Part shown: piece after piece, positions 1 to 64,000 of the stretch
Position numbering within the stretch: position 1 is the first letter of the stretch
Layout: each line of letters opens with the position of its first letter
Assembly (NCBI GenBank): GCA_902613615.1
Contig: CACMHQ010000001.1
Location: 76,567 to 140,566 of the forward strand
Reading direction: 5' to 3'
DNA from: an uncultured Candidatus Actinomarina sp.
GTDB taxonomy: Bacteria > Actinomycetota > Acidimicrobiia > Actinomarinales > Actinomarinaceae
DNA length: 64,000 nucleotides
The notes under the pieces: model-generated
What the model was told of the DNA's origin: nothing
Databases searched by the model: none
What the model saw: only the letters and a program-made list of their open reading frames with translations
Translations under genes and position numbers: made by a program

Positions 1-170
1 TTTGGAGTATATTCGTAAATTACAATATCTCCACGATTTAATGGTTCTGATACTTTTACTGCTAATACGTAATCGCCTTCGTGCAATGATGGCTCCATAC
101 TTTCTTCTTTGATTTCATACGCTCTGTATGTTCCATCTTTGTTATTTTTAAAAAATAAATAGACAGCCAT
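1..170 (-). CDS. sodX: Ni-SOD maturation endopeptidase SodX (S26 signal-peptidase-like). Only the N-terminal part is present; the gene runs off the window start.
   Basis: Reverse translation from ATG (168-170) gives MAVYLFFKNNKDGTYRAYEIKEESMEPSLHEGDYVLAVKVSEPLNRGDIVIYEYTP. SMEPSL is the S24/S26 catalytic-Ser motif and GDIV the conserved box. It is divergent from and adjacent to sodN, the usual sodX position. Too short for the ORF track. Confidence 0.7.
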   Translation of the reverse strand, partial: MAVYLFFKNNKDGTYRAYEIKEESMEPSLHEGDYVLAVKVSEPLNRGDIVIYEYTP

Positions 171-266
171 GATTAGAAGGTTTCTAATATTTAATATCCG
201 TGTAATGCTTTTAATCATATAGTTTTTTTGTTATTAAAATTAATAGTAGATTACTAAAGGAGATTT

Positions 267-653
267 ATGAAGTTATTTAAACCAACAAGAGTAGCTCATG
301 CTCATTGTGATTTGCCATGCGGTGTTTATGATCCCGCACAAGCAAGAATCAATGCAGAGTCAGTTGTAAATGCCTCCAAAAAATATCAAGAATCTGATGA
401 TCCTGCATTCAAGCAACGTTGCATCACCATCAAAGAAGATATGGCTGAAGAGGTTAAAAAAGATCTGTGGGTATTGTGGACAGATTATTTCAAGCCAGAA
501 CACCTTGAAAAATTCCCAAATGTTCATGATCTTTTCTGGAATGCAACAAAAAAAGCTGGAGAAGCAAAGAAAACAGAAGATCCTGCAGTAGGTGAGGAGC
601 TTCTAGGTTTGATTAATGAAATAGATGAGGTATTTCAAGCTACAAAAAGCTAA
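267..653 (+). CDS. sodN: Nickel superoxide dismutase precursor
   Basis: Ni-hook HCDLPCGVYDP follows a 12-aa leader (MKLFKPTRVAHA). AAGGAG Shine-Dalgarno lies about 7 nt upstream. The 128-aa size is typical. Confidence 0.95.
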   Translation: MKLFKPTRVAHAHCDLPCGVYDPAQARINAESVVNASKKYQESDDPAFKQRCITIKEDMAEEVKKDLWVLWTDYFKPEHLEKFPNVHDLFWNATKKAGEAKKTEDPAVGEELLGLINEIDEVFQATKS

Positions 654-2266
654 TCAAATTTTTTAAAAAGGTGTCCTATGTCTTGTAATTGGGCACCTTT
701 TTTTATGTCGTTTACGGACCAATTATTATTTGTATTCTTTTCAATTGCACCCTTTACAATCTCAGATGTTGTTGGCATAAAAGGTGTAAATAATGATGCA
801 CATGCTTCTATTGCTGTAAGCGATGTATGAAGTATTGCTGTTGCTCTAGAGCTGTCTTCTTTTATAACTTTCCATGGTTCTGTTTCATTCAGATAAGCAT
901 TAATTTTATTTACATAGCCCATAACTGACTGAAGTGATGATTTGAGTTCGACCTTTTCGATTAATTCACCAGTCTTTTCAAAACAATCATTGCCTTCATT
1001 GATTATTTTTTTATCAACATCATTTAATTCAAAATCGAATTCTAAATTTTCAAAATTGTTTATATATTGGGAAAATACTCTTTGAACTAAATTTCCCCAT
1101 GCTGCTACAAGTTCTTCGTTATTGCGTCTTATCATTTCATCTTCTGAGATTTCAGAATCATTTTGCTCGGGCAGGATACTTGCTAGAGCGTATCTCAATG
1201 AGTCCGGATTCCATTCATCGAGATAATCGTTTAAATTTTTTCCAACACCTCTACTTGCAGATGCCTTTTCACCTTTTATTAAGATGTACTGGTTTGCTGG
1301 AACGTTCGTTGGTAGGTTTAAATCACCATATGCAAGTAACATCGCAGGCCATATTATTGCATGAAAAGGAACGTTGTCTTTTCCAACAAAATAATAAGAC
1401 TCTGCATCCTCATTTAACCAAAAATCTTTCCATGCATCTGGCGTGCCATTATTTACTGCCCACTCTTTAGCAGCTGATAAATAACCAATTACTGCCTCAA
1501 ACCATACATATATTTTTTTTCCATCACCTAATTCATTTTCTGGTATATCTATTCCCCAGTCAAGATCTCTTGTTATTGCTCTATCTTGTAAACCTTCTTC
1601 TACAAATGATTTGGAGAAATTTATAACGTGAGGTCTCCAACCTTCTTTACTATTTAGCCATTCGGAAAGCTTGTCATTAAGAGCACTTAACTTTAAAAAA
1701 TAATGTTCGGTCTCTTTGAACTCGGCATTATTTCCGTTAATTTTACTTTTAGGATTTATAAGCTCTTCAGGATCAAGAGTTGTACCGCAAGAGTCACATT
1801 GGTCACCTCTTGCCTCTAAAAAATTACATTTTGGACATTCACCCTCAACATATCTATCAGGTAAAAACTTTTTTTCTTGTGGATCAAAAGCTTGAATGCT
1901 TTTGTTTTTCTCAATGAAGCCATTTTCTTTTATTTTTAAAAACATTTCCTGAGTAACTTCTTTATGATTATCGGTCATTGTTGTTGTGTAGTTATCCCAT
2001 TGAATGTTCAATTTATCCCAATAGCCGAGAAATTCATTATGATATCGATTTACTATCTCGATTGGCTCAACACCTTCATCATCTGCTCTTACAGTTATTG
2101 GCGTTCCGTGAACATCACTTCCAGATACCATAATTACGTTATTGCCTATCAGTCTGTTATATCTTGCAAATATATCTGCCGGCAAATAAGCTCCACCTAT
2201 ATGACCTAAATGTCTAGATCCGCTTGCATATGGCCAAGCTACACAAACTAATACGTTTTTTGACAT
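650..2266 (-). CDS. metG: Methionyl-tRNA synthetase (short form, no C-terminal tRNA-binding domain)
   Basis: HIGH motif HLGHIGG, KMSKS-type KASASRG, zinc knuckles CPKC...CDSC. Confidence 0.95.
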   Translation of the reverse strand: MSKNVLVCVAWPYASGSRHLGHIGGAYLPADIFARYNRLIGNNVIMVSGSDVHGTPITVRADDEGVEPIEIVNRYHNEFLGYWDKLNIQWDNYTTTMTDNHKEVTQEMFLKIKENGFIEKNKSIQAFDPQEKKFLPDRYVEGECPKCNFLEARGDQCDSCGTTLDPEELINPKSKINGNNAEFKETEHYFLKLSALNDKLSEWLNSKEGWRPHVINFSKSFVEEGLQDRAITRDLDWGIDIPENELGDGKKIYVWFEAVIGYLSAAKEWAVNNGTPDAWKDFWLNEDAESYYFVGKDNVPFHAIIWPAMLLAYGDLNLPTNVPANQYILIKGEKASASRGVGKNLNDYLDEWNPDSLRYALASILPEQNDSEISEDEMIRRNNEELVAAWGNLVQRVFSQYINNFENLEFDFELNDVDKKIINEGNDCFEKTGELIEKVELKSSLQSVMGYVNKINAYLNETEPWKVIKEDSSRATAILHTSLTAIEACASLFTPFMPTTSEIVKGAIEKNTNNNWSVNDIKKGAQLQDIGHLFKKFD

Positions 2267-2311
2267 AACACTTTAAGAATAGACTTTTAAATCACAAAGA
2301 CTACATTTTTG

Positions 2312-2350
2312 TGAAACATTTATGAAACATTCCGGTAATAATCATTTAAC
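2312..2350 (+). promoter_or_regulatory. Candidate nitrogen-regulator (GlnR-type) binding array upstream of amt
   Basis: GAAAC-n6-GAAAC-n6-GTAAT-n6-TTAAC in strict 11-nt phase. TGAAACAT is directly repeated at 2312-2319 and 2323-2330. The array lies 60-100 nt upstream of the amt ATG. Confidence 0.3.
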
Positions 2351-2410
2351 TTTTAAGAGGTCTCTTAACATCTATATTTAATTAGGTTGTTACAAAAGGA
2401 GATTTAAAAA

Positions 2411-3610
2411 ATGGAACTAGCAACTTATGTAGATAGCTTGTGGATCGTTGTTGCAGGTATATTAGTCATGTTTATGCAACCTGGCTTTATGCTTGTGGAG
2501 ACCGGATTTACAAGATCTAAAAACTCAGTCAATATAGTTATGAAAAACTTTATGGACTTTTCAGTCGGTGCAATTACCTATTGGGCATTTGGATTTGCAT
2601 TGGCATACGGTGGAACTACTCTTGGTGGATTTTTAGCCTATGGTAGTTTCTTTTTGGAAGGTGACTCAATTACCTACTTCTTCCAAGTAGTCTTTGCGGC
2701 AACCGCAGCAACAATTGTTTCTGGTGCAGTCGCAGAAAGAACAAAATTTAGCGCATACTTATTATTTCAACCATTTATATGTGGTGTAATTTATCCAATA
2801 GTTACCCACTGGGTTTGGAGTGGTCAAGGTTGGCTCGGTGACTTAGGTTTCATTGACTTTGCAGGTTCTGGTGTTGTACACATGGTTGGTGGCTTTGCAG
2901 CCCTAGCTGGTGTTCAAATTGTGGGTCCAAGAATCGGAAAATACGACGATAATGGAAACCCTCAAGTAATACCTGGAAGCTCAATGGTAGCTGGAGCACT
3001 TGGTGTATTTATCCTCTGGTTTGGATGGTATGGATTTAACGTTGGATCTGCTTTAGCAGCAGTAGATGTTGATCTTGCTGCAATTGCAGTAACAACTACT
3101 TTATCAGCTGCTGCAGGTTCTATAACTGCGATGTATACATCAATGATTTCAGGTAAACCAAATGTTGGTATGACCTTAAATGGTGCTCTAGCTGGTTTAG
3201 TTGGAATTACTGCTGGTTGTGCAAATGTAAATAACTTAGGTGCAGTTTTAATCGGTTTGGTATCTGGTGTGTTAGTTGTGTACTCCATCAACTTCTTAGA
3301 AAAAAAAGGATTTGATGATGCTGTAGGTGCTGTCTCAGTTCATGGAATATGTGGTATCTGGGGCGTCCTAGCTGTGGCAATTTTTGACACTACAGATGGT
3401 TTAGTCTACGGTGGAGGCGCCACATTGTTTCTACCTCAATTAATTGGTATTCTAGCAATTGGTGCCTGGGCATATGGAACATCTTTCCTTGTGTTTAAAG
3501 TCATTGATTCAACAGTTGGACTAAGAGTTACAGCTGAAGAAGAAATTGCTGGGTTGGATGCTACAGAACATGGAACATCAGCATATGGAGATTTCATCAC
3601 TAAAAAGTAA
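2411..3610 (+). CDS. amtB: Ammonium transporter (Amt family)
   Basis: Multi-TM protein with Amt signatures AGILVMFMQPGFMLVETG and DFAGSGVVHMVGG. GGAG Shine-Dalgarno upstream. Confidence 0.9.
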   Translation: MELATYVDSLWIVVAGILVMFMQPGFMLVETGFTRSKNSVNIVMKNFMDFSVGAITYWAFGFALAYGGTTLGGFLAYGSFFLEGDSITYFFQVVFAATAATIVSGAVAERTKFSAYLLFQPFICGVIYPIVTHWVWSGQGWLGDLGFIDFAGSGVVHMVGGFAALAGVQIVGPRIGKYDDNGNPQVIPGSSMVAGALGVFILWFGWYGFNVGSALAAVDVDLAAIAVTTTLSAAAGSITAMYTSMISGKPNVGMTLNGALAGLVGITAGCANVNNLGAVLIGLVSGVLVVYSINFLEKKGFDDAVGAVSVHGICGIWGVLAVAIFDTTDGLVYGGGATLFLPQLIGILAIGAWAYGTSFLVFKVIDSTVGLRVTAEEEIAGLDATEHGTSAYGDFITKK

Positions 3611-3627
3611 CGACTAATTAAATAATT

Positions 3628-3683
3628 AAGAAAACCAGCTATATTTAGGTCCCCCCCTAAAGATTTTTAAGGCTGGTTTTCTT
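3628..3683 (+). terminator. Rho-independent terminator-like compound hairpin after amt
   Basis: Perfect 12-bp stem AAGAAAACCAGC (3628-3639) / GCTGGTTTTCTT (3672-3683). It encloses an inner 6-bp stem TTTAGG/CCTAAA with a C-rich loop. T-rich 3-prime side. Confidence 0.55.
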
Positions 3684-3723
3684 ATTTAAATAACCCTTTA
3701 TTCATAGTAAAATTGTTGTACTT

Positions 3724-6700
3724 ATGACATTTCATTTCGAAGAAAAAGATTCTTGTGGTGTAGGTTTTATTGCATCAAGAGGTATCCCTAGGACACATGG
3801 GATGACTTTAAAAATTCTAGAATGTCTATCTAACCTCGACCATAGAGGTGCCAAGTTTGCGGATGGAACCGGAGACGGAGCTGGAGTACTTACAGAGATT
3901 CCTTTCGAGTTAATTGAAGCTGAATTAGTTGAAAGAGGAATCACACTTGGAGAAAAAGAAAAATTAGGATTGATCTCTTGCTTTTTTGATCCAAAAAATA
4001 TTACCGAGTCAATTGAGCTAATTGATAACAAGCTTGAAGAGTTTGACATTAAGCTACTCTATTGGAGAAAAGTTCCTACAGACAAAGAAATCCTAGGAAC
4101 AATGGCAAAAAATTCAAAACCTGGAATTTATCAAGCTGTCATCTGTTCCACAAAAGAATATGAATACAGTTTTGAAAAATATCTTTATCTTTTCAGAAAA
4201 TCACTAGAAACAGATCTTGAAAAAAATGAATTTCTTAACATTCATATCAATTCGTGTTCGAGTAAAACAGTTGTATATAAAGGTCTCTTTACAGCCACTC
4301 AGACAGCAGATTTTTATTGGGATTTAAGAAATCCTTTGTACAAAACAAGGTATGGAGTATTTCATCAAAGATTTTCTACCAATACAAGTTCAACATGGGA
4401 TAAAGCACAACCTTTTAGAATGCTCGCACACAATGGTGAAATAAACACAATTAGAGCTAATTATTCCTGGATGAAAGCTAGAGAGGTGGATGCCTCTTCA
4501 AACATTTGGAAAGATGACATTGAGAGGTTAAAACCATTTATTAATGAAAGCCTTTCAGATTCTGGACAACTTGATAATGCAATAGAGTTACTTGTTCAAT
4601 CTGGAAGAAAACTCGCTCATGCTCAAGAGATGCTTATTCCTTCAGCATGGGAAAACAATCCGAGATTTTCGAAAGACCAGCAATCATATTATCAATACCA
4701 TGCATTCTTATCAGAACCATGGGACGGTCCTGCAGCTATTGTTGCTACTGATGGAGACGATATTATTGCAGGGTTGGATAGAAGCGGATTGAGACCACTC
4801 AGATGGATGGTTTCAGATAGATATATTTTAGCTGCCTCAGAAGTAGGTATTTGTCCCTCAGTTGAAGCCGGTGCATATAAAACTGCTCAACTTGAGCCAG
4901 GACAAACAATTAGATATCGTATCAAAAATGATGAGTTATTAGACGAACAAGAAGTAATAAAAAAACTTGCTGAGAAAAACCCATATAAAGAATGGGTAAA
5001 TACAAAACCTTTAGTTGCTGATACCGAATTTAGTGATAAACCAGACGAGATTGAGCTAGATCTGCTCTCAGAATATTTCCAATATACACCAGAAGAGGAA
5101 AGATTAATTTTATTACCGATGATCCAAGGTGATATTCCAACAGGTTCAATGGGTAATGATTCTCCACTTGCAGTATTGAGTAAAAATAAACCAAGAATGA
5201 GTCGATATTTTCATCAAATGTTTGCTCAGGTAACGAATCCTCCAATTGATCCGATAAGAGAAAGATTTGTAATGTCAACTAAAACTTATCTTGGAAAGAG
5301 AGGATCAATATTAAAAGAGACATCTCAACAAGCAAATCTCATAACACTTGAATCACCAATTCTCAGTAAAGGAAGTTATGATCTTTTGGTTTCAAAAGAA
5401 TTTTCAAAAGACAAATCAAAAGTTTTTGATATTAGCTTTGATAAAACAAAATCTAATCTTGAAGGATTTCTTGATAAATTATGTGAGGACGTTTATGAGG
5501 CTGTAATAAACAAAAAGTCTTTAATTATATTAAGTGATAGAGATGTAGTAAAAGGCAACAGTGTCGCCCCATCACTATTAGTGATTGGAAGAGTTCATCA
5601 ACACTTGATTAACAAGGGTGTAAGACTAAAAGCATCACTGATAGTTGTATCTGGAGAGATAAGAGATGCACATGACTTATCGTGTCACATCGCATATGGA
5701 GCATCAGCTGTTTGGCCATATTTAGCCCTTGAAAAAGCAAGACTACTTTCAATTGACAATCCAGATTTAAATTTATCACCTGCACAGGCACAAGAAAATT
5801 ATAGAGATGCACTTAATAAAGGCCTGTTAAAGATAATGTCAAAAATGGGTATTTGTACAGTTTCTTCTTATCGAGGGTCTGAAATTTATGAAATTATAGG
5901 TCTCGATAAAGAAATGACAAATGATGCTTTCTCAAATTCTTACACTAGAACTGAAGGTTTGGGATATGACAAGATAAATGAAAACTTACTCATTTTTGGG
6001 AATGAAGAACCTTTTGATCTTGAGATTGGTGGTTTCTATAAACATAAAAAGGGAAGTGAGCCACATGTAACATCTCCAGTGACAGTCCTGAAATTACAAA
6101 AGGCAGTTAGATCTGGTGATAGAGAGGAATGGAACAAATATCTAGATTCGTTAGAAGACAGAGATAATGTTCAAATTCGTGATTTATTTACCCTTCCAGA
6201 AAATAATAAAATATTTAGCAATGAAAATGAAGACTCTTCACTAGAAGAAATATATCAAAAATTTACTGTTAGCTCAATGTCTTTAGGAGCACTGTCCGAA
6301 GAGGCACATCAAGCACTAGCAATTGCAATGAATCGCATAGGAGCTAAATCTGGATCTGGTGAAGGTGGAGAAGACCCTGATAGATATGGAACAGAAAAAA
6401 ATTCAAAGATCAAACAAATTGCGTCAGGAAGATTTGGTGTTACTCCTGATTATTTAGCATCTGCTGAAGAATTTCAAATTAAAATGGCTCAAGGTTCAAA
6501 ACCAGGAGAGGGAGGACAGTTACCTGGATTTAAAGTAGATTCTCATATTGCAAAATTAAGGCATACTGTTGAGGGCGTGACATTAATTTCACCACCACCT
6601 CATCACGATATCTACTCTATTGAGGATTTAGCACAGTTAATCTATGATTTAAAAACATTTAATCCAAACAATCCTGTAAATGTAAAACTCGTGTCTGAGC

Positions 6701-8103
6701 CAGGTGTAGGTGTTATTGCGGTTGGTGTAGCAAAAGCCGGTGCAGATATTATTACAATTGCTGGTAGCGATGGTGGCACGGGAGCAAGTCCATGGACAAG
6801 TATTAAACATGCTGGTTCACCATGGGAACTTGGTTTAAGTGAAACTCATCAAGCTCTTGTAGAAAATAATATGAGAGATAAAGTCCTACTTGAAGTTGAT
6901 GGTGGTCTTAGATCTCCTAAGGACATTATCATTGCCACATTACTTGGTGCTGATAGATATGGATTTGGAACATTACCCCTATTAGCTTTAGGTTGTAAGA
7001 TGGTCCGTCAATGTCATGAAAATACTTGTCCTGTTGGTATTGCAACACAGGATGAGAACCTAAGGGCTAAATTTACCGGTGCTCCAGAACAAGTAATGCA
7101 ACTATTTAAATTTATTGCAGAGGATGTTAGGTCTTATCTTCAAATTTTTAATGTAGATTCACTTGATGCTTTAATCGGCCATGCAGACTTACTTGGTCTT
7201 AAAGTAATGGATAATAACCTTCCAAAAAGCTTGCACAAGTTACTAAGAAATGCTGTGTCAGATAAAAAACATCCTGGCTTTATACGACACGATGAAGGCC
7301 GTCTATCTAGAAGACTCACTTCAGAAATAATGAAAGGCTTGAGAAGTAAACAATCTACAATTATTCAGTATCCAGTATCAAATGAAGATAGAAGTATTGG
7401 TGCAAGAGTTTCAGGCGAAGTATCAATCAACAAATTAGGAGAAGTTCTAAAAGACAATCCAACACATATTAGTTTGTCTGGTGCAGCTGGCCAAAGCTTT
7501 GGAGCTTTTATAAGGGATGGAATCAATCTTAAGCTTATTGGTAGTGCCAATGATTATGTAGGAAAAGGAATGGGTGGCGGAAGCATAACTATTATTCCAC
7601 AGGGTACTAAAAACAAGGGTGCTTACCATGCTGCGGGTAATGCAATCCTATATGGAGCTACAGGTGGGCAACTTTATATTTCAGGAAGAGTTGGTCAAAG
7701 ATTTGGTGTTCGAAACAGTGGAGGAATAGCAGTAGTTGAGGGATGTAGCGCACATGCCGCAGAGTATATGACAGGTGGAACATTAATCATTTTGGGTAGT
7801 GTAGGGTTTAATTTTGGTGCAGGAATGACTGGAGGAAAAGTAATAGTATTAAAAACACAAAAGAACTTTTCACAATACATATCAAAATCTGCACCCGAAT
7901 CTCGAGAGATGAATGATATTGATCTACTAGAGTTGAGAGCTTTCTTAAATAAACACATTGAACAAACTGGATCTGAATTAGCTAAAGATATTCTTAAGAA
8001 AGAAAAAGATTGGTCAAAAATGTTTACTGTTTTTGGAGGGATAGCCAATGTTACTGAAAGCGACATAGACACTGCTAAAGCAAAAATTGAGGCTCTTGAT
8101 TAA
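3724..8103 (+). CDS. gltB: Glutamate synthase large (alpha) subunit
   Basis: Ntn amidotransferase Cys in CGVGFIA near the N-terminus. FMN/synthase region KMAQGSKPGEGGQLPG. 3Fe-4S region CHENTCPVGIATQD. C-terminal Gly-rich beta-helix. 1459 aa. Confidence 0.95.
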   Translation: MTFHFEEKDSCGVGFIASRGIPRTHGMTLKILECLSNLDHRGAKFADGTGDGAGVLTEIPFELIEAELVERGITLGEKEKLGLISCFFDPKNITESIELIDNKLEEFDIKLLYWRKVPTDKEILGTMAKNSKPGIYQAVICSTKEYEYSFEKYLYLFRKSLETDLEKNEFLNIHINSCSSKTVVYKGLFTATQTADFYWDLRNPLYKTRYGVFHQRFSTNTSSTWDKAQPFRMLAHNGEINTIRANYSWMKAREVDASSNIWKDDIERLKPFINESLSDSGQLDNAIELLVQSGRKLAHAQEMLIPSAWENNPRFSKDQQSYYQYHAFLSEPWDGPAAIVATDGDDIIAGLDRSGLRPLRWMVSDRYILAASEVGICPSVEAGAYKTAQLEPGQTIRYRIKNDELLDEQEVIKKLAEKNPYKEWVNTKPLVADTEFSDKPDEIELDLLSEYFQYTPEEERLILLPMIQGDIPTGSMGNDSPLAVLSKNKPRMSRYFHQMFAQVTNPPIDPIRERFVMSTKTYLGKRGSILKETSQQANLITLESPILSKGSYDLLVSKEFSKDKSKVFDISFDKTKSNLEGFLDKLCEDVYEAVINKKSLIILSDRDVVKGNSVAPSLLVIGRVHQHLINKGVRLKASLIVVSGEIRDAHDLSCHIAYGASAVWPYLALEKARLLSIDNPDLNLSPAQAQENYRDALNKGLLKIMSKMGICTVSSYRGSEIYEIIGLDKEMTNDAFSNSYTRTEGLGYDKINENLLIFGNEEPFDLEIGGFYKHKKGSEPHVTSPVTVLKLQKAVRSGDREEWNKYLDSLEDRDNVQIRDLFTLPENNKIFSNENEDSSLEEIYQKFTVSSMSLGALSEEAHQALAIAMNRIGAKSGSGEGGEDPDRYGTEKNSKIKQIASGRFGVTPDYLASAEEFQIKMAQGSKPGEGGQLPGFKVDSHIAKLRHTVEGVTLISPPPHHDIYSIEDLAQLIYDLKTFNPNNPVNVKLVSEPGVGVIAVGVAKAGADIITIAGSDGGTGASPWTSIKHAGSPWELGLSETHQALVENNMRDKVLLEVDGGLRSPKDIIIATLLGADRYGFGTLPLLALGCKMVRQCHENTCPVGIATQDENLRAKFTGAPEQVMQLFKFIAEDVRSYLQIFNVDSLDALIGHADLLGLKVMDNNLPKSLHKLLRNAVSDKKHPGFIRHDEGRLSRRLTSEIMKGLRSKQSTIIQYPVSNEDRSIGARVSGEVSINKLGEVLKDNPTHISLSGAAGQSFGAFIRDGINLKLIGSANDYVGKGMGGGSITIIPQGTKNKGAYHAAGNAILYGATGGQLYISGRVGQRFGVRNSGGIAVVEGCSAHAAEYMTGGTLIILGSVGFNFGAGMTGGKVIVLKTQKNFSQYISKSAPESREMNDIDLLELRAFLNKHIEQTGSELAKDILKKEKDWSKMFTVFGGIANVTESDIDTAKAKIEALD

Positions 8104-8145
8104 TTAACTATTTCTTTATAGCAAATTAAGTTATACCATAAGAAT

Positions 8146-9084
8146 ATGAATACAAATTTATCAATGAATAACATTGTCGATTGGACAACAACATCAGATC
8201 TAGTTGGAAATGTGAAAGTTGACCAGGTTGGGGTGCTTGATAGAGTATCTTCTCTTGCTACACGTAGTATAAAAAGGGAATCTAAATTAGATGCTTTAGA
8301 AAAAATAGTAAGCATGTGTGACCTGACAACATTAGAGGGTGAAGATACAGAAGGTAAAATTATCCAAATGTCATCAAAAGCTATATCACCAGATCCAAGC
8401 GATGACAATGTACCTAGTGCTGCTGCTGTATGTGTATACCCAGCGCTTGTATCGACGGCCAAAAAAATTGTAAAAGATTCAAATGTTAAAGTAGCATCTG
8501 TATCTTCTTATTTCCCCAGTGGCCAAGCTCCTATAGAATCAAAAATTTCAGATACTCAATTCGCAATTGATGAAGGTGCTGATGAAATTGATATTGTAAT
8601 CAATAGAAAAGCTTTTTTTGAAGGAGATTACAAAAAAGTCTATGAAGAGATAAAGGCTCTAAAAGATGTTTGTGGAGAAATTCATCTAAAAACAATACTA
8701 GAAATTGGTGAACTGAAAACATATGAAAATATTAAGAAAGCAAGTGTAATTGCTTTATGTGCAGGATCTGATTTTATAAAAACTTCAACCGGCAAGATAT
8801 CTAATGGTTCATCAAGGGAAGCGTGCCTAATAATGGCAAGAGCTGTTCGTGAGTTTGAATCCTACGGGTATGGCATGAGAGGGATAAAAGTTGCTGGTGG
8901 TATTAGAGACGCTAAAGATGCAATACGATATTTAGTAATTATTAATGAAGAGCTAGGCGGTTCTTGGCTTTCCGCAGATTATTTTAGGTTTGGTGCATCA
9001 AGCTTGTTAGATGATGTACTTAAACAAATCAAAAAACTAAAAACCAATGCTTATCAATCAAGTTATTATTTTCCAAGAGGGTAA
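8146..9084 (+). CDS. deoC: Deoxyribose-phosphate aldolase (long N-terminal form)
   Basis: DERA pattern MCDLTTLEG, VCVYPALV, EIDIVIN, and the Schiff-base Lys in FIKTSTGK. Confidence 0.85.
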   Translation: MNTNLSMNNIVDWTTTSDLVGNVKVDQVGVLDRVSSLATRSIKRESKLDALEKIVSMCDLTTLEGEDTEGKIIQMSSKAISPDPSDDNVPSAAAVCVYPALVSTAKKIVKDSNVKVASVSSYFPSGQAPIESKISDTQFAIDEGADEIDIVINRKAFFEGDYKKVYEEIKALKDVCGEIHLKTILEIGELKTYENIKKASVIALCAGSDFIKTSTGKISNGSSREACLIMARAVREFESYGYGMRGIKVAGGIRDAKDAIRYLVIINEELGGSWLSADYFRFGASSLLDDVLKQIKKLKTNAYQSSYYFPRG

Positions 9085-9087
9085 TTT

Positions 9088-10527
9088 ATGAATAATTGGG
9101 AATACGCAGAATCAATTGAATCAGAAAAAATTGTAAAAATAGAAAAAAAATATGGTCATTTTATAAATGGGGAATTTGTATCACCAAATTCTAAGAAATA
9201 TCTCGATACAATATCTCCATCAAGTGAAGAAGTTTTATCCTCAATCTCAATTGGTAATGGAAAGGATGTAAATTTCGCTGTAAACGCGGCAAAAGAAGGT
9301 CTCAAACAATGGAGTAAAACCTCTCCATCAGAGAGATCAAAGTATTTATTCAAGCTTGCAAGATTAATCCAAGAGAGATCTAGAGAGTTTGCAGTTCTAG
9401 AAAGCTTAGATGGTGGAAAGCCTATAAAAGAATCTAGAGATTTTGACCTTCCACAAGTTGCACAAAACTTTTTCTACTATGCCGGCTGGGCTGACAAGAT
9501 TGATCTTGCATGGGGTAGTGGAATTTCAAAACCTTATGGAGTTGTAGGTCAAATTATTCCATGGAACTTTCCGCTATTGATGCTTTCATGGAAAGTTGCT
9601 CCCGCGCTAGCAACGGGTAATGCTGTAGTTTTAAAACCTGCGGAGACTACTCCACTAACCGCTTTATTATTTGCAGAACTATGTGATGAAGTGGGTCTTC
9701 CTAAAGGTGTTTTTAATTTAATTACTGGTGATGGAACTACAGGTTCCGAATTAGTAAATCATAAAGATATAAAAAAAATTGCTTTTACTGGTTCCACAAG
9801 TGTTGGTAAGTACATACAGAAATCATTAGCTGGAAGAGATGTTGGCCTTACCCTTGAGCTAGGTGGAAAGGCGGCCAATATTGTTTATAACGATGCAGCC
9901 TTAGATGAAGCAGTAGAAGGAGTTGTAAATGGAATCTTCTTTAATCAAGGACACGTATGCTGTGCTGGAAGCAGATTATTAGTTCAAGAAGATATACATG
10001 ATGTATTTATCAATAAACTTGAAAAAAGAATGCAGAGTTTAAGGGTGGGTAATCCTCTCGATAAGAATACTGATATAGGTGCAATTAATTCAAAAGATCA
10101 GCTTGATAAAATCACAGATCTGGTCAATGAGGGTGTAAGCGATGGTGGAGAGCTCTTTCAAATTGAATGTGAACTCCCTAAGAATGGTTTTTGGTTTAAA
10201 CCAAGTTTATTTACTGGGGTTCAGGCAAATTATAAAATTGCTACAGAAGAAATATTTGGTCCAGTATTGACCACCTTAACATTTCGAACTCCAGATGAAG
10301 CTGTTGAAATAGCAAACAATACAGAGTATGGATTATCTGCAGGGATTTGGACTGAAAAAGGATCAAAAATTTTATGGACTGCAGACAGGCTTGATGCTGG
10401 TGTTATTTGGGCAAACACATTTAACAAATTTGATCCTGCTTCTCCATTTGGTGGATATAAAGAATCTGGTTTTGGAAGAGAAGGTGGCAGGCATGGTCTC
10501 CTTTCTTATTTAAAGGCATCATCATGA
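9088..10527 (+). CDS. NAD(P)-dependent aldehyde dehydrogenase
   Basis: ALDH motifs FTGSTSVGK, ELGGKAANIV, catalytic Cys in NQGHVCCAGSRLLV, EEIFGPV. 479 aa. Confidence 0.9.
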   Translation: MNNWEYAESIESEKIVKIEKKYGHFINGEFVSPNSKKYLDTISPSSEEVLSSISIGNGKDVNFAVNAAKEGLKQWSKTSPSERSKYLFKLARLIQERSREFAVLESLDGGKPIKESRDFDLPQVAQNFFYYAGWADKIDLAWGSGISKPYGVVGQIIPWNFPLLMLSWKVAPALATGNAVVLKPAETTPLTALLFAELCDEVGLPKGVFNLITGDGTTGSELVNHKDIKKIAFTGSTSVGKYIQKSLAGRDVGLTLELGGKAANIVYNDAALDEAVEGVVNGIFFNQGHVCCAGSRLLVQEDIHDVFINKLEKRMQSLRVGNPLDKNTDIGAINSKDQLDKITDLVNEGVSDGGELFQIECELPKNGFWFKPSLFTGVQANYKIATEEIFGPVLTTLTFRTPDEAVEIANNTEYGLSAGIWTEKGSKILWTADRLDAGVIWANTFNKFDPASPFGGYKESGFGREGGRHGLLSYLKASS

Positions 10528-11351
10528 CAGAAGTAAAGAAAACATATAAACATTACGTAGATGGGAAATTTGTAAGATCTGAGTCAGGTAAAGTATATGC
10601 AATTGATCTTAAAAAAGAAAAATATGAGATCCCTCTTACTTCAAAGAAAGACCTAAGAGACGCTGTTACATCATCTAAAGCTGGATTTGCGAAATGGAAT
10701 TCATTAACTATGTACAACAAATCACAGATACTTTATAGATTGTCTGAAATGATTGAAGGAAATAAAGAATCATATATTGCTTTATTACAACAACACGGTT
10801 TAACAAAGAATGATTCGAAAAACGATGTTGAGGATGCTGTGAATACCATTATTTGGTACGCAGGAATCGTTGATAAATGGGAACAATTGACTGGTAATTT
10901 AAATCCAGTCGCAGGAGACTATTTTAATATATCGCATCAAGAACCAATCGGAGTGACTTTCTCATTAAGCTCTGACGATATATCTTTGAATAGTTTGGTT
11001 AAATCTTTTCTGCCAGCAATGTCAGTTGGCTGTTCTGTTATATCATTTACAAACCAGAATGCAGTCTTGGCTTTAAAACTCTCAGAGGATATCAATAACT
11101 CAGATTTCCCATCAGGAAGTCTTAACATTTTGACGGGAAATTTTGAAAATATTGTAGAAGACGTTGGGGCTCATGTTGAAATAAGATTAGCCGCAATTTA
11201 TTCAAATATTTCAAATGACCTATTAGAAACTTTAGATGTCAAAGGTTCTGATTCAGTAAAGAGAATAGTTAATTTGCCAAGTGATGAGGGCTTGGGATCT
11301 ATAATTCCATTTGTTGAGACAAAAACAGTATGGCACCCTAAGGGCCAATAA
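10524..11351 (+). CDS. Aldehyde-dehydrogenase-like protein lacking the catalytic domain (N-terminal NAD-binding part plus C-terminal tail motif only)
   Basis: It aligns by eye with the N-terminal ~260 aa of the upstream ALDH (YKHYVDGKFV, AGFAKWNS, IIWYAG, EPIGV). It ends with an ALDH C-terminal motif (FVETKTVW). It has no ELGGK and no catalytic Cys or Glu. ATGA overlap with the upstream ALDH. Confidence 0.6.
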   Translation: MTEVKKTYKHYVDGKFVRSESGKVYAIDLKKEKYEIPLTSKKDLRDAVTSSKAGFAKWNSLTMYNKSQILYRLSEMIEGNKESYIALLQQHGLTKNDSKNDVEDAVNTIIWYAGIVDKWEQLTGNLNPVAGDYFNISHQEPIGVTFSLSSDDISLNSLVKSFLPAMSVGCSVISFTNQNAVLALKLSEDINNSDFPSGSLNILTGNFENIVEDVGAHVEIRLAAIYSNISNDLLETLDVKGSDSVKRIVNLPSDEGLGSIIPFVETKTVWHPKGQ

Positions 11352-11401
11352 ACTGTCACTCTCGAGTCTTAATATAAAATCATTACTCATTAACCCTGTT
11401 T

Positions 11402-11428
11402 AAGCTGTCTTGGTTATCAAGGCAGCTT
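11402..11428 (+). terminator. Hairpin after the deoC-ALDH operon (candidate terminator)
   Basis: AAGCTGtCTTG-gttat-CAAGgCAGCTT. The downstream tract is only weakly T-rich. Confidence 0.4.
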
Positions 11429-11455
11429 ATTCATATAAGTTGTTATTATTACCAG

Positions 11456-11872
11456 ATGACTGAAGAGAACTATGAAGATGTTCTAGCCAACAAGGGAATG
11501 CCTGTTCCAAATGTTTGGATTGAGCTTGAGGGTGAATTTGTAGAATTTGATAAAGAAAATGAATCTTTAAAATGTAAATTTCCAGTCAGAGAAAGATATT
11601 TTAATCCACTTCCAACAACTCTTGGTGGAATTATTGATTCTTGGATAGACATCACCATGGGACCACTGAGTGTTTTACTTGGTCAAAAATCTGTTTCTAG
11701 AAATTTTTCTATTAAATATATTAAACCAGTTGGGCCATCTACAAGCTATGTCACAGCTGTTGCTTGGAGAGAGAGTATTGATGGAAGAAATAGTGTATTT
11801 AAAGGTGAACTTTACTTAGACAATGGTGAACTGGCTGCAATTGCTGAATCGGAGCTTGTAGAAATTAAATAG
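11456..11872 (+). CDS. Hotdog-fold thioesterase (PaaI/4HBT-like)
   Basis: 138 aa. The pattern LGGIIDSWIDITMG resembles the PaaI HGG...D..G box, and the length fits a single hotdog domain. Confidence 0.55.
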   Translation: MTEENYEDVLANKGMPVPNVWIELEGEFVEFDKENESLKCKFPVRERYFNPLPTTLGGIIDSWIDITMGPLSVLLGQKSVSRNFSIKYIKPVGPSTSYVTAVAWRESIDGRNSVFKGELYLDNGELAAIAESELVEIK

Positions 11873-12722
11873 ACTGAGTTCTTGAATATAAAAAGGCTGA
11901 AGAAAGAATTATTCCTGTTCCTACAAACTGAATTGAATTAGTTATCTCATTTAAAAACTGGTATCCAAAAAATATGGAAAATATTGGAATCATGTAAACA
12001 ACAAACGAACTTGAAATACGTCCGACATTATTTAGTAATTTGTAATAACTTAAGAAAGCTATTCCTGTTCCGCCAATTCCTAATATCATCATTGGAATTA
12101 GTGAAACTTCAAGAGTTGGAATCTTAAAAGTAGCGGTTAAACCAAACATTAATAAGGAAAGCAAAGATGCGTATCTCATAACTATTTTGATTACGATTAG
12201 GGAATCATATTTTTTAATTAGAGGCTCAACAAGGTTTACAGAAATTCCATAAGATATAGATGCTATTAGGGCATAAATTGAACCAATACTGAAGGATAAT
12301 TCATTTAAGCCATCTCCAAGAGTTATTAATCCAACTCCAATAAATCCAGAAAAAATATAAATAAGTTGAAGTCGGGTTACTTTTAGTTTGTAAAAAACCA
12401 CGGCAATAAATGCTACGAAGATTGGAGTTGATCCGTTAATTAAACCAGCTAAGGATGATGTTATAGTTTGTTCAGCAATACCAAACATATAAAAAGGGAG
12501 TGCCATCCAGAAAAAAGAAATTATTAACATCCAAATATGATCACTCTTTTCAATTTTCTCATTTGTTCTAACAAAAATATTTATGAATATGGCACCAATT
12601 ACAATTCGATAAATCGCAATATCAGAGGGATTGAGTTCATTTAAAGAATATTTAATCATCAAAAAAGATGATCCCCAAATTGAGGAAGTAATTAAAGCTA
12701 AAGTTAAATTTTTAATTTGCAC
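11865..12722 (-). CDS. EamA/DMT-family permease
   Basis: About 10 TM segments in two similar halves, typical EamA-like length (285 aa). GTG start. Confidence 0.8.
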   Translation of the reverse strand: MQIKNLTLALITSSIWGSSFLMIKYSLNELNPSDIAIYRIVIGAIFINIFVRTNEKIEKSDHIWMLIISFFWMALPFYMFGIAEQTITSSLAGLINGSTPIFVAFIAVVFYKLKVTRLQLIYIFSGFIGVGLITLGDGLNELSFSIGSIYALIASISYGISVNLVEPLIKKYDSLIVIKIVMRYASLLSLLMFGLTATFKIPTLEVSLIPMMILGIGGTGIAFLSYYKLLNNVGRISSSFVVYMIPIFSIFFGYQFLNEITNSIQFVGTGIILSSAFLYSRTQSI

Positions 12723-12844
12723 AAGATAACGAGCCTAACATAGATTCGTTGTTATGGAGCCACCCCAACAGGGTAGTTGATTAGTGTCAGTGGTTCAGAC
12801 TTACACAAAAAGCGGCTCCAATTTAATTCTAGATGAAAGAATAA

Positions 12845-13510
12845 TTAGATTATCTGGTCAGTAATTATTTCAATATTTTTTGAATAATTCTTTAAAAGAT
12901 TAATTGGTAAGTCATTCTCTTCGTTTACACTTTTAAGTATATTTTTCTTACTTTCTCCAGTTGCTAGTACATATATCTTTTCAATTTTTCCAAGTAAGTG
13001 AAAAGTTGATGTAACTCTCCACTTTGTTTTTATATTTACTTCATTTGCAACATAAAGTGAATCATTGTTTTCAAGGGCTTTTGTACCTGGGAACAGTGAC
13101 GCTACATGTCCATCATCACCCATACCAAGAATTGCTACATCGAATATCTGGATTGTGCTTTTTAACTTATCTTCATATTTTTTTGCATCACTTTCAGGAG
13201 AGGAGCTTGTAAATTCAAATTTTAAAATATTTGCGTTAGTTCTTTCAAAATATTCATTAATCATCCTCTGGTTTGAAAGGTCGTTATCTTCTTCAATCCA
13301 TCTGTCATCGATTGTCCAAAGAAAAGTTTTTGAGAGGTCATCAAAGCTTTCTGCAATCATTGAATAAGTTAATTTAGGAGTGTTCCCACCTGAAAGTCCA
13401 ATTGAAAAATCTTTTTTTGACTTAACAAATAAATCTTTAATCTCGCCTACAAGATAACTGGACGCACTCTCATGGTTGTCTTCATGATGAATATTTATAT
13501 CATGTGTCAT
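12845..13510 (-). CDS. pgl: 6-phosphogluconolactonase
   Basis: GLSGGNTP and ILGMGDDGHVASLFPG motifs of the 6PGL/NagB family. Confidence 0.85.
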   Translation of the reverse strand: MTHDINIHHEDNHESASSYLVGEIKDLFVKSKKDFSIGLSGGNTPKLTYSMIAESFDDLSKTFLWTIDDRWIEEDNDLSNQRMINEYFERTNANILKFEFTSSSPESDAKKYEDKLKSTIQIFDVAILGMGDDGHVASLFPGTKALENNDSLYVANEVNIKTKWRVTSTFHLLGKIEKIYVLATGESKKNILKSVNEENDLPINLLKNYSKNIEIITDQII

Positions 13511-13547
13511 AAAAAAATTGTTACACTTTAAACTTCAAGTAATATCA

Positions 13548-14816
13548 ATGTTAGTGGAAAAACATATTTCAATTGAAGGTAACCACAAATTAAGTGGTGA
13601 GATAAATGTAAAAGGCGCTAAAAATGCTGTACTCAAAGAAATGATTCTTCCTATTCTCTCAGAAGGAAAATATGTTCTTACTAATGTTCCTTTGATCGCA
13701 GATGTTCAATATATGCAAGACGTTTTAGAAGTTCTCGGTATCAATAGTGCTTTTCAAGATGATGCTTTAGAGATTGAAACACCTTCACACATTGGTATAG
13801 AAGCCCCTTATGAAATAGTTCAAAAAATGAGAGCCTCAATAATTATTCTTGGACCTTTGTTAGCACGTTGTGGTGAAGCTAGAATCGCATTTCCAGGTGG
13901 AGATCAATTAGGACCTAGACCTGTTCAAATGCATTTGGACGCACTAGAAAAAATGGGTGCAATTTTTGAACTCGACCATGGTGTTTTAATTGGAAAAACA
14001 GATGGTCTGAATGGTGTGGAAATAAATCTTCCTTATGCATCAGTTGGAGCAACAGAAAATGTTTTATTAGCCGCTGTTCTTGCTAAGGGTAGAACCGTAA
14101 TTGAGAATGCTGCAAGAGAACCAGAAATAGTTGATATTGCAAATATGCTCATAAAAATGGGTGCAAACATTATTGGAGCTGGTACAAGTGAAATAATAAT
14201 TGAAGGTGTTGAAAAATTGGCTCCAACGAACCATGAAATTATTGGGGATAGAATAGTTGCAGGAACTTTTTTAGCAGCAATATTATCTACAAAAGGTTCT
14301 GGAAAAATCAATGGAATAAATCCCGAACATTTACCTATGGAAATAAAAAAATTAAATGAAATGGGTGCAAAGATAGAAACCAATTCAACATCAATATCAG
14401 TTGAATACCAAGATAATCTTCAAGCTATAGAACTTTCAACACTACCTTTTCCTGGAGTAGCTACAGATCTTCAACCAATTTTTGGATCAGCTCTGTTATT
14501 AGCTGATGGAACATCAATATTAACTGAGAATGTTTATGATCAACGTTTTCAATGGATACCAGAAGTACAAAGGATGGGTGCAAATATACAAACTGGCTGG
14601 CAACATGCAATGATTAAGGGTGTTAAGAGACTATCTGGTGCGCCGGTACATGCAACAGATATAAGAACGGGTGCAAGTTTGATTATTGCTGCGTTACAAG
14701 CTGATGGTTTTTCAACAATTTCAGGAATAGACCACATTAACAGAGGATATGAAGATATCGTAATGTCATTAAGCTCATTAGGGGGAGTAATCGAATATAA
14801 TAATAATGATGGATGA
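13548..14816 (+). CDS. murA: UDP-N-acetylglucosamine 1-carboxyvinyltransferase (Asp in place of the fosfomycin-target Cys)
   Basis: KGAKNAVL and FPGGDQLGPRPV (E. coli has GGCAIGARPV). I prefer the ATG at 13548 over the track's TTG at 13518 because the N-terminus then matches MurA proteins. Confidence 0.92.
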   Translation: MLVEKHISIEGNHKLSGEINVKGAKNAVLKEMILPILSEGKYVLTNVPLIADVQYMQDVLEVLGINSAFQDDALEIETPSHIGIEAPYEIVQKMRASIIILGPLLARCGEARIAFPGGDQLGPRPVQMHLDALEKMGAIFELDHGVLIGKTDGLNGVEINLPYASVGATENVLLAAVLAKGRTVIENAAREPEIVDIANMLIKMGANIIGAGTSEIIIEGVEKLAPTNHEIIGDRIVAGTFLAAILSTKGSGKINGINPEHLPMEIKKLNEMGAKIETNSTSISVEYQDNLQAIELSTLPFPGVATDLQPIFGSALLLADGTSILTENVYDQRFQWIPEVQRMGANIQTGWQHAMIKGVKRLSGAPVHATDIRTGASLIIAALQADGFSTISGIDHINRGYEDIVMSLSSLGGVIEYNNNDG

Positions 14817-15087
14817 TAAAGGAATTAATTTTCCAACTTTTAAGGAAAGACCTGAAAAGGTTGATATTGACCTTGATATATTAAATGACACAATCGAATA
14901 TATCCGTCCCGCAGTTCAAGCTGATGGAGGAGATATTAAACTATCTTCTGTCGAAGATGGTGTTGTTAATATTGAGATGCTAGGGGCGTGTCAGGGTTGT
15001 CCATTGTCTATTGCAACATTGAAAAGTGGAATTGAGAGAATTTTAATAGATAAAGTACCAGGTGTTGAACAAGTAATTGCAACTTAA
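14806..15087 (+). CDS. Nfu / NifU-C-terminal-domain Fe-S cluster carrier
   Basis: GGDIKL...MLGACQGCPLSIATLKSGIERIL (CxxC of the NifU C-terminal domain). 93 aa. Confidence 0.8.
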   Translation: MMDDKGINFPTFKERPEKVDIDLDILNDTIEYIRPAVQADGGDIKLSSVEDGVVNIEMLGACQGCPLSIATLKSGIERILIDKVPGVEQVIAT

Positions 15088-15088
15088 T

Positions 15089-15724
15089 TTAGTTCAAGGT
15101 CAATCTGCTATAAAAATTTAAACCAACCAACCTACTCCCTTGAACTAAAGGCTCAATTTCATACTCAATTTCATTTAATACTAAAATACCTCCATATTCA
15201 TTTGGATCAGTTATCTCATCGTACAGTCCAAGTCCAGATAGAATATCTTCTCTACCATCTCTATCTAATTCATCATCTGAAAGCGAAATTATTAAAAGTA
15301 AAAACAATTTGGTTTGCTGAGTTGTGGTAGTGTCATTTGTTGTAGGAGCAAAAAATTGTACAGTTCTTACAATTTCATTTTCTATGTTTAGGTTCAAAAT
15401 AAATATATTATCTTGTTTGGATGCATCTCCCCACTTGTAAACGAGTTGATCTTTATCTGAGGATGTCCACTTTACTTCATCAGGATTAATTGAAAAAAAT
15501 AATATAGTTTCCTCATCGGTAGAAATAGAATTAACAACACTATTCCATGTTGATACAAAAATTTCTGGTGATTTACCAAGTGCAGAATCCCAATCAACTA
15601 AATCTTCCTGGTTGTTACTCTCGTTTTCTAAAGCTTCATCTGCATTATTTTCAATAGATAAATTGTTATCTTCAGTGCAAAAAGTTATAAATAATAGTAA
15701 TAATGCAAGTTTTGCTAATTTCAT
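15089..15724 (-). CDS. Predicted lipoprotein, unknown function
   Basis: Signal peptide with lipobox LLFITFC. Acidic, low-complexity mature N-terminus. 4-nt overlap with the upstream SRPBCC gene. Confidence 0.5.
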   Translation of the reverse strand: MKLAKLALLLLFITFCTEDNNLSIENNADEALENESNNQEDLVDWDSALGKSPEIFVSTWNSVVNSISTDEETILFFSINPDEVKWTSSDKDQLVYKWGDASKQDNIFILNLNIENEIVRTVQFFAPTTNDTTTTQQTKLFLLLIISLSDDELDRDGREDILSGLGLYDEITDPNEYGGILVLNEIEYEIEPLVQGSRLVGLNFYSRLTLN

Positions 15725-16161
15725 TTTTCAAATATTTCTTTTAAATTATTTAAATTTTGTTTCCATATAAATTCTAATATTGGTTTTCCAAAATATTCAC
15801 CAATTGGACCTCCTAGATAGAAAGGAAAATTCAATGTTTCGATCCATTTAAACTTAGTTTTCTTCTCAGAAATTTCATGAAACTGCATTTCACCTACGCC
15901 AGTAACTATTCCAACATGGTCAACTCCTATGGCTTTTTTATTTTCCCATTTAGTAAATGTCATAAAATCATTAAGCTTTATAGGGCCAATTTTTGTAAGT
16001 ACTTTAATCTTCGTACCGACACCAGACTTCTTATCAGTTTGAAAATAAATTTTCTCTGCATCTTTCATCCAGTTTGAATGATTTTCTATTTTTGACACTT
16101 CATTCCAGACTTCATCTAGAGAAGCATTTATAGTTATTTCTACTGAAATTGTTTTACTCAT
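15721..16161 (-). CDS. SRPBCC-superfamily protein (cyclase/dehydrase-like ligand-binding fold)
   Basis: 146 aa. The N-terminal I.I.AS.DEVWNEV...W pattern is typical of the polyketide-cyclase/SRPBCC family. Confidence 0.55.
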   Translation of the reverse strand: MSKTISVEITINASLDEVWNEVSKIENHSNWMKDAEKIYFQTDKKSGVGTKIKVLTKIGPIKLNDFMTFTKWENKKAIGVDHVGIVTGVGEMQFHEISEKKTKFKWIETLNFPFYLGGPIGEYFGKPILEFIWKQNLNNLKEIFEK

Positions 16162-16203
16162 TGGGTGTTTTACAATCTTAGTTCCTCACTAAAATAATTG
16201 GGT

Positions 16204-17349
16204 ATGAAAAATCAAGACTATTTATATCTAGATCATGCTGCGTCAACTCCGATGCGTAAATCTGCCATGGATAAATATATAGAGGCTGAGAGCTATGGTT
16301 ATGCTAATTCTTCAGGGGGACATAAGCTTTCAAGGAATTCAAAGAATTTATTAGAAGATTCTCGTGAAAAAATTGCTGAATTATTAAATGCAGCGCAAGG
16401 AGAAATTGTATTCACAAGTGGTGGTACTGAAGCAGACAACTGGACTATTAAATCTTTGTTTAATTCAGAAAGACCTAATGATAACCTTGTCACTTCAAAT
16501 ATTGAGCATGAGGCTGTTATTGCTTCTGCTGAATGGGTATCCTCAAAAGGGTTTCATACTAAATATGCTAAATCTGATAAAAATGGTTTAGTAACTAAAG
16601 ATGAATTTTTAGGGCAAGTTGACAACGACACCAAGGTTGCATCGTTAATGTGGGGTAATAATGAAACAGGTATTATTCAACCTATTAAGGATATTGCTAG
16701 AGAAATAAAAACAATCAATTCATCAACCCTTTTTCATTCAGATGTTGTACAGGGCATTATCTCAGACAATATTGATTTTCATAAAAATGGTATTGAAAGT
16801 GCTGCAGTATCTGCTCATAAAATTGGAGGACCAAAGGGAGTAGGTGCAATGTTTATAAATATTAACCACAAATTACCTAGTTTTTTACATGGAGGAAAGC
16901 AAGAACTTGAAAGAAGAGCGGGCACTGTTGATGTTCCAGGTATTGCTGCATTTGCAACCGCACTAGAAGAACAACAAAGCAGATTTGATGAAGAAGTTGG
17001 TTTAATGAAGAATGAAAGAGCAATTTTTGAAGAAAAGCTTAAGAATTCATTAGATATACAAATTCTTGGAGATTCAATGAATAGGCTTCCACATATAAGC
17101 AATGTACAATTTAAAGATCTACATTCTGAAGTACTTTTAATTCAATTAGATTTAAATGGTCTTGGAGTTTCAAGAGGATCTGCATGTGCAAGCGGTGCTC
17201 AAAAACCATCTCACGTATTAGAGGCTATGAATATAAATCCCAAATTTATTAATAGTCATTTGAGGTTTAGTTTTGGTTGGACAACTCAAGTTGGAGATGG
17301 AGATAAAGCTGCAGAAATAGTCATGCAAGCCGTAAAGGAAATTGAATGA
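16204..17349 (+). CDS. iscS: Cysteine desulfurase (class V aminotransferase, IscS/NifS-like)
   Basis: PLP-Lys in SAHKIGGPKGVGA and active-site loop SRGSACASG. I prefer the ATG at 16204 to the TTG at 16198. Confidence 0.85.
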   Translation: MKNQDYLYLDHAASTPMRKSAMDKYIEAESYGYANSSGGHKLSRNSKNLLEDSREKIAELLNAAQGEIVFTSGGTEADNWTIKSLFNSERPNDNLVTSNIEHEAVIASAEWVSSKGFHTKYAKSDKNGLVTKDEFLGQVDNDTKVASLMWGNNETGIIQPIKDIAREIKTINSSTLFHSDVVQGIISDNIDFHKNGIESAAVSAHKIGGPKGVGAMFININHKLPSFLHGGKQELERRAGTVDVPGIAAFATALEEQQSRFDEEVGLMKNERAIFEEKLKNSLDIQILGDSMNRLPHISNVQFKDLHSEVLLIQLDLNGLGVSRGSACASGAQKPSHVLEAMNINPKFINSHLRFSFGWTTQVGDGDKAAEIVMQAVKEIE

Positions 17350-18416
17350 GAATTTTAGTAGCAATGAGTGGTGGGGTAGACTCTTCAGTTGTCGCTGCAT
17401 TGTTAAAGGAACAAGGTCACGAGGTTATAGGTGTGACCATGAAATTGTGGGAAGGACCAAATGGAGAAATGCCAGAATCTGGATGTTGCACTGCATCAGA
17501 TAGCGAGGATGCAAGAAAAGTTGCCTCTAAGTTAGACATACCATACTACGTATTGGACTACACTGAATCTTTTTCCAAAAATGTAGTTGATAATTTTACT
17601 CAAATGTATGCACAAGGTCTGACACCAAACCCATGTGTTGAATGTAATAGGTCAGTTAAATTTGATCATTTTATCAGTCAAGCGAAAAAATTAAATTGTG
17701 ACAAAGTTGCAACAGGACATTATGCAAAAATAATTAAAAAAAATAATGAATTTGAATTACATAAGGCAGATTATCTTGACAAAGATCAATCTTATGTACT
17801 TCATATGTTGAAGTCGTCTGATTTAGAAAATATATCATTTCCTCTTGGAGAAATAAGTAAACCTGAAGTTAGGCAAATTGCAGCAAGAATTGGATTAAAA
17901 ACAGCTTTTAAAAAAGATAGTCAGGATATTTGTTTTGTAGGAAAAAAAGATTATCGATCATTTGTTGAAAAAAGAATCGATTTAACATCCCCTGGTGAAA
18001 TTTTTGATATTGAAGGAAACAAGGTGGGTGACCATAATGGAATACATGAATTTACAGTTGGACAGAGAAAAGGCCTACCAGGGGGATACGGTACACCTAG
18101 ATATGTTACAAAAATTAATGTACAAAACAAAAATGTAACTATTGGAGAAAAAAAAGATCTTTTAGTTAGCTCATTTATTGTCGAAGAGTTGTCATGTGTA
18201 AATGATCTTGAATACAAAAACCTTACAATACAAACAAGGTATAACTCTGAAGATCTTCCTTGTGAAATTAAAAAGTTATCAGATACAAAAGTCTTAGTAG
18301 AGCTAAAAGAGCCAGCATTTGGTGTTGCTCCTGGCCAATTTGGTGTTATTTACAATGGTACAAAAGTTGTGTGTGGTGGGAGAATAAGTCCTAAAGTTTT
18401 GGAGAATATTGGATGA
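17346..18416 (+). CDS. mnmA: tRNA-specific 2-thiouridylase
   Basis: PP-loop VAMSGGVDSSV, CxxC-containing NPCVECN, ATGHYA. ATGA overlap with iscS. Confidence 0.92.
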   Translation: MRILVAMSGGVDSSVVAALLKEQGHEVIGVTMKLWEGPNGEMPESGCCTASDSEDARKVASKLDIPYYVLDYTESFSKNVVDNFTQMYAQGLTPNPCVECNRSVKFDHFISQAKKLNCDKVATGHYAKIIKKNNEFELHKADYLDKDQSYVLHMLKSSDLENISFPLGEISKPEVRQIAARIGLKTAFKKDSQDICFVGKKDYRSFVEKRIDLTSPGEIFDIEGNKVGDHNGIHEFTVGQRKGLPGGYGTPRYVTKINVQNKNVTIGEKKDLLVSSFIVEELSCVNDLEYKNLTIQTRYNSEDLPCEIKKLSDTKVLVELKEPAFGVAPGQFGVIYNGTKVVCGGRISPKVLENIG

Positions 18417-20503
18417 ACAAGAAAAATGTTCGAGAAATTATTGACAAGTTAACAAACGCTGAACATGCATATTATGTACTAAATGATCCAATCATGTCAG
18501 ATGGAGAATACGATAAATTATTTAATTCTCTGAAATTAATTGAACAGGATCATCCTGAATTATTAATGGAAGATTCACCAACTCAAAGAGTTACAGAAAC
18601 TCCAAGTGATGCATTTGAACCAGTAGAACATCAAAGAAGAATGTACAGTTTAGACAATATAGAAAGTAGTGAAGATTTAAAGAAATGGTTTGAAAGGTTA
18701 GAAAAGATAACTGAAAATTCAATATTTCCAGTTACTGTTGAGCCAAAAATTGATGGTTTAGCAATTTCACTAATTTATCAAGATAGCCTCTTAAAGCGAG
18801 GATTAACTAGAGGAGATGGAATAGTTGGGGAGGATGTAACTCACAATATAAAAACAATCAGAAACATCCCTCTCCGTTTAAAAAAAGAGATCAAAGGCAC
18901 AGTTGAAATAAGAGGCGAAGTTTACATGCCAGTAAAAAGTTTTGATAAGCTGAATGCTCAGCGACTTAAAGACTCACTTGAAATTGAAAAGTTGAAACAA
19001 AAAGATAAAAACAAGTTATCTGATACAGAAAAAAAATCTCTTTCAAGAATAAGAAAAGAGGGAACTAGTACATTTATTAATTCAAGAAATGCTGCTGCAG
19101 GCTCACTCAGACAAAAAGATGCTTCAATAACATCTAATCGAGATTTAAGACTTCTCGCATATCAACTAATAATTTACGAGCAAGAAAACAAAAATAATTT
19201 TCATTCGAAAAACAACAGTTTAATGAATGAACTAGGTTTCAAAACAAACAAGATTGATATTTCACATAGTCAAATAGAAATTGAAAAAAGTGTTGAATTA
19301 ATTAAAGAGTCAAGATCAAAATATTCTTACCAAATTGATGGGGCAGTTCTTAAGGTTGATTCACTTCAGGCTCAAGATGAGTTAGGGTATACATCTAAAT
19401 CACCAAGATGGGCTGTTGCTTTTAAATTTCCCTCAGAGGAACAAACAACAATACTTAAGGATATAAAATTACAGACAGGTCGAACTGGGGCAATTACACC
19501 AGTAGCTGTACTTGAACCAATAGATGTTGGAGGGGCAAAGGTTTCTTTTGCAACACTTCATAATCCAGATGAAATAAAAAGAAAAGATTTGAGAATCAAT
19601 GATTACGTTATTGTAAGACGTGCAGGTGATGTAATACCCGAAGTTGTCTCTTCACTTAAAGATAGAAGAGATGGAAGCCAAAAAAAATGGGAACTTCCTA
19701 AGAAATGTCCATGTGGGGAATTTTCAATAGAGTTAATTGATGAAGAAAAAGTACCTAGATGTGAAGGTGGACAATCCTGTAATTTAGCAAAGAAAGAGGC
19801 GATAATCTTTTTTGGATCTAAATCAGGTCTTGAGATAGATGGGCTTGGTAGGGAGACTGTTGAGACTTTGTTGGAGAGCAAACTAATTAATAATGTAGAA
19901 GATATTTATAGTCTTAAATATGAAGATTTGATTGATCTACCCTCATGGGAGAAAAAGAAAACAAACAACCTATTAAATGCAATTAAATCATCCACGAATG
20001 CTTCCCCTGAAAAATTATTGACTGCATTAGGCATTAGATTTATTGGGAAACGTACATCTCAATTATTAATACAAAATTTTAATTCAATAGATGGTGTTCT
20101 AAATGCAAAAGAGTCTGATATTGAAAGTATCCATGGAATTTCTATTAGTGTTTCAAAATCACTTGAAGATTGGAAATCAAACAAAGAAAATATTAATTTA
20201 CTAAATCAATTAAAAAATTATGGATTTGCTTTCAAAAAAGATATTAAAACTTCAAAAAGTTATTTATCTGGAAACACATTTGTAATAACAGGGACGTTAG
20301 ATAATTATTCAAGACAAGATGTTGTCGACATTTTAGAAAGCTATGGTGGCACCGTGACAACTTCAGTTTCCAAAAATACAGATTACTTAATATATGGATC
20401 AAAACCAGGTTCTAAGTTTGAGAAAGCAAAAACTCTTGGGGTTCAGACTCTAGATGAAACCAATTTTAAAGAATTAATTAGTAAGTATAAAAAATCCAGC
20501 TGA
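18413..20503 (+). CDS. ligA: NAD-dependent DNA ligase
   Basis: Adenylation Lys in EPKIDGLAISL, Zn-finger cysteines CPCGEF...CEGGQSC, HhH region, C-terminal BRCT (GNTFVITGTL). Confidence 0.95.
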   Translation: MNKKNVREIIDKLTNAEHAYYVLNDPIMSDGEYDKLFNSLKLIEQDHPELLMEDSPTQRVTETPSDAFEPVEHQRRMYSLDNIESSEDLKKWFERLEKITENSIFPVTVEPKIDGLAISLIYQDSLLKRGLTRGDGIVGEDVTHNIKTIRNIPLRLKKEIKGTVEIRGEVYMPVKSFDKLNAQRLKDSLEIEKLKQKDKNKLSDTEKKSLSRIRKEGTSTFINSRNAAAGSLRQKDASITSNRDLRLLAYQLIIYEQENKNNFHSKNNSLMNELGFKTNKIDISHSQIEIEKSVELIKESRSKYSYQIDGAVLKVDSLQAQDELGYTSKSPRWAVAFKFPSEEQTTILKDIKLQTGRTGAITPVAVLEPIDVGGAKVSFATLHNPDEIKRKDLRINDYVIVRRAGDVIPEVVSSLKDRRDGSQKKWELPKKCPCGEFSIELIDEEKVPRCEGGQSCNLAKKEAIIFFGSKSGLEIDGLGRETVETLLESKLINNVEDIYSLKYEDLIDLPSWEKKKTNNLLNAIKSSTNASPEKLLTALGIRFIGKRTSQLLIQNFNSIDGVLNAKESDIESIHGISISVSKSLEDWKSNKENINLLNQLKNYGFAFKKDIKTSKSYLSGNTFVITGTLDNYSRQDVVDILESYGGTVTTSVSKNTDYLIYGSKPGSKFEKAKTLGVQTLDETNFKELISKYKKSS

Positions 20504-20882
20504 ATTCACCCACATCAGGAAGTCCAGTTGTTTTTGACCATTGAACAACTACAGTATGCTTTCCAGCTGTCCACGATTCAAATGATTTATTTGGCCCTGG
20601 TCTCCAAGTTGCTAGTCCAATTGCATCTTGAAATAAAATTTCTTGAGCTGGGATGATGTAGTTATCTACAATTAGTACGATTTCATATCCTACAGGGACG
20701 TCGACAATGATACTTGATTGTTGTGGCACCTGATCGTTTGGAAGTGGATAAATATCTTCAATGACTTGTGGCAACTCAACAATCTCTGAATTATTTCGAG
20801 AAAACGAGACTCCCCACCAAATAACGAAAATTAGTAGCCCAGTTAATAAAAGAATAATAAATCTGTAAGTGTTTTTACTCAT
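20478..20882 (-). CDS. Hypothetical N-terminally membrane-anchored protein
   Basis: Single N-terminal TM (FIILLLTGLLIFVIWW) and no recognisable motif. Its 3-prime end overlaps the ligA 3-prime end by 26 nt. Confidence 0.45.
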   Translation of the reverse strand: MSKNTYRFIILLLTGLLIFVIWWGVSFSRNNSEIVELPQVIEDIYPLPNDQVPQQSSIIVDVPVGYEIVLIVDNYIIPAQEILFQDAIGLATWRPGPNKSFESWTAGKHTVVVQWSKTTGLPDVGEFSWIFYTY

Positions 20883-20920
20883 ACATTAAAATACTATCTA
20901 ATAACTAAAAAGAGACCAAT

Positions 20921-21733
20921 ATGAATATTGAAAAATTAAAAGAAAACATTGAAAACATTGATGCTGAGAATATTTCAAGTGAAGATATTACTTCAATTAG
21001 GCAGACTATTGAGGCGTTAGATAATGGCAAGATAAGAGTTGCAGAACAAGTTGATGGTGAATGGTTGGTCAATGAATGGGTAAAGAAATCAATACTACAT
21101 TATTTCACCATAGAAAATTTGAAAGTCATTTCATCAGGTGATGTTACTTATTTTGATAAATTAGAACCAAAGAAAAATTATGAAGATTTAAAAATTAGAG
21201 TAGTTCCGCCGGGAGTTGTAAGGTATGGAGCATTTTGTGAGCCTGGAGTAGTTGTAATGCCCGGTTTCGTAAATATTGGAGCTTATGTTGGTTCTGGGAC
21301 AATGGTTGATACTTGGGCAACAGTTGGTTCATGTGCTCAAATTGGAAAAAATGTTCATTTATCTGGAGGGGTAGGAATTGGAGGAGTCTTAGAACCACCT
21401 TCAGCAATGCCAGTAATTATCGAGGATGGTGCTTTTATTGGATCCAGGGCAATAATTGTTGAGGGTGTAAGAGTTGGTAAAGGAGCTGTTATAGGCGCAA
21501 ATGTTACGATAACTTCTTCCACTCCAGTAATTGATGTCTCTGGTGAAAAGCCTATTGAGCACAAAGGAATTGTCCCTGAAAACTCTGTTGTAATTCCTGG
21601 TACTAGACCAAAGAAATTTCCAAGTGGTGAATTTGAAGTTCAATGTGCACTAATTATTGGACAGAGAAAAGAATCAACGAATGAGAAAACCTCATTAAAT
21701 GAGGCACTCAGAACATTTGGAGTTGACGTTTGA
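20921..21733 (+). CDS. dapD: Tetrahydrodipicolinate N-succinyltransferase
   Basis: Nearly collinear with E. coli DapD as I recall it: GAYVGSGTMVDTWATVGSCAQIGKNVHLSGGVGIGGVLEP hexapeptide region. Confidence 0.9.
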   Translation: MNIEKLKENIENIDAENISSEDITSIRQTIEALDNGKIRVAEQVDGEWLVNEWVKKSILHYFTIENLKVISSGDVTYFDKLEPKKNYEDLKIRVVPPGVVRYGAFCEPGVVVMPGFVNIGAYVGSGTMVDTWATVGSCAQIGKNVHLSGGVGIGGVLEPPSAMPVIIEDGAFIGSRAIIVEGVRVGKGAVIGANVTITSSTPVIDVSGEKPIEHKGIVPENSVVIPGTRPKKFPSGEFEVQCALIIGQRKESTNEKTSLNEALRTFGVDV

Positions 21734-22770
21734 ACCTAAACGAATTGACCCAAAGATTAATAGATATTGAATCAGTAACTGGTGATGAGCAGGAATTAAT
21801 CAATTTTATTGAAAGTTATCTTCTGGATTCTGGATATAAAGGAAATATATTTAAAGATGAAGGAGGTTTGATTGTTAATACTCCTGATTCAAATCCCAAA
21901 ATAGCATTAGTTGGACATCTCGATACTGTTCCTATTCATGAAAGCCAAAAAAATTATTCCGATGAAGAAAATATTTATGGTCGGGGAGCCGTTGATATGA
22001 AGGCTGGAGTTGCAGTCATGATTCAGACCATACTTGATGAAAACGAAAATGTAGTTGGTGTTTTTTATACAGGCGAAGAAGGAACTCCAGAGCAAAATGG
22101 ACTTAACAATCTAATGAGTAGATTGAAGAAAGATTTTTCTATTGAATTAGCAATTGTTATGGAGCCAAGTAGTTTGGAGTGTCAACTAGGTTGCAATGGA
22201 ACACTTAACGCAACATTAGTCATTCCGGGTGTTTCAAGCCACTCTGCAAGACCTTGGATGGGAGAAAATCCATTTTTTAAACTTAAAGAATTGAGTGAAT
22301 TTTTATTAAAGAATGAAATAAAAGATTATGAAATTGATGGTTTAATCTACAAACAGGTAATAACTGTAACAAGAATAAATGGTGGGGTGGCAAATAATGT
22401 TACGCCACCTAATATCACTTTAAATGTAAATTTTAGGTTTGTCCCTTCTTTCTCCGCTGAGGATGCAGAAAAATATATTACAGATGAATTACAAAAGTTT
22501 GGAAATATTAGTGTAAAAGACATATCCGTTGGAGCGTTACCAAATAAAAATCTAGATATAATCAGCGATTTTATAAACTCTACAGGTCTAAAGGTTACGC
22601 CAAAACAAGGATGGACAGACGTGGCGAGATTTACTAATGATGGCATCCCAGCATTAAACTTTGGGCCTGGTGATCCATTACTAGCTCATACTTCAGATGA
22701 ATTTGTTATTAAAAATGAAATATTAGAATCTTATGAGATATTAAATAAGTTTCTTGAGAGTGTTACATGA
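21730..22770 (+). CDS. dapE: Succinyl-diaminopimelate desuccinylase (M20 metallopeptidase)
   Basis: M20 motifs GHLDTVP, GRGAVDMKAG, TGEEG. Overlaps the dapD stop. TTG start. Confidence 0.8.
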   Translation: MNLNELTQRLIDIESVTGDEQELINFIESYLLDSGYKGNIFKDEGGLIVNTPDSNPKIALVGHLDTVPIHESQKNYSDEENIYGRGAVDMKAGVAVMIQTILDENENVVGVFYTGEEGTPEQNGLNNLMSRLKKDFSIELAIVMEPSSLECQLGCNGTLNATLVIPGVSSHSARPWMGENPFFKLKELSEFLLKNEIKDYEIDGLIYKQVITVTRINGGVANNVTPPNITLNVNFRFVPSFSAEDAEKYITDELQKFGNISVKDISVGALPNKNLDIISDFINSTGLKVTPKQGWTDVARFTNDGIPALNFGPGDPLLAHTSDEFVIKNEILESYEILNKFLESVT

Positions 22771-23051
22771 GCGAAAATTTCAACATTGATGATATATCAA
22801 ATCTTGCTTCCATAGAACTTAGTGAAGATGAAAAAGCCAAACTTCAAAAAGATTTACAAATAATTCTTGAACATGTTGACGCTTTGAAAAATATTGATAT
22901 AAAAGATGAAAAAATTGATATTCATCCTTTAAGTAAGGTCCTTGAATTGAGAAAGGATGAATCAAAAGAATCACTGAAACACGAGGATGCAATGATGAAC
23001 TCTCCTGAAACGAAGGATGGTCACTTTGTTGTACCTCCGTCCATAGAATAA
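22767..23051 (+). CDS. gatC: Glu/Asp-tRNA amidotransferase subunit C
   Basis: 94 aa, the LA.IELSEDE....DL..IL..V..L pattern, and its position directly upstream of gatA. Confidence 0.85.
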   Translation: MSENFNIDDISNLASIELSEDEKAKLQKDLQIILEHVDALKNIDIKDEKIDIHPLSKVLELRKDESKESLKHEDAMMNSPETKDGHFVVPPSIE

Positions 23052-23057
23052 ATAGAC

Positions 23058-24515
23058 ATGACAGAGAAAATACCTTCAATTTCCAAGATAAATGAACTGT
23101 TTCAGAATAAAGAAATGAAACCATCTGAACTATTTGAACAAGTATATGAAACAGCTTCTTACACAGAATCCGTGCTTCATGCACATTTAGAATTATTTTA
23201 TGATGAGGGTTTAAAATTGTCTAAAGAGTCCGATAAACGATATACAAAAAATGAGACTTTGGGACTACTTGATGGAATTCCAATCGCAATAAAAGACAAT
23301 ATTAATATCTATGGATATAAGACAACATGTTCATCAAAAATGCTTTCCAACTATGTTTCACCATATGATGCAACGGTTGTCACAAGTCTAAAAAAAGCAG
23401 GAACAATTTTTACGGGAAAAACGAATCTTGATGAATTTGCAATGGGTTCCTCAACAGAAAATTCCGCTTATGGTCCTACAAAGAATCCTTGGAATCCTGA
23501 TTTTGTTCCCGGCGGATCCTCTGGAGGTTCGGCAGCAGTAGTTTCTGCAGGATCGGCTGTAGCATCATTAGGAAGTGATACAGGAGGATCAATTAGGCAG
23601 CCTGCTTCATTTTGTGGAGTAGTTGGGTTCAAGCCAACCTATGGAACAGTTTCAAGATACGGATTGATAGCATTTGCATCTTCTCTAGATCAAATTGGTC
23701 CAATTACAAATACAGTGGATGACACACGAATTATATTCAATGAAATTCAAGGATATGATAGTAAGGACGCAACATCAATAACTCCTGAATATACAAAACT
23801 AGAAAATAAAAAAGTAAAAGTTGGAATTTTGAAGGAACTTATGCAAGAAGGAGTCTCAAATGAGTCTCAAGATGAAGTTAACAAAGTAGTCAATCTACTT
23901 AAAGAAAAAGGGCATGATGTGACTGAAATTTCTTTACCTCTTACTGAAATGGCGTTGTCAGTTTATTACCTTATTGCCCCTGCGGAATGTTCTGCAAATT
24001 TATCAAGATTTGATGGAGTTAGATATGGCATTAGAGAAGATGCATCGACAAGTTATGAAATGATGAATAAAACACGCTCGGTTGGATTTGGTGAAGAAGT
24101 TAAAAAAAGAATTTTATTAGGAACATATGCTTTATCCGCTGGATATTTTGATGAATATTACGGCAGAGCTTTAAAAGTGAGATCAAAAATTATTACAGAT
24201 TTTAAAACTGCATTCGACAAAGTTGACTTTATTTTATCACCAACTACTCCTACACCCGCATTTGGTTTTGGTGAAAAAACAAAGAATCCACTTGAGATGT
24301 ATTTGTCTGATTTATGTACAATTCCAGCCAACCTTGCTGGCCTACCAGCCATAAGCATACCAACTGGGTTATCGGAAAATAACTTACCTTTATCAGTACA
24401 GATAATGGGTAAGCCTTGCTCAGATTATTCCCTCATTGATTTTGCAGAATCCATTGAGGAAATGGTTGAATTTAATTTTTCTCCAAATTTATTAAAGGAA
24501 AATAATGAATCTTAA
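23058..24515 (+). CDS. gatA: Glu/Asp-tRNA amidotransferase subunit A
   Basis: Amidase signature GGSSGGSAAVV...GSDTGGSIRQPA. Confidence 0.95.
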   Translation: MTEKIPSISKINELFQNKEMKPSELFEQVYETASYTESVLHAHLELFYDEGLKLSKESDKRYTKNETLGLLDGIPIAIKDNINIYGYKTTCSSKMLSNYVSPYDATVVTSLKKAGTIFTGKTNLDEFAMGSSTENSAYGPTKNPWNPDFVPGGSSGGSAAVVSAGSAVASLGSDTGGSIRQPASFCGVVGFKPTYGTVSRYGLIAFASSLDQIGPITNTVDDTRIIFNEIQGYDSKDATSITPEYTKLENKKVKVGILKELMQEGVSNESQDEVNKVVNLLKEKGHDVTEISLPLTEMALSVYYLIAPAECSANLSRFDGVRYGIREDASTSYEMMNKTRSVGFGEEVKKRILLGTYALSAGYFDEYYGRALKVRSKIITDFKTAFDKVDFILSPTTPTPAFGFGEKTKNPLEMYLSDLCTIPANLAGLPAISIPTGLSENNLPLSVQIMGKPCSDYSLIDFAESIEEMVEFNFSPNLLKENNES

Positions 24516-25950
24516 AGCAACAATTGGAATGGAAACTCACGTTGAACTAGATACAAAATCAAAAATGTTCTGTTCGTGCGAAGTAGTTGAAACTGATGAA
24601 CCAAATATTAGCGTTTGTCCAACATGCTTAGGTCTTCCAGGTGCTTTACCAGTACCAAATAAAACAGCTATTGAATATATAGTGATGCTTTCATTAGGTG
24701 CAAATTGCAATATTACTAATGAAGGCATGTTTCATAGAAAAAATTATTTTTATCCTGACTTGCCAAAAAACTATCAAATTTCTCAATTTGATTTTCCTGT
24801 AGGAGTTAATGGGTCTTTAGAAATTGTTTTAGATGAGGAACTTCATTCAGTTGAAATTGAAAGAGTACATATGGAAGAAGATACAGGAAAAAGTGTTCAT
24901 ATCGGTTCAGGTAGGATTGATTCTGCAACTAGTACACTTTTAGATTTCAATAGATCAGGCATTCCATTAGTAGAAGTTGTAACTAAGCCAGTTATTTCAA
25001 CTTCAAAAATGGCTGTTGCTTATATTGAAGAATTACGACAATTAGTCATTGATCTTGGAATTTCAAAAGGCAAATTAGAAAAAGGCAATTTAAGATTTGA
25101 TGCAAATATATCAGTAGCAAACGAAGATTCAAATGAACTTGGAACTAAGGTAGAGATTAAAAATATGAATTCATTGAAGTCATTAGAAAAAGCAATCGAT
25201 TATGAAATCATGAGACAGTCCAAACAAATTGAAAAAGGTGAATCTGTAATTCAGGAAACTAGGCATTGGGATGAGAATAAACAAGTCACTATATCAATGC
25301 GAACAAAAGAGGGAAGTGCTGATTATAGATATTTTTCAGATCCAGATTTACCAAATATGATTATTGATGAAGAATTTATTAATAATTCAAAAAAGAATAT
25401 ACAAAACCTACCTGCAGATAAAAGAAAAACTTTAAAAGAATCCGGGTTATCTTTATCAGATTCAAACTATTTAGATAAAGGTGATAAGTGGTTATACGAT
25501 CTTTACTTGTCTACCGTTGAAAATACTAAAGATAGTAAATCAACATTTAATTTCCTTACAGGGGAACTACAGGGGCAAATGAGGAAAGCAGAAATTGATG
25601 AGTTACCTGATTGGGTTGATTCAGAAAAAATTTCTAATTTAATAAATTTGTTTGAAACTAATGAGGTTTCTTTTACATCAGCAAAAGATATTCTTGCAAA
25701 ATTGTTAGCTGAGGATATTGATCCTAAATCTTATGCAACCGATAACAATCTTATCCAATCTTCAGATGATGAGGAAATAAAAACACTTGTGACTTCAGTA
25801 ATTAAAGAAAATCAAGATATTGTTGAAAGATTAGAAGATCCCGAAGACAAACTTGTTGGTTTTTTAGTGGGTCAAGTAATGAAAAGCTCAGTGAATAAGG
25901 TTAATCCTGGATCTGTAAAAGATATCTTACTTAAAGAGTTATTTGGATAA
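24505..25950 (+). CDS. gatB: Glu/Asp-tRNA amidotransferase subunit B
   Basis: IGMETHVEL, CPTCLGLPGALP, and C-terminal GatB/YqeY domain FLVGQVMK. Confidence 0.95.
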   Translation: MNLKATIGMETHVELDTKSKMFCSCEVVETDEPNISVCPTCLGLPGALPVPNKTAIEYIVMLSLGANCNITNEGMFHRKNYFYPDLPKNYQISQFDFPVGVNGSLEIVLDEELHSVEIERVHMEEDTGKSVHIGSGRIDSATSTLLDFNRSGIPLVEVVTKPVISTSKMAVAYIEELRQLVIDLGISKGKLEKGNLRFDANISVANEDSNELGTKVEIKNMNSLKSLEKAIDYEIMRQSKQIEKGESVIQETRHWDENKQVTISMRTKEGSADYRYFSDPDLPNMIIDEEFINNSKKNIQNLPADKRKTLKESGLSLSDSNYLDKGDKWLYDLYLSTVENTKDSKSTFNFLTGELQGQMRKAEIDELPDWVDSEKISNLINLFETNEVSFTSAKDILAKLLAEDIDPKSYATDNNLIQSSDDEEIKTLVTSVIKENQDIVERLEDPEDKLVGFLVGQVMKSSVNKVNPGSVKDILLKELFG

Positions 25951-26407
25951 TTTGATTCACAATCATTGCTGATATTAATCCAATAAACCCAGCCCCAAGA
26001 TCATCGTAGAGAACTCCTAATTTACCTGGAAGCTTCTCCAATTCTCCAACAAAAGATGGTTGCTTAAGAATATCACTTAATCTAAAAACTAGAAAACCAG
26101 ACAATAAAGGTAACAATTCAGCCCCAGAACCTATTGTTACAAGACTCATTCCACAAATCTCATCTAGCGTAATCCAGCTTGGATCAGAGGATGCATCATC
26201 ATCGTCGACAGTTACAAAATATAAAATAATTAAAACAATAAATAATATGAATAGGTTAAGAGTGTTCCAAATCCCAAACAGACTATTACCGAAATAGATT
26301 TCAAATATTAATAATAAAGAGGCAAGAGTGCCTCCACCTTTTTTATTTTTAAAAAATGCCTCCCAAAAAAGGCCAACCCCAAATCCTGAAGCAATAAATC
26401 GTTTCAC
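25931..26407 (-). CDS. pgpA: Phosphatidylglycerophosphatase A-like membrane protein
   Basis: N-terminal ASGFGVGL....GGTLASLL and DPSWITLDEICGM resemble the PgpA conserved boxes. 158 aa. Confidence 0.65.
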   Translation of the reverse strand: MKRFIASGFGVGLFWEAFFKNKKGGGTLASLLLIFEIYFGNSLFGIWNTLNLFILFIVLIILYFVTVDDDDASSDPSWITLDEICGMSLVTIGSGAELLPLLSGFLVFRLSDILKQPSFVGELEKLPGKLGVLYDDLGAGFIGLISAMIVNQIIQITL

Positions 26408-26467
26408 AATTTGAATAATAGTATTTTTCTTGGATAGACCTTTTAAAAGGTGTAGTATTTATTTACT

Positions 26468-27382
26468 GTGGAAAAATCCGATTTTATATGGTTTGATGGT
26501 GAATTTGTAGACTGGGACAGTGCTCAGATAAATGTAATGACACACACTCTGCATTATGGGACTGGTGTGTTTGAAGGTATAAGAGCAAGAAATACAGAAA
26601 AAGGTGTCTCAATATTTAGACTTAATGACCATGTTGATAGATTATTTGCTTCAGCTGATTCATATAATTTAAAAATTCCGTACACTAAAGAAGTTATTTT
26701 CGAAGCAATAAAAGATGTTGTCAGCAAAAACAAGCTTGAATCGGCATATATCAGACCTTTAGTTTTTTTTGGTGAAGGGGAAATGGGACTTCTTCCAAAA
26801 GATGTTCCTGTAAGGGTTTCAATAGCAGCGTGGTACTGGGGAGCTTATTTAGGAGACGAGGCAGTCAATCAAGGTGTCAACGTTTGTATTTCAAGATGGA
26901 GAAGAATTAGTCCGACGAGTTTTATACCTTTAGCTAAAGGTGTGGGAGGCTACATGAACTCAACATTAGCCAAGATTGATGCTGTTGAGAATGGTTATGA
27001 TGACGCAATAATGTTGGGTGATGATGGAACAGTTGCTGAGGGCAGTGGACAAAATATTTTTATTGTTAAAGATAATAATATTTTTACACCTCCAAATTCC
27101 ACAGGTGCCCTAAATGGAATTACCAGAAGAACAGTAATTGAGATTGCTAAACAGAAAAATATACCAATTGAAGAAAAAAACCTTACTGTTGAAGATCTTA
27201 AAACTGCGGATGAGGTATTTTTTACTGGAACTGCAACGGGTGTTATTGGAGTAGTAAGTATTGATAAAGATGATATATCCGATGGACAGGTTGGAAAAAT
27301 CACTTCAGACATAATTGATTCATATGAAGATGTGGTTAACGCAAAGGACGATAATTTTAAATCATATATAACATTGATTTAA
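26468..27382 (+). CDS. ilvE: Branched-chain amino-acid aminotransferase (class IV)
   Basis: HYGTGVFEGIRA, YIRPLVFFG, EGSGQNIF, GITRR. GTG start. Confidence 0.9.
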   Translation: MEKSDFIWFDGEFVDWDSAQINVMTHTLHYGTGVFEGIRARNTEKGVSIFRLNDHVDRLFASADSYNLKIPYTKEVIFEAIKDVVSKNKLESAYIRPLVFFGEGEMGLLPKDVPVRVSIAAWYWGAYLGDEAVNQGVNVCISRWRRISPTSFIPLAKGVGGYMNSTLAKIDAVENGYDDAIMLGDDGTVAEGSGQNIFIVKDNNIFTPPNSTGALNGITRRTVIEIAKQKNIPIEEKNLTVEDLKTADEVFFTGTATGVIGVVSIDKDDISDGQVGKITSDIIDSYEDVVNAKDDNFKSYITLI

Positions 27383-27798
27383 TGCCTCAAGAACCAAATA
27401 TCAATTTAGATAAAATTAAAAGAATAAACGACCCGGTAATGCCTGTCCCGAGGAAAAACTCTAAAAGACTTGCAGAAAATCTTGATCCAAATTACAAAGA
27501 AGTTTTTGGAAGTACTGGACCAGACAGTGGTTTTGCATTAAAAATAGTGAACAAGTACAAAACTTTATGGGGTAACCATCCAAGAAATAAATTAGTTTCA
27601 TCGATTGTTACAAACCTAATGATTAATAGAGCAGCTCATTTTGGTAGAGCTCCAACAGTATATGATCTTCACCATATATTGGGTATATTAAGAATAACTG
27701 AAAATAGCCTTGGTGATCTATCTGAAGAATTATTAATTAAATGCTCTAAGGAAAAAAATAAAGGCACACACCTTTTATCAATATTTAATTTTTACTAA
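27382..27798 (+). CDS. Hypothetical protein
   Basis: 138-aa ORF with a TAATG overlap with ilvE. No motif recognised. Confidence 0.4.
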   Translation: MPQEPNINLDKIKRINDPVMPVPRKNSKRLAENLDPNYKEVFGSTGPDSGFALKIVNKYKTLWGNHPRNKLVSSIVTNLMINRAAHFGRAPTVYDLHHILGILRITENSLGDLSEELLIKCSKEKNKGTHLLSIFNFY

Positions 27799-27836
27799 AC
27801 ACTCTATTTTTCTAATGCCTTAATATTGTTAAAAGT

Positions 27837-28604
27837 ATGAAAATTGTAAGAGCAAAACATCAAAATGAAATCTTTTATGGAGAGTTAATTGACGACAAAG
27901 TTGTTCGTTATGAGGGGTCACCTCTAGTTGTCTGGGAAAGTACAGAAGAAATCTATGAACTTGATGAAATTGAATTATTAGCACCAGTCTTACCATCAAA
28001 AGTTGTTGCAGTGGCAAAAAACTATACAAAACATGCTGAGGAAATGGGTTTGCCTGGATATGAGTATCAGGCAGATAATCCAGTATTTTTTATTAAACCT
28101 TCAACTTCGGTAATTGGGACTGGTCAAAATATAATATATCCAAAAATAGGTCAACATGTTGATCATGAAGCAGAACTAGCACTAGTGATTTCAAAAGTCA
28201 GTAAAAATATTTCTAGAGAAAATTGGACGGAACATGTCCTTGGATTAACTGCAGCTAATGATTTATCAGAAAGAGTATTACAAGGCAAAACAGGTCACTT
28301 TACAAGAGCAAAGGGTTTTGACACATTTTGTCCTTTGGGACCATTTATCCAAACAGAGTTTACAAATAATCCAGAACTCAACATTAAAGCATTTGTCAAT
28401 GGTGAACTTAAACAGGATGGTAACAGTCGAGATATGATATATTCAATCGGTGAAATATTAGAATTTGTTACTTCAATTATGACATTACTTCCAGGCGATG
28501 TTGTGATGACGGGTACACCTGAAGGGGTTAGTCAAGTTAAGCCTGGAGATGAAATTAAAATTGAAATTGAGACACTTGGAACCTTAATAAATTCAGTTGA
28601 GTAA
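27837..28604 (+). CDS. Fumarylacetoacetate hydrolase-family protein
   Basis: FAH-family pattern FIKPSTS, HEAELALVI, and GD.V.TGTPEGV near the C-terminus. Confidence 0.85.
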   Translation: MKIVRAKHQNEIFYGELIDDKVVRYEGSPLVVWESTEEIYELDEIELLAPVLPSKVVAVAKNYTKHAEEMGLPGYEYQADNPVFFIKPSTSVIGTGQNIIYPKIGQHVDHEAELALVISKVSKNISRENWTEHVLGLTAANDLSERVLQGKTGHFTRAKGFDTFCPLGPFIQTEFTNNPELNIKAFVNGELKQDGNSRDMIYSIGEILEFVTSIMTLLPGDVVMTGTPEGVSQVKPGDEIKIEIETLGTLINSVE

Positions 28605-28607
28605 ATT

Positions 28608-29915
28608 ATGAAATTAAGAATTGCGCCATCACCTACCGGAGAGCTTCATATTGGCAATGCAAGAACGGCATTATTTAACTGGCTTTATGCAAGAAAAAAT
28701 AATGGTAAATTTCTTCTCAGAATAGACGATACTGATACTGAAAGAAGCACCTCAGAATACATTGAAAATATTGTACAAAATCTTTCATGGCTTGGTATCG
28801 ACTGGGATGAGGGTTATGAATTAAGTGATTCAAATTCTTATAAACAGTCAGATAGATTTGGCAGGTATGAGGAAATAGCAAATCAACTACTGGAAAATGA
28901 TTTTGCATATGAAGATGATGGAGCAGTTAGGTTTAGAGTCGAAAAAGATAAAGAGATATTTTTCCAAGACTATATAAGAGGAGATATGAAATTTAGTACC
29001 AATGATGTTGAGGATTTTGTAATTTTAAGATCTGATAAAAGCCCAACATATCATTTAGCTTCGACTGTAGATGATATTGACTATGAAATAACAATAATCG
29101 CTAGAGGAGAGGACATCCTTTCCTCCACTCCAAAACATATAATGATAATGAATGCATTAAATGCAAAAGTTCCTGATTTTTGCCATCTTCCTTTATTGTT
29201 TGGTCCAGATGGAAAAAAATTAAGTAAAAGGCATGGTGATACTTCAGTCTCATCTTTTAGAGAACGTGGAGTTTTATCTGAAACAATGTTTAATTATATG
29301 TCGATTCTTGGTTGGTCCCCAGGAAATGATTTAGAAATATTTGACAAAGAATTTGCAATAAATAATTTTGATTTAAAAAATGTTTTAGCTAATCCAGCAA
29401 TTTTTGATACACAAAAGCTTCTTTGGATGAATGGTCAATATATAAGAGAGTTTGATGAAAAAACATTTAATAAGATTGCTCTTGAAACAATTGAAACTTC
29501 ATTATCAAGGGAGCTATTTAGTGAGGAAATTGAAAGGATCAATTTAATTCTTTCTGTTGTCCAAGAGCGTCTTGAAACATTAAAGGACTTAATGGGACAG
29601 GTTGAATTTCTACTCGATGAGCCTTTTAATGTTGACAAGGACGAATGGGAAGAAGTTAATTCAAAATCTGCACAGGATTATCTTACGAACATTCGAAATG
29701 AATTTAAAACAATGAAAGATTTTGAACTAGACAAAATTGAAGCAATGATGCGTGAACAACTAAAGAAACTTGATTTAAAACCTAAAGAAGGGTTCCAGGC
29801 TGCAAGAGTTGCAATAACTGGTACAAAAATAAGTCCACCATTATTTGAATCCATTTACGCACTAGGTCAATCTTCTACAATTGCAAGAATTGCCGAAAAG
29901 ATTGATAATTTGTAA
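28608..29915 (+). CDS. gltX: Glutamyl-tRNA synthetase (probably non-discriminating)
   Basis: HIGH = HIGNART, KMSKS = KLSKRHG. Followed directly by tRNA-Glu and tRNA-Gln genes. Confidence 0.93.
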   Translation: MKLRIAPSPTGELHIGNARTALFNWLYARKNNGKFLLRIDDTDTERSTSEYIENIVQNLSWLGIDWDEGYELSDSNSYKQSDRFGRYEEIANQLLENDFAYEDDGAVRFRVEKDKEIFFQDYIRGDMKFSTNDVEDFVILRSDKSPTYHLASTVDDIDYEITIIARGEDILSSTPKHIMIMNALNAKVPDFCHLPLLFGPDGKKLSKRHGDTSVSSFRERGVLSETMFNYMSILGWSPGNDLEIFDKEFAINNFDLKNVLANPAIFDTQKLLWMNGQYIREFDEKTFNKIALETIETSLSRELFSEEIERINLILSVVQERLETLKDLMGQVEFLLDEPFNVDKDEWEEVNSKSAQDYLTNIRNEFKTMKDFELDKIEAMMREQLKKLDLKPKEGFQAARVAITGTKISPPLFESIYALGQSSTIARIAEKIDNL

Positions 29916-29953
29916 CAAATAATATATAAGTTACTATATTCTTATACAAATAC

Positions 29954-30026
29954 GGCCCCGTCGTCCAGAGGCCTAGGACGCTGGGTTTTCAACCCAGAAA
30001 CGCCGGTTCGAATCCGGTCGGGGCTG
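29954..30026 (+). tRNA. tRNA-Glu (anticodon UUC)
   Basis: Cloverleaf read by hand: acceptor GGCCCCG/CGGGGCT, D arm GTCC-AGAGGCCTA-GGAC, anticodon arm CTGGG-TTTTCAA-CCCAG, T arm GCCGG-TTCGAAT-CCGGT. CCA is not encoded. Confidence 0.9.
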
Positions 30027-30033
30027 CTACCTT

Positions 30034-30105
30034 TCGGGGATGGTGTAATTGGCAACACAATGGGTTCTGGTCCCATCGTTGAGGGTTCAAGTCCTTCTCC
30101 CCGAG
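30034..30105 (+). tRNA. tRNA-Gln (anticodon CUG)
   Basis: Acceptor TCGGGGA/TCCCCGA, anticodon arm ATGGG-TTCTGGT-CCCAT, T arm GAGGG-TTCAAGT-CCTTC. Confidence 0.9.
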
Positions 30106-30109
30106 CAGA

Positions 30110-30182
30110 GGCCCCGTCGTCTAGAGGCCTAGGACGCCGCCCTCTCAAGGCGGAAACGCCGGTTCAAATCCGGTCGGGGCTG
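30110..30182 (+). tRNA. tRNA-Glu (anticodon CUC)
   Basis: Near-duplicate of the first tRNA-Glu, with anticodon arm CCGCC-CTCTCAA-GGCGG and T loop TTCAAAT. Confidence 0.9.
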
Positions 30183-30785
30183 CTAAAACTCTAAATTCTT
30201 AGACCACCTTGGCCTATGCTGAAGAAAACTCTTGAAATCTTCTTCATCATCTATCTCAAAACTAAATTCTTTATTAAATGATTTTTTGATATCTAAATTC
30301 TCTTGAAGAAAAATATTCATGTGATTATCAAAACTATTTTTACCATACATTAATTTTTTAATTTTAATATTTCCCCCAAGTATCGGAGTTCCGCTATCTT
30401 TACTTGAACATATTACAATCTGGGATGACTTGCATTCTTTTATCCATTCTTGTGCATAAAAATTGTTTAGGTATGGCAGGTCAGCATGGCAGATAGTCCA
30501 ATATTCATATTCATAAGAATGAAGAAACTCTTCTAGCTCAAAATTTAAACCCTTTTTTCTGGCTGAGAATATCTCAATATCATTGTTCTTACAGTAATCA
30601 ATAACAAGCTCATCATTTGTGATACAAACAATATTTGTGTCTTCATTTTTAAATGATTTCACTATATTTTCAAACATTCCTTTTGAAAGTTCTATTCTTT
30701 TTTCGACACTCAGAACATTTTCAAGTCTAGACATAGGATTTTTAAAATTTCTTACGGGGATGCCTATCAAAAAATTTTTTAACAT
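30183..30785 (-). CDS. fbiD: CofC/FbiD-like guanylyltransferase (F420 biosynthesis) or related MobA-like nucleotidyltransferase
   Basis: IGIPVRNFKNPMSRL (compare IPVK....KSRL), HADLPYL, SKDSGTPIL, YGKNSFDNH, a C-terminal acidic box, and the ~200-aa length match the CofC layout as I recall it. Confidence 0.55.
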   Translation of the reverse strand: MLKNFLIGIPVRNFKNPMSRLENVLSVEKRIELSKGMFENIVKSFKNEDTNIVCITNDELVIDYCKNNDIEIFSARKKGLNFELEEFLHSYEYEYWTICHADLPYLNNFYAQEWIKECKSSQIVICSSKDSGTPILGGNIKIKKLMYGKNSFDNHMNIFLQENLDIKKSFNKEFSFEIDDEEDFKSFLQHRPRWSKNLEF

Positions 30786-30828
30786 TACAACACTTTACAT
30801 ATTCCATGCTATTAAGTTATATATTGAA

Positions 30829-32226
30829 ATGACTAGAAAAACTAAAATAATTGCAACAGTAGGTCCAAGTATTCATTCTAAAGAGGCCATCAATGAAATT
30901 ATTGATGCAGGAGCTAATGTTTTAAGGTTAAATTTTTCACATGGATCTAATAACGAATATAAACAAATAGTAGATTGGGCTAGATCATCAAATAAAAAGA
31001 TTGCAATAATGCAAGATATTCAGGGTCCAAAAATAAGAACAGGCCATTTGGAACAATCATTTGATCTATCTCAAGGAGCTGAAATTGAAATATTCAATGA
31101 AGATTCCAAGAAAAATAATGAAAATATCGTTATAAATTATGATCAGTTATTTGAAGATGTGAGTGAAGGTGAACGAATATTAATTGATGATGGAAAATTG
31201 TCCTTAAGAGTTACAAAAAAAGAAAAAAATAAAGTTCTTGCTGATGTAGAGATTGGTGGAGAATTAAGGGCAAATCAAGGGGTTGCTTTCCCAGATTCTA
31301 ATTTATCAGTTTCAACTTTAACAAAAAAAGATATTGAAGATTTAGAGTTCGGCAATCAACTTGGGGTTGATTTTGTTGCTGTTTCTTTTGTTCGAAACGC
31401 AGAAGATATTATAAATGTCAAGAAATACATTGATGATGATACAAAAGTAATAGCTAAAATTGAACTTAAGTCTGCAGTAAAAAATCTAAAATCAATTATT
31501 CAAGAGTCAGATGGAGTAATGGTAGCAAGGGGTGATTTAGGTGTACAGCTTCCTCTTGAGAGAATTCCGCTCGTTCAAAAAGAGATATTAAATGAAACAA
31601 ATTTACAGGGAAAAATTACAATTACAGCTACTGAAATGTTAACTTCTATGATTTCTTCTCATAGGCCTACAAGAGCAGAGGTTTCAGATATTACAAATGC
31701 AATACTCGATGGAACTGATGCTGTAATGTTGTCAGCGGAAACCTCAATCGGTGAAAACCCAATTGAAGTTGTCAGTGCCATGGCAAAGATTTGTAGTGAG
31801 GTAGATAGTGTTTCTGGTACAAAAATAACTTCATCTAAAGACATATTGACTTCTGATGAACTAACAAATTCTCTTTCAAAAGCTGCAGTACAAGTAGCAA
31901 ATGATTCTAATGCAAAGGCAATCGTAGCTTTTACTGAAACTGGTAAAACAGCATTGTTGATTTCAAATCATCGACCAGACGCTCCAATTTTTACATTTAC
32001 AACTGTTGAAAAGACTTTTAATCAACTCAATTTGATATGGGGAGTAGAGCAGATAAAGATAGAGAGATTGGAAACTACTGATGAGATGTTTGCGATTGCA
32101 AACCAATGGTTAACTGAAGAGATGAATTTTTTAAAAAATGATAAAGTAGTTATTGTCGCTGGTTCACCTCCAAATAAAGAGGCAGCAACTAACCTTATTA
32201 GAGTAATGAAGATTGGTGAATTTTAA
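30829..32226 (+). CDS. pyk: Pyruvate kinase
   Basis: KIIATVGPS, LNFSHG, MVARGDLGV, TQMLESM-like ATEMLTSM. I take the start at the ATG at 30829. The longer track ORF (from 30619) overlaps the fbiD-like gene. Confidence 0.93.
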   Translation: MTRKTKIIATVGPSIHSKEAINEIIDAGANVLRLNFSHGSNNEYKQIVDWARSSNKKIAIMQDIQGPKIRTGHLEQSFDLSQGAEIEIFNEDSKKNNENIVINYDQLFEDVSEGERILIDDGKLSLRVTKKEKNKVLADVEIGGELRANQGVAFPDSNLSVSTLTKKDIEDLEFGNQLGVDFVAVSFVRNAEDIINVKKYIDDDTKVIAKIELKSAVKNLKSIIQESDGVMVARGDLGVQLPLERIPLVQKEILNETNLQGKITITATEMLTSMISSHRPTRAEVSDITNAILDGTDAVMLSAETSIGENPIEVVSAMAKICSEVDSVSGTKITSSKDILTSDELTNSLSKAAVQVANDSNAKAIVAFTETGKTALLISNHRPDAPIFTFTTVEKTFNQLNLIWGVEQIKIERLETTDEMFAIANQWLTEEMNFLKNDKVVIVAGSPPNKEAATNLIRVMKIGEF

Positions 32227-32528
32227 TGGGTCAGAAAATTGAATTAAAAACAACTCAATTTGGAAAAAATGTCATATTCGATTTAAACAGATCATTATCA
32301 GGACAAGACGGTGAAACATATCACAATATAGCCCACGCTTCATTAACAAATGAAATTAGTGCACAATTAGCCATGAAATTATTTCAATTCTCAAATGATA
32401 TTGAAAATATTTTTATTCAATCGAATGTTGTTACTATCAATTTTACAAAAAACATGGGAACTGCAGTCACAGACTTTGAGAAGCTAATTGAAGATTTCTT
32501 TCTTTTTTATGGAGATGAGGAAGAATGA
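32226..32528 (+). CDS. Hypothetical small protein (weak resemblance to the Nfu/NifU N-terminal-type domain)
   Basis: 100 aa, TAATG overlap with pyk. The pattern ...LAMKLFQFSNDIENIFIQSNVVTINFTK... is reminiscent of Nfu_N but not diagnostic. Confidence 0.4.
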   Translation: MGQKIELKTTQFGKNVIFDLNRSLSGQDGETYHNIAHASLTNEISAQLAMKLFQFSNDIENIFIQSNVVTINFTKNMGTAVTDFEKLIEDFFLFYGDEEE

Positions 32529-33460
32529 TAGTTGGGGTCACAGGTGCCTCTGGTTTTATTGGTAAAAAAACAATAAAAATTTTAAAGGATTCTGGCCATG
32601 AAGTTAAAAGATTTGTAAGAAGAGAAGTGAAGAATGATGATGAAATATATTGGAGCCCAGCAAAGAAGGAAATAGATAAAGATAAATTTCAAGAACTTGA
32701 TGCAATAATCCATTTAGCTGGAGAAAGTATAGCCCCACAAGATATATTAGGCTTCCTCCCATTTGCTGGTGGTCGTTGGTCCAAAGAAAGAAAATCAAGA
32801 ATTTATTGGTCCAGGAAGTGGGCATCTGATCTTTTTGTGGATACATACAAATCTTGTGAAAAATATCCGAAAATATTTATTACTGCATCTGGAAATGATA
32901 TTTATGGAGATCACGGAGATGAGATAGTTACCGAAGAAACCTCTTTTAATCGAGGTCAATTTTTACAAATGGTAGCAGAAGAATGTTGGGAAGAACCATT
33001 ATATGAAATTGAAAAGATGGGTGTAAGAGTAATGAAGTGTAGAGCTGGAATTGTTTTAGGGAAGGGAAATATCGCAACACAAATATTTACACTTATTTCA
33101 AAATTAAATTTATCTGGTCCAATTGGAGATGGTAAGCAATATTTTTCTTGGGTATCTGTTTATGACATGGCAGAAGCATTCGTATTTTGTCTAGAAAATG
33201 AAAATATCGATGGCGCTGTGAATGTGACTGCTCCTGAACCTTTGCAACAAAAAGAATTTTCAAGAGCCATTGCCAAAATTATGGATAAGGCTTTCTTTGC
33301 TCCTCCTTTACCGCCAATAATAATGAGATTAGCTGTTGGCTGGGAACTAGGTGAGCAACTTGGTTTAAATAGTATAAGAGCAATTCCGCAAAAACTATTA
33401 AAAGAAGGATTTCAGTTTAAAAACCCTACTTTGGAAACAATGAAAGACGATTTTATTTAA
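32525..33460 (+). CDS. NAD-dependent epimerase/dehydratase-family protein (YfcH/TIGR01777-like with a DUF1731-type C-terminus)
   Basis: Rossmann VTGASGFIGK. C-terminal ...IPQKLLKEGFQFKNPTLE... is typical of the YfcH family. Confidence 0.8.
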   Translation: MIVGVTGASGFIGKKTIKILKDSGHEVKRFVRREVKNDDEIYWSPAKKEIDKDKFQELDAIIHLAGESIAPQDILGFLPFAGGRWSKERKSRIYWSRKWASDLFVDTYKSCEKYPKIFITASGNDIYGDHGDEIVTEETSFNRGQFLQMVAEECWEEPLYEIEKMGVRVMKCRAGIVLGKGNIATQIFTLISKLNLSGPIGDGKQYFSWVSVYDMAEAFVFCLENENIDGAVNVTAPEPLQQKEFSRAIAKIMDKAFFAPPLPPIIMRLAVGWELGEQLGLNSIRAIPQKLLKEGFQFKNPTLETMKDDFI

Positions 33461-33813
33461 TGAGTAGTTACGAAGAAAGAATGTCGCAGAAATATAATTT
33501 CTTCTCTTCTGAGGATAAAAACCAAGTTTCTGATTCAGACGTCGAAAAGGAAACAAAAAATGAAGAAATTATTGAAAATGTAGATGATATAAATGAAACT
33601 CAAGAAGAAGAAAACATGCTCGTTCCAATATCTGCTTGGAAGAAAGTTTTAGACCAACTAGGAAATTTACATGAGGCTGATAAGTTAATGGCTGAAGCTA
33701 GAGAGAGGGCAGCAAAAGCAGAGGCTGAAAGTGAATTTTTAAGAGAAAAACTAAAAAATACACGAGAAGAATTAAATACATTCAAAAAGAAAAAAAGGTT
33801 TTTCTTTTTCTAA
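33460..33813 (+). CDS. Hypothetical acidic coiled-coil protein
   Basis: 117 aa. Acidic N-terminal half, predicted helix AEARERAAKAEAESEFLREKLKNTREEL, and an odd KKKKRFFFF tail. TAATG overlap with the upstream gene. Confidence 0.4.
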   Translation: MSSYEERMSQKYNFFSSEDKNQVSDSDVEKETKNEEIIENVDDINETQEEENMLVPISAWKKVLDQLGNLHEADKLMAEARERAAKAEAESEFLREKLKNTREELNTFKKKKRFFFF

Positions 33814-33817
33814 AAAC

Positions 33818-35038
33818 TTAATTTACAAAATTGCTTTTATCAGATACACCTCTGATTATAAAAAATGAAATCATTAAGAGAACAACAAGTGACAACATGG
33901 CAGTATTTCGACCTAAATTTAAAGTATTAACAATAAAGCCCCACAGAATCGGACCTACAATAGTTGCAAATCTTCCAACAGTTGAATATAAACCATAAAA
34001 TTCACCAAGATGTTCTTTTGGACTAAGTCTTGTCATGAATACTCTGTCAACCGCAAATATTCCACCAATGTTGAAGCCACCAATAACTCCAGTTACATAA
34101 ATTAACCAGTCAATATCAAACTCTGTAGAAATAACAGCAATGATTAATGAAACCATCCAACAACCTAAGCTAAATAAAGTGCATTTCCTTGGACCATATT
34201 TATCTCCAGCTTTACCATAAACATAACCACCGATAATAGAGATGATAATTGCTAAGGCTAGCAAATTCTGACTGTCTTCAGCGGTAAGTCCAGCCTCTTC
34301 GACGAGATATACAGCGAGTAGACCACTAATTAGAGTATTAATTGCGTCTGCATAAAAGAATCTCCCAATAAGAAACCTTGTAAGACCTTTATATTCTCTG
34401 GAATGCTTCCATGACTTAACAACTATATAAAGAGATTCTCTAAATTTTACACTTACTTTGTCAATATTAAATTTCTTCTCTTCAATAAACAAAAATGCAG
34501 GAATTGAAAATAATAAAAAAAGAATAGCCACGGATCTAAAAATTTCTACATAACTGTAACCAAATTCCTGAAGAAGTGATGCAACACCAAATCCAATAAG
34601 TGATCCCATGTATCCAAACGCAACTCCCATGCCAGAAATCTTTCCTCTGTTATTTTCATTACTAACGGAAACAAGTAAAGCATCATAGACTACCGAACCA
34701 AGGTTAAATCCAATCAATGAAATGATGAACAATAAAACAGATATATTTACATTAAATGTACCAAGAAGGAAGGTTGCTACTATGCAGATTGCAGTTGTAA
34801 TAAATAATAATGGTTTCTTTCCTTGTGCTCCATCACTTCTAGCTCCTACCCAGGGACCGGTTAGTGCAACAATTACCATTGCTCCTGAAGTTGCCAGACC
34901 CAAAGCTTGATCTGTCCAACCTTGTTCACTCACAAGCCAGACCGAAAAATATAATCCAGGAATTACAAATGCATAAACTGTATTTGCTAAATCAAAAAGT
35001 AACCAGGAATATAAACTTTTTTTCTTTACCCCGTTCAT
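33818..35038 (-). CDS. MFS transporter (UMF1/Atg22-like)
   Basis: 12-TM pattern. N-terminal SWLLFDLANTVY matches the UMF1 W..YDWANS.. box. Paralogue of 37121-38431. Confidence 0.75.
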   Translation of the reverse strand: MNGVKKKSLYSWLLFDLANTVYAFVIPGLYFSVWLVSEQGWTDQALGLATSGAMVIVALTGPWVGARSDGAQGKKPLLFITTAICIVATFLLGTFNVNISVLLFIISLIGFNLGSVVYDALLVSVSNENNRGKISGMGVAFGYMGSLIGFGVASLLQEFGYSYVEIFRSVAILFLLFSIPAFLFIEEKKFNIDKVSVKFRESLYIVVKSWKHSREYKGLTRFLIGRFFYADAINTLISGLLAVYLVEEAGLTAEDSQNLLALAIIISIIGGYVYGKAGDKYGPRKCTLFSLGCWMVSLIIAVISTEFDIDWLIYVTGVIGGFNIGGIFAVDRVFMTRLSPKEHLGEFYGLYSTVGRFATIVGPILWGFIVNTLNLGRNTAMLSLVVLLMISFFIIRGVSDKSNFVN

Positions 35039-36234
35039 TAAATTGATTCTAGAGCGTCTTTAAATCTCGTGAGGCCTTCCTCTAGATCTTGATCGCTTAG
35101 AGCATAAGAACAACGTAAAAATCCTTCTTTTCCAAATACCTCGCCAGGTACAAATGCAATGTAGAATTTCTCCAATAACCAATCGCAAAACTCTATTGAT
35201 GTGCTTACTCCTTCTATAAGACCATTTGTGTAATGACTTACATCAGGAAAAACGTAAAAAGCTCCTGTTGCATTTGGAACCCTTATGTTTTCTATGGTTT
35301 TAAATAAATTGAGGGCATAATTTCTTCTTTTATCAAATGCTTTCTTCATTTCATTTGTACTGTCTAATCCATTTTTTAATGCTGAATATGCAGCTACTTG
35401 TGAAATATTTGCAACGTTTGACGTGGCATGAGACTGAATTTTTTTTGACAGACCAATGACATCATCATTACCCATTATCCAACCAACTCTCCATCCAGTC
35501 ATTGAGTATGCTTTGGCAACACCATTCACTACAATTGTTTTCTCAAGATTTTTATCAATAGTTGCCGGTGATGGTGAAGTAACACCTTCATAAACTAAAT
35601 GTTCGTAAAGCTCATCGGAAAGTATCCAGATATTTTTATCAAATGCCCAGTTATATATTTCCTCAGCTTCTTCTTTTGAGTAGACAACCCCGGTTGGATT
35701 CGATGGAGATACCCATACAAGAACCTTAGTTTTTTCTGTAAATTTCTCTTCAAGTTGTTCAACTGTAACTTTAAAATCATTTTCAAAATCTGTATTAACA
35801 ATTACTGGCTCCCCACCTGAAATTTTTACTGCTTCAGGATATGTTGTCCAATAAGGTGCAGGAATTAATACTTCATCTCCAGGATCAAGCAGTGACATAA
35901 ATGTTGACAGTATTGCTTGTTTTCCTCCATTTGTTACTACTACATTATCTGGGTCAATTTCAAAATTTGAATATTCTTTTGTTGTTCTAGAAATTTCATC
36001 TCTTAAAATCGGTAGTCCACCAACTGCTGTGTACTTATGATACGTTGGATTTTCCGATGCAATTTTTACTTCCTCTATAACATGTGAAGGTGTTGGAAAA
36101 TCAGGTTCACCTGCACCAAAACCAATTACAGGCTTTCCTTGATCCTTTAGAATTCTAGCCTTGTTTGATATTGCCATTGTTCCAGAAGGCGTAATATTGT
36201 TATTTAATTTTGAAATTTCCACATTTGTCTCCAA
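35038..36234 (-). CDS. Aspartate/aromatic aminotransferase (class I PLP enzyme)
   Basis: SPSNPTG and the PLP-Lys region GVAKAYSMTGWRVGW. 398 aa. Confidence 0.9.
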   Translation of the reverse strand: METNVEISKLNNNITPSGTMAISNKARILKDQGKPVIGFGAGEPDFPTPSHVIEEVKIASENPTYHKYTAVGGLPILRDEISRTTKEYSNFEIDPDNVVVTNGGKQAILSTFMSLLDPGDEVLIPAPYWTTYPEAVKISGGEPVIVNTDFENDFKVTVEQLEEKFTEKTKVLVWVSPSNPTGVVYSKEEAEEIYNWAFDKNIWILSDELYEHLVYEGVTSPSPATIDKNLEKTIVVNGVAKAYSMTGWRVGWIMGNDDVIGLSKKIQSHATSNVANISQVAAYSALKNGLDSTNEMKKAFDKRRNYALNLFKTIENIRVPNATGAFYVFPDVSHYTNGLIEGVSTSIEFCDWLLEKFYIAFVPGEVFGKEGFLRCSYALSDQDLEEGLTRFKDALESI

Positions 36235-36291
36235 ATGTCATTTTAACTAAATAATTTATAAACTAACCAAGTGATTTATTAAACTTGATTT

Positions 36292-37128
36292 ATGTCACAA
36301 ATTTTATATGGTAAACCTGTTGCTGAAAACCTTGACTTTAAAAGTAAAACTATTTTTGAAAATTACACAACTAATAATGATAAACCTCCAGTATTAACAG
36401 CAATTACTGTTGGTGAAAATCCTGCATCACTTCTTTATGTTTCCGTAAAAGAAAAAAAAGCTAAGTTACTAGGAGTAGATTTTAATTGGATAAAATTAAA
36501 AGAGAGCACATTAGAAATTGAATTAGAAGATACTATCTTTAAATATTCTGAACCATCTCAAGGAATGATAGTACAGCTTCCACTGCCAAAACACTTGAAT
36601 GCCGAAAAAGTAATTGACTTCATACCAAGTGAAATAGATGTTGATGGTCTTACTACTTTTAATTTGGGTAGACTTTATTCTGAAAATCTAAATATTATTC
36701 CTGCCACATCAATGGCGATTCTTGAATTGTTGTCTCATTACGAGATTGAAACAGAAGACAAAAACATTGTAATTGCTGGACGATCAAGGTTAGTAACATC
36801 TCCTCTTTCAAAAATTTTGAGTTCAAAAAAATTTAATGGAAACGTATCTGTAATTCATAGTAAAACTTCAAATCCTAAAGATTTTGTATCTAAGGCAGAT
36901 ATTTTTATATCTGCTGTTGGTAAATCAAAAATGTTTGATAAATCTTATTTTAAAGAAGGCTCTTATGTCATTGATGTTGGAATTTCTGTTGTTGATGGAA
37001 AATCATATGGAGATATTGATACCGCTGATCTCGATAATTATTTACTTGGAAGAGCGCCATACCCGGGTGGCATAGGTCCAATTACAGTGTCAGCCTTATA
37101 TTCAAATCTAGCTCAACTGATTAGCTAG
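36292..37128 (+). CDS. folD: Bifunctional methylene-THF dehydrogenase / methenyl-THF cyclohydrolase
   Basis: YVSVKEKKAKLLGV, IAGRSRLVTSPL, PGGIGPITV. Confidence 0.9.
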   Translation: MSQILYGKPVAENLDFKSKTIFENYTTNNDKPPVLTAITVGENPASLLYVSVKEKKAKLLGVDFNWIKLKESTLEIELEDTIFKYSEPSQGMIVQLPLPKHLNAEKVIDFIPSEIDVDGLTTFNLGRLYSENLNIIPATSMAILELLSHYEIETEDKNIVIAGRSRLVTSPLSKILSSKKFNGNVSVIHSKTSNPKDFVSKADIFISAVGKSKMFDKSYFKEGSYVIDVGISVVDGKSYGDIDTADLDNYLLGRAPYPGGIGPITVSALYSNLAQLIS

Positions 37129-38431
37129 CAGCCCACTCTTCTTCAGTAATTTGTGAATTAATATCAACATTTCTTAACAAGAGATATCCAATTACAAAAA
37201 ATAATGATATACCTGGTAAAGAAAGTCTTGGATTACCTGTTGAAGCACTGACATAGCTATAAATTAACGGACCCCAAATAGCTGAAAATCTTGAAATGAC
37301 TGAAAAGAATCCCATAAATTCACCCTCTGCACCTTTTGGTAACATTGATGCATAAACACTTCTACTTACTGACTGTAATCCTCCCATGCCTGTTCCAACT
37401 ACTACTCCCAAGAGTATGACTGGTAAAAGTTGCTGTTCTGGTACAAAATATGCCCCGTTACCTGCCACAAAGAAAAGTGCAATGGTGAAAATAAGTGTAT
37501 TTTTTTGTCCAATTCTCCCTGCAAGATAACCTGCTAACCTCGCACCAATAAAAGCGATGAATTGAACAACTAGATATACAACTATTATTGAAGTCTGATC
37601 TAGCAACAAAACTTCACTAAAAAATGGACCTGCCATATTAATTACTGTCTGGGCCCCATCCCAATAAAATATGTATGCAAGTAAGAAATAAAGTAAAAAT
37701 GGAAATTTTCTAACTTTTCTTAATGTATTTAAATTCGTTTTCCAACCAGCAGACAAATAATTTCTACCTACCGTATTATCAGATTTTGTTTCATCTATTT
37801 TCATCCTTGAAAAGCTAAATATTGAGAATAGTAACCACCATATTCCTGCAAAAGCTATTGCGATTCTAGATGCTAAAGAGGTATCAATTCCTAATAATGA
37901 AGGTCCAAGTTGAATTACAATCAAGGATAGTAAAAGTTGCAACCCTCCTCCTAAATATCCAAGTGCATATCCTTTTGCAGATACTTGGTCGATAGTATCT
38001 TCAGTTGTTATATCTTTTAAGACACTGTCATAGAATACGTTGGATCCTGTTGCACCCAGTTGTGCTAGAAAATATATTAAGAGTGTTAGAACAACATCAC
38101 CTGATTGTGCAAAATAGAATGTTGATGCAAATATAGCACCACCGTATGCAAAAGATTTAAATAACCTCATTCTTGAACCAGAAAGATCAGCCATTGCTCC
38201 AATTGTTGGCATAATTAAAAAGAAAATAAATAAAACTGAACCTATTGCAAATCCCCATACTTCGGCTCCAGTGTATAAATTACCTCTAAATAAAAATCCT
38301 TCTTCAGGTACTACGACACTGACAAAATAAACGGGCATAACAGCCCCAAGTGTTGTTGTTTCGTATGCAGATTTTGCCCAATCATACATTGACCAACCAA
38401 AAATAGTTTTTTTATTATTTTTTTCGGTCAT
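37121..38431 (-). CDS. MFS transporter (UMF1/Atg22-like)
   Basis: GWSMYDWAKSAY N-terminal box and a 12-TM pattern. Confidence 0.75.
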   Translation of the reverse strand: MTEKNNKKTIFGWSMYDWAKSAYETTTLGAVMPVYFVSVVVPEEGFLFRGNLYTGAEVWGFAIGSVLFIFFLIMPTIGAMADLSGSRMRLFKSFAYGGAIFASTFYFAQSGDVVLTLLIYFLAQLGATGSNVFYDSVLKDITTEDTIDQVSAKGYALGYLGGGLQLLLSLIVIQLGPSLLGIDTSLASRIAIAFAGIWWLLFSIFSFSRMKIDETKSDNTVGRNYLSAGWKTNLNTLRKVRKFPFLLYFLLAYIFYWDGAQTVINMAGPFFSEVLLLDQTSIIVVYLVVQFIAFIGARLAGYLAGRIGQKNTLIFTIALFFVAGNGAYFVPEQQLLPVILLGVVVGTGMGGLQSVSRSVYASMLPKGAEGEFMGFFSVISRFSAIWGPLIYSYVSASTGNPRLSLPGISLFFVIGYLLLRNVDINSQITEEEWAAS

Positions 38432-38544
38432 ATTTCTCCCTTATAAAAACTTTAATCAAATTATCTATTCCATGAGGGGTAGTTGTTAAAAATAAATAAA
38501 AAATTAAATTATGCATTCGATATGCTTTATCAAAGGACATATAT

Positions 38545-39636
38545 ATGGGATTTAAATGTGGAATTGTTGGTTTACCAAATGTTGGGAAATCAACTCTATT
38601 TAATGCTTTAACAGAAGCGGATATTGAATCAGAAAATTATCCCTTCTGTACAATTGAACCTAATGTTGGTGTAGTCCCTATCGCAGATGATCGTTTAGAT
38701 AAACTTTCAAATATTGTAAATCCCAAAAAAGTATTACCAACTGTAATGGAATTTGTTGATATTGCAGGATTAGTAAAAGGAGCCTCTCAAGGAGAAGGGC
38801 TTGGTAATCAATTTTTAGCAAATATTAGAGAAACTGAAGCAATTGTTCATGTTGTTAGAGCATTTGAGAATGAAGATATTGTACATGTTGCAGGTAAAGT
38901 TTCGCCCATTGATGATATTGAAGTTATAAATACAGAATTAGTTTTAGCAGATTTAGGTACAGTTGAAAAACTTTATCAAAAAGCATCTAAAAGTTCCAAG
39001 TCAGGAGAAAAAGAAGGCTTATTGCTAAAAAATTTGTTAGAAAAGATACTGCCAAATCTTGAAAATGGTCAAAACCTTAGATCATTAACTTTTTCTAATG
39101 AAGAACAAAAATTACTTAGAGGTTTTCAATTATTAACTACAAAGCCTGTCTTGTACGTTGCCAATGTAAGTGAAAATGGATTTAATGAAAATAAGTATCT
39201 CGAACAAGTTATTAATTTTGCCAAAACTGAAAATGCAAAAGTTGTGGCAATTTGTGCTGATATTGAGGAAGATATCTCGAAATTAGATATTTTAGAAAAA
39301 AAAGAATATTTAGAAGAAATGGGTCAAACCGAAACAGGATTAGACAAACTTGTTAAGGCAGGGTACGAACTTCTAGGGTTAAGAACTTTCTTTACCGCTG
39401 GACCAAAAGAAGTTAGAGCATGGACGATAAATATTGGTGATAAAGCACCTCAAGCAGCAGGGAAGATTCATGGCGATTTTGAAAAAGGATTTATACGTGC
39501 AGAAACAATTAGTTTTGAAGATTACATCTCAAACAATGGTGAAAAAGGGGCAAAAGAAGCTGGAAAATTGAGATCTGAAGGTAAAGAGTATATCGTACAA
39601 GACGGAGATGTTATGCATTTCCTGTTTAACAATTGA
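38545..39636 (+). CDS. ychF: Ribosome-binding ATPase YchF
   Basis: [29 protein letters not shown]-terminal TGS-like [17 protein letters not shown]. Confidence 0.95.
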
Positions 39637-39746
39637 TTAAGCTTTAAAATCTAATCATAAAAAACCCAAGTAAACATTAGGTATATTATGAATAAGTTTT
39701 TAAAAGTAGTCCTTTATCAAAATCAGATTTATAGCATAATAAGCAC

Positions 39747-41153
39747 GTGAAAGTAATAATCGTAGGCGCTCATGGTGAGGCACGCCAACTCATAAATAGA
39801 ATTAGCACAGGCTGGAATGTCTCTGTTATTGATATGGATCAAGAAAAGCTCAGGAATTTTAATCCAAATAGGCAAATAGAAAAATATCAAGGAGACGGGA
39901 CTTCAACCCTTGTTCTGAAAAAAGCAGGTATTGAAAATGCAAGCGCTTTAGTCACACTAACTAATGATGATGAAGTAAATTTGGAAATTTTAAAGATTGC
40001 AAAACAAAATAATATTTACAGGCTATCTTCAATAGTTAACGAAGATAAAAATTCTCAGCAATACAAAGATTTAGATGTTGAGGTTGTAGATCCCGACGTG
40101 TTAATAGGAAGAAGACTAGAACATATTCTTGAACCAAGAAGAGTAGTCTCCCAGGCATTTGCTGGAGGTAGAGCTGAGGCGATTGAGCTTGAAATTAATT
40201 CAGATAGCCCTGCTAGAGGAAAAAAACTAAAAGATATAGGTTCTGATTTTTTTATAGTTGGAGCACTGTTAAGAAAAGGAAATGTTGTCATTCCTCATGG
40301 TGATACTGAGCTTGAGACGGGTGATCTTGTAACAATAGTTTTACAGTCAGGAGCTTTCTCAAATGTTATAAATTTATTTTCTGGTTCTGAATCAAGATTT
40401 CCACTTGAGTTTGGTAAAAATGTTGCCGTATTCCTTAAGAATGAAGACGAATTAAAAAATCTATCTGAAGCAGAATATTTCATTAGAAATACAAAAGCAG
40501 ATAAATTAGAAATTTTAACCTCAGGTGATATATTTCCAGACCAAAAGGAAGACGAAACAGATACATATAAAGCGATTATGAAAGATCAAGATTTTGAACT
40601 ATATAATGTACAAAAATCTTTACTTAAAGAAATTGAGAGCAATAAAGATTCATTCTCTATAGGAACTATATTGATACCATTTGATGAAAAAGAAATTACA
40701 AAATCAAAATTAAAAACATATATTAATTTTTCAAATAAAAACAGTATTCCTTTGTTGTTTTCGAGATCTTCATTCCCATATAGAAAAATAGGAATACTTG
40801 TCAGTGATGATTTTAGTGATAATAGTCCTGTCAATGTAGCATTTGATTTAGCCTCAACTTTGTCTGCTGATGTTACAGCTTTAAACATATCTCAACCAAA
40901 GTTTCTTCAACCAGAACACACATCAGCTTCAAATAAAAACACTGAAAAAATTCAAGATTTAGCATTATCTAATGAAGTACAGTGTGAGATTGTCAATGCT
41001 GAAGGAAATGAAGCAAAAGTCTTTTCTTCTTTCACAGATAAAATTGATCTTTCAATTGTTAGTCAAACTAGTCAGTCCAATTGGCAAGGTAAAAAGATTG
41101 CAGAGTTTATTCTTCAGAATGCAAAATCTTCAGTTTTATATACACCTAATTGA
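39747..41153 (+). CDS. RCK (TrkA-N/TrkA-C) regulatory protein fused to two degenerate USP-like domains
   Basis: VIIVGAHGEARQL Rossmann start (GTG start codon) and TrkA-C-like GKKLKDIG...GDLVTIV. The C-terminal ~250 aa shows two repeats of the USP layout (IGILVSD...DLSIVSQ...SSVLY). Confidence 0.7.
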   Translation: MKVIIVGAHGEARQLINRISTGWNVSVIDMDQEKLRNFNPNRQIEKYQGDGTSTLVLKKAGIENASALVTLTNDDEVNLEILKIAKQNNIYRLSSIVNEDKNSQQYKDLDVEVVDPDVLIGRRLEHILEPRRVVSQAFAGGRAEAIELEINSDSPARGKKLKDIGSDFFIVGALLRKGNVVIPHGDTELETGDLVTIVLQSGAFSNVINLFSGSESRFPLEFGKNVAVFLKNEDELKNLSEAEYFIRNTKADKLEILTSGDIFPDQKEDETDTYKAIMKDQDFELYNVQKSLLKEIESNKDSFSIGTILIPFDEKEITKSKLKTYINFSNKNSIPLLFSRSSFPYRKIGILVSDDFSDNSPVNVAFDLASTLSADVTALNISQPKFLQPEHTSASNKNTEKIQDLALSNEVQCEIVNAEGNEAKVFSSFTDKIDLSIVSQTSQSNWQGKKIAEFILQNAKSSVLYTPN

Positions 41154-42307
41154 TGGAAAACTTTGACGCTTTATCTCTTGTAATTATTTCTTTAGGTGCT
41201 TTTTTATTGCCACTTATTGCACAAAGAATAAGCATTCCAAGTATTGTTTTAGAAATTGCATATGGAATACTAGTTGGGCCAGTTTTGGGAATAGTCAAGA
41301 TTTCAGAATTTATATCTGGGTTGGCAATATTTGGCTTTATGTTGTTAATGTTTTTGTCTGGGTTTGAAATAGAATTAGACACATTCAGAGAAAAAGGTTT
41401 GAAAACTTTATCCATACCTCTTGCAATCTATATTGCTACTGTTGCAGCATCTTTTTATTTGATAATTACTCTAGATTATCCAATATTTTTGGCACTTGTA
41501 CTTTGTACTACAAGTGTCGATATTGTTATAACTGTTTTGAGAAGCGATGATACGATCAAAACAAATTATGGTCAGTCACTTTTTATGTCTGCTTTGATAG
41601 CTGACATATTTACTTTAATTGGAGTAACAGTTTTTGCATCTTTACAACATTCTGAAGGATTTTCTATATCTAACTTAAATGTAATTTTGTATTTCTTAAT
41701 TGTAATTTTAATTCTTAGAATTATTCGAAGAGTTGCTTGGTGGAACCCACAAATATTTTCAAGAATGTTTGATGGTAATGACCCAGAGGAGATGGGCATT
41801 AGAAGTTCAATAGCTTTAATGCTGACTTTAGTTGGTGTAGCTGTGTTGTTCGATATTGAATATATCTTAGGCGCTTTTCTTGCAGGAACTTTATTTGCCT
41901 TTACTTTTCCAAATAGAGGAAGTTTAGAAAACAGCCTAAAAGGTTTTTCATATGGATTTCTCATTCCAATATTCTTTATAAATATTGGATTAAATTACGA
42001 TATTGAAGTTTTTAAAAATACAGAATTTTATATTCAGGTGTTGAGTCTTTTAGGAATTGCACTCATTGTTAAAATTGTGCCCTCACTATTTCTTATATTT
42101 ACAAAAATAAAATTTAGACAATTAGTTGCAGGCGGCTTTTTATTAGCTGCAAGATTTAGCTTAATTATTGCTATGGCTGAGATTGGTGTAGAACTTGAAC
42201 TTATTTCAAAAGCATTGGAGCAGCAGATTATATTGCTTGCTGTACTAACTGCAACAATTTCACCAATTTTCTATAGAATTTTTTCTCCTAAATCGACAGA
42301 GGCTTAA
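41150..42307 (+). CDS. Cation:proton antiporter (CPA2/Kef-like)
   Basis: About 11-12 TM, Na_H_exchanger-type pattern (GFMLLMFLSGFEIEL). ATGA overlap with the RCK gene. Confidence 0.8.
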   Translation: MMENFDALSLVIISLGAFLLPLIAQRISIPSIVLEIAYGILVGPVLGIVKISEFISGLAIFGFMLLMFLSGFEIELDTFREKGLKTLSIPLAIYIATVAASFYLIITLDYPIFLALVLCTTSVDIVITVLRSDDTIKTNYGQSLFMSALIADIFTLIGVTVFASLQHSEGFSISNLNVILYFLIVILILRIIRRVAWWNPQIFSRMFDGNDPEEMGIRSSIALMLTLVGVAVLFDIEYILGAFLAGTLFAFTFPNRGSLENSLKGFSYGFLIPIFFINIGLNYDIEVFKNTEFYIQVLSLLGIALIVKIVPSLFLIFTKIKFRQLVAGGFLLAARFSLIIAMAEIGVELELISKALEQQIILLAVLTATISPIFYRIFSPKSTEA

Positions 42308-42308
42308 A

Positions 42309-43220
42309 TTGAAACAGAGAATTGGTCTTTTCTTTAAAGGTGTTGCGATGGGGGCTGCAGATATTGTTCCAGGTGTATCAGGAGGAACTATTGCACTTAT
42401 CACAGGTATATATGAAGAACTTATTGAATCAATTAAAAATATTAATCTTTCTTTATTTCAGACATTATTAAAAGCTGGATTTAAAGATTTTTGGAAAAAA
42501 CTTAATGGTAATTTTCTTTTAACGATTTATCTTGGAATAACAGCAGCTGTCTTTTTATTAGCTAATTTGATTAGTTATTTACTTTCTAATCATGAATATA
42601 AGATTTGGGGATTATTTTTTGGATTAGTACTTGCATCAGCCTTTATGATCCTTAATCAAGTTGAAAAACTTACAAATAAAAATTTTGTTTATCTAGTTTT
42701 AGGGATAGTTGTTGCAGGACTTATTTCATTTCTTTCTCCAGCCTCAACTCCAGAAACACCTATTTTTATATTTTTATCAGGCTCTATAGCAATTACCGCA
42801 ACTATTCTCCCAGGAATAAGTGGTTCGTTTATATTGTTACTTCTTTCAAAGTATGAATTTATTATTAATGCAATTAAAAGTTTTGATTTACAAACTTTGT
42901 CGGTCTTTGCTTTTGGTTGTATCTTAGGCTTAATTATTTTTAGCAGGGTTTTATCATTTATGTTTGCAAATTTTAAGAATGAAATATTATCTCTACTTTC
43001 AGGATTTCTTATTGGCTCTCTTATCAAGATATGGCCATTTAGAAATGTTCTTGAATCAAGAGTAAACAGTGAAGGTGAATTGGAGGCGGTTGTAACAAGA
43101 CCCGAACTACCAAACGCTACTAATGTTGAAGAAATTATATTCTTTCTTGTTTTTACAATATTTGGATATGTAATAATTAATCTTTTACAAAAGAAATCTT
43201 TAGAAGATAATAAAGAATAG
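42309..43220 (+). CDS. DUF368-family membrane protein (PopT-like putative undecaprenyl-phosphate translocase)
   Basis: GAADIVPGVSGGTIALITGIYE and a second PGISGSFILLLL repeat, the hallmark of DUF368. TTG start. Confidence 0.8.
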   Translation: MKQRIGLFFKGVAMGAADIVPGVSGGTIALITGIYEELIESIKNINLSLFQTLLKAGFKDFWKKLNGNFLLTIYLGITAAVFLLANLISYLLSNHEYKIWGLFFGLVLASAFMILNQVEKLTNKNFVYLVLGIVVAGLISFLSPASTPETPIFIFLSGSIAITATILPGISGSFILLLLSKYEFIINAIKSFDLQTLSVFAFGCILGLIIFSRVLSFMFANFKNEILSLLSGFLIGSLIKIWPFRNVLESRVNSEGELEAVVTRPELPNATNVEEIIFFLVFTIFGYVIINLLQKKSLEDNKE

Positions 43221-43239
43221 TTTAAGTTAAAATTAAATT

Positions 43240-43377
43240 ATGAGATTAGGACTACCTGAATTACTTATAATTTTATCGATTTTATTGTTACTTTTTGGAG
43301 CAAAACGACTCCCAGGTTTGGCAAGATCCTTAGGTAAATCAACTAGAGAGTTTAAAACTGGTCTAGAAGAAGAATAA
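43240..43377 (+). CDS. tatA: Twin-arginine translocase TatA/E-family protein
   Basis: 45-aa ORF missing from the track (too short): MRLGLPELLIILSILLLLFGAKRLPGLARSLGKSTREFKTGLEEE. It has a TM helix, the FG hinge and an amphipathic helix, the canonical TatA layout. Confidence 0.8.
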   Translation: MRLGLPELLIILSILLLLFGAKRLPGLARSLGKSTREFKTGLEEE

Positions 43378-43379
43378 AT

Positions 43380-43667
43380 ATGAAAAAAGCAATCTTATTG
43401 TTTCTTTTTTTATTTATTGCATGTGGATCTCAAGAAACTGTAGAGCTCACAACTGGAAAAGAGATTTATACAGCTAGATGTTCTGCTTGCCACCAAGATG
43501 ATTTTTCAGGTAGAGTTGGTCCTAGTTTAAAAACAGCTTCAGTTCTTAATAAACCAGATACATATTGGCTTCAAACTATTTTAAAAGGTAAAGGTTCTAT
43601 GCCTGCAGTCCGAATAACAGAAGAGCAAGCTCAAATCGTAATTGATTACATAAGAGAATCAAATTAA
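43380..43667 (+). CDS. Monoheme c-type cytochrome, predicted lipoprotein
   Basis: Lipobox LFIAC, heme motif CSACH, distal Met in GKGSMPA. 95 aa. Confidence 0.8.
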   Translation: MKKAILLFLFLFIACGSQETVELTTGKEIYTARCSACHQDDFSGRVGPSLKTASVLNKPDTYWLQTILKGKGSMPAVRITEEQAQIVIDYIRESN

Positions 43668-45202
43668 TTTCTATTGTTAGATTTATTGATATATTTTAGG
43701 TCAGATATCACTGGGTTTAAAATATCCATATTTTCAATTCTCCATTTCCAGTTATTTTTAGTAGTCCCTGGTATATTAAACCGTGATTTGTAATCAAGTT
43801 GTAATAAATCTTGAACAGTTGTGATAGCAAGTTTACAAGGGGATTCCCATATCAATGAAATAAAATTCCAAATGTCACTTTCAAATTTATTATTTAATTT
43901 ATTTGAATATTCATTAAAATTTTTAATTTGAGATTTACTTGCTTCATTAAGCCATTGTTTAATTGTAGGACTATCGTGAGTTCCAGTGTAAGCAGCTAAA
44001 TTTTCTTCCCAATATTTTGGATGGATTTCTTCAAAATAATCATCTGATGCCTCTTCAAACAATTTATTTTGGTTCACTATATCAGTGTCACCTTGGAAAG
44101 GTAAACCTTCATTATCATCAGGAATTCTTTGTTGTAGAACTTTCATACCTGGAATATTGTATTTATTTAATAACGATTTGGTTTCTTTCAAAATAACACC
44201 CAAATCTTCAGCTAAAAGTTTATCTAGGTCAACATTCTTTGAAATTTTGTCAAAAAATTCACTTTTTGGTCCCTGTTTCCACTCACCTTTTAGGGCTGAA
44301 TCTCCTTTTTTAATTACCCAATATTTAAAGAATCCTACAAAATGATCTATTCGAAGATAATTGTAAAGATCTAAAGTTTTGTTTAATTTATCTGTCCAAT
44401 ATTTATAATTATCTAACTTTTGCCTATCCCATTGGTAGAGGCAATTATTCCAAACTTGCCCCTCCTTGTTAAAGCTATCTGGTACAGCACCTGATACATA
44501 TGACATTTCACCACCATTATCAAGTTCAAAAATTTCTTTATTTAACCAAACATCAGCAGAGTTATGATTTACATAAATTGGAATATCTCCAAGTATTTGA
44601 ATTTGTTTTTTATTCGCATATTCTCTTAATTTTCCCCACTGTCTAAAAAATTCAAATTGTGTAAATATATGAAATTTAAGGAGTTTTTTATCATTTTTTA
44701 TAATGTTCTCATAAAGATTGTCACTATATTTTTGGTGATCTTTTTCCCAACTTGTCCAAGTTTTTAAACCATATTTATCTCTCAAAACAAGGTAAGTTAT
44801 ATGGCTTCTGATTAATTCATCATTAAGTAATTCAAAGAATATAGGATCTTCAATATTTATATTTTGAGAAATTTCATAAAAAATTTTATCTTTGAATTTG
44901 TAAACATTTTTGAAATCAACTGATTTCTTATCAAATTCTTTAACTGATGATGTTGGTTGATAATCGCTAATATTATCCAGATCAATTAAATATCTATTAC
45001 CTAGCAATGATGAAGGGCTTGAATATGGTGAGTATTCGTCATTACTGGTGAGTCCTAGTGGAAGTAATTGCCAAATTTTTGTCTCCGTTGCTTCTAAAAA
45101 ATCTACAAATTCAAATGCTGAGTAGCCAAAGTCACCTATTCCATATTTGGATGGTAAAGCTGTGGGGTGCAAAATTAATCCAGATGATTTTTTAATATCC
45201 AA
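43664..45202 (-). CDS. malQ: 4-alpha-glucanotransferase (amylomaltase, GH77)
   Basis: N-terminal SGLILHPTALPSKYGIGDFG signature and the RIDHFVGF catalytic region. Confidence 0.9.
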   Translation of the reverse strand: MDIKKSSGLILHPTALPSKYGIGDFGYSAFEFVDFLEATETKIWQLLPLGLTSNDEYSPYSSPSSLLGNRYLIDLDNISDYQPTSSVKEFDKKSVDFKNVYKFKDKIFYEISQNINIEDPIFFELLNDELIRSHITYLVLRDKYGLKTWTSWEKDHQKYSDNLYENIIKNDKKLLKFHIFTQFEFFRQWGKLREYANKKQIQILGDIPIYVNHNSADVWLNKEIFELDNGGEMSYVSGAVPDSFNKEGQVWNNCLYQWDRQKLDNYKYWTDKLNKTLDLYNYLRIDHFVGFFKYWVIKKGDSALKGEWKQGPKSEFFDKISKNVDLDKLLAEDLGVILKETKSLLNKYNIPGMKVLQQRIPDDNEGLPFQGDTDIVNQNKLFEEASDDYFEEIHPKYWEENLAAYTGTHDSPTIKQWLNEASKSQIKNFNEYSNKLNNKFESDIWNFISLIWESPCKLAITTVQDLLQLDYKSRFNIPGTTKNNWKWRIENMDILNPVISDLKYINKSNNRN

Positions 45203-45255
45203 TTCAAACCTTTCATCTAAAGTATATAGTAAAATATTTATTCATATTACTTATT

Positions 45256-47184
45256 ATGGTTGAAAAGCACTCTGTAGAGTTTATTGATAAAGATGAAAAT
45301 CAAAAAATTGAATTTTTTGACGGTGATGCTCATTTGGGACATTATGACATCAAATTTGACTTTAATGACAAAAAGTTTTTTTCGATAGCTGATGATGGCA
45401 CAGCAAATATAAGAATTCATACTCAAATTGACATTGCAGAGGTATGGTTATTTTTAGAAGATCCCAACTTAAGACCAATGCAACTTAGATGTCTCGCTGA
45501 AACAGCAAGATATAAATTTTGGGAAATACAAGTAAAATTTAATTTAGAAAATGTGAAGTTTAGTTTTGGAGCAACAACAGACAAAAAACTAAATATTTAT
45601 TATGGTACGAGTGGAATTGCGAATTTTATTTCACCATCGGAAAAATGGTTTTATTCACAGGAAGATTTTAAAAGACATATAGTACCTGACTGGGTTTACG
45701 GCGGAGTGATGTATCAGATATTTCCTGAGAGGTTCAATTATTCAGATACAAACTCACTTTTTGAAGAAAAAGTTGAATGGGGTTCAACACCAAAAAGGCT
45801 TGAATTTCAAGGTGGTGATCTTTATGGAATTATTGACAAGCTAGACTATATAAAAAATCTAAATGTAAATATTTTATATCTTAATCCTATATTTTTATCA
45901 GGCAGTACACATAGATACGATACATGGGATCATTTTAAAGTTGACCCCAAACTTGGAGGGGAAAAAGCTTTGGAAAAATTAATAGATGAATTACATGCTA
46001 GAAATATGAAAATAATTTTTGATACATCATTAAATCATGTTCATCCAAAACATTTTGCTTTTCAAGACATAATTAAAAATGGTGAGAAATCAAAATACAA
46101 AGATTGGTTTACTATTTATGAATACCCTGTTCATTTAAAGTACAGACCACATTTGTATGAAAATACTTATAAAGTCGGCTGGGACGGTAATGAGAAAGAG
46201 TATAAAAAATATCTAGAAAAGACTTTTTTAGAAACTCAAATTCCTGTGAAAAATATTGATGATGATGGACCTATAGTTGAACCTTCATATAAATCATGGT
46301 GGGGTGTTCCTGATATGCCAAAAATCAATTACTTATGTGAAGATGCAAGAAAATGGGCCTTAGATGTAACAGCATTTTGGATTGATAAGTTTAATATTGA
46401 TGGATGGAGAATGGATGTTGCTAAAGAGATAGATTTATTGTTTTGGAAAGATTTCAGAAAAACAGCAAAAGATAGTAATCAAAATGTTCTCTTATTTTCC
46501 GAAATCTTTGGTGATACATCTCAATGGCTTCAAGGTGATATGTTCGATGGAACTATGAATTATTCATTTAGAGAATCAATGGTTGATTACTTTGCGACTA
46601 AAAGAATGAGTATTTCAGAATTTTCAGATTCTTTAGCAAATTTATATTTTATGTATTCTTTTAAAGCATTATCATCATGTCAAAATCTTTTAAGTTCACA
46701 TGATGTAAAAAGATTTTTGAATAGATGTTCCGATGTTTCATCAATTTATGGACCAATATTTATGCAAGCTACCTTTCCTGGTATTGCGGGAATTTATTAT
46801 GGTGATGAAATTGGGTTACATGGTGGAAACGAACCAAATAACAGAGAAGCTTTTCCATGGAATGATGAGAGTACTTGGGATTTAAATTTACAAAATTATA
46901 TTCGAGAAATTATGGATATTAAATCTTCAAATAATATTTTGAAATATGGAAATTTTCAACTCTTACCAAATCAAAATGATGCGATAGTCTTTCGACGTAC
47001 CTTAAGAGATAAATCACTTTTGTGTATATTCAACAGATCTGAACATCAAAAAAATATTAAAATTCCAAGCACAGCACACAGTATCGACCAAATTTTTGGA
47101 AACTCAGATATTCAATTAGTTGATGGAAATATTCTTATTTCAGAATTGCAAAAAAACACTGGCTTAATTATTTTTGAAAATTAA
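45256..47184 (+). CDS. GH13 alpha-amylase-family enzyme (neopullulanase/cyclomaltodextrinase-like)
   Basis: GH13 regions DTSLNHV, DGWRMDVAKE, FSEIFG, LLSSHDVKR. Confidence 0.85.
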   Translation: MVEKHSVEFIDKDENQKIEFFDGDAHLGHYDIKFDFNDKKFFSIADDGTANIRIHTQIDIAEVWLFLEDPNLRPMQLRCLAETARYKFWEIQVKFNLENVKFSFGATTDKKLNIYYGTSGIANFISPSEKWFYSQEDFKRHIVPDWVYGGVMYQIFPERFNYSDTNSLFEEKVEWGSTPKRLEFQGGDLYGIIDKLDYIKNLNVNILYLNPIFLSGSTHRYDTWDHFKVDPKLGGEKALEKLIDELHARNMKIIFDTSLNHVHPKHFAFQDIIKNGEKSKYKDWFTIYEYPVHLKYRPHLYENTYKVGWDGNEKEYKKYLEKTFLETQIPVKNIDDDGPIVEPSYKSWWGVPDMPKINYLCEDARKWALDVTAFWIDKFNIDGWRMDVAKEIDLLFWKDFRKTAKDSNQNVLLFSEIFGDTSQWLQGDMFDGTMNYSFRESMVDYFATKRMSISEFSDSLANLYFMYSFKALSSCQNLLSSHDVKRFLNRCSDVSSIYGPIFMQATFPGIAGIYYGDEIGLHGGNEPNNREAFPWNDESTWDLNLQNYIREIMDIKSSNNILKYGNFQLLPNQNDAIVFRRTLRDKSLLCIFNRSEHQKNIKIPSTAHSIDQIFGNSDIQLVDGNILISELQKNTGLIIFEN

Positions 47185-47975
47185 TTCTTCAGCTTTTTTT
47201 GAAGCTCTCTCCACTTATTAGTCCAAGTTGGAATCACAGCTTCACCCCATGGCTTTAGATCTCCAACAAAATGTACAATTAATGGATCCTCATAATTTTG
47301 AGATAATTTTTTATCTTCAGTTAATTTGAATGCTAATAAGTTAAACGTAATTGGCAATGGTGACCATTTATTTCTAAATACAAAATTCATAGCATCTTGT
47401 TCAATGCAATCTGTAGGACCGTTATTTTTAATCCAATTTATAAATTTATCTTCTAAATTTTCTTTTCTCCAATAATCTAAATCAGCAATAAAAACTCCAT
47501 TATTAAAGTAAGGAAGGTCAGGGTTTGAAAATGTTTTTTTACTCATTCCTGAATATTCAACAGTTGCTAACAATTTATTTGATAAAGGGTAATCAATTAG
47601 TGGTTTTATATTTCTATTAACGTATGTATCAGGATCTATATAAATTCCTTTTTTATACTGAGGAAACAAAGACCCGATAAACAGTCTGTGGCTCATATTT
47701 TTGGATATGTATCCCGCCTCATAAGCCAATCCATCTTTATCAAGCTTATTAAATCTATCTGAACATTTAAACTTAATATTTAAATTTTCACAATTAATTT
47801 TATTTACAAACTCACCCTCTTGTAATAGTAAATTTTGAGGAACTAAACACATTAGGTCAAAAATGTGATCTTCATGATAGTTGATGCTTAATGACTTAAT
47901 GAAAACGGCTGCATATTCGATATAGTTTTGATCAAATGAAGTAATTATTACACTATCTTTATAATTATTTACCAT
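47181..47975 (-). CDS. Glycosyltransferase family 8 protein
   Basis: IITSFDQNY, DxD-type YIDPDTYV, FNNGVFIADL, EQDAMN, all typical GT8 boxes. Confidence 0.75.
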   Translation of the reverse strand: MVNNYKDSVIITSFDQNYIEYAAVFIKSLSINYHEDHIFDLMCLVPQNLLLQEGEFVNKINCENLNIKFKCSDRFNKLDKDGLAYEAGYISKNMSHRLFIGSLFPQYKKGIYIDPDTYVNRNIKPLIDYPLSNKLLATVEYSGMSKKTFSNPDLPYFNNGVFIADLDYWRKENLEDKFINWIKNNGPTDCIEQDAMNFVFRNKWSPLPITFNLLAFKLTEDKKLSQNYEDPLIVHFVGDLKPWGEAVIPTWTNKWRELQKKLKN

Positions 47976-48089
47976 AGTTCTACTTTAAATCCTTTAATAA
48001 AAATAAAGGATTTAATTTAAAAATGATTAATTTAATTAGTTTATTTTATATTTGTAAATTAAAATTCTAATAAAGAATAAGGAAATTTT

Positions 48090-50018
48090 ATGTCAAAACT
48101 TCATGATTTCATGAAAAATAGAGAAGCTTCAGTAACAAGTGTCGTGGATGGTAAAACTATTATTGATTACTTTAACCAAAATGCAGATGAATTCCCAGAT
48201 TATCCAGCACTTAACACTCCGATCAACGATGAATATTCTGGATGGGACTCAACATCATGGTCAGAATATAGAGAACTAGTACATAACCTTGCAGCTGGAC
48301 TTATTGATATTGGTTTTAGTCAGGGAGATAATGGCTTTATTGTATCCGACAATACAAAAGAACATTTTATTTCAGATTTATCAATAATGCATGCAGGAGG
48401 AACACCGTCAACAATTTATAAACAGCTTAAAGGTGGACAAATTGCCTATATATCAAATTTATTAGATGCAAAAATTGCATTTGTAGGAAACTCGGAGTTA
48501 TTTGAAGAAGTAAATAAAGCAAAAAAAGAATGTAAAAATCTTGAATATATCATCCTCATTGAAGATTATGAACAACACAAAGACCTAGATTATGTTCTAA
48601 ATTTTCAGGAATTAATTGAAAACGGAAAAAGATTAAATGAATCAGATTCCTCAAAACTTGAAAATGCTATTGCAAGTGTTACACCTCAGTCATTAGCGTG
48701 TTTAATCTTTACATCCGGCACAACAGGTAATCCAAAGGGTGTAATGATTACACATGAAAACGTATTATGGACCGCACAGAGTCTTTTTGCTGAAACTGTT
48801 CAATTGTCAACAAATCCAAGGATTGTTTCATATCTGCCAATGGCACATATTGCTGCAAGATTAGGAGATCATTATCAGTCAATTTATAGAAGAGGACAAA
48901 TTTTTCCAGTTCCAGTATTAGAAGATATGGCAAAAGCACTTCCAACGATCAAACCATCTATATTTTTAGCAGTACCTAGAGTCTGGGAACGTTTTCAATC
49001 TGGTCTGTTGAACAAAATTAATGAATCTGATAAAAAAGACTTAGCATTGAAAGCTATAGACAATGGTCTTGAAAGAGTTGAGTATGAACAGCGTGGAGAG
49101 AAACCACCAATTGGTATAAGGCTAAAAGATGCAATATTTAAGAAACTTGTTTTTGAGAAGTCATTTAAACAAGGACTAGGACTTGACAGTACAGAAATTT
49201 TTGCAACTGCTGCTGCACCAATGAATCCAGAAGTGCATAAATGGTTTCATGCAATTCATATTGATGTTACTGAAATTTATGGAATGACTGAGGATACGGG
49301 TCCTGCAACTATTGGTATACCAAATCACGCTATTGACTATGTGAAAAATATGTTTAAATCAGGAAGTGTTCCAATTCCTGAAGTACTAAATCCTATTGGC
49401 AAGGTAGGTATTCCACTTGCGGGAACTGAGGTAAAAGTTCTTGATGATGGTGAATTATGTATTAAAGGTAAGCATGTTGCATCAGGATATTATAAATTAG
49501 AGGAAGAAACAAAAGAAACCTTTGATAATGATGGGTGGCTACATACAGGTGATCTTGCAGAAATTGATGAAAATGGATACGTTAAAATTGTAGGAAGAAA
49601 AAAAGAAATAATTATAACTTCAGGTGGAAAAAATATAGCCCCCGTTGAAATTGAAGATTACGTAAAGCCTCATACACTCGTAGGTCAAATTTGTGTTGTT
49701 GGAGATAGTAAAAAATTCTTATCAGCTTTAATTGTTCTTGATGGTGATGGTGGTGCCGAAAAATGGGCAGAAGAAAATGGAGTTGAATATAACATTAGAG
49801 ATATGTCAAAAAATTCTAAAGTTGTCGAAGCAATACAGGAACAGATTGATGAAGCAAATTCCAAAGTTGCTAGAGTGCAACAAATAAAGAAGTTTACACT
49901 TCTTGAAAATGAATGGACAGACTCAAGTGGTGAATTAACACCAACTTTGAAATTAAAAAGAAATGTTATTGCTGAGAGATACAAAAACGAAATTGAATCA
50001 ATGTACGAGGAGGCCTAA
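48090..50018 (+). CDS. Long-chain acyl-CoA synthetase (AMP-forming)
   Basis: AMP-binding motif FTSGTTGNPKGV, YGMTE, TGDLAE...GRKKEII. Confidence 0.9.
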   Translation: MSKLHDFMKNREASVTSVVDGKTIIDYFNQNADEFPDYPALNTPINDEYSGWDSTSWSEYRELVHNLAAGLIDIGFSQGDNGFIVSDNTKEHFISDLSIMHAGGTPSTIYKQLKGGQIAYISNLLDAKIAFVGNSELFEEVNKAKKECKNLEYIILIEDYEQHKDLDYVLNFQELIENGKRLNESDSSKLENAIASVTPQSLACLIFTSGTTGNPKGVMITHENVLWTAQSLFAETVQLSTNPRIVSYLPMAHIAARLGDHYQSIYRRGQIFPVPVLEDMAKALPTIKPSIFLAVPRVWERFQSGLLNKINESDKKDLALKAIDNGLERVEYEQRGEKPPIGIRLKDAIFKKLVFEKSFKQGLGLDSTEIFATAAAPMNPEVHKWFHAIHIDVTEIYGMTEDTGPATIGIPNHAIDYVKNMFKSGSVPIPEVLNPIGKVGIPLAGTEVKVLDDGELCIKGKHVASGYYKLEEETKETFDNDGWLHTGDLAEIDENGYVKIVGRKKEIIITSGGKNIAPVEIEDYVKPHTLVGQICVVGDSKKFLSALIVLDGDGGAEKWAEENGVEYNIRDMSKNSKVVEAIQEQIDEANSKVARVQQIKKFTLLENEWTDSSGELTPTLKLKRNVIAERYKNEIESMYEEA

Positions 50019-50020
50019 AT

Positions 50021-50935
50021 ATGTCAGATGTTAATTTTGAAAACAGAGTAGCGATTGTTACAGGTGCCGGGAATGGATTAGGTAAAGCATATGCACTAGA
50101 GCTTGGTAAAAGAGGTGCAAAAGTTGTAGTAAACGACCTCGGAGGCGCTGTTGATGGTTCTGGTTCAGGTAATTCGCCAGCAGATGATGTTGTTAATGAA
50201 ATTATCAAAAATGGTGGTGAAGCTGTTGCAAATTATGATTCTGTTGCTTCAAAAGATGGTGGAGAGTCAATAGTCCAAACTGCAGTAGATAATTTTGGAA
50301 CTGTTGACGCTGTAATTAATAATGCCGGGATATTGAGAGATAGAAGTTTCGCAAATATGACAGAGGAAGAATTTTTGTTGATTATTGATGTACATCTAAA
50401 AGGAACGTTTTATGTGACTCATCCTGCATTTAAAATAATGAAGGAAAACAATTATGGAAGAATTGTAAATGTTGCCTCTCCATCGGGTTTGTTTGGAAAT
50501 TTTGGTCAAGCAAATTATGGTGCAGCAAAAATGGGTATAGTTGGTCTAACTAATGTCTTAGCGATTGAAGGAGCTAAATACAATATTAAGGTTAATGTAA
50601 TTGCTCCTACTGCTTACACAAGAATGACGGAAGGACTTATACCTGAAGATGTTGGTAAATTCATGACTCCTGAGCTTGTCACTCCATTAGTTACGTATCT
50701 TGCATCTGAAGCATGTGAACCAACCCACGAAATATATGGTGTTGCCGCAGGTAGGTTTGCAAGAATTGGGATAATTACACATGAAGGTTATGTTAACCAA
50801 CAAGCAACAGCAGAAGACATAGCCAACAACATAGATGAGATAAGAACTATTACAGATGGAACTTATCCTTTAAGTAATGATGATGAAAATATGTTGATAA
50901 TGAAAGCTTTACAAGGAAATAGCTCTAACGAGTGA
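50021..50935 (+). CDS. SDR resembling the (R)-3-hydroxyacyl-CoA dehydrogenase domain of MFE-2
   Basis: VTGAGNGLGKAYALELGKRGAKVVVNDLGG...ADDVVNEI...GG.AVANYDSV and YGAAK match the MFE-2/HSD17B4 N-terminal domain pattern. Confidence 0.85.
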   Translation: MSDVNFENRVAIVTGAGNGLGKAYALELGKRGAKVVVNDLGGAVDGSGSGNSPADDVVNEIIKNGGEAVANYDSVASKDGGESIVQTAVDNFGTVDAVINNAGILRDRSFANMTEEEFLLIIDVHLKGTFYVTHPAFKIMKENNYGRIVNVASPSGLFGNFGQANYGAAKMGIVGLTNVLAIEGAKYNIKVNVIAPTAYTRMTEGLIPEDVGKFMTPELVTPLVTYLASEACEPTHEIYGVAAGRFARIGIITHEGYVNQQATAEDIANNIDEIRTITDGTYPLSNDDENMLIMKALQGNSSNE

Positions 50936-50952
50936 TCAGTGTATAATTTAAT

Positions 50953-52170
50953 ATGGCAAAAATTGAAACAAAACCAGCTGATGCGGAAGAGTTAGTTAAA
51001 GATAGACTCAAAGAATTAATTTCATTCAGAGAAGAAAATCAAGATATTAAAGATTTTTGGGGAAAACAATTTGATTTAGGTTTAGCTTGGGTTCATTTTC
51101 CAGAAGGCTCTGGTGGTTTAAACGTAAATCCAAAGTTTCAATTACTTGTTAATGAAACCCTTCGTAATGAAGGAATTTCAACCAGTAATCGGATAGCAAA
51201 TTTACTTGGTATTGGGATGGGCGCTCCAACAATTAAGGAATATGGTACTCAGGAGCAAATTGATAAATATCTAAGACCCATGTTCACTGCTGATGAAATC
51301 TGGTGTCAATTATTTTCTGAGCCAGGATCTGGTTCAGATTTAGCAAGCCTTTCAACAAAAGCAGTTGATGACGGTGATGGCTACATTGTTAATGGTCAAA
51401 AAGTTTGGACTACATTAGGTCACTTATCAAAATGGGGCTTACTTGTTACAAGAACAGATCCAGATGTTCCAAAGCACCGTGGGTTAACATTTTTTATAGT
51501 AGATATGGAATCAGAGGGAGTCGAAGTAAGGCCATTAAGACAAATTACAGGAGAAGCAGAGTTCAATGAAGTTTATTTTACGGATGTAAAAATCCCAAAA
51601 GAGAACGTTTTAGGAGAAGTGGGTGATGGCTGGAGAGTATCATTAGCAATATTGATGAATGAAAGAGTTGCTATAGGTGGTAACGTAAGACAAAGAGGAA
51701 GTGGAGCTCCTGGGCACCTTGTACAACTTTGGAAAGATCGCAACTTAGATGACCCTGTTGTCAAGGACAAACTTGTAGAGTTATGGATTCAACAAGAAGC
51801 TGTTCGCCTTACGAACATGAGAGCTTCTGAATTGAGAGAGAAGGGAACACCTGGTCCTGAAGGGTCTACTAGTAAGCTACACGAAGCTGAAATTAACAAA
51901 TCTTCATATGAATTTGGTATGGAAATGTTAGGAAATGATGGATTGTTATTTCCTAGAGGATATGAGTTATCTCAACCTGAATTAAATTTTGATAATGATT
52001 CTTATGGATTCACAGATACCCAAAGTTTATTTTTAAGATCTCGTGCTAACTCTATAGAAGGTGGTACATCTGAAATAATGAGAAATATCATTGCTGAGAG
52101 AGTTCTTGGTCTTCCTAGCGAACCTAAGCTAGATAAAGACAAGGCATGGAAAGATTTGCCTAGGTCCTAA
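50953..52170 (+). CDS. Acyl-CoA dehydrogenase
   Basis: SEPGSGSDLASL, GQKVWTT, C-terminal IEGGTSEIMRNIIAE. Confidence 0.9.
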   Translation: MAKIETKPADAEELVKDRLKELISFREENQDIKDFWGKQFDLGLAWVHFPEGSGGLNVNPKFQLLVNETLRNEGISTSNRIANLLGIGMGAPTIKEYGTQEQIDKYLRPMFTADEIWCQLFSEPGSGSDLASLSTKAVDDGDGYIVNGQKVWTTLGHLSKWGLLVTRTDPDVPKHRGLTFFIVDMESEGVEVRPLRQITGEAEFNEVYFTDVKIPKENVLGEVGDGWRVSLAILMNERVAIGGNVRQRGSGAPGHLVQLWKDRNLDDPVVKDKLVELWIQQEAVRLTNMRASELREKGTPGPEGSTSKLHEAEINKSSYEFGMEMLGNDGLLFPRGYELSQPELNFDNDSYGFTDTQSLFLRSRANSIEGGTSEIMRNIIAERVLGLPSEPKLDKDKAWKDLPRS

Positions 52171-52784
52171 CTATAAATAATTAAACAAAATTTTCCATCA
52201 GAAACTGATATATTTATTTTTTCATTTCTTGCAATGTTTCGAAGCGTTTTAGATTGCCCAAACTCTATATTTTCATTTTCTAAATTCCATTCCGCTCCGG
52301 TAATATTTAAGTTTATTAAATCTGAAAATGGTAAAACACTAAATTTATTGTTTATACCTATTTTTATGCTTTCAGATTCTGGAAATAGAATCTCCTGTTC
52401 TCCGTGAAGCCATAAAATATTTTGGTCTGTATGTAATTTAGCAATAGCAAACAATGATCCAAATAAGTGATCAATATCACCATACTCACCTCCGATTACA
52501 GTTACATCTTTGATTTTTAAATCTATTATGTGGCTTAATGCAATTTCAAAATCTGTATAGTCTTTATTTTTTTTATACTCCAAAATCTCAATTCTATCTT
52601 TATTTACTCTGTCATATGTTTTTGTACTTATGGAATCAAGATCGCCAATAATCAAATCAGGCTTCAAAAATAATTTGTAAGCATGTTCAGCTCCGGAATC
52701 AACAGCGACAATATAGTCAAATTTCTCTATTTGATCTCTATTTGTCGTGTTATCACCACCATTAATGATTAATGCATTTTTCAT
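52167..52784 (-). CDS. Thiamine pyrophosphokinase
   Basis: AVDSGA, IIGDLDSI, KDYTDFEIAL motifs and the C-terminal beta-sandwich length. Confidence 0.75.
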   Translation of the reverse strand: MKNALIINGGDNTTNRDQIEKFDYIVAVDSGAEHAYKLFLKPDLIIGDLDSISTKTYDRVNKDRIEILEYKKNKDYTDFEIALSHIIDLKIKDVTVIGGEYGDIDHLFGSLFAIAKLHTDQNILWLHGEQEILFPESESIKIGINNKFSVLPFSDLINLNITGAEWNLENENIEFGQSKTLRNIARNEKINISVSDGKFCLIIYS

Positions 52785-52807
52785 ATTTTATTGAAGGTTA
52801 TCATACT

Positions 52808-53989
52808 TTATTTGATAATCGGATTGGCTAAATCCAAAGCTAAAGTTAGGGATTCCATTACTTTTTCTTTGCTATCTCCCTGTGAAAAAACAAAACCTAA
52901 ATATTTATCTCCAAAAGGTGGTTCTAAAAGATTTGAGTTTTCAGATACAGTAATCTCAACCCCAGAAACATTAGGTATACTTTCAAGTTCATTCTTATTG
53001 ATCGAGATAAATTTTCCCGATATTGGTGTTGGTATCATTAGTACCCCTACAAAATTACTGAGTAGATCAATACTCTTTAATTCATTATTTAAGAATGCGT
53101 GAAGTGCAATTTCTTCAAGTGAAGTTTTAAACAAACCAAAACTTAAGCATCTTGAACATAAACCACCAATCATTCTTGGATTTATCTCAATTATGAATAT
53201 TTCCTTATTATGTATTTTAAATTCAACGTGTACAGGTCCATTTTCAAGACCTAGTTTTTTACAAGCTTTTCCAATTAAATTAACTATTTCTTTTTGAGTT
53301 TTATCTGGTATTTCTGTTGGAGCAATATATATAGATTCTTCGAAATAAGGCTCTTTATAATTAATTGGCTTGTCAAATATAACTATTTTATTTAATTCAG
53401 AATTAATTAAATTTCCTTCTAATGCATACTCACTTCCATCGACAAATTCTTCGATAATTAAATCCTGATCTGAACAGTCTTGCATTAATTTTTCCACCTC
53501 AGCTTTGTTTTCTTGAAAACTTTCAACTTTTATAACACTTTTACTGGCTGTGCCATAAATAGGTTTTAACACAGAGGTTCCATTTTCATTAATAAATATC
53601 TCTATATCTTCAATTTTATTCACGATTGCATTTTGAATTTTTATTTCGGATATTGAATTAAATATGTTTCTTGATTCAAATTTGTTCATCGCAGTATTAA
53701 TTGATTTAGTGTTATTACCTTTAGCCTTCAGTAAATCTACGAGATATGCAGAAAATTTAAGAGCACTATGGTCTACTGGAAGTATATGAGTTACATCTTG
53801 AAGTTTTTCTTTTACATCATTCTCTAATTCCTCATCAAAACTATGAATTATTACTGTATCTGAGAATTGACCGGAAACCTGCTGGCTATCTGTAATTACT
53901 AAGAAATCAAGATCTAGTTTTTCAGCTGATGTAACAAAATCGTTTGATTTATAGCTATTTTCTGGAATAACAAGTAATAGTTTCTTCAT
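52808..53989 (-). CDS. ATP-grasp-domain ligase of unknown specificity
   Basis: ATP-grasp core: VLKPIYGTASKSV, IIEEFVDGSEYALEG, GPVHVEF...IIEINPRMIGG. Confidence 0.7.
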   Translation of the reverse strand: MKKLLLVIPENSYKSNDFVTSAEKLDLDFLVITDSQQVSGQFSDTVIIHSFDEELENDVKEKLQDVTHILPVDHSALKFSAYLVDLLKAKGNNTKSINTAMNKFESRNIFNSISEIKIQNAIVNKIEDIEIFINENGTSVLKPIYGTASKSVIKVESFQENKAEVEKLMQDCSDQDLIIEEFVDGSEYALEGNLINSELNKIVIFDKPINYKEPYFEESIYIAPTEIPDKTQKEIVNLIGKACKKLGLENGPVHVEFKIHNKEIFIIEINPRMIGGLCSRCLSFGLFKTSLEEIALHAFLNNELKSIDLLSNFVGVLMIPTPISGKFISINKNELESIPNVSGVEITVSENSNLLEPPFGDKYLGFVFSQGDSKEKVMESLTLALDLANPIIK

Positions 53990-54029
53990 ATTTATTTACA
54001 CATATCTTGAGCTTACTAATATTAAGTAT

Positions 54030-54662
54030 ATGACTGACGAATTTAAATTCAATATTGGTGATACCGCCGTTTCTAAAATTCTTGAATTGAGAGAGCAGGA
54101 GCCAGGTGAAAAAGATTATGCCTTATTTCTGCAAATAGATGGTGTCCAAGGAAATCAATATACTTACGACTTAAGTTTCCTTGACTTAGATCAGGCAAGA
54201 CCAGATGATAAAAGAATAGAATTTGGCGAACTTTCCGTAGTCATTGCTAGTAAAGATGTTGATAATTTTAACGGAGCAAGCCTTGACATGTCAGACGATC
54301 CAGACGCTCCTGGATTGACAATGGATAACCCTAACACTCCAAGCCCAGCAATGTTTGGGAACCCTGAAGACATGCCTGAACTTACAGGTGAACTAGCAGA
54401 GAAAGTACAGACAGTTTTAGAGAGTCAGATAAATCCTGCAATAGCCTCCCACGGTGGTCAAGCAAGTCTTGTAGGAGTAGAAGGCCAAGATGTGTATCTT
54501 AGACTTGGTGGAGGTTGCCAAGGATGTGGTATGGCACAAGTAACTTTGACACAAGGTATTGAAAAGGCATTAAGAGATGCAGTACCGGAGATAGGTAATA
54601 TTATTGATGCAACTGATCACGCATCTGGTTCAAATCCTTATTTTGAATCTTCAAAAAAGTAA
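54030..54662 (+). CDS. NfuA-like Fe-S biogenesis protein (degenerate A-type N-domain plus Nfu C-domain)
   Basis: C-terminal INPAIASHGGQASLV...GGGCQGCGMAQVTL (CxxC). The N-terminal HesB/IscA-like fold lacks the Cys triad. Confidence 0.75.
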   Translation: MTDEFKFNIGDTAVSKILELREQEPGEKDYALFLQIDGVQGNQYTYDLSFLDLDQARPDDKRIEFGELSVVIASKDVDNFNGASLDMSDDPDAPGLTMDNPNTPSPAMFGNPEDMPELTGELAEKVQTVLESQINPAIASHGGQASLVGVEGQDVYLRLGGGCQGCGMAQVTLTQGIEKALRDAVPEIGNIIDATDHASGSNPYFESSKK

Positions 54663-55634
54663 TTAAAAGCTAATAACTGTTTTTCCTATATTTTTACGAG
54701 ATAAGAAATTTTCTAATGCAAGGGGAGTCTCTTCAATTGTATGAACATTTTTTGGCTCAATATTTAATTCACCTTTTTCAATAAAACTTAAGAGTTCTCC
54801 AAAATCTTCTGCCGTTTCTTCTGGTGAAGTTGTTGTCCATCGTCCCCACCACACTCCAACTATCGAAACACCTTTTACCAAAGTTAAATTAAGAGGTATC
54901 TTTGGAATGTTTCCATCTGTGAAACCAATTACAAGTAGCCTCCCATTCCAAGCTGTAGCCCTCAAAGCTTGCTCAGTGACATTACCACCAACTGGGTCCA
55001 TGACCACGTCAACACCCTTACCGTTAGTTAGTTCTTTTGTTGTTTCCTTTAAATCAACTTGGTCATATCGTATAATTTGATCTGCACCTAATGATTTTAC
55101 GTATTCCTCTTTTTCATCACTGCCAACTGCACATAGAGTCTTTACACCCATAACTTTTGCCAATTGGATAGTTGCAGTTCCAATTCCTCCTGCAGCACCA
55201 AGAACAAGTAAACTTTCACCGTTCTGTATATTTGCTCTTCTTTTTAATGCGTAATAACAAGTTCCGTAGTTTATAGGTAAGCTTGCCCCAGCATAGGAAT
55301 CAACTGCTTCAGATACCGGTATAACTAAACTTTTATGTACGCTTACAAATTCTGCAAAACCACCCATTGGAGGTAAAGCTATAACTTTTGTACCAATCTT
55401 AATTTCAACATCTTCTCCAATTCCTTCTACAATCCCACAAACTTCTGTTCCGGGTGTAAATGGTGGGTCCATAACAATCTGATATTTTCCTTGTACCATC
55501 AGAGCATCTGGAAAATTTACACCTGCAGCTTCAACTTTTATTAATACTTCATTTTTTTGGGGTTCTGAGATAGGATTATCTTGAATTTCAAGGAGATTAG
55601 GCTCACCAAGTGTTGTACAAACTACAGCTTTCAT
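54663..55634 (-). CDS. NADPH:quinone oxidoreductase-like MDR (zeta-crystallin type, no Zn ligands)
   Basis: AAGVNFPDALMVQGKY and the Rossmann LVLGAAGGIGTATIQLAK. Confidence 0.85.
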   Translation of the reverse strand: MKAVVCTTLGEPNLLEIQDNPISEPQKNEVLIKVEAAGVNFPDALMVQGKYQIVMDPPFTPGTEVCGIVEGIGEDVEIKIGTKVIALPPMGGFAEFVSVHKSLVIPVSEAVDSYAGASLPINYGTCYYALKRRANIQNGESLLVLGAAGGIGTATIQLAKVMGVKTLCAVGSDEKEEYVKSLGADQIIRYDQVDLKETTKELTNGKGVDVVMDPVGGNVTEQALRATAWNGRLLVIGFTDGNIPKIPLNLTLVKGVSIVGVWWGRWTTTSPEETAEDFGELLSFIEKGELNIEPKNVHTIEETPLALENFLSRKNIGKTVISF

Positions 55635-57088
55635 TACTCTTCTCTTTTAATGATTCCAGACAACTTTTTTGCAAAGTTCTTCTTTTCTTCAATATCAACT
55701 TTTCTTGAAATTTGGATTCTTTGTGCTTGAGGGGATCCAGCTCCATGCATAGACTCAGTTAAATAAGCTACAGCATTTCTTCCTAAAGTCATATTTTCTA
55801 TTAGTCTCAACATTTTGACACGATCTTCAGTATTAATATCTTCTTTACCCTTTAAGTATTTTTTTAGATTTGGGGACATGTCACTTTCGTGAATGTCAAT
55901 TCCCGAGGGCATTGAAGCAACCAATCCTCCTGCAAGATCTTGTGCCAATCTTCCAATTTCATATGTTTCTTTTGTTACATGTTGCTTACAAACATTTGCC
56001 AATAAATCGTCATTGATAAAGTTTCCACTTTTTGTTTCTTTTCCTTGTAATGATGAAGCAATTCCCGTCGCGTATATTGTTTCATTTAATTTATTCATCT
56101 CAACTAATTTTTCTCTGATATGCGATTTGTTTTCGACTCCATTGTATTCAGCAATGGTTGCAGCTGCTCCAATCATTACATCTCCAACTCCAGCTTTACA
56201 AACATAAGATCTTCTGTGATAGCAAGTAAATCGTTCAACCAACATTGCTGCAAAATCATATTCACCATTCATAAATATGTATTCATTAGGTATAAATACA
56301 TTGTCAAAAATTACCATTGCTTCCTGGCCAGCAAAGTACTTATTACCAACATCGTATTCACCAGGCTCCATACTTCTTGTGTCACATGATTGACGCCCAT
56401 AAATGTAAGTTATACCTTCAGATTCGATTGGTAGCGCTCCAACTATTGCATAATCTTTATCATCTTCTGTAAGTCTTAAAGTTGGCATGATGACCATCCA
56501 ATGGGAATTTAAACAACCTGTCTGGTGAGCTTTTGCTCCAGAAACGTAAACACCTTTTTTGTCTCGTTTCACAACTCTGAGATATAAATCTTGGTCTGCC
56601 TGTTGATGAGGTGGCTTTGATCTATCACCTTTGACGTCAGTCATTGCGCCCCCAATAACGAGATTGGATTCATGCATTTTTGTTAAGAAACTTATAAATT
56701 TTTTGTGATAATCAGTCTTGTATTTTTCATCAATTTCGTAAGTTACTGAATGAAGAGCGTTGAATGCATCCATACCAACACATCTTTGAAAACAAGTCCC
56801 AGTTAATTGTCCCAACTTTCTTTGCATTTGGTTTTGTAGATATAAATCTTGATTATTTTCAGCAATGTGTAAAAACCTATTAATTGGCTCATTGGTATAA
56901 GGAGATATTGCAGAAGCTAATTCAGGTTCTCTCTCAGCAAGAGCATAGGTCTCAGCCATTGCTTCTATGCTTGGCTTTATTATTGGATGTGTCAATGGAT
57001 CTTCTACAAGCTCACCCATTAAGTAGATTGTTAGGTTTCTGTTTTTAAGAGAATCTAGATAATCAGCTTTTGTATGAATTTTTTCCAT
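55634..57088 (-). CDS. abfD: 4-hydroxybutyryl-CoA dehydratase / vinylacetyl-CoA isomerase homologue
   Basis: Collinear with Clostridium aminobutyricum AbfD as I recall it: TCFQRCVGMDAFNA, GAMTD.KGDR, GRQSCDTR, ESMHGAGSPQAQRI. Cys99 and Cys103 sit at the identical positions, with His291 and Cys297 where the remaining cluster ligands are expected. Confidence 0.85.
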   Translation of the reverse strand: MEKIHTKADYLDSLKNRNLTIYLMGELVEDPLTHPIIKPSIEAMAETYALAEREPELASAISPYTNEPINRFLHIAENNQDLYLQNQMQRKLGQLTGTCFQRCVGMDAFNALHSVTYEIDEKYKTDYHKKFISFLTKMHESNLVIGGAMTDVKGDRSKPPHQQADQDLYLRVVKRDKKGVYVSGAKAHQTGCLNSHWMVIMPTLRLTEDDKDYAIVGALPIESEGITYIYGRQSCDTRSMEPGEYDVGNKYFAGQEAMVIFDNVFIPNEYIFMNGEYDFAAMLVERFTCYHRRSYVCKAGVGDVMIGAAATIAEYNGVENKSHIREKLVEMNKLNETIYATGIASSLQGKETKSGNFINDDLLANVCKQHVTKETYEIGRLAQDLAGGLVASMPSGIDIHESDMSPNLKKYLKGKEDINTEDRVKMLRLIENMTLGRNAVAYLTESMHGAGSPQAQRIQISRKVDIEEKKNFAKKLSGIIKREE

Positions 57089-57142
57089 ACAACATTATAA
57101 ATTGTAAGATTGTGATTTAAAATTTAGTTACAAATTTAAAAT

Positions 57143-58321
57143 TTAGATAACTTCAAATAAACCAGCTGCACCCATACCACCACCGACACACATAGTTACA
57201 ACTACGAATTTTGCGTTTCTTCTTTTACCCTCTATTAATGCATGCATCGTCATTCTTGCACCAGTCATTCCATAGGGATGGCCTATTGATATTGAACCAC
57301 CATTAACGTTATATATGCTGTTGTCAATACCAAGCTCATCTCTACAGTATAAAGTTTGAACAGCAAAGGCTTCATTTAGTTCCCAGAGGTCTATATCTTC
57401 AATTTTTAAGTTAAATTTGTTTAATAAATCTGGAACTGCGTATACAGGACCTATTCCCATTTCCTCTGGTGCTAATGCTGATACAGTCATACCTCTATAA
57501 TATCCAAGTGGTTCGAGGTTTCTTTTTTCTGCTTCACTTGCTTCCATTAAAACAACAGAAGCTGAACCATCTGATAATTGTGAAGCATTACCAGCTGTAA
57601 TGAACTTTCCTTCTCCATAAACTGGAGGAAGAGAGGATAAACCCTCTAAATTTGTTTCTGGTCTATTTCCCTCATCTTTTGTTAATTCAACCTTTTCATC
57701 AGTAACTTCCCCGGTTTCTTTATTTTTGACACTTTTTGTTGTAGTTGTTGAAATAATTTCGTCATCAAATTTGTTACCTTCTTGAGCAGCTGCAGTTCTT
57801 TGTTGACTTTGTAATGAATATTCATCCTGATATTCTCTTGTAATATTATATTTTTCAGCAACAAAATCAGCAGTTTCGATCATAGGCATATAAGCGTTAT
57901 CAGCAAGTTTTACCACATTTGGATCTGGAGCAAATCGCAATTCAGCAGTTTGAACCAACGATATAGATTCAACACCGCCTGCAACAACAACATTCATATT
58001 GTCTGTCATTATTTGTTTTGCACCAGTAGCAATTGCCATTAGGCCAGAAGAACATTGTCTATCTATTGTCATTCCTGGAACAGTAATTGGTAATCCTGCT
58101 GCGATTCCACTTAGTCTTCCAATGTTCAATGCTTGTGAACCTTGTTGTTGAGCACAACCCATAATGACATCTTCTATTTCATTTGGATCAACATTTGCTC
58201 TTTCAACAGCTTCTTTGATTGAATAAGAACCTAATGTAGGAGCATCTGTTTTGTTGTATGCTCCACGATAAGCTTTTCCAATAGGTGTTCTTGCTGCTGA
58301 TACTATTACTGCTTCTCTCAT
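57143..58321 (-). CDS. Acetyl-CoA C-acetyltransferase (thiolase II)
   Basis: Nucleophile [28 protein letters not shown]. Confidence 0.95.
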
Positions 58322-58338
58322 CTTTAGTCTTCTTTCTT

Positions 58339-58800
58339 CTATTCTGTAATTATAAATAAAGTTAAAGGCTCAACAATAGCTGCTGGTTTATCTTTACCCT
58401 CTATTTCAATTGTAGCAGTATGCTTCACCAACCATCTACCAGCTTTTTTATACTGGACATCTGATAAAACAAATCTCCCTCTAATCTTGCTATTTACTGG
58501 CACAGCTTCCATGAAACGAACTTTATCAAGTCCATAATTAATTGCCATTTGAATATTTTCTGGCATGACAGTGTTGTCGGCAGATAAATAAGTTATCATA
58601 CTCAATGTCAGGAATCCATGAGCTATTGTAGTTCCCCATGGAGTACTTTTAGCCATTTCTTCATCAACATGAATAAATTGATGATCGTTTGTACCTTCTG
58701 CAAATTGATTTATCCTATCTTGATTTATTTCGAACCAGTCTGAAACACCGACCTCTTGACCAATATATTTTTCCATTTCCTCTGCAGGTACAATCATCAT
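58339..58800 (-). CDS. MaoC-like (R)-specific enoyl-CoA hydratase
   Basis: 153-aa single hotdog with the hydratase-2-like box [13 protein letters not shown]...GTTIAHG. Confidence 0.8.
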
Positions 58801-59813
58801 GTTATCTCCTCTAATAAATTTTTATTCGCAGCTTTATTTGCAAACTTTATTGTACTGTCCTTAAATGATTCTATTTCATTTTCATTTGTTTTTCCATATG
58901 ATCCCATGGAATATCTTATGTAAACCCCCTCCATTATCATTGCATGTTTCCAATAAGATAACCTTGTGTAAAATTCAATATCTTTTAGATCTAGATTTGA
59001 GTTATTTAGATATAATTTAATTACATCCTCACGTGTGGGAAATCCGCCAGACAGGGTTGGAGAGTATATAAATGGTGAGTCTTTTTCTTTCTTTGTATTC
59101 CAAGATGCTATAACTGTTCCCATATCTGCAAGTGGATCTCCCAAAGTACAAAGTTCCCAATCCAGTACGGCTGCTACTTTGTTATCCTTTATTCGAACAT
59201 TATCTAATCTGTAATCTCCATGAACTATTCCAACAGTTTGTTGTGGAGGAATATAATCAAGAAGTAAATTAGTTGCACTTTCTAGTTCTTTTATTTCTCT
59301 CACTTTTTGAGATTGAAATTGTTTATTCCATCTGTTTATTTGTCTTACTACGTAATCCTCATGTTTTCCTAAATCACTTAATTCTGAACTTATAACATTA
59401 AAATTGTGTATTTCTGTAAGAGCTTTAATGAATGATTCTGTAATTGTTTTTTTCTGTGATTGGTCATAGCTTTCTGCCACTTTGTCGTTAGCTATCGTAT
59501 CACCCTCAATAAATTCCATAATATAAAAATCATCTGTAGATAACTCCTTCTTGTCATATAGATAGAATGGTTTTGGAACCCTTAAACCATTTTGATTTAA
59601 AACTTTCAATATTTTATATTCCCTACCCATATTGTGTGCAGATTCTAATTTGAGTCCAAATGGAGGCCGTCTTAATACAAATGTATTTGAATCATCAAAA
59701 ATTTTAAATGTAATATTTGATCTTCCTACTTTAAATTGTTCAAAGTTGAAATCTTCTGAAATATCTACAACTGTAGAAATATATTTCTTTAGTTTGTCGC
59801 TAAAAAAGTCCAT
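58797..59813 (-). CDS. APH-fold phosphotransferase of the ACAD10/11-N-terminal (LvaA-like) type
   Basis: GRSNITF...FVLRRPPFG...AHNMGREYKILKVL, catalytic HGDYRLDNV, DWELCTLGDPLAD. I prefer the ATG at 59813; the track starts at a TTG one codon upstream. Confidence 0.8.
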   Translation of the reverse strand: MDFFSDKLKKYISTVVDISEDFNFEQFKVGRSNITFKIFDDSNTFVLRRPPFGLKLESAHNMGREYKILKVLNQNGLRVPKPFYLYDKKELSTDDFYIMEFIEGDTIANDKVAESYDQSQKKTITESFIKALTEIHNFNVISSELSDLGKHEDYVVRQINRWNKQFQSQKVREIKELESATNLLLDYIPPQQTVGIVHGDYRLDNVRIKDNKVAAVLDWELCTLGDPLADMGTVIASWNTKKEKDSPFIYSPTLSGGFPTREDVIKLYLNNSNLDLKDIEFYTRLSYWKHAMIMEGVYIRYSMGSYGKTNENEIESFKDSTIKFANKAANKNLLEEIT

Positions 59814-59870
59814 CAAACAACATATTAATGAAAGTTTTTTGGTTCAGAAGTTTAAATTGATACAATAAGA

Positions 59871-61079
59871 ATGATGGATTTTAATTTCTCTAAAGAATCA
59901 CTTGAATTACAAGATAAGCTAAAAACCTTTTTCGCTGACCATATTTATCCAAATGAGGAGCTCTATGAGAAGGCAATTATTGACTCAGGAGATCCATTGC
60001 ATATTCCAGAAATATTAAATGAGCTTAAATCAAAAGCTAAAAGTGAAAATTTGTGGAATTTATTTCTACCTGATAAGGAATATGGATATGGATTATCAAA
60101 TGTTGACTATGCACCATTAGCTGAGATAACAGGTCATAATTGGTGGGCTCCTGAAGTATTTAATTGCTCTGCCCCTGATACAGGAAATATGGAAATTTTA
60201 GCCGAGTTTGGAACAGCAGAGCAAAAAAAACAATGGCTTGAACCACTTCTTGAAGGAGAAATAAGATCATGCTTTGCAATGACTGAGCCAAATGTAGCTT
60301 CCTCAGATGCTACAAACATAGGAAGTTCAATTGTCAGTGACGGTGACAATTATGTAATTAATGGTCGTAAATGGTGGACTTCAAATGCAATAAATCCAAA
60401 TGCAAAAATATGTATTTTTATGGGTGTGACAAACCCAGATAGTCCTCCATACCAAAGGCAGAGCCAAGTATTAGTTCCTATGGATAGCGAGGGACTATCG
60501 ATAATCAGACCAATGCAAGTATTTGGATATGATGATGGATACACAGGACATCCAGAGCTTTTATTTGAAAATGTCGTTGTTCCAAAATCTAACATCATTG
60601 GGGGAGAAGGAATGGGATTTAAAATAGCTCAAGCTAGGCTTGGGCCTGGAAGAATACATCATTGTATGAGGGCTATCGGAATGGCAGAGAGAGCATTATC
60701 TCTTATGATCGACCGATCACTTGAAAGAGAAACATTTGGTCAAAAATTAGCTGAACAAGGTGTTATTCAAGATTGGATTGCTCGCTCAAGAATAAAAATA
60801 GAGGAAGCAAGATTACTAACTTTGAAAACTGCATGGCTAATCGATACAGTTGGTAAAGAAGAAGCAAAAATAGAAATCTCATCTATAAAAGTATCTGTTG
60901 TTGAGGCTGCTTCTTACGTCATTGACAAAGCTATACAAACGTTTGGCGCAATGGGGTTATCCCAAGATACTCCACTAGCTAGGATGTCTGCAGGAGCTCG
61001 TGTATTAAGAATTGCAGATGGACCAGATGAAGTTCATTTAAGATCAATAGCAAGAAGAGAAATTAATAAACATAGATAA
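59871..61079 (+). CDS. Acyl-CoA dehydrogenase of the ACAD10/11 (FadE2/LvaC-like) type
   Basis: Family-specific SCFAMTEPNVASSDATNI, GRKWWTSNA, RIADGPDEVH at the C-terminus. Confidence 0.88.
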   Translation: MMDFNFSKESLELQDKLKTFFADHIYPNEELYEKAIIDSGDPLHIPEILNELKSKAKSENLWNLFLPDKEYGYGLSNVDYAPLAEITGHNWWAPEVFNCSAPDTGNMEILAEFGTAEQKKQWLEPLLEGEIRSCFAMTEPNVASSDATNIGSSIVSDGDNYVINGRKWWTSNAINPNAKICIFMGVTNPDSPPYQRQSQVLVPMDSEGLSIIRPMQVFGYDDGYTGHPELLFENVVVPKSNIIGGEGMGFKIAQARLGPGRIHHCMRAIGMAERALSLMIDRSLERETFGQKLAEQGVIQDWIARSRIKIEEARLLTLKTAWLIDTVGKEEAKIEISSIKVSVVEAASYVIDKAIQTFGAMGLSQDTPLARMSAGARVLRIADGPDEVHLRSIARREINKHR

Positions 61080-61081
61080 TT

Positions 61082-61948
61082 ATGGAAAAAGTTGCAGTTA
61101 TCGGTGGTGGACAAATGGGAAGTCAGATTGCTGCTTTATCAGCAATGTCAGGTCATGAAACAAGTATCTTTGATAGCAATAAAGAATATTTAGATAGCAA
61201 ATTAGTTTTTACCAAAGAGAATATAGAAAATTTAGTTTCTAAAGACTTGATAAAAAAAGAAAGCTTGGATAATTTTAACCAAAATCTTAAAGTTTATGAT
61301 TCACTTGAAACGGTAGTAGATGATAAAACATTTGTAATTGAAGCTGTAGTTGAAAGATTTGATGTAAAAAAGGAAATTTTTTCAACGATTTCAAAAATAC
61401 TCGATGAGGATGTTGTTCTTGCAACAAACAGTTCATTTATAGCTGCATCAGAAATTGCACAACATTGTAAACATCCCGAGAGATTTATAAATATGCACTT
61501 CTTTTACCCTCCATTAAGAATGGATCTCATTGAAATTTCATTTCCAGAATCCACTAGCAAAGAAATAGTTGATAGGACTAAAGAACTGAGCAAATTGATG
61601 GGAAGAACAGTTGTAACTTTAAATAAAGAAACACCAGGCTTTATTGTAAACAGGATGTTAGGTGCGTTAGTTGATGAGGCCTACGAATTATATGACGAAG
61701 GAATAGCCGACTTCAAAGATATAGACCTAGCAATTAAGAAAGGATTGAACCATCCACTAGGACCATTTGAATTGACTGATTACTCAGGCTTGGATATTAG
61801 TTATTATTCAAAACTTAAAATTTATAATGAAACAAAAAACCCAAAAGATAAACCCAAAAAATTTCTAGAAGAAAAAGTTAAAGATGGGAAATTAGGTGTA
61901 AAAACAGGAGAAGGTTTTTACAATTATGACAAACCTTCAAAGTCTTGA
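61082..61948 (+). CDS. 3-hydroxyacyl-CoA dehydrogenase (Hbd/HADH type)
   Basis: VAVIGGGQMGSQIA Rossmann, NSS...HFFYPP, PGFIVNRML, and a C-terminal domain with GP..L.D..GLD. Confidence 0.88.
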   Translation: MEKVAVIGGGQMGSQIAALSAMSGHETSIFDSNKEYLDSKLVFTKENIENLVSKDLIKKESLDNFNQNLKVYDSLETVVDDKTFVIEAVVERFDVKKEIFSTISKILDEDVVLATNSSFIAASEIAQHCKHPERFINMHFFYPPLRMDLIEISFPESTSKEIVDRTKELSKLMGRTVVTLNKETPGFIVNRMLGALVDEAYELYDEGIADFKDIDLAIKKGLNHPLGPFELTDYSGLDISYYSKLKIYNETKNPKDKPKKFLEEKVKDGKLGVKTGEGFYNYDKPSKS

Positions 61949-62343
61949 TCTTTAAGATTAAAAAAGAATTCTCTTTCTGCTTTAATTTTTAAAATTATTC
62001 TTTCAGATTGTATTTCAAAAGGGTATGGTTTGTTCCAATATTTCTGAGATAGATCATTAATATTTTTTAAAGCGTCTTCACCTGTAATTTCACCCACTAC
62101 CTCTCCTCTAATTTCCACAAATTTAAACTCATTATCATGCTTCCAGATCATAACATTGACTCTTGGATCATCTTTTACATTTAAATATTTTCTACGGTGG
62201 ATCTCTGTATTTATTAAAATATTTTCACCATCTGTATCAACCCACATTACGTGTGTTTGAGGGGCACCACTTTTAAAGAGCGTCGTTAAAGTTGCATAAT
62301 TCGGCTCTTTTGCCATTGCAATCGTTTTTTTATCTAAACCCAT
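61924..62343 (-). CDS. PPOX-class (pyridoxamine-5-phosphate-oxidase-fold) protein, possibly F420-dependent
   Basis: 139 aa, split-barrel pattern YATLTTL..SGAPQTHVMWV...ILINT....RKYLNVKDDPRV. Confidence 0.65.
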   Translation of the reverse strand: MGLDKKTIAMAKEPNYATLTTLFKSGAPQTHVMWVDTDGENILINTEIHRRKYLNVKDDPRVNVMIWKHDNEFKFVEIRGEVVGEITGEDALKNINDLSQKYWNKPYPFEIQSERIILKIKAEREFFFNLKDQDFEGLS

Positions 62344-62362
62344 ATAATTATCATAGAATATT

Positions 62363-62818
62363 ATGAAAGTTGTTTTGCAAAGAGTTAAATCAGCATCAGT
62401 GAAAGTTGATAACTCTTTAATTTCAGAAATTAGCGGTGGCTATCTTCTTTTATGGTGTATTGAAAAAGGTGATACTCCAAAAGATATTGAAACTCTAACA
62501 AACAAGATTATTAATTTGAGAATATTTCCTGACGAACAAGGAAAAATGAATAAATCAATAATTGATGCTAATGGAGAAATACTTTTAGTAAGCCAATTTA
62601 CATTAAGTGGAAATATTCAAAAAGGAAATAGACCATCATTTATAAATTCTCAAGATCCTGAGATTGCAAAAAAAATGATTGATGATGTTGCTGAGATATT
62701 TTCTGACCGATTAACCGTTAAACAAGGTATCTTTGGAGCTTTAATGGAAGTTTCACTTATTAACGATGGTCCTTTAACAATGTTTATTGAATCAAGAGAT
62801 GGAAAAATTCAAAGTTAA
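62363..62818 (+). CDS. dtd: D-aminoacyl-tRNA deacylase
   Basis: MKVVLQRV..ASV, VSQFTL, GPLT near the C-terminus. Confidence 0.92.
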   Translation: MKVVLQRVKSASVKVDNSLISEISGGYLLLWCIEKGDTPKDIETLTNKIINLRIFPDEQGKMNKSIIDANGEILLVSQFTLSGNIQKGNRPSFINSQDPEIAKKMIDDVAEIFSDRLTVKQGIFGALMEVSLINDGPLTMFIESRDGKIQS

Positions 62819-63243
62819 GCAGATTGTAACTTTATATTTTTCTTTCCTTCAGCTTCACTAAGTTTTTTATCCAAATAATATTCTTCACCAGCCCAAAGAT
62901 GTAATCCAAGACCAACTTTCATAGCACATCTTTTGAATGCATCTGATTCAGCATGCTTAGCATTCATGCCGTCGCTTCCTTGATCGTGTTCAACATCTCC
63001 AATTGATGTTATGGTTACTGATTTGCCATCAATTTGTGTTGTTAGTTTGCCAAAGCAACCAACTACTTTTCCACTATTATCTTGTCTAATTAATTGAACA
63101 ACTTCCCAATTAAAAGGCCCACATACCTCTAAAAGTCTTTGAGTAATGACAGAATGAGGAATATAGTTTCCAAATTTACCTTTTGGAGCGGGCTTAATCC
63201 ACTCATCTGGAAATTGTCTTGATAGTTCATATAATTGATTCAT
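62815..63243 (-). CDS. Rad52/Sak-like single-strand annealing protein (phage-type recombinase)
   Basis: YIPHSVITQRLLEVCGPFNWEV plus AKHAESDAFKRCAMKVGLGLHLW match the Rad52-family pattern (YI...VI..LN..FG..W; K.A.TDALKRA...FG.G..LY) as I recall it. Confidence 0.5.
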   Translation of the reverse strand: MNQLYELSRQFPDEWIKPAPKGKFGNYIPHSVITQRLLEVCGPFNWEVVQLIRQDNSGKVVGCFGKLTTQIDGKSVTITSIGDVEHDQGSDGMNAKHAESDAFKRCAMKVGLGLHLWAGEEYYLDKKLSEAEGKKNIKLQSA

Positions 63244-63803
63244 TATTTCCTTTCTTTATGACCTAGCTCTTTTGCCCACTTTGGAGCTGTACTGTTGTTT
63301 GTATTTATACTTTTTAAGTCAGCTTTTTCTTTCCATTCTTTATATAAAAAAGTATCACGAATCATTTCGGGATTAATATTCTTAGAATTTGAAAAAGCAT
63401 CAAGACCCTTTAGTTTAGGAACAAAGGTTTGTCCAAGTATTGCAAGTAGAGATTCAACTAGCTCTTCATTGTTATCTGATTTTTCAATAATCCACTCAAT
63501 AAATTTTCTTAAATCTTGAACTTTCCAACTATAAGATTTATTAAATACAAATACTTCATCACCAAGCCTTACAGGTCCGTTTTCTTCGACATTTTTTGCA
63601 ATATTTTGATCATTAAAAGACTTAATATTTGTACTTGCTTTTTTTACAGTTGAGCTAGTATTTCTAGCTATCCAAAGGAACTCAATATCTTTTGTTTTGG
63701 AAAGTTCCTCACCATATTCAGTAACAGTAATATCAAAGTCATCACCATCCTGATATGTTATCTCTTTTGTTAAAGATAATATTTCATCTAAATTATTACT
63801 CAT
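63243..63803 (-). CDS. Hypothetical protein (possibly phage-derived)
   Basis: I take the start at the ATG at 63803, which has AGGAG 6 nt upstream; the track's longer ORF has no Shine-Dalgarno. 1-nt overlap with the Rad52-like gene. No motif recognised. Confidence 0.4.
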   Translation of the reverse strand: MSNNLDEILSLTKEITYQDGDDFDITVTEYGEELSKTKDIEFLWIARNTSSTVKKASTNIKSFNDQNIAKNVEENGPVRLGDEVFVFNKSYSWKVQDLRKFIEWIIEKSDNNEELVESLLAILGQTFVPKLKGLDAFSNSKNINPEMIRDTFLYKEWKEKADLKSINTNNSTAPKWAKELGHKERK

Positions 63804-64000
63804 ATGTACTCCTAAACTAAGCGGCTTTTCTATAGTCTTCATGACATCTACAGCTGTCACTATGTTGGTAGCAAACAATCACTGCTTCCAACCCGCATGA
63901 TTTAAGAATATCTTCAATTTTGTTATTTTTCATAAAAGAAATAATAGAAAACGGATACGACAAAAAATATAAAAAAACATACAACAAGTAATTTTTTAGA

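Follow-up and report, generated by a model that had tools for sequence, protein, structure and literature searches.

Side-by-side genes for two predicted routes of 4-hydroxyacyl-CoA hydroxyl removal in Candidatus Actinomarina, with a second occurrence in marine Bacteroidota

We analyzed a 64-kb window, meaning the whole stretch of DNA under study, from Candidatus Actinomarina, an abundant ocean bacterium with a tiny genome. A cluster of seven genes in this window is best read, on a balance tipping modestly in its favour, as an accessory cluster for the beta-oxidation of hydroxylated acyl-CoAs, holding two solutions to the C4 hydroxyl that blocks beta-oxidation. In the first route AbfD (FAD and [4Fe-4S]) would dehydrate 4-hydroxybutyryl-CoA to crotonyl-CoA without ATP. 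In the second route a stand-alone kinase of the LvaA/ACAD10-11 type would phosphorylate the 4-hydroxyl of a 4-hydroxyacyl-CoA and a divergently encoded acyl-CoA dehydrogenase (ACAD) with an HCMR motif and an Asp base would eliminate the phosphate to yield the 2-enoyl-CoA. The sequence-only reading of this DNA had already noticed the two systems side by side; this observation stands, its interpretation only in part. A description of the combined arrangement was not found in the literature searched, in line with that reading.

The ORF listing of the window contains all seven reading frames where they had been placed. The kinase frame extends over 58797–59816 of the minus strand, and the ATG at 59813 gives a protein of 338 amino acids, a length matching that of its relatives. 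The coordinates bear out the overlaps of 4 nt (kinase/MaoC) and 1 nt (AbfD/QOR) and the 57-bp spacer, and leave same-strand gaps of 17 and 54 bp inside the cluster. From the QOR to the 3-hydroxyacyl-CoA dehydrogenase gene the Pfam domains are ADH_N/ADH_zinc_N, HpaB_N+HpaB, Thiolase_N/C, MaoC_dehydratas, APH, Acyl-CoA_dh_N/M/1 and 3HCDH_N/3HCDH, and together with NCBIfam and PDB searches and the motifs described below they confirm all seven family assignments, including the specific AbfD and ACAD10/11 plus APH-kinase identities. [quoted passage not shown] The same scan, performing at chance level, gave a promoter-like match in the gap between thiolase and AbfD, and some Actinomarina relatives have a cytochrome c gene at this place, so that AbfD-QOR may be a transcription unit of its own. 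The arrangement suggests a minus-strand unit kinase-MaoC-thiolase-(AbfD-QOR), with ACAD and 3-hydroxyacyl-CoA dehydrogenase presumably expressed divergently across the 57 bp.

The AbfD protein (4-hydroxybutyryl-CoA dehydratase/vinylacetyl-CoA isomerase; 55634–57088, minus strand) is 66% identical to the Nitrosopumilus maritimus enzyme (PDB 6vjr, E = 6.7e-219) and 53% identical to the Clostridium aminobutyricum enzyme (1u8v, E = 2.2e-161). In the alignment no variation is seen at C99, C103, H291 and C297, which bind the Fe-S cluster, or at R90, Q101, T190, E256, Y295, K298 and E445, and both Fe-S ligands and catalytic residues are identical to those of the two enzymes. All four tunnel-closing residues defined for the oxygen-tolerant archaeal enzyme (bioRxiv 10.1101/2020.02.05.935528) are also present, T98, L73 and R437/N438 corresponding to T102, L77 and R441/N442 of N. 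maritimus. Judged by these residues the protein is a genuine 4-hydroxybutyryl-CoA dehydratase of the oxygen-tolerant type, and the matching activity is predicted. Its context is heterotrophic and lipid-catabolic, in contrast to CO2 fixation in the archaeal 3-hydroxypropionate/4-hydroxybutyrate cycle and GABA fermentation in C. aminobutyricum. Whereas an ADP-forming-type acyl-CoA synthetase recurs beside AbfD in loci of the Nitrosopumilales type, the window has no adjacent 4-hydroxybutyryl-CoA synthetase, and its AbfD gene differs from those of N. maritimus and C. aminobutyricum in being coupled to a QOR-type reductase.

The kinase (58797–59813, minus strand) is the first gene of its unit and has the APH fold of the LvaA/ACAD10-ACAD11 kinase-domain family. 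It matches the kinase domain of mouse ACAD11 with E = 2e-39 and the structures 9o56 and 3dxp with E = 1e-47 and 7e-39, and contains the beta3 Arg (LRR, position 47), HGDYRLDN (position 198) and DWE (position 218). Its partner, the ACAD-fold enzyme encoded divergently at 59871–61079 (plus strand), shares 53% identity with mouse ACAD11 over the ACAD domain (E = 1.4e-129; ordinary ACADs about 1e-40). The residues that define phosphate-eliminating ACADs of the ACAD10/11 type (PMC12440821) are all found, namely R256, R261, H264-C-M-R267 and Asp384 within ADGPDEVH. Kinase and ACAD thus carry the motifs which define the LvaA/LvaC-ACAD10/11 phospho-elimination system, and we predict them to be a 4-hydroxyacyl-CoA 4-kinase and a 4-phosphoacyl-CoA phosphate-eliminating enzyme, respectively. 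With the lvaABCDE genes of Pseudomonas putida (levulinate) the window shares the stand-alone APH-fold kinase and phosphate-eliminating ACAD-fold enzyme, an acyl-CoA ligase encoded nearby and, as predicted here, a 4-hydroxyacyl-CoA substrate. However, nothing like the small LvaB subunit was identified, the window has neither an LvaD-type 4-oxoacyl-CoA reductase assignment nor a regulator, the ligase is FadD11-like instead of the short-chain LvaE, kinase and ACAD are transcribed divergently, and AbfD, QOR, MaoC, thiolase and 3-hydroxyacyl-CoA dehydrogenase are additionally present. Mammalian ACAD10/ACAD11, which are fused proteins, share with the window proteins the catalytic Asp, HCMR motif and upstream Arg of the ACAD as well as the HxD...N and DWE motifs of the kinase; the window, however, encodes separate polypeptides, has no HAD domain and reads HGDYR in place of HGDFK in the kinase catalytic loop.

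Both AbfD and the ACADs use FAD for a redox-neutral gamma-elimination, and hhalign detects homology between them (probability 90.6%, E = 1.3e-6). They are distant homologues, and to call the two chemistries unrelated, as had been done, was an overstatement.

A 2026 preprint (PMC13596139) reports in vitro phosphorylation of chimyl alcohol, an alkylglycerol kinase activity, by several prokaryotic proteins homologous to the kinase domain of ACAD10, and 9o56, the top structural match of the window kinase, is probably the C. thermarum protein of that study. The kinase could then be a 1-O-alkylglycerol kinase of ether-lipid salvage, and the cluster would be left with a single route for removing a gamma-hydroxyl. 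We consider this highly improbable: the partner ACAD, both here and in a marine Bacteroidota SAG (locus L060), combines an Asp catalytic base with the R...HCMR motif for phosphate binding, a motif for which ether-lipid salvage has no use, the kinase gene is translationally coupled to that of an enoyl-CoA hydratase, and both domains of ACAD10 could be replaced by Burkholderia pseudomallei homologues when 4-hydroxyhexanoyl-CoA was the substrate (PMC11342911).

The remaining genes of the cluster had been taken to supply a hydratase, a dehydrogenase and a thiolase leading to acetyl-CoA. The thiolase (acetyl-CoA C-acyltransferase or 3-ketoacyl-CoA thiolase; 57143–58321, minus strand; Thiolase_N, Thiolase_C) exceeds the cut-off of TIGR01930 with 423 bits and is 62–64% identical to the thiolase of MaoC-SDR-thiolase-QOR operons adjoining AbfD in two Gammaproteobacteria (L014 and L019). 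The MaoC protein (58339–58800, minus strand) has the R-specific hydratase Rv0130 as its top PDB match (2c2i, E = 2.6e-33), and homologues of it adjoin AbfD in 7 of 76 genomes and 8 of 80 metagenome loci of other organisms. The adjoining dehydrogenase (61082–61948, plus strand, 2 nt 3′ of the ACAD gene) belongs to the S-specific 3HCDH/HAD family and reaches 218–241 bits with NCBIfam 3-hydroxyacyl- and 3-hydroxybutyryl-CoA dehydrogenase models, each under cut-off. As a trio these enzymes are therefore stereochemically mismatched. A fitting dehydrogenase is encoded 8 kb away, the SDR at 50021–50935 (plus strand), a probable extension of the cluster that resembles the yeast (3R)-hydroxyacyl-CoA dehydrogenase (2et6, E = 1.1e-144) and rat HSD17B4 (E = 8e-84). 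Its homologues (49–52% identity) stand between MaoC and thiolase in L014 and L019, and SDR-MaoC-AbfD is the commonest bacterial arrangement around AbfD. By family membership it is this SDR, and not the 3HCDH protein, that is the stereochemical partner of MaoC. Both halves of peroxisomal MFE-2/HSD17B4, the (3R)-hydroxyacyl-CoA dehydrogenase and the MaoC/hydratase-2-type domain, are thus present, although split into separate proteins encoded 8 kb apart and lacking an SCP2 domain. A crotonase was found nowhere in the window.

The gene whose start overlaps the AbfD stop codes for a zinc-free MDR/QOR-type NAD(P)H ene-reductase (54663–55634, minus strand; ADH_N, ADH_zinc_N). Its top NCBIfam match is the PIG3 quinone oxidoreductase family (244 bits, under cut-off), and 4eye, an uncharacterised mycobacterial oxidoreductase, heads its PDB matches before quinone reductases and FAS/PKS enoyl-reductase domains; homologues of 43–44% identity adjoin AbfD in L014 and L019. 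Convergent with the QOR/AbfD genes and abutting them is a gene for an NfuA-like Fe-S cluster carrier (54030–54662, plus strand; NifU and Fe-S_biosyn; NfuA 111 bits, under cut-off), an adjacency conserved in the Actinomarina loci only. Possibly this carrier supports the [4Fe-4S] cluster of AbfD. Together with two unrelated genes (TPK and ATP-grasp) it separates the seven genes from an operon of ligase, SDR and ACAD on the plus strand. Like the SDR, the other two members of this operon are probable extensions of the cluster: a FadD11-like AMP-forming fatty-acid-CoA ligase (48090–50018; FadD11 371 bits, under cut-off, followed by long-chain-fatty-acid-CoA ligase models) and a PimC-like ACAD (50953–52170; Pfam ACAD domains; pimC_large 211 bits, under cut-off). 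All Actinomarina loci have the ligase at the syntenic position, and a homologue with 29% identity lies upstream of the L060 operon; homologues of the PimC-like ACAD (35–37% identity) come after the kinase in L060 and L084–L089.

This ligase is the only activating enzyme found; short-chain ligase, CoA-transferase, 4-hydroxybutyrate dehydrogenase, succinic-semialdehyde dehydrogenase and PHA synthase are all absent from the 27–64 kb part of the window. Judging from this gene content, hydroxylated fatty acids are likelier substrates than free 4-hydroxybutyrate, and the earlier proposal of free 4-hydroxybutyrate or 4-hydroxyvalerate is not supported. The same absences, the CoA-transferase, the two dehydrogenases and the synthase in particular, bear on whether the cluster could run in the biosynthetic direction, with thiolase, R-specific SDR, MaoC and QOR-type enoyl reductase as a reverse beta-oxidation set and AbfD hydrating crotonyl-CoA to 4-hydroxybutyryl-CoA, for instance toward succinate or a storage polymer. 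AbfD catalyses a reversible reaction, an aerobic host equipped with the N. maritimus enzyme formed 4-hydroxybutyryl-CoA from crotonyl-CoA (PMC13288912), and the parts of the reverse cycle are there, down to the MDR ene-reductase. However, the neighbours are catabolic (ligase and ACADs in the window, TonB-dependent receptors in L014 and L060), and the irreversible kinase/ACAD route working in the opposite direction would close a futile cycle. We give the biosynthetic direction very little credence.

Conservation of the adjacency in related genomes had been set beforehand as a test of the linkage, and it holds within the genus. Four Actinomarina species-level genomes and additional metagenome contigs keep the layout, with AbfD 84–100% and the kinase 63–97% identical to the window proteins. 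Since the flanking genes are syntenic as well, this conservation by itself adds little. A survey for co-occurrence beyond the genus showed that the linkage recurs, but is rare: AbfD is paired with kinase and ACAD in 6 of 156 non-Actinomarina AbfD loci (1 of 76 genomes, 5 of 80 metagenome loci), all from one marine Bacteroidota lineage (L060 and contigs L084–L087 and L089). The sampled genomes with AbfD overwhelmingly lack the pairing, and the two routes are therefore clearly independent of each other in most organisms. In the six loci ACAD11-type ACAD, AbfD and kinase are immediate neighbours, with AbfD directly between the other two and its stop abutting the kinase start. This arrangement has been kept although the kinases have diverged to 53% identity across the lineage. 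The gene order differs from that in Actinomarina and the kinase and ACAD come from other sublineages; the L060 proteins are 45% (ACAD) and 32% (kinase) identical to those of the window, whose ACAD is nearer to mouse ACAD11 (53%). Somewhat more distant relatives of these loci have (SDR-)MaoC-AbfD alone, from which we infer that the kinase/ACAD pair was recruited into an AbfD operon. Order and divergence indicate that the pairing was assembled independently in Actinomarina and in marine Bacteroidota. Ligase, SDR, MaoC and PimC-like ACAD are accessory families common to both.

Could the adjacency nevertheless be a coincidence in a very compact genome, given that lipid genes are frequent neighbours, with an AbfD/QOR/MaoC/thiolase module for 4-hydroxybutyrate lying uncoupled beside a kinase/ACAD/3HCDH module for 4-hydroxyacyl-CoAs? 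Besides the 150 of 156 loci without the pair and the genus-wide flanking synteny, the cytochrome c gene that splits thiolase from AbfD in some Actinomarina would fit this view. Aerobic Bacteroidota and Gammaproteobacteria moreover have uncharacterised modules of AbfD, MaoC and MFE-2-type SDR (plus thiolase and QOR), drawn from the same five families with 43–64% identity to the window and, in L014 and L019, with the order MaoC...thiolase...QOR as in the window. Kinase and HCMR-type ACAD are missing from these modules, and the SDR has stayed inside the operon, which in L014 is headed by a TonB-dependent receptor. We nevertheless judge a coincidence rather unlikely in view of the independent, tightly kept Bacteroidota assembly and of the window kinase, which is translationally coupled to MaoC and lies on the same strand as AbfD. 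With four Actinomarina genomes and a second origin in Bacteroidota the co-location is beyond chance, and the second assembly argues for a real though rare functional link between the two systems.

This link might be one of back-up, both routes converting 4-hydroxybutyryl-CoA to crotonyl-CoA, with the ATP-free AbfD serving when iron is at hand and oxidative stress is low and the ATP-costly but iron-free kinase/ACAD pair serving in bright, iron-poor surface water. Zhang et al. reportedly detected 4-phosphobutyryl-CoA in mammalian tissue in 2009. AbfD needs its [4Fe-4S] cluster, the related N. maritimus enzyme was only moderately oxygen tolerant in vivo and apparently inactivated at high aeration (PMC13288912), the AbfD-QOR genes have that of the NfuA-like carrier as a direct neighbour, and the host is epipelagic (PMC7771536). 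However, productive C4 turnover by the kinase/ACAD route was not found in the literature searched, the ACAD10 kinase prefers a secondary alcohol in R configuration, that of 4-hydroxyhexanoyl-CoA (PMC11342911), whereas the alcohol of 4-hydroxybutyrate is primary, the ligase belongs with those for fatty acids, and the NfuA adjacency, confined to Actinomarina, may be plain synteny. A shared C4 substrate is, in our opinion, improbable.

We rather favour a division of labour in the breakdown of hydroxylated fatty acids. Rashan et al. suggest that hydroxyls at even carbons lead to 4-hydroxy acids on chain shortening (PMC12440821). Secondary mid-chain hydroxyls at even positions would accordingly arrive at C4 and be handled by the kinase/ACAD pair, while in even chains a terminal (omega) hydroxyl would end up in 4-hydroxybutyryl-CoA, the substrate of AbfD, so that a fatty acid hydroxylated both mid-chain and at the omega position would need both enzymes in sequence. 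Activation would probably proceed via the FadD11-like ligase at 48 kb, the AbfD-coupled QOR-like protein would act as ene-reductase, and the R-specific line of MaoC and the SDR at 50 kb plus the S-specific 3-hydroxyacyl-CoA dehydrogenase would deliver the products to the thiolase. The same pairing in two unrelated marine lineages points to an undescribed breakdown pathway for hydroxylated lipids.

A mechanical ORF listing reproduced the seven open reading frames of the cluster (54663-61948) at the coordinates that the sequence-only reading had assigned to them, and a profile-HMM check with Pfam and NCBIfam confirmed the proposed family of each one. On the minus strand lie the genes for the QOR-like reductase (54663-55634), the 4-hydroxybutyryl-CoA dehydratase AbfD (55634-57088), the thiolase (57143-58321), the MaoC hydratase (58339-58800) and the kinase (58797-59813), and on the plus strand those for the acyl-CoA dehydrogenase (ACAD, 59871-61079) and the 3-hydroxyacyl-CoA dehydrogenase (61082-61948). 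According to these coordinates the kinase and MaoC genes overlap by 4 nt and the AbfD and QOR genes by 1 nt, and the divergent spacer measures 57 bp. At the kinase a TTG is also open one codon upstream, but it is the ATG at 59813 that yields the 338-aa form of the relatives. A promoter/terminator scan gave 31 promoter-like sites with 34 expected and 3 terminator-like sites with 4.5 expected. Such a scan is uninformative in DNA of 33% GC, and operon boundaries were therefore taken from spacing alone. Convergent with the 3-hydroxyacyl-CoA dehydrogenase gene is a PNPOx-fold ORF (61924-62343, minus strand) with a sub-threshold match to the F420-dependent TIGR03618 family; the two share 25 nt at the 3′ end of the dehydrogenase gene.

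Pfam placed AbfD no further than the HpaB superfamily. Comparison with solved structures gave full-length similarity to the 4-hydroxybutyryl-CoA dehydratase of Nitrosopumilus maritimus (6vjr, E = 6.7e-219) and a match to the Clostridium aminobutyricum enzyme (1u8v, E = 2.2e-161). The best match to a true HpaB hydroxylase reached only 1.5e-30, so that AbfD is cleanly separated from the HpaB monooxygenases. Its [4Fe-4S] ligands C99, C103, H291 and C297 (three Cys and one His; C99, C103, H292 and C299 in the C. aminobutyricum reference) are invariant in our alignments A1 and A2, and the catalytic-site columns T190, E256, Y295, E445, K298, R90 and Q101 are invariant as well. The roles of T194, E260, Y299 and E449 have been described in a structural study of the archaeal enzyme, which ascribes the oxygen tolerance of the N. 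maritimus protein to T102, L77, R441 and N442 closing tunnels behind the cluster; the counterparts in the anaerobe are S98, A73, A447 and S448 (bioRxiv 10.1101/2020.02.05.935528). At the four aligned positions the window AbfD has T98, L73, R437 and N438, in all four cases as in N. maritimus. From these residues AbfD is predicted to be a 4-hydroxybutyryl-CoA dehydratase of the oxygen-tolerant type, which would answer the most evident argument against finding a radical Fe-S enzyme in an aerobe of the surface ocean. A neofunctionalised AbfD acting on longer chains is unsupported, since all active-site columns are invariant, including those of the marine Bacteroidota single-cell-genome locus L060.

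The ACAD matched the ACAD domain of mouse ACAD11 with E = 1.4e-129 (53% identical) as against about 1e-40 for conventional ACADs. Rashan et al. (PMC12440821) give an Asp as catalytic base and a phosphate-binding R...HCMR motif as features specific to ACAD10, ACAD11 and LvaC. The Asp is present within ADGPDEVH at residue 382, aligned with mouse LADGPDEVH (D753 of ACAD11; Glu in the usual ACADs), and the PDB entry of the 'A*' mutant has N at this position. The phosphate-binding motif reads RLGPGRIHHCMR (residues 256-267; mouse counterparts R626, H634 and R637). This ACAD is paired with an APH-fold kinase, the two genes being divergent and 57 bp apart in the window and separated only by AbfD in L060. 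The kinase matched the kinase domain of ACAD11 (E = 2e-39) and also the bacterial homologues 9o56 and 3dxp. The motifs of the fold, defined in PMC13596139 as an HxDxK...N loop, a DWE metal-binding motif and a beta3 Arg, are found as LRR (47), HGDYRLDN (198), with Arg in place of the loop Lys, and DWE (218). An alkylglycerol kinase, the role taken from that study, is in our opinion a very improbable identity for this protein. Conservation extends to the Arg at the position of mouse R176, which contacts CoA, and the alkylglycerol-kinase study (PMC13596139) proposes a CoA site too; as both readings invoke such a site, this Arg was dropped as a discriminator between a 4-hydroxyacyl-CoA kinase and an alkylglycerol kinase.

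The two dehydration chemistries had been regarded as unrelated in the sequence-only reading. A profile-profile comparison corrects this, as it detected homology between AbfD and the ACADs (probability 90.6%, E = 1.3e-6, about 200 columns). Both types use FAD transiently in a net redox-neutral gamma-elimination (PMC11342911, PMC13288912, PMC12440821). The difference lies in the activation of the leaving group, which is achieved by an Fe-S Lewis acid and radical chemistry in AbfD and by ATP-dependent phosphorylation in the kinase/ACAD route. Adjacent to the AbfD-QOR genes and convergent with them is a gene for an NfuA-like Fe-S cluster carrier (54030-54662, plus strand), which meets the QOR stop codon with zero intergenic bases; this adjacency is kept in Actinomarina and was not seen in other phyla. 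The NfuA-like protein might help to maintain the AbfD cluster. Its position, along with the only moderate oxygen tolerance of the archaeal AbfD in vivo (PMC13288912), would fit the idea that both routes serve the same C4 substrate and back each other up depending on iron or oxygen, an explanation which we consider clearly unlikely.

The adjacency of the genes is kept in related genomes, as the seven-gene layout is present in four of four recovered Actinomarina species representatives and in metagenome contigs. A genome-collection scan (best 80 of about 600 or more matches) assigned the window to Candidatus Actinomarina, with SAG AG-913-F10 as the nearest species representative. Compared with the window, AbfD is 84-100% and the kinase 63-97% identical in the Actinomarina loci. 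The flanking genes are syntenic too, and conservation of the layout within Actinomarina is therefore weak evidence for function. One Actinomarina sublineage has a cytochrome c gene of 153 aa (PF00034/PF13442) between thiolase and AbfD (L001:9457-9918 and L002:172-633), where the window has a 54-bp AT-rich gap (57089-57142) containing a promoter-like match. On this evidence AbfD-QOR may form a unit of its own. Elsewhere in the region an ATP-grasp gene (52808-53989, minus strand) lies between two lipid operons in the window and in its closest relative L004 and is missing in the Actinomarina loci L001, L006 and L007, in which the distance between NfuA and the PimC-like ACAD is about 1.3 kb versus 2.5 kb. 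The gene is flexible, whereas synteny holds in the rest of the region. Two small ORFs (62815-63878, minus strand) had no Pfam match at E = 1e-5 in a direct scan. The first shows weak or faint precomputed Rad52/Rad22 matches in relatives, and in L001 and L003 their counterparts are near a PDDEXK/Cas4-like nuclease. They may be what is left of a recombination event or a mobile element in this streamlined genome.

The matches from a homologue search were all near-identical variants from Actinomarina and covered no distant contexts. AbfD loci of relatives were surveyed by tblastn and motifs, the genome and the metagenome scan each covering the best 80 of about 600 or more matches. Among the matches listed, AbfD identity falls straight to 72% or less outside Actinomarina, and the clade is scattered over Planctomycetota, Bacteroidota, Gammaproteobacteria, Acidobacteriota, Anaerolineae, Bradyrhizobium and ammonia-oxidising archaea, its commonest bacterial neighbours being an SDR and a MaoC hydratase. 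In two gammaproteobacterial loci (L014 and L019) a MaoC-SDR-thiolase-QOR operon adjoins AbfD, its products being 43-64% identical to the window proteins; in L014 (12429-18772, GC 59%) this operon is headed by a TonB-dependent receptor and converges on AbfD. The thiolases of both loci are 62-64% identical to that of Actinomarina with its 33% GC, and this similarity across phyla suggests that the AbfD module may move between them by horizontal transfer. In seven Acidobacteriota/Cytophagales genomes (Pyrinomonadaceae, Emticicia, Runella; L013, L016, L022, L023, L025, L030 and L031, e.g., L031:7794-9083) an HMG-CoA reductase gene lies within about 6 kb of AbfD, a context unrelated to that of the window. 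In another Bacteroidota locus (L033:4596-9934) the genes immediately upstream of AbfD are those for a beta-keto acid cleavage enzyme (BKACE), a first SDR, a tandem double ACAD of 797 aa, a second SDR and MaoC.

Co-occurrence of abfD with the kinase-ACAD pair holds for Actinomarina and for one marine Bacteroidota lineage, and it is not general: of the 76 loci outside Actinomarina among the best 80 of about 600 or more matches (42 with at least 5 kb on both sides, 22 archaeal according to their record titles), only 1 has a kinase and an HCMR-motif ACAD next to AbfD. This one locus, L060, is a co-directional operon of three SDRs, MaoC, crotonase, an ACAD11-type ACAD, AbfD, the kinase and two PimC/PimD-like ACADs, with a TonB-dependent receptor and a ligase upstream. 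AbfD is placed directly between ACAD and kinase, with its stop codon immediately adjoining the start of the kinase gene. A metagenome scan from the L060 AbfD (best 80 of about 600 or more matches) recovered the ACAD-AbfD-kinase-ACAD core in five more marine contigs, with AbfD 82-92% and the kinase only 53-78% identical to L060. Slightly more distant relatives have (SDR-)MaoC-AbfD only, and the remaining metagenome loci among the matches listed showed no pairing except for a partial kinase-like match at a contig edge without an HCMR-type ACAD. A transfer of the cluster between Actinomarina and Bacteroidota is ruled out, because ACAD and kinase of L060 are just 45% and 32% identical to those of the window, whose ACAD resembles mouse ACAD11 more than it does that of L060. 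This divergence points to a pairing assembled twice from different sublineages by recruitment of a kinase/ACAD pair into an AbfD operon. The best evidence for a functional rather than an accidental linkage is the putative second, independent assembly, and a coincidental adjacency of the AbfD and kinase/ACAD genes appears rather unlikely to us. Just as clearly, the linkage is rare, an elaboration specific to certain lineages.

With respect to the surrounding enzymes, QOR is a zinc-free MDR ene-reductase and groups among the C=C-reducing MDRs. MaoC matched Rv0130 (PDB 2c2i, E = 2.6e-33), an R-specific hydratase, and the 3HCDH family is S-specific. The hydratase, adjacent dehydrogenase and thiolase that had been read as one set leading to acetyl-CoA are thus mispaired. 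The match to MaoC is instead the SDR at 50021-50935, an MFE-2-type (3R)-hydroxyacyl-CoA dehydrogenase (E = 1.1e-144 to 2et6 and 8e-84 to 1gz6), so that an R-specific MFE-2-type beta-oxidation pair (SDR plus MaoC/hydratase-2) is present in the window. Homologues of the two are adjacent in L014, L019, L033 and L060. The 64-kb window showed no crotonase as partner for the S-specific dehydrogenase. The ligase-SDR-ACAD operon (48090-52170), all three families of which recur in the L060 cluster, probably belongs to the functional unit. Free 4-hydroxybutyrate, proposed earlier as a substrate, is unlikely: in the part of the window from 27 to 64 kb there is no 4HB dehydrogenase, succinic-semialdehyde dehydrogenase, CoA-transferase, short-chain ligase or regulator, and the ligase (48090-50018, plus strand) is FadD11-like. 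Both observations favour 4-hydroxybutyryl-CoA arising through chain-shortening of longer hydroxyacyl-CoAs over an origin from free 4-hydroxybutyrate. The ligase protein is only 76% identical to that of L004, the closest genome, with neighbouring genes at 97-100%; divergence or recombination may be concentrated locally at this substrate-activating enzyme.

The Pseudomonas putida lva operon has the small partner protein LvaB, the 4-oxoacyl-CoA reductase LvaD and the short-chain ligase LvaE. The window ligase in contrast is FadD11-like, and judged by the spacing there is no room for a small ORF such as LvaB between the kinase and its neighbours. By analogy the region would work like the lva core, yet it is not an lva operon. 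[quoted passage not shown] Operation of the cluster in the reverse, biosynthetic direction is feasible according to PMC13288912, and we give it hardly any weight.

Building on the established enzyme identities, diagnostic residues, physical arrangement and phylogenetic pattern, we infer that the cluster would make hydroxylated acyl chains accessible to beta-oxidation. Even-carbon hydroxyls would reach C4 as secondary alcohols, as suggested by Rashan et al. (PMC12440821), and would be removed by kinase and ACAD; the ACAD10 kinase prefers the R secondary alcohol (PMC11342911). C4 processing by the kinase route is not settled by the Rashan, Paquay and GHB papers. If the hydroxyl is at the terminus of an even chain, it would end up in 4-hydroxybutyryl-CoA, to be removed by AbfD. 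Odd-carbon hydroxyls would yield 3-hydroxyacyl-CoAs of either configuration, which would explain why R- and S-specific dehydrogenases are both present. An acid hydroxylated both mid-chain and at the omega end would depend on the two gamma-eliminases one after the other. We therefore put forward, tentatively and as a possibility we ourselves hold with some doubt, a hitherto unrecognised bacterial pathway for the complete beta-oxidation of multiply hydroxylated fatty acids, with algal or cutin-type mid-chain-plus-omega-hydroxy acids as candidate substrates, in which two related ACAD-fold gamma-eliminases, one a phospho-eliminase driven by ATP and the other a radical Fe-S dehydratase tolerant of oxygen, might act sequentially on one chain.

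4-Hydroxybutyryl-CoA dehydratase has mostly been discussed for anaerobic fermenters and archaeal CO2 fixation, and to our knowledge its role in aerobic heterotrophs is essentially unstudied. Among the matches listed in our survey the clade of the oxygen-tolerant type occurs in such organisms, namely Actinomarina, Bacteroidota, Planctomycetota, Acidobacteriota, Gammaproteobacteria and Bradyrhizobium. The kinase/ACAD route was recognised in mammals only in 2024-2025, and we know of no bacterial ecology for it beyond levulinate use. That the combined arrangement is undescribed agrees with full-text searches, which found no 4-hydroxybutyryl-CoA dehydratase together with ACAD10/11, lvaA or 4-phosphoacyl-CoA, nothing for the dehydratase with phosphotransferase, acyl-CoA dehydrogenase and gene cluster, and nothing for the dehydratase with hydroxy fatty acids. 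The Actinomarinales genome paper makes no mention of fatty acids, acyl-CoA, lipids or hydroxybutyrate (PMC7771536). Every enzyme type is known; new are the combination, its independent recurrence and the implied catabolic context of an oxygen-tolerant AbfD in abundant aerobic plankton. For engineering the conversion of 4-hydroxy acids under air, the cluster could offer one option that depends on iron and another that depends on ATP. Two routes joined in one cluster twice independently in marine plankton would give a concrete lead to the natural substrates of both, which are probably hydroxylated lipids in marine organic matter. If true, this would be the first defined catabolic role of 4-hydroxybutyryl-CoA dehydratase in aerobic bacteria, and in organisms that are among the most abundant plankton of the surface ocean.
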